This document shows positions 1-64,000 of a DNA stretch of 64,000 nt, one piece after another. A program made the translations under genes and the position numbers. Every line of letters begins with the position of its first letter. The first letter of the stretch is position 1. Below the pieces are notes generated by a model. It was not told the DNA's origin, did not search any database, and was given only the letters and a program-made list of their open reading frames with translations. Location: contig NW_027361841.1 of NCBI RefSeq assembly GCF_039654945.1, positions 8,804,001 to 8,868,000 on the forward strand, given 5' to 3'. Source of the stretch: Dendrobates tinctorius (Eukaryota).

Positions 1-189
1 CAGTGTCTGATGTCCACCTTTGGAATGCTCCAGTGTATTGTGGGCCCCATATATCATTCACCAGAGTATAGTGCTCCCCAAAAATTGCTGTCCCAACATT
101 GAAAACAATTACATATGTCTCCTTGCTAGGGAATCCCTGCACTACTCTGAACTCCTTGTCGTCCCCATCTTCCATCTCACCGCACTTGG

Positions 190-468
190 CTGTTTAGGCC
201 CTCCCACCAGCACAGACACTTTTGCGTACTATGCGGTGCCCTGTGCCAGTGCCATCGCCCATGAGTATGCCCCCCCACCTGCTCAAGGAACCTGCACTTT
301 CATCTGCACCTTCCTCTTTGTCACCGTGTATGGTGGTATAGTATGTGGGAAGGGGAACCTGAGTTTCCTCTGGGTCAGATTCTGGCAGTGTAGAGTGCGA
401 GGGGAATGTAGTGGTCTGGGTCAATGTACCAGCAGCATCATCCAGCAGTGGCTGGGCCTCAGTGCACT
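190..468 (-). pseudogene. Internally deleted relic of a related hAT element (transposase N-terminal fragment fused to 3'-region sequence)
   Basis: Translation CTEAQPLLDDAAGTLTQ..ESDPEETQVPLPTYYTTIHGDKEEGA matches CTDTQRLIDDSAGTFSQ..DSDPDETQVPLPAYYTTIHGDTEEGA of the transposase (~6225-6397); ~190-290 resembles ~3258-3345. Confidence 0.75.
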
Positions 469-1513
469 TGTGGTGTCCCCAAGAGTACGGTCGCCACTGT
501 GGCATTACCTTCCTCCTAGGGAGTGTGTTGTCAAGCAACGAAGGATCTCTCTAGCAGTGAAACCAACACACAACACATTTCCCACTCCAGGCTAGCAGGG
601 AGACCTCTGAACCTGACTGCTGAGGAGCTGCTCTCTATGGTCGAGAGGAGGTAAGTTAGGGCACTCTGTGCAGGGAAGGGGAAGTGTGTGGACGTGAGAA
701 GGGGAGCTGGAGGATGAGCAGAGTTAAGGCTCACTCCTAGCTGGAGCGCATGGTCCCAATTCTGGTCTCAGAGTTTGTAGGGACACTGACGTTCCTGCAG
801 CAGAAACCGGGGGAAGTAGCAGCTATAAATGCTCTGTGCCCAACTAAGGCTCGGAGGCCCCAGCATCGACGTGTGGGAGCCAGAAGGAAAAGGCTACAGC
901 TGTCTGCCATACAAGTAAAGTCTGAGGAACATCTGTTAGACAGGAGGCGCTTCAGTGAACCATGGTCCTGTGAGTGCTTCCCCCACAAGCGCTAGAAAGG
1001 AGACGTTCAGGAAGGTACATGTTGGCGGAGTGTTGGAAGGGAGCTTTCCATTTTGGTCCCGGAGGTTGGCTGAGGTCCTGACCTGGAGGACACAGCATGG
1101 AGGCAGGCATCTGTGTAACCTGCAGACTGTGAGTAAAGCTTTGGAACTGCACGCTCTGGTGTCCTACAGTTATTCCAGCACCGCTACATCTGGGTACCAG
1201 CACCTACACCGCCTGTGCCTTTCCCCATCACTACATCTACACTTCCCTGGGACTCCAGCTCCACCTGTGGGGAGCTTCACCATCTTTACTGCATAACACC
1301 ATCAGTCCCAGAGGATCTGCATGCAGCATCGGCCTAACATCTATGTTGCCGAACACCACAGGTGGCGTCAAACTATCTATATAAACTCTTTACCATTATA
1401 CCATGCCATTTTCATGGGCATCCAGGGTCACCGTCCGGGTCACCGCTGCTGTGACACAACCCACTGACACCGGCCCAGTACCGAGTACCCCACAGCCCTG
1501 GGAGGGCGACCCA
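469..1513. mobile_element. Probable solo LTR of an LTR retrotransposon
   Basis: Begins TGTGGTGTCCCC exactly where hAT homology stops and ends GGGCGACCCA exactly where 18S homology starts; TG...CA ends with a weak terminal inverted repeat; no TSD. Confidence 0.45.
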
Positions 1514-2060
1514 TATGCCGACTGCTGATCGGGCGGCGTTATTCCCACAAACCTCCAAACAGCATCCATGAAGGCAAAGTTTTTGGTTTCCGGGGGCAGT
1601 ATGATTGCAAAGCTGAACCTTAAGGGAATGTCCAAAAGGGCCCCACCAGGAGTGGAGCCTGTGACTTACTGGACTCCACCCGGGAAACCACAACCATGCC
1701 ACCTAAAGAAAAGATGCACACTTTGAAAGCTTTGTCGATTCTGTGTGTGGTGTGGTATGTGTGTTTGTAGTTGTGCTAGCGATTTCTCAGCTTTATTCCG
1801 TTAACAACCGAGACTCCGGCATGCCCCCGCAGTACGCGTCAAGCTTACTAGAGGGATAAGCGAGGCTCTGGCACGTGAGATCGAGCAATAGCAGGTCTAG
1901 CATTCCCGTACATGTCCAGGGCTGCATGCACGCTACACTGAAAGGACCAGCTTTTGTCGCTTACAGGTGCAGATAACATGCTGAACTCCGTTAGTGATGG
2001 GGATCTGGGATTCAGATTATTCCCCGCGAACGATGATTTCCCAGGAAGTTCAGGTCAACT
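1514..2060 (+). pseudogene. Degenerate 18S rRNA fragment (3' half of SSU rRNA)
   Basis: Recognisable, collinear diverged SSU motifs: GCGGCGTTATTCCCA, TTCCGGGGGCAGTATGATTGCAAAGCTGAACCTTAAGGGAAT, CCACCAGGAGTGGAGCCTG, GAGATCGAGCAATAGCAGGTCT, GGGCTGCATGCACGCTACACTGA, GTGATGGGGATCTGGGATT. Confidence 0.85.
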
Positions 2061-3524
2061 GCAATTCCGGAGTTAGGCCTAACCATCATTCCTGAAACAA
2101 TTACGTGTCCAAACCACAGGTGCTGTAGCTTGCTTAACAGCTCGGCAGCCGTTCTCAGGCCCAGTATGGATTCAACAACATTGTAGAAAGTTGCTAAAGG
2201 GTACAGTTTCACCGGATAACACGTATATATGTAGCCTAGTTTACACATTAAAAATTTATGTCTATAGATCAGGAGGAAGACTCAGATGTTCTCAGGCCCA
2301 GTATGGATTTGACCAGATTGTACAAAGTTGAGAAAGGGTACTTTATCACTGGATAGCAGGTATATATAGCATAGTTTAAACATGTAAAATCTCCGTGTTC
2401 TCAGTATGGATTACAAAACAATCTAAAAAGTGGAAAAAAAGGAAATGCATTTGAGGCGTACAGAAATATATACTTTTGTTGTTATTTTTAAATCTTCATA
2501 TATATTTCTGTCTCAGTAATACAGTCCAGCCTCTCCGCAATAGGAAATGAGATGCATACAATTACTGACATAAAGGCTAGTGATTGCGGAAATCTAGGAA
2601 TTACTATTCACGGGAAAAACTTCCGTCACAATTCTCATAGGCGATGCTGACCCTCAATTAATTTGTGTGTTGAGACAGTGAAAACATTTTTTTGTGAATA
2701 AAGTCTTGCTGTACCGCACTTCCGTTGATTCCATCACTGTTACTCATCTCAATCAAATTATTATCACAGGGAGCGATGTAAACATGGTGCTCACTGGCTA
2801 TCATGATCTGTCACGTAACTTTGGAGTGCAAAAGACAGAAGCCACAGGCCGTAAGCGATTCTATTTGATTGGCATGAGAGGGCACATTTTAAAATGTGCG
2901 CCGGAATGTCACACGTTTGTGAGTAGGAAAACTGTGAAAGCTGATGATAAACCACCACTGCATGTCATTGTGAGTCGACGTCCATAAGAAATGGAAGCCA
3001 TTGATCATCTGGAGCTAGAGCCCGGCCAGCAGGACAGGGCATAGCTACATCTTAACCATCATCTTTCAGTTCAATCAATTTGTAGTGGCACTCCCAGTGA
3101 AGGATTTGACAGCCCTGACTACACAGCGAAGGAGCAGGGAGAGGTAAACATTGCAAATGCTGGGGCCCTGCCCAAGCAAGGGGGGCACACTCGTGGGCGT
3201 TGGTACTGGCACTGGTCCCCTCATAGTACGGCGGTGAGTCTGATGGCGGGTGTGCACCACCACCATCAGAGACACTTGATTGCACTATGAGGGACCCTGT
3301 GCCAGTGCCCGCGCCCAAGAGTCGGCCTACCCACCTGTCCAGGGCAACGGCACTCGCACGGTTTCATGCGCTAGGTGGTGACCCCGGCCATGGGGGGGCA
3401 GCCCAGTTAGAGCGGTTTACAAAATGGCATATGTTGATGTGGGACATTCAGCTGCTGCAAAAGGCGAAATAGGTCAAGTTCGCGGAATAGGAGGAGGACC
3501 AAAGCAAGCCATTTTTCTGGCAAC

Positions 3525-6500
3525 CTATGTGTCATCAAGGGAAGGTGGGACAAAATCCTTGGAAACCCATGCATGGTTCATTTTAATGAAGGTTAGATCA
3601 TCCACATTTTGGGTTGACAGACGGGTCCTTTTTTCTGTCAGGATTGATCCAGCTGCACTGAAGACTCTTTCCGATAGCACACTTGCAGCTGGGCAAGAGA
3701 GCTCCTGTAAGGCATATTGTGCCAATTCAGGCCAGGTGTCCAGTTTAGCGGCCCAATAGTCAAAGAGGAATGACCTGTGCAGGAGAACATCGATATGGGA
3801 GGAAAAGTAGTTTGTAACCATAGTTGACAACTGCTGTCTCCAGTCACTTTCCATCGATGCAGTATTACCAGTTGTGTGAGCGGTACTTGAAAAATCAGTC
3901 CACAACATTGTCATGAAACCCCTGTCTCCAACGCCACTTCTGCTGTGTGCACCATGAACACCTCTGCCAAGTTGCCCCTGGCCTGTACGGCTCGTGTGAG
4001 AACCATCACCGCTGCTGTGTGCTGGGAATGCCTCAACCAACCGGTTTACCAGAGTTGCTTGTTTATTAGCCAATATTAGGTCAAGGTTCTCCTGTGGCAT
4101 GATGTTTTATAATTTGCCTTTATAGCGTGGATCCAGGATGCTTGCCAACCAGTAGTCGTCATCGTTCATCATTTTGGCAATGCGGGGGTCCCTTTTTAGG
4201 ATCTGCAAGACATAATCTGACATGTGGGCCAATGTTCCCGGTGTCAATGATGCACTGCGAGTGCTGGTTGGAGGAGCACTTTCTGGCAAATCCACATCCC
4301 TCCAGTCACGCACAAACCCTGTACCAGACCTTGCCACGCCAACATTTTCACTTGCCCCACGAGATGCATCCTCCTCCCCTAAGTAATCATCCTCATCATC
4401 ATCCTCCTCCTCCTCTTCTTCCTCCACCTCGTCCAGGAGAGGTCCCTGAGCAGACAATGGCTGAATGTCATCAAGGATTCCCTCCACCTCTTCCTCCTCG
4501 TCAACATTGGCTGCAGACACCTGCTCCTTAAGGTGTGTCAAAATTTGCATGAGCAGACGCATAAGTGGGATGCTCATGCTTAGGATGGCGTTGTCTGCGC
4601 TTACCAGCCGTGTGCATTCCTCAAAACACTGAAGGACTTTACAGAGGTCTTTCAGCTTCGACCACTGCACACCTGTCAACTCCATATCTGCTCTCAAAGT
4701 GCCTGGCCGTGTATCCTCCCACAAATGCATTATGGCCTGCCTCTGTTCGCACAGCCGCTCAACCATGTGCAGGGTGGAGTTCCACCTTGTTGCAATGTCG
4801 ATAATGAGGCGGTGGTTGTGAAGGTGGAGCAATTGCTGCAGCTTCTGCATACGAATGGAGTGTACAGGCGACCGGCGGATGTGCGCGCACAGTCTTCGCA
4901 CCTTCTGGAGCAGGGCTGTTAACTTCGGATAATTGTTGAGGAAGCACTGCACCACCAGGTTCAAGGTGTGAGCCAAGCAAGGTATGTGGCTGAGTTTTGA
5001 AAGGGCTATGGCTGCAACAAAATTACGGCCATTATCACTAACGACCTTGCCTGCCTCAAGATGTATACTGCCCAACCATGACTCAGTTTGTCGCTGAAAG
5101 TACTCGGCCAGCACCTCCGCAGTGTGTCTGTCGCCCAAACACATCATCTGCAACACAGCCTGCTGATGCTTTCCACTAGCTGCTCGATAGGGGGACACCT
5201 CGTGTCGTGTGCAACAGTGGCAGCTGCAGATGGAGTGCTCGTACGACTGCGCTCTGTGGATGAGCTTTCGCTTCTGGAGAAGGAGGAGGAGGGTCGAACG
5301 CCTACAGCCAACTGTTTCCTATACCGTGGGCTAGGCAGCTCTGTCCCACCACCGCTGTCCCCTGTGGACCCTGCATCCACCACATTAGCCCAGTGCGCAG
5401 TGATGGACACGTAATGGCCCTGGCCATGCCGACTGGACCATGCATCTGTTGTGAGGTGCACCTTTCCACTCACTGACTGCTTGAGTGCATGGACAATGCG
5501 GTCTTTCACATGATGGTGGAGGGCTGGGATGGCTTTGTGAGAGAAGAAGTGGTGACTGGGTAGGACATAGCGTGGTACTGCATAGGCCATTAGTTCACAG
5601 AAAGCTGCGCTTTCCACCAACCGATAGGGCATCATCTCTAACGAGATTAGTTTGGCAATGTGGGCGTTCAAACCCAGTGTACGCGGATGAGAGACTGAGT
5701 ACTTTCTTGACCTACTCATAGTCTCTTGGAGGGTGAGTTGGACTTGAGAGCTGCATATGGTGGAAATAGCGGTGGACAGGGCGGACTGAGAGAGGGTTGA
5801 TGATGGTGATGGAGTTGGTGTTCTTTCTGATGGCCTAGATTCAGTCTTTCGTTGATATAACAGTGGGATCCCCTGACTGCTTTGGCCTTGCAACGACACC
5901 TCAACATTTGCTGCTGTGCTAACCGGTGGGCTTACAGTGGGGGAAACAATGTAGCGTTGCTGACTACCTTCTTTGTGATCAGTTGCACATGTGGTACTTG
6001 AGGTTTGGTGTTGTGTCCACGCTTGCAAGTGCATGCTGGTTAAATGTCTAAGCATGCAACTGGTATTCAAATTTTTCAGATTTTTCCCTCGGCTAACGGT
6101 CTTTGCGCACTTCTTACAGATAACCTTGGCCTGATCATGAGGATTTTGTTCAAAAAAGTGCCACACTGCACTCTTCCTACTTTGGAAGACATTTTGCGGC
6201 CTAGCACGCTGTGCCTCCTCTTCAATGTCATGTGCACCTTCCTCTGTGTCACCGTGTATGGTGGTATAGTATGCGGGAAGGGGCACCTGAGTCTCATCAG
6301 GGTCAGAATCTGGCTCATTACACTGCGAGGACAATGTAGTGCTCTGACTGAATGTACCAGCAGAATCATCTATCAGTCGCTGTGTATCAGTGCACTCCAT
6401 GTCAGATTCATCTTGGCCTGGGTAATTCACCATTTCACTTGATAACCCAGGCATGGTATGTGAAAACAGCTCCATGGAGTAATCAGTTGTATGGCCTGCG

Positions 6501-6868
6501 TCATACTTCAATCTTGGTTGGGGTGAAGGACACAAGAAAAGGTGTGGTTCATGAACATGAGCCTCAAATGACGACTCACTGCTTTTATTTTTTACAACTT
6601 CAGAAGAGGAGGCGATAGAGCTGGAGGCTGAGTCAGCAATGTAAGCCAAAACTTTTTCCTGAAGCTCTGGCTTTAAAAGCGGTTTGCCAACTCCTAGAAA
6701 ACTAAGCCTTCGAGGCCTTGTGGAGCCAGACGATGATGCAGGCTCAACACCTCCTGCATTCGGTCCTATTTTGCTTTTGCCACTACCATCAGATCCACCA
6801 CCAACACCATCATTACCAGTTGGCAAACCCCGCCCAATTCCACAGCCTCTTCCACCAGCCTTCCTCAT
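3525..6868 (-). pseudogene. hAT (Ac-type, BED-finger) transposase, inactivated by one frameshift (~5190) and one in-frame TAA (4107-4109)
   Basis: BED finger SAVWHFF..CKKC..MLRHLTSMH; catalytic-region motifs TTDAWSS, VSDNGRN, CLAHTLNLVV, TRWNST; C-terminal hATC dimerisation motif WPELAQYALQELSCPAASVLSERVFSAAG..KRTRLS. Likely ATG at 6868, just after a splice acceptor at 6902-6901. Confidence 0.93.
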
Positions 6869-6934
6869 TTTTGGTAAAAATGTACACAAAATCCCACAAA
6901 CTATATAGTAAGGTAAAATAAGGTACAATGTGTA

Positions 6935-7764
6935 TATAGGACAGGGGAGATGTAGAATTTCTGAACACACTTGTGGACACTGTTGGATTGTGTGAGGCCC
7001 AGTGAATATCACACCGCTATGTCACAGGCTCAATGTCACAGGTGTGAAAAATGTCACTATAGGACAGGGGAGATGAAGAATTTCTGAACACACTTGTGGA
7101 CACTGTTGGATTGTGTGAGGCCCGGTGAATATCACACCGCTATGTCACAGGCTCAATGTCACAGGTGTGAAAAATGTCACTATAGGACAGGGGAGATGTA
7201 GAATTTCTGAACACATTTGTGGGCACTGTTGGATTGTGTGAGGCCCAGTTAATATCACACCGCTATGTCACAGTTTCAATGTCGCAGGTGTGAAAAATGT
7301 TACTATAGGACAGGGGAGATGTAGAATTTCTGAACACACTTGTGGACACTGTTGGATTGTGTGAGGCCCAGTGAATATCACACCGCTATGTCACAGGCTC
7401 AATGTCGCAGGTGTGAAAAATGTCACTATAGGACAGGGGAGATGTAGAATTTCTGAACACATTTGTGGGCACTGTTGGATTGTGTGAGGCCCAGTGAATA
7501 TCACACCGCTATGTCACAGTCTCAATGTCACAGGTGTGAAAAATGTCACTATAGGACAGGGGAGATGTAGAATTTCTGAACACACTTGTGGACACTGTTG
7601 GATTGTGTGAGGCCCAGTAAATATCACACCACTATGTCACAGGCTCAATGTCGCAGGTGTGAAAAATGTCACTATAGGACAGGAGAGATGTAGAATTTCT
7701 GAACACACTTGTGGACACTGTTGGATTGTGTGAGGCCCAGTGAATATCACACCGCTATGTCACA
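6935..7764. repeat. 123-bp tandem repeat, left portion (~6.7 units)
   Basis: AGGACAGGGGAGATG recurs at 6938, 7061, 7184... Confidence 0.97.
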
Positions 7765-7878
7765 CGATATGTATACCGTGGCACAGCTGAAATGGTGCAC
7801 AAAAAAGGTTCCCACACCAGAGAATATATAAAATAAATTTTTGGCACTCAACTTGAAATGATTGGTAGAATTTTATTC

Positions 7879-7932
7879 GCAGTCATAATAGACGTTTCGG
7901 TCAATTCATTCTGACCTTTCTCAATATACTGC
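7879..7932 (-). ncRNA. Minimal type-I hammerhead ribozyme (PLE pLTR)
   Basis: Reverse complement of GCAGTATA-TTGAGAA-A-GGTCA-GAATGAAT-TGACC-GAAAC-GTC-TATTATGACTGC. Confidence 0.75.
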
Positions 7933-9643
7933 AACGGTACAGAAGTTGAAAAGAATATATAATAACAATAAATCAAAACTATGAACAATAATGTATGATC
8001 ATCACATCAAGAAATAAAGACATCAAAATCATGTGCATGAGTGGTGGGAAGACCTAGATATAAAATGTGAACAAGAGGTAAAAGTCACAGAAAACGAAAA
8101 AAAGGAGGGGGGGGAAAATAAAGTATGAAACATACCCGACTGCTCTTGAGATGTAGAGAAAAATTGTGTGGCAGATATCTAGATTCAAATATATGTTCAT
8201 GTCAGTCAAAACAAGAAACCGGGGTGAGGTAAATATGTTCAGTATATGGGATCACTTACATAAAGGTATAACAGGGAGCAAAAGGGTCCGTGAATCAATT
8301 GCCTACGGTCCGAATGAAGCCTAAGTCGATATGAAAAAATAAGCCTTGTTATATGTTGACTATGGTAGGAGCATCGGTTTAAATATATATAGCAATCTGT
8401 GTATGAGGAAAATGACCAACCTGTGGTATATCATACAAAATTTCGTATGTCCTGCGACATGGGTCACTGGTATAAATGTACCTAGGCAATAAATAAGGTG
8501 TAAATAGATCTCTCCAGATCATACATTGATTGTTGAAGAAAATATATATACAGAGGATATATAATGAAAACCGTACCATATATGTCTCTATATGCAGGGT
8601 GATGGGACCCGGACCATAAATACACTAGAGATAAGTCTGTATGTCCCTGATCATGATATCCTTGTAAGTACTTGTCAATTCAAATCTGTATTGCCCCGTA
8701 ATTTCCTTTTTCTATCTGAAACCATGATCAAAAAATACGTCTTAGATGTCTGGCTTTCAGCCAGAATAAGTCATAAATATCTGACATTCAGCGTAAAAGA
8801 GCATGTCCCAAGAAAAATGTGTACCCACCATCAATGAACTTGGTAATGAGGCCCGGGTCCAAAACTCTGATTACCAATGCGGTCTATATAAGAGAATGTG
8901 GGTCAAAATGCGTCCCTACCGAAGGAATGACAATATATGAAAAGATAAACTAGTGAGGTCCCTTACCAGTATTAGATAGTAGTGTCTCCTGCCACAATGT
9001 AACTCGGCATCCACCGCTTGTTCATGGGCAAGGTGACAGTGGAAGGCGCTCATTTTTAAACATTAGGGGCGGGACTAACAATCCGGCCGTAAAACCGGAA
9101 GTACGTCACCGGAAGTGACGTCGCGCTATATGATAGTGTCAAATGACACTCGAAAGGGAATGTAAACATGAGATCCCTCATGATAAGTAGTGTACATGGC
9201 ACAATGGCACAAACACAGACATAGGAGTGTATGAGAAATGTTGTTTAATGGGAAGAATACGATATTTAGAGCAAACTATAATGTATATATAAGGCAGCGG
9301 GTAAGGAGATAGGGGAAATAGGAAAACGAGATGAGGAGAGGTCAGGGATCCAGAAGGAAGGGTCGGAAGGTGACAAATTGCATGTTGTCTATTCAATAGC
9401 GACGGCTCTGTAAAAGACAAAACTGTATGTCAATGAACATATATAAAAAAAGGATATGTATAAATGACTACATAGTAGTAGTATATCAATGTTTCCAATG
9501 TATAATATATATGCTGCAGAATATACCTGGTAAAACACAAAACTATGCATTACCCATGAGTTATGTATCTATAACGTCCTCACATCGGTGAAATAAGTCT
9601 GTTAGGGATTTGCAAATAATGAAGATACCCCATTGTTATAAGT

Positions 9644-12009
9644 TCAAATAAAGGACAAAAGATCATATTTCCTATTGAGACCCCTTGGAGATAGGGTCTC
9701 CAGCTCGTGTATCCAGTAAGCCTCTCTCTTTTTTAGAGTCTGGATCCGGTTGCCCCCTCGTCTTGGCAATGGGATCTGTTCAATAACCTGGAATTTCAAT
9801 TGGGGTATCGTATGTCCTGCACTAATGAAGTGATGGGGTAGGGGTAATAATGTGTTGCTGCATCTTATGGTGGACTTGTGTTTACTTATGCGGTCTTTTA
9901 TGGATTGTGTGGTTTCACCAATATAAAGGAGGCTACATGGGCACTTGATCAAATATACCACGTACGACGTTTCGCAGGTGGAATAGTCCTTAATCTTATA
10001 GCGTTTACCTGAATGTGGATGATGGAAGTAATTCCCCTTGAGGACATTGCTGCATTGATTACAATGTAAACATGGGTAAGTACCGGTTCTTGGTTGTGAT
10101 AAGAACCTCTGTGTGGAGGGGCGTGGTCCAGATCCTATATCAGCTTTGATCAGAGTGTCACGTATGTTACGAGGACGTTTGTAACACGGTAGGAAATCTT
10201 GTTGAAATTCTGGTATATCAGGATGTGCTTCCTTTAAGAGATTCCAATGTTTCCTAATCGTATGGTGGAGGATGTGAACATAGGGATGGAACGTGTGAAC
10301 AAAGGGTATGCGCCCAGTAACGGGTTGTTTGAGTGATGGTGAGGGTTGTAAAGCTTGATGTAATACATTAGGGGGATAGCCTCTCTCCCTAAATTTCTGA
10401 AACATCTCCTCCCTTCTCACATCATTAGTAACTGGATCCGTGACAATGCGTTCTAATCTTTTGAATTGAGAACGTGGTATGGATTTCTTTGTGGATGGTG
10501 GGTGAAGACTCTGGAAATGAAGTAGACTGTTACGGTCTGTAGGTTTTATATATAGATCTGTACTGAGTACCCCCTCTCCATCCTTGATAATCATGGTATC
10601 AAGAAAACTGACTCTGTATGAGTCCATAGTAATAGTGAATCTAAGGCCCGGCCAGGCTTGATTCAGTGTGGCAAAGAAATCTTCCAATGTGTCAGGTGGA
10701 CCTGTCCAAATACAGAACACGTCATCAATGAATCGTTTCCACATAATGCAATGTGTCATATAGCGGGGATCAGGATACACCACCTCATCTTCGAAGGTGG
10801 CCATGTATATGTTAGCATATGGGGGCGCTACGTTAGACCCCATTGCGGTCCCTTTCGCCTGTAGGTAGAATGTCTCCTCAAAAAGAAAGTGGTTTTTGGT
10901 GAGAACCACTGTGAGTAATTCGAGGCACATATCGATCATATCAGGGTGAAGACCCGACCGTGTCAGCAATTGTCTTACACATTGAATTCCCTGGTTATGG
11001 GGTATGGACGTGTAAAGATCTTTGACGTCAAAAGAGACCAAAATGGACTCTTTGGGTATGGTACCAATGTCCTTAATAGTGTCGAGAAAATCACCCGTAT
11101 CAAGTAGAAAGGATTGTGCTTTCCGTGTCAATGGGGTTAATATCTTCTCCAAGAAGATTGATATGGGAGATAAGATCGATTCAGAAGACGCTACAATGGG
11201 TCGGCCCGGGGGGCATTCTAAACTCTTGTGTACCTTCGGAAGCATGTAAAATACCGGTATAATAGGATGTGTTTTTATCAGGTATTCTTTTGTTTTGGAG
11301 TCTATGACTCCCTTTTCATGATAAGTAGTGAGAATGTTGGATATGATGTCACTAATCTCTCTTGTTGGGTCGTGTCCTAATTTGATATAGACTGATTCAT
11401 CGCCAAGTTGGCGAAGGGCTTCCCTGATGTAATCAGTCTTATCCATCACAACTATAGCCCCACCTTTATCAGCAGGTTTGATGATAATGTTATTGTCGCT
11501 ACGTAGGGACTGTAGGGCCTGAAAGTCTAAGTTAGTTAGATTGGAGGGGAAGTGTAGTAAACCATTATCAGTATCTCGACGGATTTTCGAGAATGCCTTC
11601 CCCCCACAAATTCAATGAAGGATTCAACAGCATGGGAGCTCTGTGGCGGTCTATAGGAGCTTTTATTCCGGAGGCCCAGATCTTTTATAGAAATCAGGGG
11701 TTGTCCCTCGGAGGGAGTGGGGTCACCACTCCGAACACTCATGGCAAAATGTGTAAGTAGTCTAATGCGACGAAAGAAGCGCTGTAATTCCATGTCAAGA
11801 TCAAAGGTACTTAGTTTGAAGGATGGGCAGAAAGACAGACCCTTCTGTAAAAGGTTGTATTCTGCAATGCCAAGGGACCTTGAAGAAATATTGATGACTA
11901 ACGAGCTTGTACCTGAGACCGTGTCACTCTGTAGAAGTCTGGACCTCTTCCTTCGTTGGCTACGGCGTGGCCTCTTCTTCTTGGACGTCGTCTGCGTTGG
12001 TCCAAAAAA
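9644..12009 (-). CDS. PLE ORF2: reverse transcriptase + Cys-rich linker + GIY-YIG endonuclease (frame break at the C6 run 11600-11605)
   Basis: KGLSFCP, IIKPADKGGAIVVMD, YMLPKVHK..PPGRPIV, SFDVKDLYTSIP, GTAMGS, KRFIDD, FLD, CLHCNQC, VVYLIKC..LYIGET, GLN. Confidence 0.93.
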
Positions 12010-14045
12010 TGAGGTGGACCTAGGTGAGTGTCTCTCCTTTCAGTCTCAGAGCCTGAGGTGCAAGATTCATTAGAAGAGCGATACTCAAACCTAGAGGAGT
12101 CAGAGCGGGGAAAATTGTTAACACGCCAGTGATATACTCTATTATTATCATAATCCTCAAGGTCCCTTTGAAACTTGATTCTTTTTCTGTTTTCCGTATC
12201 CCTCTTATGTTGGTCAGTGACAATCTTAATTTTGGATTTTAAAGCGCTCAGTTCATCTTCAAAAAGGGGAAGAAGGTGGACCCAGGCAACTATAGGCCGG
12301 TGAGTCTGACTTCTATACCAGGAAAGATCTTTGAACAAATTATTAAACAACATGTATGTCAATACCTGGATAAGAATGAAGTGATTAAACAGAGTCAGCA
12401 TGGGTTTGTAACTAATAAGTCATGTCAGACTAATTTAATTTCCTTCTATGATGGTATTACTGATTGGGTGGATCAAGGAAATGCTGTAGATATAGTATAT
12501 CTTGACTTCAGCAAAGCATTTGACAAAGTCTCTCATACAATCCTTATTGAAAAAATGACTAAGTATGGAATGGACAAGGCAACTGTTAGGTGGATTCATA
12601 ACTGGCTTAGTGATCGGACCCAAAGAGTGGTCGTAAATGGCTGCACATCCAGTTGGAAGAATGTCTCAAGTGGGGTACCACAGGGCTCTGTCCTGGGCCC
12701 TGTATTGTTCAACATCTTTATCAACGATTTAGATGAAGGAATTGAGGGTAAACTGATTAAATTTGCTGATGACACAAAGCTAGGAGGGATAGCTAATACT
12801 AGAGAAGAGAGAGAGAGGATTCAAAAAGATTTAAATAAACTGGAGAAGTGGGCAGCAACTAACAGAATGGTTTTTAACAGGGAGAAATGCAAAGTACTAC
12901 ATCTGGGCAATAAAAATGAAAAAAGCATATATAGAATGGGAGGAATAGGGCTAAGTGACAGCACATGTGAAAAAGACTTGGGTATACTAATAGATCACAG
13001 ACTGAATATGAGTCAACAGTGTGATGCAGCAGCAAAAAAGGCAAATGCAATTCTAGGATGTATTAACAGAAGCATACAGTCTAGATCACGTGAAGTAATT
13101 ATTTCCCTCTACTCCTCTTTGGTCAGACCTCATCTGGAATATTGTGTCCAATTTTGGGCACCACATTTTAAAAAAGACATCAGCAAACTGGAGCAAGTTC
13201 AGAAAAGAGCGACCAGAATGGTGACTGGTCTGCAAACCCTGTCTTATGAGGAAAGGTTGCAGGATTTGGGAATGTTTAGTTTGCAAAAGAGAAGACTGAG
13301 AGGAGACTTAATAGCTGTCTACAAATATCTAAAGGGCTGTCACATTGTAGAAGGATCAACTTTATTCTCATTTGCACAAGGAAAGACTAGAAGCAATGGG
13401 ATGAAGCTGAATGGGAGGAGACACAGATTAGATATTAGAAAAAACTTTTTGACAGTTAGAGTGATCAATGAGTGGAACAGGCTGCCACGAGAAGTGGTGA
13501 GTTCTCCTTCAATGGAAGTCTTCAAACAGAGGCTGGACAGACATCTAACTGGGATGATTTAGCGAATCCTGCTTTGAGCAGGGGGTTGGACCAGATGGCC
13601 CAGGAGGTCCCTTCCAACTCTACGATTCTATGATTTCTATGATTCTATGATCTGCTGTGCTGGAAGATGATAATTGTGATTCAATGTTCTGTATCGTATC
13701 TTTTGAAGAGGTAATGGCACCCTGCAGGTGTTCGACAGTCAAAGTCATTAAATCAAATGAACATTTGTTCAAAATCTGTTCAAACTTCTGACAGAAAACA
13801 GAGGAATCACTAAAGAGGGTTGGTCGTAATGGAACTCTAAGACCCCTTGGGATGCGATTGACTCGAAGATATTCCGTCAATGTGGCACAATGTAGTTCGA
13901 GATTAATTAGATGTCGTGACTCACGCTCCAGATCTCTTCCTCTCGTTTCTCTCGGTGGAGCCTTGAGGAAATCACTAGAAAAATTTGTCTTAGACAAAAT
14001 TGCATTAGTTTCTTCTTGATTGTAGGAAAAAATCAATGAAGACAT
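11898..14045 (-). pseudogene. PLE ORF1 interrupted by a CR1 insertion
   Basis: The halves 13620-14168 and 11898-12401 join to give the 28015-28767 protein once 12259-13649 is removed. Confidence 0.9.
12259..13649 (+). mobile_element. 5'-truncated CR1 LINE (open RT C-terminal ORF 12276-13562)
   Basis: [50 protein letters not shown]; (ATTCTATG)n tail at ~13625-13649; ATCT duplicated at both junctions. Confidence 0.95.
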
Positions 14046-14195
14046 AGTATACAGCGTGCACACGTAAAGGTAAGTGACTATCGATATGTATACCGTGGCA
14101 CAGCTGAAATGGTGCACAAAAAAGGTTCCCACACCAAAGAATATATAAAATAAATTTTTGGCACTCAACTTGAAATGATTGGTAGAATTTTATTC

Positions 14196-14249
14196 GCAGT
14201 CATAATAGACGTTTCGGTCAATTCATTCTGACCTTTCTCAATATACTGC
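14196..14249 (-). ncRNA. Minimal hammerhead ribozyme (PLE pLTR)
   Basis: Same motif as 7879-7932. Confidence 0.75.
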
Positions 14250-15960
14250 AACGGTACAGAAGTTGAAAAGAATATATAATAACAATAAATCAAAACTATG
14301 AACAATAATGTATGATCATCACATCAAGAAATAAAGACATCAAAATCATGTGCATGAGTGGTGGGAAGACCTAGATATAAAATGTGAACAAGAGGTAAAA
14401 GTCACAGAAAACGAAAAAAAGGAGGGGGGGGAAAATAAAGTATGAAACATACCCGACTGCTCTTGAGATGTAGAGAAAAATTGTGTGGCAGATATCTAGA
14501 TTCAAATATATGTTCATGTCAGTCAAAACAAGAAACCGGGGTGAGGTAAATATGTTCAGTATATGGGATCACTTACATAAAGGTATAACAGGGAGCAAAA
14601 GGGTCCGTGAATCAATTGCCTACGGTCCGAATGAAGCCTAAGTCGATATGAAAAAATAAGCCTTGTTATATGTTGACTATGGTAGGAGCATCGGTTTAAA
14701 TATATATAGCAATCTGTGTATGAGGAAAATGACCAACCTGTGGTATATCATACAAAATTTCGTATGTCCTGCGACATGGGTCACTGGTATAAATGTACCT
14801 AGGCAATAAATAAGGTGTAAATAGATCTCTCCAGATCATACATTGATTGTTGAAGAAAATATATATACAGAGGATATATAATGAAAACCGTACCATATAT
14901 GTCTCTATATGCAGGGTGATGGGACCCGGACCATAAATACACTAGAGATAAGTCTGTATGTCCCTGATCATGATATCCTTGTAAGTACTTGTCAATTCAA
15001 ATCTGTATTGCCCCGTAATTACCTTTTTCTATCTGAAACCATGATCAAAAAATACGTCTTAGATGTCTGGCTTTCAGCCAGAATAAGTCATAAATATCTG
15101 ACATTCAGCGTAAAAGAGCATGTCCCAAGAAAAATGTGTACCCACCATCAATGAACTTGGTAATGAGGCCCGGGTCCAAAACTCTGATTACCAATGCGGT
15201 CTATATAAGAGAATGTGGGTCAAAATGCGTCCCTACCGAAGGAATGACAATATATGAAAAGGTAAACTAGTGAGGTCCCTTACCAGTAGTAGATAGTAGT
15301 GTCTCCTGCCACAATGTAACTCGGCATCCACCGCTTGTTCATGGGCAAGGTGACAGTGGAAGGCGCTCATTTTTAAACATTAGGGGCGGGACTAACAATC
15401 TGGCCGTAAAACCGGAAGTACGTCACCGGAAGTGACGTCGCGCTATATGATAGTGTCAAATGACACTCGAAAGGGAATGTAAACATGAGATCCCTCATGA
15501 TAAGTAGTGTACATGGCACAATGGCACAAACACAGACATAGGAGTGTATGAGAAATGTTGTTTAATGGGAAGAATACGATATTTAGAGCAAACTATAATG
15601 TATATATAAGGCAGCGGGTAAGGAGATAGGGGAAATAGGAAAACGAGATGAGGAGAGGTCAGGGATCCAGAAGGAAGGGTCGGAAGGTGACAAATTGCAT
15701 GTTGTCTATTCAATAGCGACGGCTCTGTAAAAGACAAAACTGTATGTCAATGAACATATATAAAAAAAGGATATGTATAAATGACTACATAGTAGTAGTA
15801 TATCAGTGTTTCCAATGTATAATATATATGCTGCAGAATATACCTGGTAAAACACAAAACTATGCATTACCCATGAGTTAAGTATCTATAACGTCCTCAC
15901 ATCGGTGAAATAAGTCCGTTAGGGATTTGCAAATAATGAAGATACCCCATTGTTATAAGT

Positions 15961-16870
15961 TCAAATAAAGGACAAAAGATCGTATTCCCTATTGAGACCC
16001 CTTGGAGATAGGGTCTCCAGCTCGTGTATCCAGTAAGCCTCTCTCTTTTTTAGAGTCTGGATCCGGTTGCCCCCTCGTCTTGGCAATGGGATCTGTTCAA
16101 TAACCTGGAATTTCAATTGGGGTATCGTATGTCCTGCACTAATGAAGTGATGGGGTAGGGGTAATAATGTGTTGCTGCATCTTATGGTGGACTTGTGTTT
16201 ACTTATGCGGTCTTTTATGGATTGTGTGGTTTCACCAATATAAAGGAGGCCACATGGGCACTTGATCAAATATACCACGTACGACGTTTCGCAGGTGGAA
16301 TAGTCCTTAATCTTATAGCGTTTACCTGAATGTGGATGATGGAAGTAATTCCCCTTGAGGACATTGCTGCATTGATTACAATGTAAACATGGGTAAGTAC
16401 CGGTTCTTGGTTGTGATAAGAACCTCTGTGTGGAGGGGCGTGGTCCAGATCCTATATCAGCTTTGATCAGAGTGTCACGTATGTTACGAGGACGTTTGTA
16501 ACACGGTAGGAAATCTTGTTGAAATTCTGGTATATCAGGATGTGCTTCCTTTAAGAGATTCCAATGTTTCCTAATCGTATGGTGGAGGATGTGAACATAG
16601 GGATGGAACGTGTGAACAAAGGGTATGCGCCCAGTAACGGGTTGTTTGAGTGATGGTGAGGGTTGTAAAGCTTGATGTAATACATTAGGGGGATAGCCTC
16701 TCTCCCTAAATTTCTGAAACATCTCCTCCCTTCTCACATCATTAGTAACTGGATCCGTGACAATGCGTTCTAATCTTTTGAATTAAGAACGTGGTATGGA
16801 TTTCTTTGTGGATGGTGGGTGAAGACTCTGGAAATGAAGTAGACTGTTACGGTCTGTAGGTTTTATATAT
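15961..16870 (-). pseudogene. 5'-truncated PLE ORF2 (RT thumb + GIY-YIG), left side of the palindrome centre
   Basis: 258-aa ORF essentially identical to the ORF2 C-terminus. Confidence 0.93.
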
Positions 16871-17765
16871 AGACCGTAACAGTCTACTTCATTTCCAGAG
16901 TCTTCACCCACCATCCACAAAGAAATCCATACCACGTTCTCAATTCAAAAGATTAGAACGCATTGTCACGGATCCAGTTACTAATGATGTGAGAAGGGAG
17001 GAGATGTTTCAGAAATTTAGGGAGAGAGGCTATCCCCCTAATGTATTACATCAAGCTTTACAACCCTCACCATCACTCAAACAACCCGTTACTGGGCGCA
17101 TACCCTTTGTTCACACGTTCCATCCCTATGTTCACATCCTCCACCATACGATTAGGAAACATTGGAATCTCTTAAAGGAAGCACATCCTGATATACCAGA
17201 ATCTCAACAAGATTTCCTACCGTGTTACAAACGTCCTCGTAACATACGTGACACTCTGATCAAAGCTGATATAGGATCTGGACCACGCCCCTCCACACAG
17301 AGGTTCTTATCACAACCAAGAACCGGTACTTACCCATGTTTACATTGTAATCAATGCAGCAATGTCCTCAAGGGGAATTACTTCCATCATCCACATTCAG
17401 GTAAACGCTATAAGATTAAGGACTATTCCACCTGCGAAACGTCGTATGTGGTATATTTGATCAAGTGCCCATGTGGCCTCCTTTATATTGGTGAAACCAC
17501 ACAATCCATAAAAGACCGCATAAGTAAACACAAGTCCACCATAAGATGCAGCAACACATTATTACCCCTACCCCATCACTTCATTAGTGCAGGACATACG
17601 ATACCCCAATTGAAATTCCAGGTTATTGAACAGATCCCATTGCCAAGACGAGGGGGCAACCGGATCCAGACTCTAAAAAAGAGAGAGGCTTACTGGATAC
17701 ACGAGCTGGAGACCCTATCTCCAAGGGGTCTCAATAGGGAATACGATCTTTTGTCCTTTATTTGA
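16871..17765 (+). pseudogene. 5'-truncated PLE ORF2 (RT thumb + GIY-YIG), right side of the palindrome centre
   Basis: Mirror image of 15961-16855 (x pairs with 33726-x). Confidence 0.93.
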
Positions 17766-19476
17766 ACTTATAACAATGGGGTATCTTCATTATTTGCAAA
17801 TCCCTAACGGACTTATTTCACCGATGTGAGGACGTTATAGATACTTAACTCATGGGTAATGCATAGTTTTGTGTTTTACCAGGTATATTCTGCAGCATAT
17901 ATATTATACATTGGAAACACTGATATACTACTACTATGTAGTCATTTATACATATCCTTTTTTTATATATGTTCATTGACATACAGTTTTGTCTTTTACA
18001 GAGCCGTCGCTATTGAATAGACAACATGCAATTTGTCACCTTCCGACCCTTCCTTCTGGATCCCTGACCTCTCCTCATCTCGTTTTCCTATTTCCCCTAT
18101 CTCCTTACCCGCTGCCTTATATATACATTATAGTTTGCTCTAAATATCGTATTCTTCCCATTAAACAACATTTCTCATACACTCCTATGTCTGTGTTTGT
18201 GCCATTGTGCCATGTACACTACTTATCATGAGGGATCTCATGTTTACATTCCCTTTCGAGTGTCATTTGACACTATCATATAGCGCGACGTCACTTCCGG
18301 TGACGTACTTCCGGTTTTACGGCCGGATTGTTAGTCCCGCCCCTAATGTTTAAAAATGAGCGCCTTCCACTGTCACCTTGCCCATGAACAAGCGGTGGAT
18401 GCCGAGTTACATTGTGGCAGGAGACACTACTATCTACTACTGGTAAGGGACCTCACTAGTTTACCTTTTCATATATTGTCATTCCTTCGGTAGGGACGCA
18501 TTTTGACCCACATTCTCTTATATAGACCGCATTGGTAATCAGAGTTTTGGACCCGGGCCTCATTACCAAGTTCATTGATGGTGGGTACACATTTTTCTTG
18601 GGACATGCTCTTTTACGCTGAATGTCAGATATTTATGACTTATTCTGGCTGAAAGCCAGACATCTAAGACGTATTTTTTGATCATGGTTTCAGATAGAAA
18701 AAGGAAATTACGGGGCAATACAGATTTGAATTGACAAGTACTTACAAGGATATCATGATCAGGGACATACAGACTTATCTCTAGTGTATTTATGGTCCGG
18801 GTCCCATCACCCTGCATATAGAGACATATATGGTACGCTTTTCATTATATATCCTCTGTATATATATTTTCTTCAACAATCAATGTATGATCTGGAGAGA
18901 TCTATTTATACCTTATTTATTGCCTAGGTACATTTATACCAGTGACCCATGTCGCAGGACATACAAAATTTTGTATGATATACCACAGGTTGGTCATTTT
19001 CCTCATACACAGATTGCTATATATATTTAAACCGATGCTCCTACCATAGTCAACATATAACAAGGCTTATTTTTTCATATCGACTTAGGCCTCATTCGGA
19101 CCGTAGGCAATTGATTCACGGACCCTTTTGCTCCCTGTTATACCTTTATGTAAGTGATCCCATATACTGAACATATTTACCTCACCCCGGTTTCTTGTTT
19201 TGACTGACATGAACATATATTTGAATCTAGATATCTGCCACACAATTTTTCTCTACATCTCAAGAGCAGTCGGGTATGTTTCATACTTTATTTCCCCCCC
19301 CCTCCTTTTTTTCGTTTTCTGTGACTTTTACCTCTTGTTCACATTTTATATCTAGGTCTTCCCACCACTCATGCACATGATTTTGATGTCTTTATTTCTT
19401 GATGTGATGATCATACATTATTGTTCATAGTTTTGATTTATTGTTATTATATATTCTTTTCAACTTCTGTACCGTT

Positions 19477-19530
19477 GCAGTATATTGAGAAAGGTCAGAA
19501 TGAATTGACCGAAACGTCTATTATGACTGC
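19477..19530 (+). ncRNA. Minimal hammerhead ribozyme (PLE pLTR)
   Basis: TTGAGAA core, GGTCA/TGACC stem II, GAAACGTC, GCAGT/ACTGC stem I; AATAAA follows. Confidence 0.75.
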
Positions 19531-19680
19531 GAATAAAATTCTACCAATCATTTCAAGTTGAGTGCCAAAAATTTATTTTATATATTCTCTGGTGTGGGAA
19601 CCTTTTTTGTGCACCATTTCAGCTGTGCCACGGTATACATATCGATAGTCACTTACCTTTACGTGTGCACGCTGTATACT

Positions 19681-20432
19681 ATGTCTTCATTGATTTTTTC
19701 CTACAATCAAGAAGAAACTAATGCAATTTTGTCTAAGACAAATTTTTCTAGTGATTTCCTCAAGGCTCCACCGAGAGAAACGAGAGGAAGAGATCTGGAG
19801 CGTGAGTCACGACATCTAATTAATCTCAACTACATTGTGCCACATTGACCGAATATCTTCGAGTCAATCGCATCCCAAGGGGTCTTAGAGTTCCATTACG
19901 ACCAACCCTCTTTAGTGATTCCTCTGTTTTCTGTCAGAAGTTTGAACAGATTTTGAACAAATGTTCATTTGATTTAATGACTTTGACTGTCGAACACCTG
20001 CAGGGTGCCATTACCTCTTCAAAAGATACGATACAGAACATTGAATCACAATTATCATCTTCCAGCACAGCAGATGAACTGAGCGCTTTAAAATCCAAAA
20101 TTAAGATTGTCACTGACCAACATAAGAGGGATACGGAAAACAGAAAAAGAATCAAGTTTCAAAGGGACCTTGAGGATTATGATAATAATAGAGTATATCA
20201 CTGGCGTGTTAACAATTTTCCCCGCTCTGACTCCTCTAGGTTTGAGTATCGCTCTTCTAATGAATCTTGCACCTCAGGCTCTGAGACTGAAAGGAGAGAC
20301 ACTCACCTAGGTCCACCTCATTTTTTGGACCAACGCAGACGACGTCCAAGAAGAAGAGGCCACGCCGTAGCCAACGAAGGAAGAGGTCCAGACTTCTACA
20401 GAGTGACACGGTCTCAGGTACAAGCTCGTTAG
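19681..20432 (+). pseudogene. PLE ORF1 with a 1-nt deletion at ~19827
   Basis: CTCAACTAC here versus CTCGAACTAC in the other copies; split ORFs 19558-19848 and 19845-20432. Confidence 0.88.
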
Positions 20433-23400
20433 TCATCAATATTTCTTCAAGGTCCCTTGGCATTGCAGAATACAACCTTTTACAGAAGGGTCTGTCTTTC
20501 TGCCCATCCTTTAAGCTAAGTACCTTTGATCTTGACATGGAATTACAGCGCTTCTTTCGTCGCATTAGACTACTTACACATTTTGCCATGAGTGTTCGGA
20601 GTGGTGACCCCACTCCCTCCGAGGGACAACCCCTGATTTCTATAAAAGATCTGGGCCTCCGGAATAAAAGCTCCTATAGACCGCCACAGAGCTCCCATGC
20701 TGTTGAATCCTTCATTGAATTTGTGGGGGGAAGGCATTCTCGAAAATCCGTCGAGATACTGATAATGGTTTACTACACTTCCCCTCCAATCTAACTAACT
20801 TAGACTTTCAGGCCCTACAGTCCCTACGTAGCGACAATAACATTATCATCAAACCTGCTGATAAAGGTGGGGCTATAGTTGTGATGGATAAGACTGATTA
20901 CATCAGGGAAGCCCTTCGCCAACTTGGCGACGAATCAGTCTATATCAAATTAGGACACGACCCAACAAGAGAGATTAGTGACAACATATCCAACATTCTC
21001 ACTACTTATCATGAAAAGGGAGTCATAGACTCCAAAACAAAAGAATACCTGATAAAAACACATCCTATTATACCGGTATTTTACATGCTTCCGAAGGTAC
21101 ACAAGAGTTTAGAATGCCCCCCGGGCCGACCCATTGTAGCGTCTTCTGAATCGATCTTATCTCCCATATCAATCTTCTTGGAGAAGATATTAACCCCATT
21201 GACACGGAAAGCACAATCCTTTCTACTTGATACGGGTGATTTTCTCGACACTATTAAGGACATTGGTACCATACCCAAAGAGTCCATTTTGGTCTCTTTT
21301 GACGTCAAAGATCTTTACACGTCCATACCCCATAACCAGGGAATTCAATGTGTAAGACAATTGCTGACACGGTCGGGTCTTCACCCTGATATGATCGATA
21401 TGTGCCTCGAATTACTCACAGTGGTTCTCACCAAAAACCACTTTCTTTTTGAGGAGACATTCTACCTACAGGCGAAAGGGACCGCAATGGGGTCTAACGT
21501 AACGCCCCCATATGCTAACATATACATGGCCACTTTCGAAGATGAGGTGGTGTATCCTGATCCCCGCTATATGACACATTACATTATCTGGAAACGATTC
21601 ATTGATGACGTGTTCTGTATTTGGACAGGTCCACCTGACACATTGGAAGATTTCTTTGCCACACTGAATCAAGCCTGGCCGGGCCTTAGATTCACTATTA
21701 CTATGGACTCATACAGAGTCAGTTTTCTTGATACCGTGATTATCAAGGATGGAGAGGGAGTACTCAGTACAGATCTATATATAAAACCTACAGACCGTAA
21801 CAGTCTACTTCATTTCCAGAGTCTTCACCCACCATCCACAAAGAAATCCATACCACGTTCTCAATTCAAAAGATTAGAACGCATTGTCACTAGAGTTGAG
21901 CGATACCATCCGATACTTCAAAGTATCGTATCGGATGGTATCGGCCGATCTTTAAAAAAAGTATCGGTATCGCCGATTCCGATACCGGAAGTCCCATTCA
22001 AGTCTATGGGACTTCCGGTATCGGAATAAGAAAAACCCTTTCCTGCCCTTGTACAGCCTCTCTGGGGTCTGTACGGGCCTTTCGGGGGGCTGTGCCGGCC
22101 TGCCAGGGGGTCTGTGCAGGCTCCGGTGGTCTGTGCCGGCCTGCCGGTGGTCTGTGCAGGCTCCGGGGGGCTGTGCCGGCCTGCCGGGGGGCTGTGCCGG
22201 CCTGCCGGGGGGCTGTGCCGGCCTGCCAGGGGGTCTGTGCAGGCTCCGGTGGTCTGTGCCGGCCTGCCGGTGGTCTGTGCAGGCTCCGGGGGGCTGTGCC
22301 GGCCTGCCGGGGGGCTGTGCCGGCCTGCCGGGGGGCTGTGCCGGCCTGCCGGGGGGCTGTGCCGGCCTGCCGGTGGTCTGTGCAGGCTCCGGGGGTCTGT
22401 GCAGGCATCGTCCGATGGGACTACAAGTCCCATCTGGCGATGCCTGCTACCATGACAGTGATTGACACATTAGCCAATGATGGGACAGTAGTAGTCCCAT
22501 CATCCGGCTAATGTGTTAAATGTAAAAAAAAAAAAAAAAAAAAAAAAATTACATGCTACATTCATACTACATACTACATACATGCTACATTCATACTACA
22601 TACTACATACATGCTACATTCATACTACATGCAACATACATACTACATATATACTACATGCATGCTACATATATACTACATGCATGCTACATACATACTA
22701 CATGATACATACTACATATATACTACATGCATGCTACATACATACTACATATATACTACATGCATGCTACATACATACTACATGCTACATGCATGCTACA
22801 TACATACTACATACATGCTACATATATACTACATACATACTACATATATACTACATGCATGCTACATATATACTACATGCATGCTACATACATACTACAT
22901 ATATACTACATGCATGCTACATACATACTACATGCTACATGCATGCTACATACATACTACATACATGCTACATATATACTACATACATACTACATATATA
23001 CTACATGCATGCTACATATATACTACATGCATGCTACATACATACTACATATATACTACATGCATGCTACATACATACTACATGCTACATGCATGCTACA
23101 TACATACTACATACATGCTACATATATACTACATACATACTACATATATACTACATACATACCACATACATACTACATGCATGCTACATATATACTACAT
23201 GCATGCTACATACATACTACATATATACTACATGCATGCTACATACATACTACATGCTACATGCATGCTACATACATACTACATGCTACATACATACCAC
23301 ATATATACTACATACATACAATACATTCATACAATACATACATAGACATACAGTACATATAACATAGAGTAACATACTTACCAATACTTGTCACATTGTT

Positions 23401-24751
23401 CCCCGAAGCCATTGTCGTCTACGGAATAAATATTAACATAACAAACCACAAAAATACTCACCCACGATCCGAAGCAGTCCACGAGTGTGTCCCACGACGA
23501 TCTTGGGTAGAGAACTGCAGCATCAGCTGATGCTGCCGTTCTCTACGGGCTGCAGGAATCCAATGACGGAAGGTAGGTATCCTTCCGCACTGTATTCCTC
23601 CGCCACTTAAAAAAAAAAAAAGTCCCTAGTCTCACTTTATGCCATTGCTGTGTGGGAATTTCCCACACAGCAATGGCATAAAGTGAGACTAGGGACTTTT
23701 TTTTTTTTAAGTGGCGGAGGAATACAGTGCGGAAGGATACCTACCTTCCGTCATTGGATTCCTGCAGCCCGTAGAGAACGGCAGCATCATCTGATGCTGC
23801 AGTTCTCTACCCAAGATCGTCGTGGGACACACTCGTGGACTGCTTCGGATCGTGGGTGAGTATTTTTGTGGTTTGTTATGTTAATATTTATTCCGGAAAG
23901 ACAATGGCTTCGGGGAACAATGTGACAAGTATTGGTAAGTATGTTACTCTATGTTATATGTACTGTATGTCTATGTATGTATTGTATGAATGTATTGTAT
24001 GTATGTAGTATATATGTGGTATGTATGTAGCATGTAGTATGTATGTAGTATGTATGTAGCATGCATGTAGCATGTAGTATGTATGTAGCATGCATGTAGT
24101 ATATATGTAGTATGTATGTAGCATGCATGTAGTATATATGTAGCATGTATGTAGTATGTATGTGGTATGTATGTAGCATGTAGTATATATGTAGCATGCA
24201 TGTAGTATATATGTAGTATGTATGTAGTATGTATGTAGCATGTATGTAGTATATATGTAGTATGTATGTAGTATATATGTAGCATGTATGTAGTATATAT
24301 GTAGTATGTATGTAGTATATATGTAGCATGCATGTAGTATATATGTAGTATGTATGTAGTATATATGTAGCAAGCATGTAGTATATATGTAGTATGTATG
24401 TAGTATATATGTAGCATGTATGTAGTATGTATGTAGCATGCATGTAGCATGTAGTATGTATGTAGCATGCATGTAGTATATATGTAGTATGTATGTAGCA
24501 TGCATGTAGTATATATGTAGCATGCATGTAGTATGTATGTGGTATGTATGTAGCATGTAGTATATATGTAGCATGCATGTAGTATGTATGTAGTATGTAT
24601 GTAGTATGTATGTAGCATGCAGTATGTATGTAGTATGTATGTAGTATATATGTAGTATGTATGTAGCATGCATGTAGTATGTATGTAGTATGTATGTAGT
24701 ATGTATGTAGTATATATGTAGTATGTATGTAGCATGTAGTATGTATGTAGT

Positions 24752-24786
<35 letters not shown>

Positions 24787-26099
24787 AACACATTAGCCGG
24801 ATGATGGGACTACTACTGTCCCATCATTGGCTAATGTGTCAATCACTGTCATGGTAGCAGGCATCGCCCGATGGGACTTGTAGTCCCATCGGACGATGCT
24901 TGCACAGACCCCCGGACATCAGCACAGCCCCCCGGCAGGCCGGCACAGCCCCCCGGCAGGCCGGTACAGACCCCCACAGGGTGCACAGCCCCCCGGCAGG
25001 CCGGCACAGCCCCCCGGCAGGCCGGCAGAGACCCCGGGCAGTCCACACAGCCCCCCGGCAGGCCGGCACAGCCCCCCGGCAGGCCGGCAGAGACCCCCGG
25101 AAGGCCCGAAATGACGGCGCATCATGATGCGCACACACCGCGCATCATGATGACGTCAGGCCGTCAATCAACTGAACTTCCGATTCCGATGCCGAATTCC
25201 GATATTGAAAAAATATCGGAAGTCGGTATCGGAATTCCGATACAGCAAGTATCGGCCGATACCCGATACTTGCGGTATCGGAATGCTCAACACTAATTGT
25301 CACGGATCCAGTTACTAATGATGTGAGAAGGGAGGAGATGTTTCAGAAATTTAGGGAGAGAGGCTATCCCCCTAATGTATTACATCAAGCTTTACAACCC
25401 TCACCATCACTCAAACAACCCGTTACTGGGCGCATACCCTTTGTTCACACGTTCCATCCCTATGTTCACATCCTCCACCATACGATTAGGAAACATTGGA
25501 ATCTCTTAAAGGAAGCACATCCTGATATACCAGAATTTCAACAAGATTTCCTACCGTGTTACAAACGTCCTCGTAACATACGTGACACTCTGATCAAAGC
25601 TGATATAGGATCTGGACCACGCCCCTCCACACAGAGGTTCTTATCACAACCAAGAACCGGTACTTACCCATGTTTACATTGTAATCAATGCAGCAATGTC
25701 CTCAAGGGGAATTACTTCCATCATCCACATTCAGGTAAACGCTATAAGATTAAGGACTATTCCACCTGCGAAACGTCGTACGTGGTATATTTGATCAAGT
25801 GCCCATGTGGCCTCCTTTATATTGGTGAAACCACACAATCCATAAAAGACCGCATAAGTAAACACAAGTCCACCATAAGATGCAGCAACACATTATTACC
25901 CCTACCCCATCACTTCATTAGTGCAGGACATACGATACCCCAATTGAAATTCCAGGTTATTGAACAGATCCCATTGCCAAGACGAGGGGGCAACCGGATC
26001 CAGACTCTAAAAAAGAGAGAGGCTTACTGGATACACGAGCTGGAGACCCTATCTCCAAGGGGTCTCAATAGGGAATACGATCTTTTGTCCTTTATTTGA
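20321..26099 (+). pseudogene. PLE ORF2 (RT-GIY-YIG) interrupted by a foldback hAT element
   Basis: ORF 20881-22029 diverges after RLERIVT at 21890 and resumes at 25304. Confidence 0.93.
21891..25295 (+). mobile_element. Non-autonomous foldback hAT element, copy 1
   Basis: Ends TAGAGTTGAGCG / TGCTCAACACTA; 8-bp TSD ATTGTCAC (21883-21890, 25296-25303); inverted arms of GC minisatellite, TACA-type microsatellite and unique core, centred on 23659. Confidence 0.95.
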
Positions 26100-26616
26100 A
26101 CTTATAACAATGGGGTATCTTCATTATTTGCAAATCCCTAATGGACTTATTTCACCGATGTGAGGACGTTATAGATACTTAACTCATGGGTAATGCATAG
26201 TTTTGTGTTTTACCAGGTATATTCTGCAGCATATATATTATACATTGGAAACACTGATATACTACTACTATGTAGTCATTTATACATATCCTTTTTTTAT
26301 ATATGTTCATTGACATACAGTTTTGTCTTTTACAGAGCCGTCGCTATTGAATAGACAACATGCAATTTGTCACCTTCCGACCCTTCCTTCTGGATCCCTG
26401 ACCTCTCCTCATCTCGTTTTCCTATTTCCCCTATCTCCTTACCCGCTGCCTTATATATACATTATAGTTTGCTCTAAATATCGTATTCTTCCCATTAAAC
26501 AACATTTCTCATACACTCCTATGTCTGTGTTTGTGCCATTGTGCCATGTACACTACTTATCATGAGGGATCTCATGTTTACATTCCCTTTCGAGTGTCAT
26601 TTGACACTATCATATA

Positions 26617-26690
26617 GCGCGACGTCACTTCCGGTGACGTACTTCCGGTTTTACGGCCGGATTGTTAGTCCCGCCCCTAATGTTTAAAAA
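26617..26690 (+). promoter_or_regulatory. Pol II promoter-like island in the PLE pLTR (also ~18283-18356 +, ~31538-31611 +, ~15370-15443 -, ~9053-9126 -)
   Basis: CpG-rich patch in AT-rich pLTR: GACGTCACTTCCGGTGACGTACTTCCGG (CRE-like and ETS sites), GC box CCGCCCC, TTTAAAA TATA-like box. Confidence 0.65.
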
Positions 26691-27736
26691 TGAGCGCCTT
26701 CCACTGTCACCTTGCCCATGAACAAGCGGTGGATGCCGAGTTACATTGTGGCAGGAGACACTACTATCTACTACTGGTAAGGGACCTCACTAGTTTACCT
26801 TTTCATATATTGTCATTCCTTCGGTAGGGACGCATTTTGACCCACATTCTCTTATATAGACCGCATTGGTAATCAGAGTTTTGGACCCGGGCCTCATTAC
26901 CAAGTTCATTGATGGTGGGTACACATTTTTCTTGGGACATGCTCTTTTACGCTGAATGTCAGATATTTATGACTTATTCTGGCTGAAAGCCAGACATCTA
27001 AGACGTATTTTTTGATCATGGTTTCAGATAGAAAAAGGAAATTACGGCGCAATACAGATTTGAATTGACAAGTACTTACAAGGATATCATGATCAGGGAC
27101 ATACAGACTTATCTCTAGTGTATTTATGGTCCGGGTCCCATCACCCTGCATATAGAGACATATATGGTACGCTTTTCATTATATATCCTCTGTATATATA
27201 TTTTCTTCAACAATCAATGTATGATCTGGAGAGATCTATTTACACCTTATTTATTGCCTAGGTACATTTATACCAGTGACCCATGTCGCAGGACATACGA
27301 AATTTTGTATGATATACCACAGGTTGGTCATTTTCCTCATACACAGATTGCTATATATATTTAAACCGATGCTCCTACCATAGTCAACATATAACAAGGC
27401 TTATTTTTTCATATCGACTTAGGCCTCATTCGGACCGTAGGCAATTGATTCACGGACCCTTTTGCTCCCTGTTATACCTTTATGTAAGTGATCCCATATA
27501 CTGAACATATTTACCTCACCCCGGTTTCTTGTTTTGACTGACATGAACATATATTTGAATCTAGATATCTGCCACACAATTTTTCTCTACATCTCAAGAG
27601 CAGTCGGGTATGTTTCATACTTTATTTTCCCCCCCCTCCTTTTTTTCGTTTTCTGTGACTTTTACCTCTTGTTCACATTTTATATCTAGGTCTTCCCACC
27701 ACTCATGCACATGATTTTGATGTCTTTATTTCTTGA
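26690..27736 (+). CDS. Predicted spliced accessory gene in the PLE pLTR (up to ~145 aa, unknown function); also 18356-19402 +, 31611-32658 +, 15370-14324 -, 9053-8007 -
   Basis: GT-AG introns of 81-100 nt separate exons ..27166, 27262-27322, 27423-27483, 27565-27607 and 27690-27736, which join in one open frame. The 5' exons (26690-26776, 26860-26914, acceptor at 27082 or 27106) are less certain. AATAAA at 27866. Confidence 0.45.
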
Positions 27737-27810
27737 TGTGATGATCATACATTATTGTTCATAGTTTTGATTTATTGTTATTATATATTCTTTTCAACTT
27801 CTGTACCGTT

Positions 27811-27864
27811 GCAGTATATTGAGAAAGGTCAGAATGAATTGACCGAAACGTCTATTATGACTGC
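27811..27864 (+). ncRNA. Minimal hammerhead ribozyme, predicted cleavage after GUC at 27852
   Basis: As above; U3-A8 covariant core; palindromic ACGT stem III typical of dimeric minimal PLE hammerheads. Confidence 0.75.
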
Positions 27865-28014
27865 GAATAAAATTCTACCAATCATTTCAAGTTGAGTGCC
27901 AAAAATTTATTTTATATATTCTCTGGTGTGGGAACCTTTTTTGTGCACCATTTCAGCTGTGCCACGGTATACATATCGATAGTCACTTACCTTTACGTGT
28001 GCACGCTGTATACT

Positions 28015-28767
28015 ATGTCTTCATTGATTTTTTCCTACAATCAAGAAGAAACTAATACAATTTTGTCTAAGACAAATTTTTCTAGTGATTTCCTCAAGGC
28101 TCCACCGAGAGAAACGAGAGGAAGAGATCTGGAGCGTGAGTCACGACATCTAATTAATCTCGAACTACATTGTGCCACATTGACCGAATATCTTCGAGTC
28201 AATCGCATCCCAAGGGGTCTTAGAGTTCCATTACGACCAACCCTCTTTAGTGATTCCTCTGTTTTCTGTCAGAAGTTTGAACAGATTTTGAACAAATGTT
28301 CATTTGATTTAATGACTTTGACTGTCGAACACCTGCAGGGTGCCATTACCTCTTCAAAAGATACGATACAGAACATTGAATCACAATTATCATCTTCCAG
28401 CACAGCAGATGAACTGAGCGCTTTAAAATCCAAAATTAAGATTGTCACTGACCAACATAAGAGGGATACGGAAAACAGAAAAAGAATCAAGTTTCAAAGG
28501 GACCTTGAGGATTATGATAATAATAGAGTATATCACTGGCGTGTTAACAATTTTCCCCGCTCTGACTCCTCTAGGTTTGAGTATCGCTCTTCTAATGAAT
28601 CTTGCACCTCAGGCTCTGAGACTGAAAGGAGAGACACTCACCTAGGTCCACCTCATTTTTTGGACCAACGCAGACGACGTCCAAGAAGAAGAGGCCACGC
28701 CGTAGCCAACGAAGGAAGAGGTCCAGACTTCTACAGAGTGACACGGTCTCAGGTACAAGCTCGTTAG
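28015..28767 (+). CDS. PLE ORF1, intact copy (250 aa from ATG 28015; predicted helical/coiled-coil region, basic C-terminus)
   Basis: Open frame with LTEYLRVNRIPRGLR (PLE N-terminal-type motif) and KRIKFQRDLEDY..VYHW; present in all three full units. Confidence 0.85.
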   Translation: MSSLIFSYNQEETNTILSKTNFSSDFLKAPPRETRGRDLERESRHLINLELHCATLTEYLRVNRIPRGLRVPLRPTLFSDSSVFCQKFEQILNKCSFDLMTLTVEHLQGAITSSKDTIQNIESQLSSSSTADELSALKSKIKIVTDQHKRDTENRKRIKFQRDLEDYDNNRVYHWRVNNFPRSDSSRFEYRSSNESCTSGSETERRDTHLGPPHFLDQRRRRPRRRGHAVANEGRGPDFYRVTRSQVQAR

Positions 28768-31020
28768 TTATCAATATTTCTTCAAGGTCCCTTGGCATTG
28801 CAGAATACAACCTTTTACAGAAGGGTCTGTCTTTCTGCCCATCCTTCAAGCTAAGTACCTTTGATCTTGACATGGAATTACAGCGCTTCTTTCGTCGCAT
28901 TAGACTACTTACACATTTTGCCATGAGTGTTCGGAGTGGTGACCCCACTCCCTCCGAGGGACAACCCCTGATTTCTATAAAAGATCTGGGCCTCCGGAAT
29001 AAAAGCTCCTATAGACCGCCACAGAGCTCCCATGCTGTTGAATCCTTCATTGAATTTGTGGGGGGAAGGCATTCTCGAAAATCCGTCGAGATACTGATAA
29101 TGGTTTACTACACTTCCCCTCCAATCTAACTAACTTAGACTTTCAGGCCCTACAGTCCCTACGTAGCGACAATAACATTATCATCAAACCTGCTGATAAA
29201 GGTGGGGCTATAGTTGTGATGGATAAGACTGATTACATCAGGGAAGCCCTTCGCCAACTTGGCGACGAATCAGTCTATATCAAATTAGGACACGACCCAA
29301 CAAGAGAGATTAGTGACATCATATCCAACATTCTCACTACTTATCATGAAAAGGGAGTCATAGACTCCAAAACAAAAGAATACCTGATAAAAACACATCC
29401 TATTATACCGGTATTTTACATGCTTCCGAAGGTACACAAGAGTTTAGAATGCCCCCCGGGCCGACCCATTGTAGCGTCTTCTGAATCGATCTTATCTCCC
29501 ATATCAATCTTCTTGGAGAAGATATTAACCCCATTGACACGGAAAGCACAATCCTTTCTACTTGATACGGGTGATTTTCTCGACACTATTAAGGACATTG
29601 GTACCATACCCAAAGAGTCCATTTTGGTCTCTTTTGATGTCAAAGATCTTTACACGTCCATACCCCATAACCAGGGAATTCAATGTGTAAGACAATTGCT
29701 GACACGGTCGGGTCTTCACCCTGATATGATCGATATGTGCCTCGAATTACTCACAGTGGTTCTCACCAAAAACCACTTTCTTTTTGAGGAGACATTCTAC
29801 CTACAGGCGAAAGGGACCGCAATGGGGTCTAACGTAGCGCCCCCATATGCTAACATATACATGGCCACCTTCGAAGATGAGGTGGTGTATCCTGATCCCC
29901 GCTATATGACACATTGCATTATGTGGAAACGATTCATTGATGACGTGTTCTGTATTTGGACAGGTCCACCTGACACATTGGAAGATTTCTTTGCCACACT
30001 GAATCAAGCCTGGCCGGGCCTTAGATTCACTATTACTATGGACTCATACAGAGTCAGTTTTCTTGATACCATGATTATCAAGGATGGAGAGGGGGTACTC
30101 AGTACAGATCTATATATAAAACCTACAGACCGTAACAGTCTACTTCATTTCCAGAGTCTTCACCCACCATCCACAAAGAAATCCATACCACGTTCTCAAT
30201 TCAAAAGATTAGAACGCATTGTCACGGATCCAGTTACTAATGATGTGAGAAGGGAGGAGATGTTTCAGAAATTTAGGGAGAGAGGCTATCCCCCTAATGT
30301 ATTACATCAAGCTTTACAACCCTCACCATCACTCAAACAACCTGTTACTGGGCGCATACCCTTTGTTCACACGTTCCATCCCTATGTTCACATCCTCCAC
30401 CATACGATTAGGAAACATTGGAATCTCTTAAAGGAAGCACATCCTGATATACCAGAATTTCAACAAGATTTCCTACCGTGTTACAAACGTCCTCGTAACA
30501 TACGTGACACTCTGATCAAAGCTGATATAGGATCTGGACCACGCCCCTCCACACAGAGGTTCTTATCACAACCAAGAACCGGTACTTACCCATGTTTACA
30601 TTGTAATCAATGCAGCAATGTCCTCAAGGGGAATTACTTCCATCATCCACATTCAGGTAAACGCTATAAGATTAAGGACTATTCCACCTGCGAAACGTCG
30701 TACGTGGTATATTTGATCAAGTGCCCATGTGGCCTCCTTTATATTGGTGAAACCACACAATCCATAAAAGACCGCATAAGTAAACACAAGTCCACCATAA
30801 GATGCAGCAACACATTATTACCCCTACCCCATCACTTCATTAGTGCAGGACATACGATACCCCAATTGAAATTCCAGGTTATTGAACAGATCCCATTGCC
30901 AAGACGAGGGGCAACCGGATCCAGACTCTAAAAAAGAGAGAGGCTTACTGGATACATGAGCTGGAGACCCTATCTCCAAGGGGTCTCAATAGGGAATACG
31001 ATCTTTTGTCCTTTATTTGA
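28656..31020 (+). CDS. PLE ORF2 RT + GIY-YIG, entered in the -1 frame from ORF1; frame breaks at G6 29060-29065 and G4 30907-30910
   Basis: The -1 frame reads FFGPTQTTSKKKRPRR..VINISS..KGLSFCP..; then the 571-aa ORF 29216-30931 with RT and GIY-YIG motifs. Confidence 0.92.
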
Positions 31021-32732
31021 ACTTATAACAATGGGGTATCTTCATTATTTGCAAATCCCTAACGGACTTATTTCACCGATGTGAGGACGTTATAGATACT
31101 TAACTCATGGGTAATGCATAGTTTTGTGTTTTACCAGGTATATTCTGCAGCATATATATTATACATTGGAAACACTGATATACTACTACTATGTAGTCAT
31201 TTATACATATCCTTTTTTTATATATGTTCATTGACATACAGTTTTGTCTTTTACAGAGCCGTCGCTATTGAATAGACAACATGCAATTTGTCACCTTCCG
31301 ACCCTTCCTTCTGGATCCCTGACCTCTCCTCATCTCGTTTTCCTATTTCCCCTATCTCCTTACCCGCTGCCTTATATATACATTATAGTTTGCTCTAAAT
31401 ATCGTATTCTTCCCATTAAACAACATTTCTCATACACTCCTATGTCTGTGTTTGTGCCATTGTGCCATGTACACTACTTATCATGAGGGATCTCATGTTT
31501 ACATTCCCTTTCGAGTGTCATTTGACACTATCATATAGCGCGACGTCACTTCCGGTGACGTACTTCCGGTTTTACGGCCGGATTGTTAGTCCCGCCCCTA
31601 ATGTTTAAAAATGAGCGCCTTCCACTGTCACCTTGCCCATGAACAAGCGGTGGATGCCGAGTTACATTGTGGCAGGAGACACTACTATCTACTACTGGTA
31701 AGGGACCTCACTAGTTTACCTTTTCATATATTGTCATTCCTTCGGTAGGGACGCATTTTGACCCACATTCTCTTATATAGACCGCATTGGTAATCAGAGT
31801 TTTGGACCCGGGCCTCATTACCAAGTTCATTGATGGTGGGTACACATTTTTCTTGGGACATGCTCTTTTACGCTGAATGTCAGATATTTATGACTTATTC
31901 TGGCTGAAAGCCAGACATCTAAGACGTATTTTTTGATCATGGTTTCAGATAGAAAAAGGAAATTACGGCGCAATACAGATTTGAATTGACAAGTACTTAC
32001 AAGGATATCATGATCAGGGACATACAGACTTATCTCTAGTGTATTTATGGTCCGGGTCCCATCACCCTGCATATAGAGACATATATGGTACGCTTTTCAT
32101 TATATATCCTCTGTATATATATTTTCTTCAACAATCAATGTATGATCTGGAGAGATCTATTTACACCTTATTTATTGCCTAGGTACATTTATACCAGTGA
32201 CCCATGTCGCAGGACATACGAAATTTTGTATGATATACCACAGGTTGGTCATTTTCCTCATACACAGATTGCTATATATATTTAAACCGATGCTCCTACC
32301 ATAGTCAACATATAACAAGGCTTATTTTTTCATATCGACTTAGGCCTCATTCGGACCGTAGGCAATTGATTCACGGACCCTTTTGCTCCCTGTTATACCT
32401 TTATGTAAGTGATCCCATATACTGAACATATTTACCTCACCCCGGTTTCTTGTTTTGACTGACATGAACATATATTTGAATCTAGATATCTGCCACACAA
32501 TTTTTCTCTACATCTCAAGAGCAGTCGGGTATGTTTCATACTTTATTTCCCCCCCCCTCCTTTTTTTTCGTTTTCTGTGACTTTTACCTCTTGTTCACAT
32601 TTTATATCTAGGTCTTCCCACCACTCATGCACATGATTTTGATGTCTTTATTTCTTGATGTGATGATCATACATTATTGTTCATAGTTTTGATTTATTGT
32701 TATTATATATTCTTTTCAACTTCTGTACCGTT

Positions 32733-32786
32733 GCAGTATATTGAGAAAGGTCAGAATGAATTGACCGAAACGTCTATTATGACTGC
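32733..32786 (+). ncRNA. Minimal hammerhead ribozyme (terminal pLTR)
   Basis: Same motif as 27811-27864. Confidence 0.75.
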
Positions 32787-32839
32787 GAATAAAATTCTAC
32801 CAATCATTTCAAGTTGAGTGCCAAAAATTTATTTTATAT

Positions 32840-33961
32840 ACCGCTATGTCACAGGCTCAATGTCGCAGGTGTGAAAAATGTCACTATAGGAAAGGAGAGA
32901 TGTAGAATTTCTGAAGACACTTGTGGACACTGTTGGATTGTGTGAGGCCCAGTGAATATCACACTGCTATGTCACCGGCTCAATGTCGCAGGTGTGAAAA
33001 ATGTAATTATAGGACAGGGGAGATGTAGAATTTCTGAACACACTTGTGAACACTGTTGGATTGCGTGAGGCCCAGTGAATATCACACCGCTATGTCACAG
33101 GCTCAATGTCATAGGTGTGAACAATGTCACTATAGGAGAGGGGAGATGTAGAATTTCTAAACACACTTGTGGAGACTGTTGGATTGTGTGAGGCCCAGTG
33201 AATATCACACCACTATGTCACAGGCTCAATGTCGCAGGTGTGAAAAATGTCACTATAGGACAGGGGAGATGTAGAATTTCTGAACACACTTGTGGACACT
33301 GTTGGATTGTGTGAGGCCGAGTGATTATCACACCGCTATGTCACAGTCTCAATGTCGCAGGTGTGCAAAATGTCACTATAGGACAGGGGAGATGTAGAAT
33401 TTCTGAACCCACTTGTGGACACTGTTGGATTGTGTGAGGCCCAGTGAATATCACACCGCTATGTCAGAGGCTCAAAGTCGCAGGTGTGAAAAATGTCACT
33501 ATAAGACAGGGGAGATGTAGAATTTCAGACCACACTTGTGGACACTGTTGGATTGTGTGAGGCCCAGTGAATATCACACTGCTATGTCACAGGCTCAATG
33601 TTGCAGGTGTGAAAAATGTCACTATAGGACAGGGGAGATGTAGAATTTCTGAACACACTTGTGGAAACTGTTGGATTGTGTGAGGCCTAGTGAATATCAC
33701 ACCGCTATGTCACAGTCTCAATGTCGCAGATGTGAAAAATGTCACTATAGGACAGGGGAGATGTAAAATTTCTGAACACACTTGTGGAAACTGTTGGATT
33801 GTGTGAGGCCCAGTGAATATCACACCGCTATGTCACAGTCTCAATGTTGCAGGTGTGAAAAATGTCACTATAGGACAGGGGAGATGTAGAATTTCTGAAC
33901 ACACTTGTGGACACTGTTGGATTGTGTGAGGCCCAGTGAATATCACACCGCTATATCACAG
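32840..33961. repeat. 123-bp tandem repeat, right portion (~9 units), same array as 6935-7764
   Basis: Same unit and orientation, resuming immediately after the PLE end. Confidence 0.97.
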
Positions 33962-34037
33962 GCAGAAATTGGCTAGTGTATGACAAACTACAAGGTGTAT
34001 ATAGAATTGGGCAGAATAGGAATCTCCCTAGAGTGTA

Positions 34038-34420
34038 GGTCTGTAAGAACGGAACAAGTCCTCGACTTATCCTTACAGAGTCACACACAGATAGCTTCAC
34101 TGTGGCCGTGATAACAGCCGTTACACGGTACTGAGAGAGGAGCGTGCACGTACACCGCTGTCCGGTGTCTGTAAAATTGTCAAGCTCCGTGTTTTTTAAG
34201 TATACGGACTGACACACGCTGTCTCTCTATAGTTTTGAATGTGATCAAACAGCAAATATACTTAACTGTTTGAAAACCAGACAAAACAAGAAGGTGGAGG
34301 TCTGTAAGAACGGAACATGTCCTCGACTTATCCTTACAGAGTCACACACAGATAGCTTCACTGTGGCCGTGATAACAGCCATTACGTGGTACTGTGTGAG
34401 GAGCGTACACCGCTGTATGG
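34038..34420. repeat. ~110-bp direct repeat pair (34038 and 34298) inside the hAT 5' region
   Basis: GGTCTGTAAGAACGGAACA..CTTATCCTTACAGAGTCACACACAGATAGCTTCACTGTGGCCGTGATAACAGCC occurs twice. Confidence 0.85.
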
Positions 34421-34724
34421 TGTGAAAAAATGCACGCTCAGTACCTCAGCAGGACAAAAAAAAAATTTGGATTGCTTTTAAAAAAGCAGTTTGCAGAGCA
34501 GTGGGAAAACAGCGATGCAGCTATCAGGAAGCCTTATAAGGCAGCCTAACAACCAACACAGCTGATCCAGCAAAATATAGCCTCCACTTGCACTGCACAC
34601 ACAGTGACTGGTGTGTTGTACAGGCAATCAGTAGAAGCAGTTTTTGGTGTCTTCTTCCCTGCCTAATGCTCTCCCTACAGAATCAGCAGCAGCAGCAGCT
34701 CTCCCTATTCTGAGTTCAGCATGA

Positions 34725-34875
34725 GTAATATGGCGGTCGGCGTGCATGCCCTTTTATACCCCCTGTGACGCCACCCAAAGCAAGCCAATCACTTGCATGC
34801 CCTTCTCAAAGATGGTGGTGACCCCTGTCTATGTTATCACGTTGCCCACAGTGTCCGTGGATCCTGATTGGCTGA
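34725..34875 (-). promoter_or_regulatory. hAT transposase promoter
   Basis: TATAAAAG on - (34751-34758), two CCAAT boxes (~34785, ~34867) and an ATGGCGG motif, all just inside the TIR and oriented towards the transposase. Confidence 0.65.
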
Positions 34876-35033
34876 AAAAGGGCGGAAAACAAACTTTTGA
34901 AACGCGACTTTGGCGCTAAAGTCGCCGAGCTCGTGGCCGACCTCACCCTAGGGTCGGGTTTCGTTTCATGAAACACGACTTTACCAAAAGTCGGGGACTT
35001 TTGAAATTTTTCGACCCGTTTTGCTCAACTCTA

Positions 35034-35223
35034 GTAGCCAGTAGTTCACCCATTTCAGCCTTTTCCTCAGGCCCCCAGACCGCTTTGTAGGGTCCAGCAG
35101 AAAATTACTCGCATTTCCCATTGACTTGTATTGGACTCGCTACTCATTACGAATACCCAAGTTTTAGAAACTACTCGTTACGAGTATGGCGAGTCCGAAT
35201 ATTTCACTACTCGCTTATCCCTA
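35034..35223. mobile_element. Terminal fragment of an older hAT-type MITE into which the large hAT inserted
   Basis: Ends CGCTTATCCCTA (TAGGGATAAGCG-type TIR); CCCATTGACTTGTATTGG and TACTCG subterminal motifs. Confidence 0.6.
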
Positions 35224-35452
35224 ATGGTCACGCTTGAGATCATGTCAGCCATCTGTGACCAATGCATTCTTCTGCAATACGCAAAAAATCATGATCATAA
35301 ATTTGGTCAATCCACACAAATCAAATCACAAATTATTCAAATTTAGTAACATTTTGATCAATCTGATCATGGCTCGTACATAAGATTATCACTGCTTTAC
35401 TATAGGCCTCGTTAAATTTGGAAATTATTTGTTTTCTTTTATCTTACATTTA

Positions 35453-36999
35453 CACTGACAAGCAAAAGTGCAATAATGTTTTGAATGTTTGCCTTTCAGG
35501 CTCCATATCTAACTATCCACTACTGCTTCAAATGTAAGACTATCATCATTTTATAGACAATCATATTGGCAACTATTTAGCATATGATTAGTTATGTAGA
35601 TTCTTGTCATGTCAGTACATTGATAATGTGCTGCTCATTGTAGTGAAAAAAATCTTTTTCTTTCTGTACAGTACAAATTCAACCTGTTCTCACATTCCCT
35701 AATAGTTCAGTGTGTTATTTGGTTGATTAGCAAGAGAACGGTAACTGGTTCAAATTGAGTAGCAGCCATGAAGAAGATTTCCCAAGAACGGAGAAACAGC
35801 ATCATCCAGCTCATCAATGATGGCTTCTTAGCCAAGAAAATTGCCAAACTGCATCATGTGAGTGCCATGACAGTTGAAAGAATACGAAATGAAGTCTGTC
35901 CCTCAATTTAAAAGATAAGAGATGGCCATTCAGGCAAATTATTGGAGATAAGTCAGCTCATCACAAGGTCTATCAGTTATGGCGTGACAAACACAGAAGT
36001 ATAATTGCCTCGTGTGCTTAGTAATAGTGGGATCACAGACGTCCATGCAAGGTCACCGTGTGATGCACAATACACAAGTCTGGAATGGTGGCTCGAACAA
36101 AGGTGAAGAAGCCTAGACTTTAATGACATCATAAAAAGTGTTGGGTCGAATTTACAAAAAAGTAAAAGTGGACAGTAGAAGATTGGACACGGTGATTTGG
36201 AGCAATAAGATGTTGCTCTGATGGATGCAAATGGATCTGGAATAAACAAGAGAAAAAGAAGTTAACAGATCGAGATATTCTAGGAACTGTGATGGAAGCT
36301 TGATGTTCCAAGGTTCGGTGGTGGAAGCTTGATGTTCCAAGGTTTTTCACAGCCAAAGGCGTTGGATACCTGACCAGGATCGATGGTGGTCTCAATGCTG
36401 AGTTATATGTGAGTATCCTATAACACGAGTTACTTTATACACTCAAGTACTATGGGTACCAGCAGGACAACGACCTGAAGCATACGTCGAGATTGGTGAA
36501 GAAATGTTTTAATAACAATAAAGTAAAGATGCTGGATTGGTCCCCATAGTCTCGGTAGTCCCCAGACCTCAACCCAGTCAAACACTTATGGGTAGAGTTG
36601 AAGAAAAAGCTGTATACATGCCCAAGTGAGTCGACTAGTATGCACCAACATGTAGAAGAGACCTGGGAAGTGATTTCAGTCTAGACATTTTTTGAGTCTG
36701 ATCAAGAGTATGCTGAGAAGGATTCATGTAGTGTCGAAAGCTAAAGGTGAATTTACAAAATACTAACAAAATAGTAAAAATTTAAATTTAGATTTTTAGG
36801 AGCAAAACAGTAACAATGTAGTGGCATGACAAGAATTTGCATAACTAATTATATGCTAAGTATTTGTTAGACAAATTTATGTATGAGATGGCCAAGATGA
36901 ATTTCTATAAAATGATGGTAGTCTCATGTTCAAAGCAATAGTGGATTGTGAGAAATGAAGCCTGAATTTCAAAAGTTCGAAACATTTGTACCCTTTTTG
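35453..36999 (+). mobile_element. Degenerate Tc1/mariner element, transposase pseudogene ~35768-36766
   Basis: TA|CACTG start; long imperfect TIRs (CAGGCTCCAT / ATGAAGCCTG); remnants MKKISQE.., WTVEDW, QQDNDxKH, PDLNP..HLW, KAKG..TKY*. Confidence 0.85.
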
Positions 37000-37683
37000 C
37001 ACCCTCTCTGGCAACTACAATACCTAGAGAGATTAGCAAAATTAGGTATCAGGTTCCTGACAGCGCCGGCATGCAGCCTCCACTGAGCAGGGACTCACCA
37101 GTGCTGTATGGATCCCGGGAACAGTAACAGCTGGAAAGTACAGACGCACAGGACCTGAACGCTGAAGTATTAGTAAGCAGGCACGGGACCTACGGTCACG
37201 TGACCACAAGGGGGCGGGGCTTAGCGTCCTGCTTACTGAAATGGAAGAACACTCAGAGTCGGGCAAACCAGAGATCATACACAAGACGGGCGAACAAGGT
37301 ACAGGAGGGACAAGCAGATGGGAGGTCAGACAAAGCCAAAGGTCATACACAAGAGGGCGGTGCAGTACCAAAGGGACGAGCAGAGAGCAGTCGAGTCACA
37401 AACAGAGGGTCATACATGAGAGGACAGTGCGGTACAAGAGAGTCAGGCAGAACTCGTAACAGGGACAGAACCAGATCACAACCAAACAAGCAACAAGTTA
37501 TCAGGCACAAGGCACACGTATACAAGAGGTCACTTAACTGAACCGAGGGCAGGAGTATAACTGACACCCGACCTAGGTCCAGTGAGCATTAAATAGCCTC
37601 CTTCTGCCAGAGAGAGGCAGCACAATTAAACCCATAGTCTGACCAGGATGGGCCAAAGCGAAATCCTGTCCTGGATCATGACA
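37000..37683 (-). mobile_element. LTR-like fragment
   Basis: Minus strand starts TGTCATGATCC at 37683; purine-skewed repetitive interior; truncates both the Tc1 and CR1 neighbours. Confidence 0.4.
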
Positions 37684-40600
37684 TTAGGATTATTTTGTCT
37701 ATAAAAAAGACGACTGTGGGGCAATCTAATAACCATGTATAAGTATATAAGGGGACAATACAAATATCTTTCCGAGGATCTGTTTATACCAAAGAAGGTG
37801 ACAGTCACAGAGAATGCCCCCTATTCTCTGCACCTGGAGGAGAGAAGGTTTTTCCACCAACATAGAAAAGGATTCTTTACTGTTAGGGGATTGAGAACCT
37901 GGAATTCCCTGCCTGAGGAGGTGCTGATGGTGAACTCAGTTGAGGGGTTCAAGAGAGGCCTGTATTTCTTCCTGGAGAATAGCAAATATTGTATGTTACA
38001 GTGATGAGGTTCTTTAGAAGGACATAGATCTGGGGATTTATTCTGACGGAATGTAGGATAAACTGGATGGACAAATGTCTTTTTTGGGCCTTGCTAATAG
38101 AGTTGAGCGATACCGTCCGATACTTCAAAGTATCAGATCGGAATGGATCGGCCGATCTTAAAAAAAAGTATCGGTATCGCCGATTCCGATACCGGAAGTC
38201 CCATTCAAGTCTATGGGACTTCCGGTATCGGAATAAGAAAAATCCTGTTTTTCCCTTGTACAGCCTCTCTGGGGTCTGTACGGGCCTTTCGGGGGGCTGT
38301 GCCGGCCTGCCAGGGGGTCTGTGCAGGCTCCGGTGGTCTGTGCCGGCCTGCCGGGGGGCTGTGCAGGCTCCAGTGGGCTGTGCCGGCCTGCCGGGGGGCT
38401 GTGCCGGCCTGCCGGGGGGCTGTGCAGGCTCCGGGGGGCTGTGCCGGCCTGCCGGGGGGCTGTGCCGGCCTGCCGGGGGGCTGTGCAGGCTTCGGGGGTC
38501 TGTGCAGGCATCGTCCGATGGGACTACAAGTCCCATCGGGCGATGCCTGCTACCATGACAGTGATTGACACATTAGCCAATGATGGGACAGTAGTAGTCC
38601 CATCATCCGGCTAATGTGTTGAATGTAAAAAAAAAAAAAAAATTACATGCTACATACATGCTACATACATACAACATGCATACTACATACATGCTACATT
38701 CATACTACATACTACATACATGCTACATTCATACTACATATATACTACATGCAACATACATACTACATATATACTACATGCATGCAACATGCATACTACA
38801 TATATACTACATGCAACATACATACTACATATATACTACATGCAACATACATACTACATATATACTACATGCATGCAACATGCATACTACATATATACTA
38901 CATGCTACATACATACTACATATATACTACATACATACTGCATGCTACATACATACTACATGCTACATACATACCACATACATACTACATACATACTACA
39001 TGCTACATATATACTACATATATACTACATGCTACATACATACTACATATATGCTACATACATACTACATACATACTACATGCTACATACATACTACATA
39101 TATACTACATACATACTACATACATGCTACATACATACTACATGCTACATACATACCACATACATACTACATACATACTACATGCTACATATGTACTACA
39201 TATATACTACATGCATGCTACATACATACTGCATGCTACATGCATGCTACATACATACTACATACATACTACATGCTACATACATACCACATATATACTA
39301 CATACATACTACATACAATACATTCATACAATACATACATAGACATACAGTACATATAACATAGAGTAACATACTTACCAATACTTGTCACATTGTTCCC
39401 CGAAGCCATTGTCTTTTACGGAATAAATATTAACATAACAAACCACAAAAATACTCACCCACGATCCGAAGCAGTCCACGAGTGTGTCCCACGACGATCT
39501 TGGGTAGAGAACTGCAGCATCAGCTGTTGCTGCCGTTCTCTACGGGCTGCAGGAATCCAATGACGGAAGGTAGGTATCCTTCCGCACTGTATTCCTCCGC
39601 CTCTTAAAAAAAAAAAGTCCCTAGTCTCACTTTATGCCATTGCTGCGTGGGAATTTCCCACACAGCAATGGCATAAAGTGAGACTAGGGACTTTTTTTTT
39701 TTAAGTGGCGGAGGAATACAGTGCGGAAGGATACCTACCTTCCGTCATTGGATTCCTGCAGCCCGTAGAGAACGGCAGCAACAGCTGATGCTGCAGTTCT
39801 CTACCCAAGATCGTCGTGGGACACACTCGTGGACTGCTTCGGATCGTGGGTGAGTATTTTTGTGGTTTGTTATGTTAATATTTATTCCGTAAAAGACAAT
39901 GGCTTCGGGGAACAATGTGACAAGTATTGGTAAGTATGTTACTCTATGTTATATGTACTGTATGTCTATGTATGTATTGTATGAATGTATTGTATGTAGT
40001 ATGTATGTAGTATATATGTGGTATGTATGTAGCATGTAGTATGTATGTAGTATATATGTAGTATGTATGTAGCATGCATGTAGTATATATGTAGTATGTA
40101 TGTAGCACGTAGTATGTATGTAGCATGCATGTAGTATGTATGTAGTATGTATGTAGTATGTATGTGGTATGTATGTAGCATGTAGTATGTATGTAGCATG
40201 TAGTATGTATGTAGTATGTATGTAGTATATATGTAGTATGTATGTAGCATGTAGTATGTATGTAGCATGCATGTAGTATATATGTAGTATGTATGTATGT
40301 AGTATGTATGTAGTATATATGTAGCATGTAGTATGTATGTAGCATGCATGTAGTATATATGTGTTATGTATGTAGTATGTATGTAGTATGTATGTAGTAT
40401 GTATGTGGTATATATGTGGTATGTATGTGGTATGTATGTAGTATGTATGTAGTATGTATGTAGTATGTATGTGGTATGTATGTAGTATGTATGTAGCATG
40501 TAGTATGTATGTAGCATGCATGTAGTATGTATGTAGTATTTTTTTTTTTTATTTTTTTTTTTTAACATTTAACACATTAGCCGGATGATGGGACTACTAC

Positions 40601-41086
40601 TGTCCCATCATTGGCTAATGTGTCAATCACTGTCATGGTAGCAGGCATCGCCAGATGGGACTTGTAGTCCCATCGGACGATGCTTGCACAGACCCCCGGA
40701 CATCAGCACAGCCCCCCGGCAGGCCGGCACAGCCCCCCGGCAGGCCGGTACAGACCCCCACAGGGTGCACAGACCACCGGCAGGCCGGCACAGCCCCCCG
40801 GCAGGCCGGTACAGACCCCGGGCAGTCCACACAGCCCCCCGGCAGGCCGGCAGAGACCCCCGGAAGGCCCGAAATGACGGCGCATCATAATGCGCACACA
40901 CCGCGCATCATGATGACGTCAGGCTGACAATCAACTTTGAACTTCCGATTCCGATGCCGACTTCCGATATTGAAAAAATATCGGAAGTCGGTATCGGAAT
41001 TCCGATACAGCAAGTATCGGCCGATACCCGATACTTGCGGTATCGGAATGCTCAACACTACTTGCTAACTATGTTACTATGTTACT
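37684..41086 (+). mobile_element. Old CR1 3' fragment (37684-38097 plus tail 41069-41086) split by foldback hAT copy 2
   Basis: LGLF..KRRL.G.LITMYKYIRG..GFFTVR..WNSLPEEV; CTATGTTACTATGTTAC tail after the insertion. Confidence 0.8.
38098..41060 (+). mobile_element. Non-autonomous foldback hAT element, copy 2
   Basis: Same ends as copy 1; TSD CTTGCTAA (38090-38097, 41061-41068); centre at 39654. Confidence 0.95.
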
Positions 41087-43270
41087 TTTGCAGTATAGCG
41101 GCTACTCCAAGAATCTACAGTGCAGTGCTCTTTAAAGCTTTAAAGCTCAATGACAAGGCCAGAGATGTGCCTACATTTTGCTGCATAAGAAAAAAGAGCA
41201 CATCTTTCTGCAAGATTTAATTGCTGGTTGATGTTTTCCAGCGAGTCTGAGAGTACACCCTAATTTCTGAAAGGCATTAGAATCCACAAGATGTTAAGGC
41301 AGCAATTGCACACCAGCAACTTGACAATATCTAAGTTATATAAATTTTGTTGACAAACCAGTGGATGACTGGGAGCATACTTTTTTTTCCTCACCTCACA
41401 CTCAGCAATGGTTATTTACTGTTTTAATGGTGAATACGGAGGAGAAGCTGTGCTTAGAGTACAACATGCAGTAGAGGAGGATGAAAATGATAATTTGCAG
41501 CAACAATCAACATTATTGCTGTTGGGCCTTCGATTTTTAAATGCAGTAGTTAAACAGTTGCCAAACCTTATCCACTTATTGTTCTTCTTAATTTTTTTAC
41601 TTTACAAACAAGTACATATTTTGGATCACCATACACATAGATTACAATTAATAGATCAGATAAATATATAGATAACAAAATCATACTTTAATTGCATAGC
41701 ACAGCTTTGACTCTAGCAGGTACTGTAGCTAAGCTATGCTTAGGTTTAGCAAGATACATCCTGACAATACAAGACTGAAATAATTGACTCTGTAAGATCA
41801 ACACTATTTGTCTTATCTGTGCTCTGTGCATTCACTGATATAGGCCACGCAGAATGAACTCCTCACAAATGCGTAATGCTTGGCTGAGTTGTACTGTAAA
41901 GCTATTAGCCTTATGCCATTTATAATACTTTATTCTGAGCTACGAAAAGTCAAATGCTATACTAATCTAATTTATGCCTTTCAGCCAGAATTAAAATTGG
42001 GCTTTATGCTCAGTACATTTTGCTTCATTTAATTGATACTTCTTTTAATTGGAAAACACCACATGAAACAGAATAAAAATTGGAACGGCAAGAGAGTGTT
42101 TTCTGTTGTGTTTAGAAATTGGCATTTCTTCCAGTTTACACTTTAATCAGAAAACAAAAACAAATTTTACAAATTGTACTTAAGTTTCCAATTACGACTG
42201 GCATGGATCTCAAAAAGTAAAAGGCTTATGTTACTTGTTGCTCATTTAACTGCTATGTTCGCTTTTCATAGCAGCAACTTGAAGTGACTACAAAAAGAAC
42301 ATTAAAACATTTTAAAAGTGCAAAATAGCACAAAACTAATGACAAAACTGACAAAAAACACAATAAATGCTGTAGCCAAAAATACCCCTACTTTAGAATA
42401 TAAAGTGACAAACCCCCACAATAGCCATTTGTTAATTTTTTTATAGCTAAATTGGTTTGTCCCACAAATAAGTATTATACAAATTTAGCTATACTTTCCT
42501 TTTTTTCAGTTTTAAATGAGAACATATGTTTCTGTGGAAATTAGCTCACTGTGGCCTTCAGATTGTGTCTCTTTTTATTTTTAAATATAATTACTGTTAT
42601 AATGACTAAGGGCTCATTCAGACATCATTTTTCATTTACAAGTTTTCATGTTAAAGTATAAAAGTGGTGCGGAATATGTTGGTGCTACAGAATTAAATTT
42701 TTTTATTAGTTTTATTATTATGCCACTTGAGTTAGGGACCAGCCATATTAAAGTACACTTTGTCATAGTTGTAATGATTCTGTTTTTTTATTAAAAAATG
42801 TTAACTCACTAGCTCATGTGGCCACTCAACCAGGTTCCTGCAAGTTGTTTTGCGCTTCTCTGCAATATATGTAAGTACATCACCAAATTTCAGGTTCATA
42901 AAAGTAGTACATTTTTAAACAGAATAAACAATATTCTTGAACAAGATGGCAGTTTTTCTAGCACACATCTTTCATAATCAGTGGTCTTATTAATATCAGT
43001 AATTTTGGAAGCTAGTTGTTATTTTTTCAGTTTATGTAAAAAATGTGAGTATGACCATTTTAGTAAAGCATTATTTAGAAAATATTTTAAATAGTTCATT
43101 TGTAGCTCTAATAATCTTTTAATGTTAGGTATAAATTTACGCTAAATATTATTGATATTCATCCTCCTTAGATACAGTTCAAAATTACAGCCTAAAGGAT
43201 TATGTGCAGTCTACAGATTGAATAATACATCTACACAATTGGTTTTCAAAACTGAAGTCCTAAAAAAGAA

Positions 43271-44161
43271 TAGAGGCACAGGGTTAATGGGTTCTCTCAT
43301 CCGCTGGCCCAGCTGTCTTTAGAGAGACTGCATGGAACAAGGCTCATACCACTGAATGCCTGATCTCTCTCCCCGTAGGCAGAACACTACTCAGACAACA
43401 CAAGATGAGTTTAAAAAAGTGTGGCAATAACTTATTGAACCACCAACACACAATACGGTATCGAACAGTCCCAGCAAATACCCAAGATGGTGCAAATTAC
43501 AGAGTTTCACCCTTCCACTGACTCGCCAGGATTAGAGCTGTTTCCAGGGCCAAGTACCTCCACCAGTGGCTCCCTGCTTTTGGCTGTCCCCCAGTGAGAG
43601 GAGGTAACATCAAGCTTAGGAAGCTGACAGTTAATTAATGTGGGAGGCCAGGTGACTTGATTGTCCTAACCTGGAATCTCTAAACATCTTTGAGGATTCA
43701 GTAATGGTCAAAGAAGCAGCTCAATATTTCTACAGTTAGAGCCACGATGCGATGGCTATTGTAATGTAGAGTCTCCCTAAAACACAGGCGGATCCACTTT
43801 TTTATAGGTCACAACTACTCATTCAGTCATTCCTCTACAGGCATGGAGGAAGGTGGAAGGAGGCCATCCCTCATTGCTGGATTATTCAAACATCATGCAC
43901 AGTTTGTCATTCACATTTCCAGAGCACCAATAGGTCATCAACATATTAACAAACATTGTGCCTTTGTTTCCCAAAGATAGTAGAACAATACTAGGACAGA
44001 TACAATAGCTAATCAGCAGCCAGTCAGAAAAAGGCAGCAAAGGAACATTAATTCAATGACAACAAGAGTCAACAGTCATTCTCACATGAACTCTAGCTCA
44101 TGTCACTGGGCCTACTAAAATAATATGTCTGGTAATTCAGATTAAATGCTGTGTCACCACA
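43271..44161 (-). mobile_element. Possible solo LTR
   Basis: Minus strand starts TGTGGTGACAC (44161), with TATAAAA at ~43806 and a polyA-like AATAAG at ~43435; GC-richer than its flanks; far end uncertain. Confidence 0.35.
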
Positions 44162-44254
44162 ACAAGTAATTGTTTAAATTTTCTGATACACTTAAAGAGC
44201 TCAAAGTTTACATATTTCTCAATGGCCTATAAATTGGGTCAAAGTTGCCTATGT

Positions 44255-44335
44255 AATAATAATAATAATAATAATAATAATGCATTTTATTTCTATAGCG
44301 CCGACATATTCCGCAGCACTTTACTTTTCAGAGGG
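44255..44335 (-). repeat. L2 3'-end remnant with (AAT)n tail
   Basis: TTTATTTCTATAGCGCCGACATATTCCGCAGCACTTTAC matches the L2 end at ~50140. Confidence 0.7.
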
Positions 44336-44685
44336 AGTGATGCAAATGATTGATGGTGAACATTTTGCTTTTTATACTTTTCACATCACCTTGCAGAATC
44401 TAAAACTGGATGAGACTTACTATCAAAATCCTTAAATTTCTTTCTGCATGAATTTGGCGGTTGCCTTCAGCATCAAATAGGACAAATGACCAAATCAATT
44501 ATTTGTAAAGTCTAAACTTGCACATCACTGGATAATTACCTGGCATTTGGATATAATTATGTTGATCTTGCAACTTGAAAAAAATGAATGTGGAGAGTAC
44601 TCAGTTATTTATGATATGAAAAGGCTTGAGATTAACATTTCAGTCATGGACTACAATGAGACTTTTGTAGCATTACTGATTGATA

Positions 44686-47600
44686 TCTAATATATAAAGC
44701 TCAAAGTGTGTATGTATGTATGTGTGTGTGTATGTGTGTGTGTGTGTGTATGTCCGGGATAGGCATCCGCACCGTCGCAGCTACAGCCACAAAATTTGGC
44801 ACAGTCACACGTCTGGACCCCGAGAGCGTCCTAGGCTATGTTGTGAGGTGAAATTTTAACCCCGCGCGTTCCAATTCACCAAACAATTTTGCCCCTATCT
44901 ACATACTGGGGAAAAAGTGTGTGCGCGTCAAGCCCCTCCCCTCATTATGATGTCATAATGCCCCTATCTACATAATGGGGGAACAGTGTGTGCGTATCAA
45001 GCCCCGCCCCTCATTATGATGTCATAATGGTTGCCATGGCGACGCTAGGTTGCAAGCCCCGCCGCTCATTATGATGTCATAATGGTTGACTATGGGATGG
45101 AGGATGTGTATGATGGGTATATGGGCATGGGACTGTGGGATGGCGGATATGTTTGAAGGGTATATGGGCACTCTACTATGGAATGGAGGATGTGTGATGG
45201 GTATATGGGCACTCTACTATGGGATGGAGGATATGTATGATGGGAATATATGGGCACGGGACTATGGGATGGAGGATGTGTATGATGGGTATATAGGCAC
45301 TCTACTATGGGATGGAGGATATGTATGATGGGAATATATCGGCACGAGACTATGGGATGGAGGATGTGTGATGGGCATATGGGCACTGGACTATGGGATG
45401 GAGGATATGTATGATGGGTATATAGGCATGGGACTATGAGATGAAGGATGTGTGATGGGTATATGGGCACTGGACTATGGGAGGGAGGATATGTATGACG
45501 GGCATATGGGCACTGGACTATGGGATGGAGGATATGTATGATGGGTATATGGGCACGGGACTATGGGATGGAGCATGTGTGATGGGCATATGGGCACTGG
45601 ACTATGGGATGGAGGATATGTATGATGGGTATATGGGCATGGGACTAGGAGATGAAGGATGTGTGATGGGTATATGGGCACTCCACTATGGGATGGCGAA
45701 TATGTATGATGAGCATATGGGCATGGGACTATGGGATGGAGGATGTGTGATGGGTATATGGGCATGGAACTATGGGATGGAGGATGTGTAATGAGTATAT
45801 GGGCATGGGCCTACGGTATGGAGGATATGTATGATGGGTATATGGGCACGGGCCTATGGGATGGTGGATATGTATGATGGGTATATGGGCACGGGACTGT
45901 GGGATGGAGGACAATTATAATTTGTTATAACTAACCACAGTTACTATGCCCGGGCAGCATCGGGCTCTTCAGCTATCTAATATATAAAGCTCAAAGTGTG
46001 TATGCATGTATGTATGTATGTGTGTATGTGTGTGTGTATGTCCAGATAGGCATCCGCACCGTTGCAGCTACAGCCACAAAATTTGGCACAGTCACACGTC
46101 TGGACCTCGAGAGCATCCTAAGCTATGTTGTGAAGCAAAATTTTAACCCCGCGCATTCCAATTCACCAAAAATTTTTGCCCCTGTCTACATAATGGGGGA
46201 AAAGTGCGTGCGCATCAAGCCTCGCCCCTCATTATGATGTCATAATGCCTCTATCTACATAATGGGGAAACAGTGTGTGCGTATCAAGCCCCACCCCTCA
46301 TTATGATGTCATAATGGTTTCCATGGCGGCGCTGATGTCATCATAGGTTGCAAGCCCCGCCGCTCATTATGATGTCATAATGCCTCTATCTACATAATGG
46401 GGAAAAAGTGTGTGCGTATCAAGCCCCACCCCTCATTATGATGTCATAATGGTTTCCATGGCGGCGCTGATGTCATCATAGGTTGCAAGCCCCGCCGCTC
46501 ATTATGATGTTGTAGTGGTTGACTATGGGATGGAGGATGTGTGATGGGTATATGGTAACTGGACTAAGGGATGGAGGATATGTATGACGGGTATATGGGC
46601 ACGGGACTATGGGATGGAGAATATGTATGATGGGTATATGGGCATGGGACTATGGGATGGAGGATGTGTGATGGGTATATGGGCACTGGACTATGGGATG
46701 GAGGATATGTATGACGGGTATATGGGCACGGGACTATGGGATTTCAGATATGTATGATGGGTATATGGGCACGGGACTATGGGGTGGAGGATATGTATGA
46801 TGGGTATATGGGCATGGGACTATGAGATGAAGGATGTGTGATGGGTATATGGGCACTCGACTATGGGATGGCGAATATGTATGATGGGTATATGGGCATG
46901 GGACTATGGGATGGAGAATATGTATGATAGGTATATGGGCATGGGACTATGGGATGGAGAATATGTATGATGGGTATATGGGCACAGGCCTATGGGATGG
47001 AGGATATGTATGATGGGTATATGGGCACTGGTGTATGGGATGGTGGATATGTATGATGGGTATATGGGCACGGGACTATGGGATGGAGGATAATTATAAT
47101 TTTTATAACTAACCACAGTTAGTTACTATGTCCGGGCAGCGCTGGGCTTCTCAGCTAGTCTAATATACAGTATAAAGCTCAAAGTGTGTATGTGTGTATG
47201 TATGGAAACAACAAAAACCCTCACTGTTGCATTGATCCACTCTCGCCTGGATTACTGCAACGCTCTATTAATTGGCCTCCCCGTCACTCGACTATCCCCT
47301 CTCCAGTCCATACTTAATGCAGCGGCCAGGATCGTCCATCTGGGTAATCGGTACTCGGACGCGTCCGCTCTTCGCCAGTCCTTACATTGGCTGCCCATTC
47401 ATTATAGGATCCAATTCAAAGTACTTGTTCTCACCCACAAAGCTCTCCACAGTGCGGCACCCCCTTACATCTCTTCTCTCATTTCTGTCTATCGGCCTAG
47501 CCGATCGCTGCGCTCTGCAAACGACTTTCGACTAACCTCTGCACTAATCCGTACCTCCCACTCCCGACTCCAAGACTTCTCCCGTGCTGCTCCTATCCTC

Positions 47601-49313
47601 TGGAATGCTCTACCCCAAGAAATCAGGACTATCCACAATTTGCATAGTTTTAGGCGCTCCCTCAAAACACACCTGTTCAGAGCGGCCTATCACATTCACT
47701 AATCAAAGTCATTCTCTGTGTAAGTGTGCTTGTGTAGCCCATTCACTATCTCCATCCATCCTTCACTCCCGCAAGATGGCTGGACCTTCATTGTAAATAC
47801 ACCATTGTAAATACACACCTGTACTCTGTATCTCCCTCACCTCATTGTAGATTGTAAGCTCTCACGAGCAGGGTCGTCTAATTTCGTCTTATTTTGCTTT
47901 AATTATTGTATTGTTAGCGTTGTTACTTATGACTTGTGTTTTAAAACTGTTAAACTGTAAAGCGCTGCGGAATATGTTGGCGCTATATAAATAAAGATTA
48001 TTATTATTATTATTATTATGTATGTGTGTATGTGTGTGTGTGTATGTTTGTTTGTATGTCCGGGATAGGCATCCACACCGTTGCAGCTACAGCAACACAA
48101 ATTGGCACAGTCACACGTCTGGACCCCGAGAGCGTCCTAAGCTATGTTGTGAGGCGAAATTTTAACCCAGCACGTTCCAATTCACCAAACAATTTTGCCC
48201 CTATCTATATACTGGGGGAAAAAATGTGTGCGCGTCAAGCCCCGCCCCTCATTGTGATGTCACAATGCCCCTATTTGCATACTGGGGAAGCAGTGTGTGC
48301 GCGCCAAGCCCTGCCCCTCATTATGATGTCACAATGGTTGCCATGGCAACGCTGATGTCATCAAAGGTTGCAAGCCCCGCCGCCGCTCATTATGATGTCA
48401 TAATGGTTGACTATGAGATGGAATGTGTGATGAATATATGGGCACCAGACTATGGGATGGAGGATATGTATGATGGGTATATGGGAACGGCTCTATGGGA
48501 TGGAGGATATGTATATGGGCACGGGACTATAGGATGGAGGATATGTATGATGGGTATATGGGAACGGGACTATGGGATGGAGGATGTGTGATGGGTATAT
48601 GGGCACTGGACTATGGGATGGAGGATATGTATGACGGGTATATGGGCACGGGACTATGGGATGGCGGCTATGTATATGGGTATGGGACTATGGGATGGAA
48701 GATGTGTGATGGGTATATGGGCACTGGACTATGGAATAGAGGATATGTTTGATGGGTATATGGGCACGGGACTATGGGATGGTGGATATGTATATGGGCA
48801 CGGGATTATGGGATGGAGGATGTGTGATGGGTATACGGGCACTGGACTATAGGATGGAGGATATGTATGACGGGTATATGGGCACGGGACTATGAGATGG
48901 CGGATATGTATGATGGGTATATGGGCACTCGACTATGGGATGGAGGATATGTATGATGGGTATATGGGCACGGGACTATGAGATGAAGGATGTGTGATGG
49001 GTATATGGGCACTCGACTATGGGATGGCGAATATGTATGATGGGTATATGGGCATGGGACTATGGGATGGAGGATGTGTGATGGGTATATGGGCACTCGA
49101 CTTTGGGATGGAGGATATGTATGATGGGTATATGGGCACGGGCCTATGGGATCGTGGATATGTATGATGGGTATATGGGCACGGGCCTATGGGATCGTGG
49201 ATATGTATGATGGGTATATGGGCACGGGACTATGGGATGGAGGATAATTATAATTTTCTATAACTAACCACAGTTAGTTACTATGCCCGGGCAGCGCCGG
49301 GCTCTTCAGCTAG
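44686..49313 (+). mobile_element. Three head-to-tail non-autonomous Helitrons (44686-45975, 45976-47158, 47159-49313), each with an internal ~41-bp minisatellite
   Basis: 5' TCTAATATA, 3' GC hairpin GCCCGG-GCAGCG-CCGGGC then CTAG; inserted between A and T with no TSD; (GGACTATGGGATGGAGGATATGTATGATGGGTATATGGGCAC)n inside. Confidence 0.85.
47202..48018 (+). mobile_element. 5'-truncated L2 LINE inserted in the microsatellite of Helitron copy 3
   Basis: [34 protein letters not shown]; 3' GCGCTGCGGAATATGTTGGCGCTATATAAATAAAG(ATT)n. Confidence 0.92.
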
Positions 49314-49449
49314 TTAATTATATAGTGACAACCTTAAGCCACAATTAAGTGACAACTTTAAGCATGCAGCTCAATGTAAATCTTAAGACTGCAGCTCTAG
49401 ATTAATTTTTAGTCACCGTCCAGACCTATGAATAGGCTGTATAATTACA

Positions 49450-52400
49450 AAAATTAAATTTGCTAACATTATTATTTATTTTTAATGCACCATTAATTAT
49501 ATGGTGCTGTACCTTTGAAAAGTGTCATATACATATTACATAGATAAAATAAATTAAACAAACCAGCAAGACTGATACAGAGAGTGAGAGGACCCTACCC
49601 TCTCAGGCTTAGAAATCTACAATGAAATGGGGAAGTATACAGTAGGTAGTTTTCAGGTTCCAAATGTAGCTGACAATCGGATGTGTTAAGCCACTAAATT
49701 GCAGAGTATGGGGAAGATATTTGAGAATTGTGGAGGCAATTGAGTAAGGAACATATGAGAACAAAAGAAAAATAGGAGGTCTTGTGAGTACCGGAGATTG
49801 TGGGTGGGAATATATGGAGTATAGTTTCATGAAAAAAATTATGGACAGCATCGTAAATCATTATTAGCAGTTTAAACATGATTCACTAAGGAATTGGAGA
49901 CCAGTGGAGAGATTGCCAGAGGGGAGATGATGAGTACTAGCAATGTGAGAGGTGGAGTAATTGAGTAAAAGAGTTAAGGATAGATTGGAGAGGTGCAAAT
50001 ATATTAGTTTGAATGCCTCAGAGGAGGATATTGCAGTAGTCAAAGCAGCAGATGATGTGTTTATGCACTAACAGTTTTGCAAATTCTGGGTTGAGGAAAG
50101 AACAAATACTGAAAATAAATAATAATATAATAATAATAATCTTTATTTATATAGCGCCAACATATTCCGCAGCGCTTTACAGTTGAACAGTTTCAAACAC
50201 AACAGTCATAAGTAACAACGTTGACAATACAATAATTAAAGCGAAATAAGACGACCCTGCTCGTGGAGCTTACAATCTACAATGAGGTGGGGGAGATACA
50301 AAGCACAGGTTTGTATTTACAATGATGTATTTACAATGACGGTCCAGCCATCTTCAGGGGGTGGGGGTTAGATGGAGATAGTGAATGGGCTACACACACA
50401 CAAACATAACATGACTTTGATTACTGAATGTGATAGGCCGCTCTGAACAAATGTGTTTTGAGCGAGCGCCTAAAACTATACAAATTGTGGATGGTCCTAA
50501 TATCTTGGGGTAGAGCATTCCAGAGGATTGGCGCAGCACGGGAGAAGTCTTGGAGTCGGGAGTGGGAGGTATGGATTAGGGCAGAGGTTAGTCGAAAGTC
50601 ATTTGCAGAGCGCAGAGGTCGGTTAGGCCGATAGACAGAAATGAGGGAGGAGATGTAAGGGGGTGCCGCACTGTGGAGAGCTTTGTGGGTGAGAACAAGT
50701 ACTTTGAATTGTACCCTGTAATGAATTGGCAGCCAGTGTAACGACTGGCGAAGAGCGGACGCGTCTGAGTAACGATTAGCCAGATGGACAACCCTGGCTG
50801 CTGCATTAAGGATAGACTGGAGAGGGGAGAGTCGAGTGAGAGGGAGGCCAATTAATAGAGCATTACAGTAGTCCAGGCGGGAGTGGATCAGGGCGACAGT
50901 GAGAGTTTTTGTTGTTTCCATGGTGAGAAAAGGGCGGATTCTAGAGATGTTCTTTAGGTGTAAGCGGCATGAGCGGGCAAGAGATTGTATATGGGAGGTG
51001 AAGGAGAGATCGGAGTCGAACATAACACCCAGACAGCGCGCCTGCTGTCGTGGTGTTATTATGGTGCCACCCACAGAGAGGGAAATGTCAGATTTAGGGA
51101 GGTTAGTAGATGGTGGGAGCAGAAGAAGTTCAGTTTTGGAGAGGTTGAGTTTCAGATAGAGAGCAGACATGATGTTGGAGACTGCAGACAGACAGTCAGT
51201 GGCGTTCTGTAGTACAGCGGAGGTAAGGTCAGGGGATGATGTGTACAGTTGTGTGTCATCAGCATAAAGATGGTACTGAAAGCCAAATCTGCTGATGGTC
51301 TGTCCAATTGGGGCCGTATAGAGAGAGAAGAGAAGGGGGCCAAGGACTGAGCCCTGAGGTACCCCAACAGTGAGAGGAAGAGGAAATGAAGTGGAGCCAG
51401 AAAACAGAACACTGAAGGAGCGGTTGGAAAGATAGGAGGAGAAGCAGGAAAGAGCAGTGTCCTTAATGCCTAGTGACTGGAGCCTAGAGAGTAGGAGAGG
51501 ATGGTCAACAGTGTCGAAAACTGCAGAAAGGTCGAGAAGAATGAGCAGAGAATGGTCACCATTATGTTTTGCTGTCAGAAGGTCATTGGTCACTTTGATG
51601 AGTGCAGTTTCTGTCGAATGTAACATAAAATATGTTTCAGTTGCAGATGACAGGAGGTGGTAAGAGATTGAATGCTTGGTTTCAAGGACAGAGCAGAGAC
51701 AAGGGCTACAAAGAGGCAGCAGACTTGTGACACAGGGGAAAGTGTGATGTAATTTATTGGGATACATGGAGGAAAGGTGATGATTTTGGCTTTATCCACT
51801 TTGGGTTTTAGAATGCGTGATGAGGAGGATAGATACTGTTGGATTCTATAATGATAGGTTAAAGGGATGGATTAGATCTGAGTTAAGCATGATGGTAAAG
51901 TTGGGGAGGAGGTGGAATGGGATAGGAGGAAGTGCATAAGTGCACAGCTTTTCTTTAGTGATGCTGGGAAAGAAGGTTATGGTTAAAGGTAATTATCTGT
52001 TATGTTGAGGTGTTGTAGAGGTTGAGCTTTAAAGCTTGGCATGATGTGATAAATCTTGTGTTTTGAGTTTTAGTGAGGTCAGAGGTGGGAAACTATTGAT
52101 AAAGTAGGGAGTTAAAAGTGTTGAATCGCTATTTGGAGTTATGGGAAAGAAAACATAGCAGCTTTATAAAGTATTGTTGTGATACAGGGGAAAATGTGAT
52201 GTAACACACTTTATAACAGCGTTATAAAGTATTCTTCTTTAGCATTTAGCAGAAGTGGAGTCTGACTTAAAGTGAAAAATGCTTGTTTGTACATGATATA
52301 GTCTTCCTATGAGTGTGTTGTCTAACAGTGCCGCTCTGCAACCCTGGACTTTTTCCACAGGTTTTTAGGGAGCTTGATATGCCAGAATTGTCTATCAATT

Positions 52401-53296
52401 AATTTCCTTCTGCCATGCACGAGAGGGGCAACTCAATCAATAACTAATGTAAGTGTGGCATTGTAGAAAATAGTAGTTGATTCTGTATTATAGAGCAAAG
52501 ATAAGATGGAATTGTGGACAGTTGTAGAAGAGTCAGAGAGTATGTGTATGTCTAGGTTTGAGATGTTTCTGCCAGGATGTGCTAATTTCTTGACTTGAAA
52601 TGCAGTTGAACAGGACAGGGTTAAGATGGTAGACAAAGTAGGTGTTGGTCAGAGAGAGAGAGTGGTGAGTTTATAACGTTACATAGGTAACAGAACTGAG
52701 GAAAGATGTGGTCTAGAGTATATCTGTTTTGATGGTTGGATGTGCATTATCATTGTTTAAGACCGAAGTATGAAGCAAGTAAAAAAAAGTTTGGAGGCTG
52801 CGGTCTAGTGGTTGACAATGAGGATGTTGAAATTGCTCATGAAGATGGTTAGCAGAGAGGAAATGTAGAAGCAAGGTGAAAATGTGATCAGTAAAGGATG
52901 TGGCATGACCCAGGGGGTAAGTATATGGCTGCCTCTTGATGGTTGGATGTGAAATTGATATGTAGGGAGTGTATTTTAAAGGAAGGGAGGGTAAACAAGG
53001 GAAGAAGTGGAATTGGGTTGAACGTGTAGCTACTAGAAAGAAGAAAGCCAACTCCACTACCAGGTTTATTGCAAGGGCAAGGTATGTGGGTGAACTGAAG
53101 ATCACCATAACACACTGCAGCAGGGGAGACTGTGTCAGAGCATGTCAGTCAAGTTTCAATTAAGCCCAGGAAGGATATATTACGAGAAGTAAAGAGGTTG
53201 TGAATGATATGAAGTTTATTACAGATGGAGCAGGCACTGTATAATGTTCTAAAGAGATGGAGTACTGAACCAAGGGTCACATGAATGGCTTCTAAC
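49450..53296 (-). mobile_element. Old, highly degenerate L2 LINE (49450-50115 and 51621-53296) hosting a younger L2
   Basis: Decayed L2-like 3' end near 49470; endonuclease-like remnants GSGVGFLL and AIYLPPG at ~52900-53070; same strand bias as the young L2. Confidence 0.55.
50116..51620 (-). mobile_element. 5'-truncated young L2 LINE with an open RT ORF (50421-~51620)
   Basis: [46 protein letters not shown]; (TTA)n tail. Confidence 0.95.
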
Positions 53297-56200
53297 TAGA
53301 GTTGAGCGATACCGTCCGATACTTCAATGTATCGTATCGGATGGTATCGGCCGATCTTTAAAAAAAGTATCGGTATCGCCGATTCCGATACCGGAAGTCC
53401 CATTCAAGTCTATGGGACTTCCGGTATCGGAATAAGAAAAACCCTTTCCTGCCCTTGTACAGCCTCTCTGGGGTCTGTACGGGCCTTTCGGGGGGCTGTG
53501 CCGGCCTGCCAGGGGGTCTGTGCAGGCTCCGGTGGTCTGTGCCGGCCTGCCGGGGGGCTGTGCCGGCCTGCCGGTGGTCTGTGCAGGCTCCGGTGGGCTG
53601 TGCCGGCCTGCCGGGGGCTGTGCCGGCCTGCCGGGGGGCTGTGCAGGCTCCGGGGGGCTGTGCCGGCCTGCCGGGGGGCTGTGCCGGCCTGCCGGGGGGC
53701 TGTGCAGGCTCCGGGGGGCTGTGCCGGCCTGCCGGGGGGCTGTGCCGGCCTGCCGGTGGTCTGTGCAGGCTCCGGGGGGCTGTGCCGGCCTGCCGGGGGG
53801 CTGTGCCGGCCTGCCGGTGGTCTGTGCAGGCTTCGGGGGTCTGTGCAGGCATCGTCCGATGGGACTACAAGTCCCATCGGGCGATGCCTGCTACCATGAC
53901 AGTGATTGACACATTAGCCAATGATGGGACAGTAATAGTCCTATCATCCGGCTAATGTGTTGAATGTAAAAAAAAAAAATACTACATACATACATACTAC
54001 ATGCTACATACATACTACATGCTACATACATACTACATGCATACTACATACATGCTACATTCATACTACATACATGCTACATAAATGCTACATTCATACT
54101 ACATAAATACTACATGCAACATACATGCTACATATATACTACATACATACTACATATATACTACATGCATGCTACATACATACTGCATGCTACATACATA
54201 CTACATGCTACATACATACTACATGCTACATACATACCACATATATACTACATACATACTACATACATACTACATGCATGCTACATGCATGCTACATGCT
54301 ACATACATAACACATATATACTACATGCATGCTACATACATAGTACATGCTACATGCATGCTACATACATACTACATGCTACATACTACATATATACTAC
54401 ATGCATGCTACATACATACTACATGCTACATACTACATATATACTACATGCATGCTACATACATACTACATGCTACATACATACTACATATATACTAAAT
54501 GCATGCTACATACATACTACATGCTACATACATACTACATATATACTACATGCATGCTACATACATACTACATGCTACATACATACTACGTATATACTAC
54601 ATGCATGCTACATACATACCACATACATACTACATACATGCTACATGCTACATATATATTACATATATACTACATGCATGCTACATACATACTACATGCT
54701 ACATACATACTACATATATACTACATACATACTACATACATACTACATGCTACATACATACTACATATATACTACATGCATGCTACATACATACTACATG
54801 CTACATACATACCACATACATACATGCTACATGCTACATATATACTACATATATACTACATGCATGCTACATACATACTACATGCTACATACATACTACA
54901 TATATACTACATACATACTACATACATACTACATGCATGCTACATACATACTACATACATACTACATGCTACATACATACCACATACATACTACATACAT
55001 ACTACATGCTACATACATTCATACATATATACTACATGCATGCTACATACATACTACATATATACTACATGCATGCTACATACATACTGCATGCTACATG
55101 CATGCTACATACATACTACATACATACTACATGCTACATACATACCACATATATACTACATACATACAATACATTCATACAATACATACATAGACATACA
55201 GTACATATAACATAGAGTAACATACTTACCAATACTTGTCACATTGTTCCCCGAAGCCATTGTCTTTTCCGGAATAAATATTAACATAACAAACCACAAA
55301 AATACTCACCCACGATCCGAAGCAGTCCACGAGTGTGTCCCACGACGATCTTGGGTAGAGAACTGCAGCATCAGATGATGCTGCCGTTCTCTACGGGCTG
55401 CAGGAATCCAATGACGGAAGGTAGGTATCCTTCCGCACTGTATTCCTCCGCCACTTAAAAAAAAAAAGTCCCTAGTCTCACTTTATGCCATTGCTGTGTG
55501 GGAATTTCCCACACAGCAATGGCATAAAGTGAGACTAGGGACTTTTTTTTTTTTAAGTGGCGGAGGAATACAGTGCGGAAGGATACCTACCTTCCGTCAT
55601 TGGATTCCTGCAGCCCGTAGAGAATGGCAGCATCAGCTGATGCTGCAGTTCTCTACCCAAGATCGTCGTGGGACACACTCGTCGACTGCTTCGGATCGTG
55701 GGTGAGTATTTTTGTGGTTTGTTATGTTAATATTTATTCCGGAAAAGACAATGGCTTCGGGGAACAATGTGACAAGTATTGGTAAGTATGTTACTCTATG
55801 TTATATGTACTGTATGTCTATGTATGTATTGTATGAATGTATTGTATGTATGTAGTATATATGTGGTATGTATGTAGCATGTAGTATGTATGTAGTATGT
55901 ATGTAGCATGCATGTAGCATGCAGTATGTATGTAGCATGCATGTAGTATATATGTAGTATGTATGTAGCATGTATGTAGTATGTATGTGGTATGTATGTA
56001 GCATGTAGTATGTATGTAGCATGCATGTAGTATATATGTAGTATGTATGTAGCATGTAGTATGTATGTAGTATGTATGTAGTATGTATGTGGTATGTATG
56101 TAGCATGTAGTATGTATGTAGCATGCATGTAGTATGTATGTAGTATGCATGTAGTATGCATGTAGTATGTATGTAGCATGTATGTGGTATGTATGTGGTA

Positions 56201-57552
56201 TGTATGTAGCATGTAGTATGTATGTAGCATGCATGTAGTATATATGTAGTATGTATGTAGCATGTAGTATGTATGTAGTATGTATGTAGTATGTATGTGG
56301 TATGTATGTAGCATGTAGTATGTATGTAGCATGCATGTAGTATGTATGTAGTATATATGTAGTATGTATGTAGCATGTATGTGGTATGTATGTAGCATGT
56401 AGTATGTATGTAGCATGTAGTATGTATGTAGCATGCATGTAGTATATATGTAGTATGTAGTATGTATGTAGTATGTATGTGGTATGTATGTAGCATGTAG
56501 TATGTATGTAGCATGCATGTAGTATGTATTTAGCATGCATGTAGTATGCATGTAGTATGCATGTAGTATGTATGTAGTATGTATGTAGTATGTATGTAGT
56601 ATGTATGTGGCATGTATGTGGTATGTATGTAGCATGTAGTATGTATGTAGCATGCATGTAGTATATATGTAGTATGTAGTATGTATGTAGTATGTATGTG
56701 GTATGTATGTAGCATGTAGTATGTATGTAGCATGCATGTAGTATGTATGTAGCATGCATGTAGTATGTATGTAGCATGCATGTATGTATGTAGCATGCAT
56801 GTAGCATGCATGTAGTATGTATGTAGTATGTATGTAGTATGTATGTAGCATGCAGCATGTATGTAGCATGTATGTAGCATGTATGTAGTATGTATGTAGT
56901 ATATATGTAGTATGTATGTAGCATGTAGTATGTATGTAGCATGTAGTATGTATGTATGTAGTATTTTTTTTTTTTAACATTTAACACATTAGCCGGATGA
57001 TGGGACTACTACTGTCCCATCATTGGCTAATGTGTCAATCACTGTCATGGTAGCAGGCATCGCCAGATGGGACTTGTAGTCCCATCGGACGATGCTTGCA
57101 CAGACCCCCGGACATCAGCACAGCCCCCCGGCAGGCCGGCACAGCCCCCCGGCAGGCCGGTACAGACCCCCACAGGGTGCACAGACCACCGGCAGGCCGG
57201 CACAGCCCCCCGGCAGGCCGGTACAGACCCCCACAGGGTGCACAGACCACCGGCAGGCCGGCACAGCCCCCCGGCAGGCCGGTACAGACCCCGGGCAGTC
57301 CACACAGCCCCCCGGCAGGCCGGCACAGCCCCCCGGCAGGCCGGCAGAGACCCCCGGAAGGCCCGAAATGACGGCGCATCATGATGCGCACACACCGCGC
57401 ATCATGATGACGTCAGGCTGTCAATCAACTGAACTTCCGATTCCGATGCCGAATTCCGATATTGAAAAAATATCGGAAGTCGGTATCGGAATTCCGATAC
57501 AGCAAGTATCGGCCGATACCCGATACTTGCGGTATCGGAATGCTCAACACTA
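53297..57552 (+). mobile_element. Non-autonomous foldback hAT element, copy 3
   Basis: Same ends as copy 1; TSD CTTCTAAC (53289-53296, 57553-57560); centre at 55505. Confidence 0.95.
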
Positions 57553-58499
57553 CTTCTAACTCCTTCACAACATATTATGTACATTTATGTTGCATGTTGT
57601 GTCCCTGACTTTGGTGCAGACTCGCACACTGAGTGTGCATTTTTCCCAGCTGATTAAAGTTCATTAAATTAGTCATTATGTGCCTCTAACAGCTGTGGGT
57701 GGAGTGGAGCTCTGCCCATGGCTGTTAACTTGTTAAATGCTTCCAAAAAAATGATCTAGGTTTATTTACAATTTGAAATTTTATGACATTTTTCTTACTG
57801 TTTAACAAAATCACAAGATAAATTACATAATAGGGGGCCTATGAATAGGGGCATTACCATCTGCAACTAATTGGCTTGGACTTTTGAAAAGCATATTTGT
57901 TAAACAGTGGATAATTATTACTTGAGTTTTCCTTATCTAATGCACATTAAATCCACAAAATCAAGAAATACTTAGGCATTTTATTTATGTGTCTTTCAGC
58001 GGAAACATACCATCCAATTAAAGTGACTTATGATGGGTGGCAGAAATAGTTTAAAGAAGCAAACACCTCAACTTCTCTCTCCTCCATTCTAGAAAAGATC
58101 ATTAGTCCCTTCACATTGAGATCCTTGCATGTGGGCTCTAATGAGATGATTAAAGAACTACTGAAGCAGTGCAACTCAAGCAATTCACAATTAGGCTTCA
58201 TAGTTTAAGATGTTAATAATAAGTTTGTTTAACGTGTACTGTGCTTTTAAATGTCTGATTCCCACTAGGCTTAATTTAGTTCTATCAGCAGTGCGTGTTA
58301 AAATAAAGGTTGAAGGGCTATGAGAAAGCATACTGCCTGTGCTCAATCTCTAATTACACCACTGTCTGAATATACATTTATTTTAAAATAGATTGTTTTC
58401 TGCTGTTTTGCTTATACTAGCAATGCTTTAACTTATTCTAATAAGGAAACAAGTAATATAGCTAGCAATTATATCCTTTCAACTTTAAATTTTATATGC

Positions 58500-59621
58500 A
58501 CGCATATTCATTATTTTAATGAGCGGTACCACATGACCGCTGAACACTGGAAGGAGCTGCCGGCGCCGGAGACCGTTGGAGAAGCAAGAAGTGCAGAGAC
58601 CGCGCCAGGAGGGGGTGAGTATGATTGGGAGGACGGGGGAGCCATGCGATATTCACCTGTCCCCATTCCACTGCCACGTGCCGCTGTGTCTTCCGTGTCC
58701 TCTGGCTGTGATGTTCAGGTCAGAGGGCGCAATGACATGGTTAGTACATGCCCGCTGCCTGAACAGTCACTGCCGAGACCTGGAAGACAGAGCGGTGAAT
58801 GGCGGTGGAATGGGGGCAGGTGAATATCGCAGGTGCTGATGCCCTGAGCCAGAGGCGACACTGGCACCTGGCCACCATAGCAAGCTGGTGTCCCCGCCTG
58901 CTCAGGACACCAGCACCTGGCCCTCAGTTACGAGAGGTGAGAATGTCTTTTTTTTTTTAATCACAGCAGCATATGGGGCATATATCTCTATGGAGCACCT
59001 TATGGGGCCATCAACCTTTATGGAGCAGCATATGGGGTATATATATTTATGGAGCATATTATGGGGCCATCAACCTTTATGTAGCAGCATATGGGGAATA
59101 TTATTCTATGGAGAATCTTATGGGACCATCAACCTTTATGGAGCAGCATATGGGGCATATTATTCTATGGAACATCTTATGGGGCCATCATTAACCTTTT
59201 ATGCAGCATTATATGGGGCATATTTTAATATGGAGCATCTTATGGGGCCATTATTAGCCTTTGTGCAGCATTATATGGGGCATATTTTTTGTATGGAGCA
59301 TCTTATGGGGCCAATCATGAACTTTATGGAGCATTATATGGGCACATTTTATATGGAGCATCTTATGGGGCCCATCATGAACTGTATGGAGCATTATATG
59401 GGGGTCCTGATTTAATATGGATATTCAAAAACATTTAATGTACTGATGTCTCAATTAGTTTTACTTTCATTGGTATCTATTTTTATTTTTGAAATTTACC
59501 AGTAGCTGCTGCATTTCCCACCCTCAGCTTAGACTCGAGTCAATAAGTTTTCCCAGTTTTTTGTGGCAAAATTAGGGGGGCCTCGGATTATACTTGGGTC
59601 GGCTTATACTCGAGTATATAC
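58500..59621. mobile_element. Non-autonomous pogo/Tc2-type DNA element (right part) with an internal ATGGAGCATCTTATGGGGCC minisatellite (~58965-59420)
   Basis: Terminal CGGCTTATACTCGAGTATATA and internal GCTTAGACTCGAGT repeats; left end not found. Confidence 0.55.
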
Positions 59622-60809
59622 AATAATTTGCTTTCATTAGTACAGAATTAATCAAGAATGGTGAATGGTGTTCAAAATAACATTCTTGTTGAACTGAGAT
59701 CATAGATTACAGCCTCAGAAAGGATTTGTTTTTCAGATTGATTAACAGAAATACTATAGTTTGCAGCAAAAAAAATGCAAAGCACAAACAAATTACACAG
59801 AGGAAAAACAATTCAATATACCTAAATGGTGCAAAAATTACACATAAAAATACACATAAAGACCATAAATAGTCTATTATGGAGCAGGTACACAACAAGA
59901 CAAAAAGCCTTAAAAAAAGTCTTTGTTGAAAAGTTACAATAAATACAATATAGGCCCTCTCAAAACATAAGATATTACAGACCCAAGTCAGGTGTTCTTA
60001 TAGTCTGTTCAGTGAGTTCATAAGGTAGATGTCTCCATTTAGGTAATTAAGCAGCTGCTTCCATTCCTCCACAGTGCACAACATCCAGGGGAATAATCCT
60101 CCGAAACTACTTCTATAGAATAATTAGACATCCAACTATAATGTAAGAATGTAAGGATTGGTTTGTGAGGTTCCATGTATTTTATTCACAGAAATATATA
60201 AATTGACCTTAAGGTCATATAGATACCCATAAAACAAAATACCGTTTGTTTACCCAGCTAGGTCAAGTGTTTTGCCTTTACATTTTTATACAGGGTATTG
60301 ATTATCAGGACAAGATGCTAAGTCGCTGCTATGTGACATATCTGATTTCACTTGCTGGAAGAGGAAGAATCAAAAATTTTAACCCTCTTCTCCATTTCAT
60401 ATGATTATTTTTGCAATTTGTCATTTTTGTTTGCACATTGTACTGTGCTGTTAGGTACACACTCCTTCATTTGTGTATTTTTTCGTTTTTTCTGTTTAAA
60501 ATTTAATGAGAACCTGTGATTGAAATTTTCCACTATTGAACAATATTAAACTGTGACATATCTTAAAAAATTTCAGTTACATGCCAAAGTGTTTGTAGCG
60601 TCCTCCTGAAACCTCAATAAGTAGTCCCTGAACATTTCCCATACTGCATGTAGATGATCATAGTTGAGTCATAGTTGGTTTCCATGCTTATACTCTCAGA
60701 CACACTCCTCTTTTTTGATTAACAGTCTACTACCTCCATCCTCACAAAATTCCTTACCTGGCATTTTAATATTAAAATTGATGCATGTGCAGGTACAGTA
60801 GGTGGCTAA

Positions 60810-61200
60810 TAGAGATGAGCGAGCACTAAAATGCTCGTATGCTCATTGTCCAAACAGAGCAATTTCTAATGCTTGGGTGCTTGTTTCGTGTAACGAGTAT
60901 AATGGAAGTCAATGAGAAATCAGAGCATTTTTCCATCACAACCTACAAGGAGGAAGGGGTGCAATGAAAATGTTGCACTGGATAGATAAAGTGCTGAATG
61001 GAAGGCGAATAGCATGGAGAAGACTAATGGAAACATCTGTAACACCTAGATCGCTGCTAAGAACAATGGTGTCACACTTTTACTCCCCTTCAAGGGCTCA
61101 CAATAAAGCATTCAAAATAGATGAGAAATTGGAGTTTACAGAAAAAAGTTAAGAAACATTTCTTCCTGTATAATGATCTGTATATAAGGAAAAATTTAAA
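60810..61200 (+). mobile_element. hAT-type MITE left fragment
   Basis: Starts TAGAGATGAGCGAGC; TAATGGAAGTCAATG subterminal motif. Confidence 0.6.
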
Positions 61201-61899
61201 AAGCATAATTAGTAGCACACCAAAGTTAAGTAAACCAAAATTGAGTTTTTCATTAAAAATTTTGAAATTTCAGTGTACTGTATGGCGGAAGAAAAAAATG
61301 TCAATAATTTAGAATTAAGAACTCAGAGTGACTCACGTACATACTGAATTAGATATAAAGGAGAGCCTCAAACATATTCTGTTCAAATTGTCATGTAGTA
61401 GTACTACTAGACTCATAAAGGCTATGCTTTTAGTGCAAATCCTGAAAAAATTACAAGCAGGGTCATCCATATACCTTTGAAGGCACCAACTGTAGTGCCT
61501 TATTAAAATATTGTGAACAAAGTGTAGTTGTGTTACTCCTACACTCAAAACCTTTGCACAAAGTGCAAAGCCCCTAAAAAATTACAAGTAGTGGCATTCA
61601 GTCATCCCTAGGCCCAAGAAGGCAACAACTGGTGGGCTTCATTGAAATATTGAACATTAAAACCACTTTATGTGCTGCTTTCATATGGTGATGTGGAATA
61701 GTCGGGTCTAATCCAGGCTTTATTATTATCAGAGTGAGACTGTCAGCACCTTCTGATGACAGGCAAAAGCACCTGTCTGTTATGGAAGTAGAAAATCTGG
61801 AGAGCAAAAAAAGCACAAATAGAGTCTTAACTGTTTATAAACATGGGGTGCACCAAGGAGAGGTAAGCTCACCATGAACTCCCAGGTGACACTAAAAAC

Positions 61900-64000
61900 T
61901 AGAGATGATCGAGCTTGTTCGGAAAATGTTTGCCAATCTCAAATTCAGCACGAACGTTGCACATTCAGATTCGTGTTCGGATTCCCAAACATTTTTCCTC
62001 AAAATCGGCAAAATTCAGCCAAAGCTAGGTAAATACTTTTGCTAATACTTTTGTTAGGACTTTGTTTAGGATAATGGTGATGCATGATGAGCGGGAGGAA
62101 CACCTGTCTCATGAGGGGAGGGGGTTGGGAGAGGTCAAAGTAGCTGTGGACTGTATTTTTTATTTTTTATTAACTTAATGTTTAGACATTCCGTCAGCCA
62201 ATCAGGGTGCAGAAACCGTCCACAAAGCCAAGACATAAAGGCTTCTGTCATTGGCTGCCAAAGTCACATATCCCTTTCCATATAAAAAGCAGACGTGTTG
62301 TTTTTTGTGCCATTTTGTCAGTGAAACAGCGCAGAGACAATACTCCTGCTGCAAGTAGTCAGATAGCTCAGATAGATAGGATTCTTGCGAAATCAACCTT
62401 CCAGCATCTAAATCGTTTGTGCTAATCATGTGGGCGAGACACCAGGCCACATTTCAGAATCTAAATCCTTCTAATTTCATGCAATAAAATGCAATATAAT
62501 TGTTTAAAAATCATTAGATATAATGTTAGGGTCAGCGGATCGCACTAAATAAAATAAATAGCAAAGTGTGATCACAACTCTGGGGTCCACTGTGCAGAGA
62601 TGTAAAACTGCTGCTAATGTGAACAATGACGAACTAAAGACAGCAAGCGAACTCCTTAGTAGGACTGTGTTAACTCCACGCAGTATGAACAGAATGCACA
62701 ATACTCAGCTCTGTTAGCTTCACAGAGAGGTAGAACTAAAGGGTTGCATTCGCTCTGTACCAGACCCATGCCAATCGCACACAAGGCCAAAACAGATGCA
62801 GTCACAAGAAAAATATAAAAACTGACGCTAACTACAGACCCTGTAGACCTCATAGGTTGGATCTTGCCCTGTACATCCACTGTGCTAACTGCACACGTGT
62901 GGGAAACAGATGCTAAGCCAAGCGGGTACAAAAAGCCCTAACTGGCTAAAACTCAGGAGGTATCTAAACACACTCACATGCATACAGAGTGGTAGCATAT
63001 CCACTCACACACACCAACCATAAATGATACTAGAGTACCGGTGTGCGCCTCTGAGAGCCTTATATACATCAGGCTCATGTCCAGGCGAACAGGAGCTTGC
63101 CCGTGGACCAATCCAGAGCTACCATATCACCAGAGCAGTTGACATCCGACCTCCAAAGGGAAGACGCCACATCAAGTACATGCTCAGTAAGGTGATCTCT
63201 GGACTTAGTCTGCAGAGCGCAAGGCTGTACCTGTATGTCACTGGTTACTAAAGGCTTAGCTGGAGAGTTAGCAGTAACCAAACACATGGCATGAACCTGA
63301 GAAAGACACTGGGACTGAAACCTGCACTGAGCAGCAGTCTCAGTGGCCAAATCTGAATGGGAGACTGCAGGGCCAGACAAGGCTTGGCATCCATCCCGTG
63401 CAACGGGAAAATCCCACAGATTAACATGTCATTTTCTGCTTTTTGTTTTTGATTCTGTCTCTCACAATTGAGGTTTACCTATGATAAAAATTACAGACCT
63501 CTCCACTCTTTGTAGGTGTAAAAACTTGCAAAATCGGCAGGCGCTTGTATTTTTTTATGGAAATTACATAAAATAATGTAAAATAAATATAAATACAGTA
63601 CATAACCATCTTGAATTAGATGATGAAGGAGGAGGTTGAGTTGGAGGTGGAGATAGACTTGGCACTGTAGATGGAAGAGATGGAGTTGGAGGTAGTCAAC
63701 ACTTTGTGATTTTTGTTTTTATTGTATTTTTTTAGGGAAATGACTTAAAATTACATAGAATTTAAAAAATAAACAACAATCTGGAACAAGGAGGTGCAGG
63801 TCCAAATGGAAGAAGAGATTGAGAAGGAAGTGGAGGTGGATGTGGCGGTGTAAGTGGAAGAGGCAGAGGAGGAGGTAGCCAACATGGTTTTTGTTTTTTA
63901 TTTTTTCTGTTGCTTCTTGATTTTGTTTCTTTTCTTTTTTTATTATTTAGGGAAGCCCAAAAACATTGAGAATTGGAAATAGAATAAACAATCTGCTAGG
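61900..64000 (+). mobile_element. Left end and interior of another degenerate hAT-type element, with probable nested LTR-like (~62524-63400) and Tc1-TIR-like (~63410-63545) pieces
   Basis: TAGAGATGATCGAGC at 61900; CCAAT (62198), ATTGG (62250) and TATAAAA (62281) arranged like the promoter at 34725-34875. Confidence 0.45.

What the first reader, a model, noticed from the sequence alone, without database searches (positions are those of the whole stretch)
26617..27871. Candidate intron-rich accessory gene hidden in the PLE pseudo-LTR
Seen: behind a CRE/ETS/GC-box/TATA-like promoter lies a regular series of GT-AG introns (26777-26859, 83 nt; 27167-27261, 95; 27323-27422, 100; 27484-27564, 81; 27608-27689, 82). 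The last five exons join across phases 1, 2, 0, 1 into one stop-free frame: ..LSLVYLWSGSHHPAYRDIY-GTFIPVTHVAGHTKFCMIYHR-PHSDRRQLIHGPFCSLLYLY-ISATQFFSTSQEQS-GLPTTHAHDFDVFIS*. It is followed by the hammerhead and AATAAA (27866). A compatible 5' end is MSAFHCH..YYLLL-TALVIRVLDPGLITKFID, but that ATG abuts the TATA-like box and intron 2 is ambiguous. The frame is invisible to an unspliced ORF track and is repeated in all five pLTRs. Established: PLEs retain introns when they retrotranspose. Inference: a third, spliced, His-rich gene (or spliced leader/lncRNA) is expressed from the same promoter that yields the unspliced genomic RNA, giving a virus-like three-product retroelement.
Basis: partly seen in the sequence, partly recalled or inferred. 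Interest (0 to 1): 0.88.

Follow-up and report, generated by a model that had tools for sequence, protein, structure and literature searches.

The report
Spliced leader of a Penelope retrotransposon
The repeat arm of a young frog-type Penelope-like retrotransposon really does carry a string of short spliceosomal introns, four of them backed by intron-less molecules in public sequencing runs, but the exons look like a fast-evolving untranslated leader and not a hidden third gene.

Summary
The sequence facts hold. All five GT-AG intervals, the stop-free joined frame, AATAAA and five >99.5% identical copies are there.

The gene reading is not supported:
- With the observed splicing, the frame has an in-frame stop at its 5' side. 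Its first ATG gives 74 codons, after at least 14 upstream ATGs.
- The best ORF over 80 isoform combinations is 137 codons, which is not beyond chance (P about 0.07).
- The proposed start ATG is absent from all relatives.
- Relatives with 78% identical ORF1 show no similarity to the peptide.
- Copies differ by 1-nt indels inside the frame.

Best reading: a multi-intron, partly spliced, non-coding leader/3'UTR. It extends the known Penelope 5'UTR intron.

Caveat: the library type of the runs is unknown, so the joints could be RNA or intron-less DNA retrocopies. Either implies splicing.

The parts
26617..26690 (+). Promoter-like block: tandem GACGTCACTTCCGGT (CRE-like plus ETS-like), GC box and a TATA-like TTTAAAAA
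   Evidence: Read directly. TRF finds 2 copies of 14-15 nt. 82-94% identical in L001, L003, L004 and L005 while the flanks are unalignable. The transcription start was not measured.
26712..26776 (+). Putative first exon. The start is inferred from the TATA position. It contains a conserved block (GAACAAGCGGTGGA...) and ends at a conserved donor.
   Evidence: Alignment A1. The start coordinate is an inference.
26777..26859 (+). The donor GGTAAG and the acceptor align with strong sites in all four relatives. It was not seen removed in any run.
   Evidence: Contigs 26333-26914 (X2) and 26718-26916 (X4) run through it.
26915..27027 (+).
   Evidence: GT..AG joint in X2 and X5.
27028..27166 (+). Exon b (139 nt).
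   Evidence: X4 joins 26914 to 27262.
27167..27261 (+).
   Evidence: GT..AG joint in X2, X4 and X5. The X5 contig has 136 nt on the shorter side of the joint.
27323..27422 (+).
   Evidence: GT..AG joint in X2.
27484..27564 (+).
   Evidence: GT..AG joint in X2.
27608..27689 (+). The donor GGTATG aligns in all relatives. It was not seen removed, and it holds 1-nt length differences between copies.
   Evidence: Contigs 27565-28749 (X2) and 27261-27702 (X4) run through it. Indels at 27624, 27629 and 27639.
27810..27865 (+). Minimal hammerhead homologue with T/A at core positions 3 and 8. The GTC cleavage triplet is at 27850-27852.
   Evidence: Alignment A2 to relatives with canonical CTGAnGA cores, and helix II covaries in L002. 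No Rfam hit.
27866..27871 (+). AATAAA, conserved in five of the six aligned sequences (ATTAAA in L003)
27890..27978 (+). Conserved non-coding block (invariant AAGTTGAGTGCCAAA). Two copies of the element end here, at the equivalents of 27919 and 27978.
   Evidence: By analogy with PMC11167929, this is likely the region where reverse transcription starts (inference).
28015..28767 (+). ORF1 (250 aa from the first ATG), downstream of the leader
   Evidence: 78% identical to the L001 counterpart. No Pfam hit.
29216..30931 (+). ORF2: reverse transcriptase plus GIY-YIG endonuclease. In this copy the frame closes early, near 30907.
   Evidence: Pfam RVT_1 and GIY-YIG. Contigs carry one extra G after 30907.

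Best explanation
The stretch is the roughly 1.1-kb untranslated leader of a young two-ORF Penelope-like retrotransposon of a frog. Because the units lie in partial tandem, the same stretch is also the 3' UTR of the unit upstream.

It sits between two conserved blocks. Upstream is a promoter-like block. Downstream is a block holding the hammerhead, the poly(A) signal and the 3' end of the element.

The leader carries at least four genuine spliceosomal introns of 81-113 nt, and probably six. They are removed only in part, so intron-containing and intron-less forms coexist, and one exon can be skipped.

The exons are not translated into a conserved product. What is kept across related families is the promoter, the first exon with its intron boundaries, some later splice sites and the overall length, not the exon sequence.

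Inferred, not shown:
- Transcription starts about 25-30 nt after the TATA-like box.
- Splicing helps export or translation of the ORF1/ORF2 messenger, as shown for the single Penelope intron in Drosophila virilis.
- Unspliced RNA is the template that is copied back into DNA, which is why every copy keeps its introns.
For: The element is a Penelope-like element:
- RVT_1 plus GIY-YIG.
- Partial tandem and inverted copies with a period of 4921 nt.
- Relatives are frog PLEs.

The introns are real:
- Contigs of three runs from two studies lack exactly four GT..AG intervals.
- One contig has the 95-nt intron removed but the 100-nt intron retained.
- One run shows exon skipping, and unspliced contigs coexist with spliced ones.

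The exons are non-coding:
- In the observed-splice form the best ATG-ORF is 74 codons, after at least 14 upstream ATGs.
- Open-frame lengths lie within shuffles, P=0.13 and P=0.07.
- tblastn of the joined peptides against five related loci finds nothing, while ORF1 scores 78% identity at E about 1e-121.
- The leader is unalignable to relatives apart from the two conserved blocks.
- ATG 26690 is absent from the relatives.
- Between two Ranitomeya subfamilies ORF2 is 89% identical, but the leader is 63-83% identical with many indels, and predicted exons fare no better than introns.
- Copies differ by 1-nt indels and by 4 non-synonymous to 1 synonymous changes in the proposed frame.

The architecture is conserved:
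- Leader length is 955-1103 nt in relatives against 1133 nt here.
- Strong donor sites number 4-8 per sense-strand leader against about 1-2 in shuffles.
- The donor and acceptor of intron 1 and the donor of intron 5 align in all five sequences.

Precedent: Penelope has a 75-bp intron 46 bp after its transcription start. Its splice sites are conserved at 67% identity, both RNA forms exist, and deleting it abolishes reporter expression (PMC2377424). PMC8557442 suggests other PLEs may hold introns upstream of the ORF.
Against: - The library type of the runs is not on record. The joints could come from intron-less DNA retrocopies and not from RNA. Present-day transcription and splicing are therefore not strictly shown.
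- Contigs cannot show the strand, starts, ends or which junctions share one molecule. No contig physically links a spliced junction to ORF1.
- The two introns with the best conserved sites (26777-26859 and 27608-27689) were never seen removed.
- Contigs also cover the 350 nt upstream of the proposed promoter. One run joins foreign sequence to an AG acceptor at 26335/26336, so some of these molecules start elsewhere.
- The 137-codon ORF of one isoform is at the edge of chance (P=0.07), and histidine is 2.7 times its expectation from base composition.
- The joined peptide could not be sent to the large protein databases because it has no reference.
Confidence: 0.75

Rival explanations
1. A third, spliced accessory gene. 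An isoform that removes intron 1, skips exon b and removes the 100- and 81-nt introns (with or without intron 5) would encode a 117-137 aa His-rich protein starting at ATG 26690.
For: - Such an ORF exists in that isoform.
- Its exon skip is seen once, in X4 at depth 2.
- The intron 1 splice sites are conserved.
- Histidine is 10.5% against 3.9% expected.
Against: - Intron 1 removal was never seen.
- ATG 26690 lies 3 nt after the TATA-like box and is absent from all relatives.
- P=0.07 over the isoform set.
- No similarity in related leaders.
- Indels and mostly non-synonymous differences between copies.
- Exon lengths at the aligned last exon differ (43, 87 and 64 nt) and are not congruent modulo 3.
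Confidence: 0.05
2. The joints are DNA, not RNA. The runs are low-coverage genomic libraries, and the intron-less forms are retrocopies made from spliced or partly spliced RNA. Nothing is then shown about present expression.
For: - The kind of every holding run is unknown.
- Contigs are very short on average (45-114 nt).
- In X5 the depth runs leader > ORF2 > ORF1, as 5'-truncated DNA copies would give.
Against: - In X2, ORF1 (depth 20) is deeper than ORF2 (1-9), the opposite of a 5'-truncation gradient.
- X4 covers almost only 26336-27702.
- Spliced forms reach a third to more than half of local depth, yet all five copies in the window keep every intron.
- Even if this rival is true, precise GT..AG loss still implies that these are spliced introns.
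Confidence: 0.2
3. The leader is a fragment of an intron-containing host gene that the element picked up, or these copies are exonised by host transcripts. On this reading the open frame is a decayed remnant of host coding sequence.
For: - PLEs can mobilise intron-containing host genes (PMC3846280).
- One run joins 89 nt absent from the window to an AG acceptor at 26335/26336 and covers only the leader, at about 2% divergence.
Against: - Related families keep a leader of the same length in the same place, with aligned first-intron boundaries and a last donor. The leader is therefore ancestral to the clade, not a recent capture.
- No internal repeats or modular duplication.
- No protein similarity could be tested remotely.
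Confidence: 0.08

Closest known systems
5'UTR intron in the pLTR of Penelope (Drosophila virilis), from Arkhipova et al. 2003 as cited in PMC8557442 and from PMC2377424
   Same: - A short spliceosomal intron a few tens of nt after a start site inside the repeat arm.
- Splice sites conserved between families of about 67-71% identity.
- Spliced and unspliced forms coexist.
- Introns are kept in genomic copies.
- A hammerhead lies in the same repeat arm (PMC4209133).
   Different: - Here there are at least four, probably six, introns spread over 1.1 kb, with exon skipping.
- The host is a vertebrate and the element has two ORFs.
- The promoter is TATA/CRE/ETS-like, not a TATA-less LINE-like one.
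- The hammerhead lies about 120 nt after the last candidate intron and does not abut an intron end.
Chlamys-3_cRei, a PLE of Chlamydomonas (PMC8557442)
   Same: The start site is in the pLTR, there is a 5'UTR intron, and an alternative splice isoform is supported by long reads.
   Different: [quoted passage not shown] Its alternative isoform changes the start codon of the main ORF. Here the introns lie wholly in the leader.
Penelope-mediated copies of intron-containing host genes in Adineta vaga (PMC3846280)
   Same: Multi-intron sequence carried between pLTRs and retained after retrotransposition.
   Different: Those are recognisable host genes (NRPS, LRR) with conserved coding sequence. Here no coding signal or host relative was found, and the segment is an ancestral part of the element.
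Spliced subgenomic messengers for accessory genes of complex retroviruses
   Same: One promoter would yield both unspliced genomic RNA and spliced RNA.
   Different: No conserved accessory ORF. The introns are removed upstream of the main ORFs, not across them.

Membership tests
Penelope-like element (EN+) | Reverse transcriptase fused to a C-terminal GIY-YIG endonuclease | tested here: met
   Pfam RVT_1 and GIY-YIG on 29216-30931, and GIY-YIG on 25323-26099. Homologues are frog PLE proteins carrying PF00078, PF01541 and PF26215.
Penelope-like element (EN+) | Partial tandem and inverted copies that create pseudo-LTRs | tested here: met
   Period of 4921 nt, 1.5-unit copies, and head-to-head inverted copies 13650-20075.
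Penelope-like element (EN+) | Hammerhead ribozyme motif in the pLTR | tested here: inconclusive
   No Rfam match at E<=1. The site does align base for base with canonical CTGAnGA...GAAAC motifs of five related loci, with T/A at core positions 3 and 8. That covariant is reported for Cercyon PLEs (PMC4209133). Cleavage was not tested.
Penelope-like element (EN+) | Spliceosomal introns retained in genomic copies | tested here: met
   All five copies keep all the intervals, while molecules lacking four of them exist in public runs.
   In the observed-splice form a stop lies just before 27064, the first in-frame ATG is 27309 (74 codons), and at least 14 ATGs lie upstream. The 117-137 codon ORF needs an unobserved splice.
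   P=0.13. P=0.07 over 80 isoforms.
   tblastn E>=0.07 with no hit inside a leader, while ORF1 is 78% identical. ATG 26690 is absent from relatives. Indels occur in the predicted exons of relatives.
Spliced 5' leader of a PLE (Penelope type) | Intron shortly downstream of a start site inside the pLTR, with conserved splice sites | tested here: inconclusive
   The donor at 26777 and the acceptor at 26859 align with strong sites in four relatives, about 60 nt after the inferred start. This intron was not seen removed, and the start site was not measured.
Spliced 5' leader of a PLE (Penelope type) | Both spliced and unspliced forms present | tested here: met
   Joint contigs and through-reading contigs occur in the same runs for four introns. 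Whether the runs are RNA or DNA is not on record.

The most novel reading that the evidence does not exclude
A whole clade of frog Penelope-like elements keeps a multi-intron leader whose exon sequence drifts freely, while its splice sites, length and flanking promoter and ribozyme blocks are held. On this reading it is the act of splicing, not any product, that is selected. Splicing would license export or translation of the ORF1/ORF2 messenger. Intron-retaining RNA would be reserved as the template for reverse transcription. This would be a splice-based division of labour in a retroelement that is not a retrovirus. A less likely version is that the exon-skipped isoform does encode the 117-137 aa His-rich peptide in this one family.
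Probability: 0.25. Interest if true: 0.6.

Novelty: new variant of a known kind. Interest (0 to 1): 0.4.

Why it matters
How Penelope-like elements keep spliceosomal introns while copying themselves through RNA is an old open question, studied so far mainly with the single 75-bp intron of the Drosophila element.

This family is young (copies >99.5% identical). It has four to six short introns in one leader, and intron-less and intron-containing molecules occur side by side in public data. That gives many junctions to follow at once.

With long-read cDNA and genomic data from this frog, two things could be measured directly:
- which splice forms reach the cytoplasm or ribosomes;
- which forms are copied back into DNA.

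The result also removes a tempting false lead. There is no evidence for a third gene, so these elements should not be annotated as three-product, virus-like units.

Tried and rejected
- **Rfam on 25000-33000 at E<=1:** no family at all. The hammerhead call therefore rests on homology only, and no snoRNA or miRNA explains the introns.
- **Phage collection search:** irrelevant and empty.
- **Codon-usage likelihood with the element's own ORFs as the model:** uninformative. The positive control, ORF1, scored as weakly as the leader frame.
- **Simple donor and acceptor weight matrices, with frequencies from my own memory:** they recover three of the four observed introns among 19 candidate pairs and miss the weak acceptor at 27564. 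I used them only to count strong donors and to mark aligned sites. The antisense counts are biased by the background I chose.
- **Tandem and dispersed repeat search in 26100-28100:** the regular spacing of exons and introns is not a decayed tandem duplication.
- **Search for the 30 letters that X4 joins to 26336:** absent from the window, so that upstream piece stays unidentified.
- **Corrected misreading:** I first read it as one contig linking the 27483|27565 junction to ORF1. The contig 27565-28749 lies on the minus strand and ends exactly at 27565, which is a branch point. No such physical link is shown.
- **Remote homology, family, atlas and structure searches of the joined peptide:** not done, because the peptide has no reference and I did not type it.
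- **Earlier notes of this scan:** they held only first-reader notes on hammerheads and pLTRs, with no tests.

Full report
**What is in the sequence**

- The window is eukaryotic and has no N.
- The stretch 26300-28200 occurs five times at 99.6-99.9% identity. Three copies are on the + strand and two on the - strand, and all five include 26617-27871.
- The copies belong to one repeat unit of 4921 nt, arranged as partial tandems and head-to-head inversions.
- The whole 25-kb cluster (7765-32840) sits inside a 123-nt satellite array.
- The unit's long ORF carries RVT_1 and GIY-YIG domains.
- Its nearest proteins are Penelope-like element (PLE) proteins of frogs: Ranitomeya, Dendrobates, Hyla and Xenopus. 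The best is 73% identical.
- The pseudo-LTR setting is therefore correct.

**Are the introns real?**

I had one search for sequencing runs and one read-laying run.

- Seven runs of one organism, from three studies, hold the stretch or part of it. Their library type is not on record.
- I laid four of them on one unit, 26150-31050. Three (X2, X4, X5, from two studies) carry joints; the fourth (X1) gave a single unspliced contig. The joints skip GT..AG intervals precisely.

| Interval | Length | Runs | Status |
|---|---|---|---|

- One run joins 26914 to 27262, which skips exon 27028-27166.
- One contig has the 95-nt interval removed but the 100-nt interval retained.
- Contigs that read through the introns occur in the same runs.
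- Three blind predictions hit to the base, so this cannot be chance.
- No contig lacks 26777-26859 or 27608-27689. Contigs 26333-26914 and 27565-28749 read straight through them. Contigs drop rare forms, so this is absence of evidence only.

**Caveat on what the joints are**

- Because the run type is unknown, the intron-less forms could be RNA or DNA retrocopies of spliced RNA.
- X2 looks RNA-like. ORF1 has depth 20 against 1-9 for ORF2, the opposite of a 5'-truncation gradient.
- X4 also looks RNA-like, since it covers almost only 26336-27702.
- X5 has a DNA-like gradient.
- Either way, precise GT..AG loss means these are spliceosomal introns. What stays unshown is present-day expression, the strand, the ends and which junctions share a molecule.
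- I first read as linking a junction to ORF1 in one contig. That was wrong. The contig ends exactly at 27565, which is a branch point.

**Is there a gene?**

With the four observed introns removed:

- It is closed by a stop just upstream.
- Its first ATG is at 27309, giving 74 codons.
- At least 14 ATGs lie before that one.

Only one combination gives a continuous ORF of 117-137 codons. It needs intron 1 removed (never seen), exon b skipped (seen once at depth 2), and the 100- and 81-nt introns removed.

Dinucleotide shuffles give comparable lengths:

- P=0.13 for the longest open stretch.
- P=0.07 for the best ATG-ORF over the same 80 isoform combinations.

Other points against coding:

- ATG 26690 lies 3 nt after the TATA-like box, and all four relatives lack it.
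- Differences between copies and run variants in the frame are four non-synonymous to one synonymous.
- 1-nt indels occur at 27624, 27629 and 27639.
- Histidine is 2.7 times its compositional expectation. That is weak once all residues and frames are considered.

**Related elements**

I fetched five loci from three dendrobatid genomes. Against the window's unit they align in only three places:

- The ORFs, at about 70% nucleotide identity.
- The promoter-like block 26622-26677, at 82-94%.
- The block from the hammerhead to just before ORF1, 27810-27970, at 74-79%.

The 1.1 kb between the last two is unalignable, at about 48% in a forced global alignment. Its length is nevertheless kept: 955-1103 nt against 1133 nt.

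- The joined peptides find nothing in those loci, while ORF1 is 78% identical.
- Between two Ranitomeya subfamilies ORF2 is 89% identical. Their leader is only 63-83% identical with many indels, predicted exons are no better kept than introns, and the hammerhead is 98% identical. That is how non-coding sequence behaves.

**What is conserved in the leader**

- Each related leader carries 4-8 strong donor-like sites on the sense strand, against about one or two in shuffles.
- The first-exon block, the donor at 26777, the acceptor at 26859 and the donor at 27608 align with strong sites in all relatives.
- The aligned last exon is 43, 87 or 64 nt long in different families, so its length modulo 3 is not kept.
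- The intron-rich architecture therefore looks ancestral to this clade, while the exon sequence is free to change.

**How it most likely works**

- The conserved CRE/ETS/GC/TATA-like block probably starts transcription near 26712-26720 (inferred).
- The transcript runs through a leader with four to six short introns, a variant hammerhead and AATAAA, and on into ORF1 and ORF2.
- Splicing is partial (shown, given the caveat above).
- In Drosophila virilis Penelope, one 75-bp intron lies 46 bp after the start site. Its splice sites are conserved at 67% identity, both RNA forms exist, and removing the intron abolishes reporter expression without lowering RNA (PMC2377424).
- By analogy, the frog introns probably aid export or translation, while intron-retaining RNA is copied into DNA. 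That would explain why every copy keeps them.
- The same stretch lies downstream of the ORF2 stop of the preceding unit. Splicing there would mark that RNA for nonsense-mediated decay (inference).

**Comparison with what is known, and novelty**

- Introns in PLE leaders and their retention are established (PMC8557442, PMC4209133, PMC3846280).
- PMC8557442 already suggested that other PLEs may hold introns upstream of the ORF.
- What differs here:
  - the number of introns (at least four);
  - exon skipping;
  - the vertebrate host;
  - a two-ORF element;
  - conservation of the architecture without conservation of the sequence.
- I rate it a new variant of a known kind. It is of moderate interest as a test bed for the intron-retention question.
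- The three-gene, virus-like reading should be dropped unless translation is shown.

**Limits**

- The joined peptide could not be sent to remote homology or structure tools, because it has no reference.
- There are no raw reads, so no starts, ends, strand or junction phasing.
- No relatives closer than about 71% nucleotide identity were available.

Noticed in passing
window 27810-27865: The hammerhead of this family reads TTGAGAA where five related loci read CTGAGGA, CTGAAGA or CTGATGA. This is a paired change at core positions 3 and 8, and helix II covaries in L002. Rfam finds nothing here even at E<=1.
   Followed up: partly
window 27890-27978: This non-coding block before ORF1 is strongly conserved, with AAGTTGAGTGCCAAA invariant in six sequences. 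Two copies of the element end inside it, at the equivalents of 27919 and 27978. It may be the site where the reverse transcriptase binds and starts, by analogy with the Anolis element (PMC11167929).
   Followed up: partly
window 26335/26336: A strong acceptor-like site (a pyrimidine run followed by CAG) lies here. One run joins 89 letters that are absent from the window to it, and another run's contig breaks there with a threefold rise in depth. This could be a host exon spliced into a diverged copy, or the boundary of a leader-only derivative.
   Followed up: partly
window 30907 (ORF2 of the copy 25296-32840): Contigs of two runs carry one extra G after 30907. In this copy the ORF2 frame closes at 30931, whereas the partial copy at 25323-26099 reads on to the equivalent of 31020. 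This copy therefore has a frameshift in its endonuclease part.
   Followed up: no
window 28774-29265: The gap between ORF1 and ORF2 has very low depth in run X2 (1.4-3.4, against 20 over ORF1). One run shows a 2-nt deletion at 29060.
   Followed up: no
window 6925-7764 and 32840-33960: The whole 25-kb cluster of Penelope copies is bracketed by the same 123-nt satellite (about 95% identical). The 3' ends of the two outer, mutually inverted copies face outward.
   Followed up: no
window 22000-25100, 38600-40600, 53900-57000: Large arrays of a degenerate tandem repeat (80-90% identical), partly in inverted orientation. They produce long spurious ORFs of 200-390 codons on both strands.
   Followed up: no
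window 5144-7012 (-), 12276-13562 (+), 50421-51767 (-): Other mobile-element ORFs. One is a zf-BED protein. Two are reverse transcriptases that were not among the matches to the Penelope unit.
   Followed up: no
window 26719-26741; L001, L003, L004, L005 (alignment A1): A block at the very start of the inferred transcript (GAACAAGCGGTGGA..CCG.GTT) is nearly invariant across families whose leaders are otherwise unalignable. Its function is unknown.
   Followed up: no
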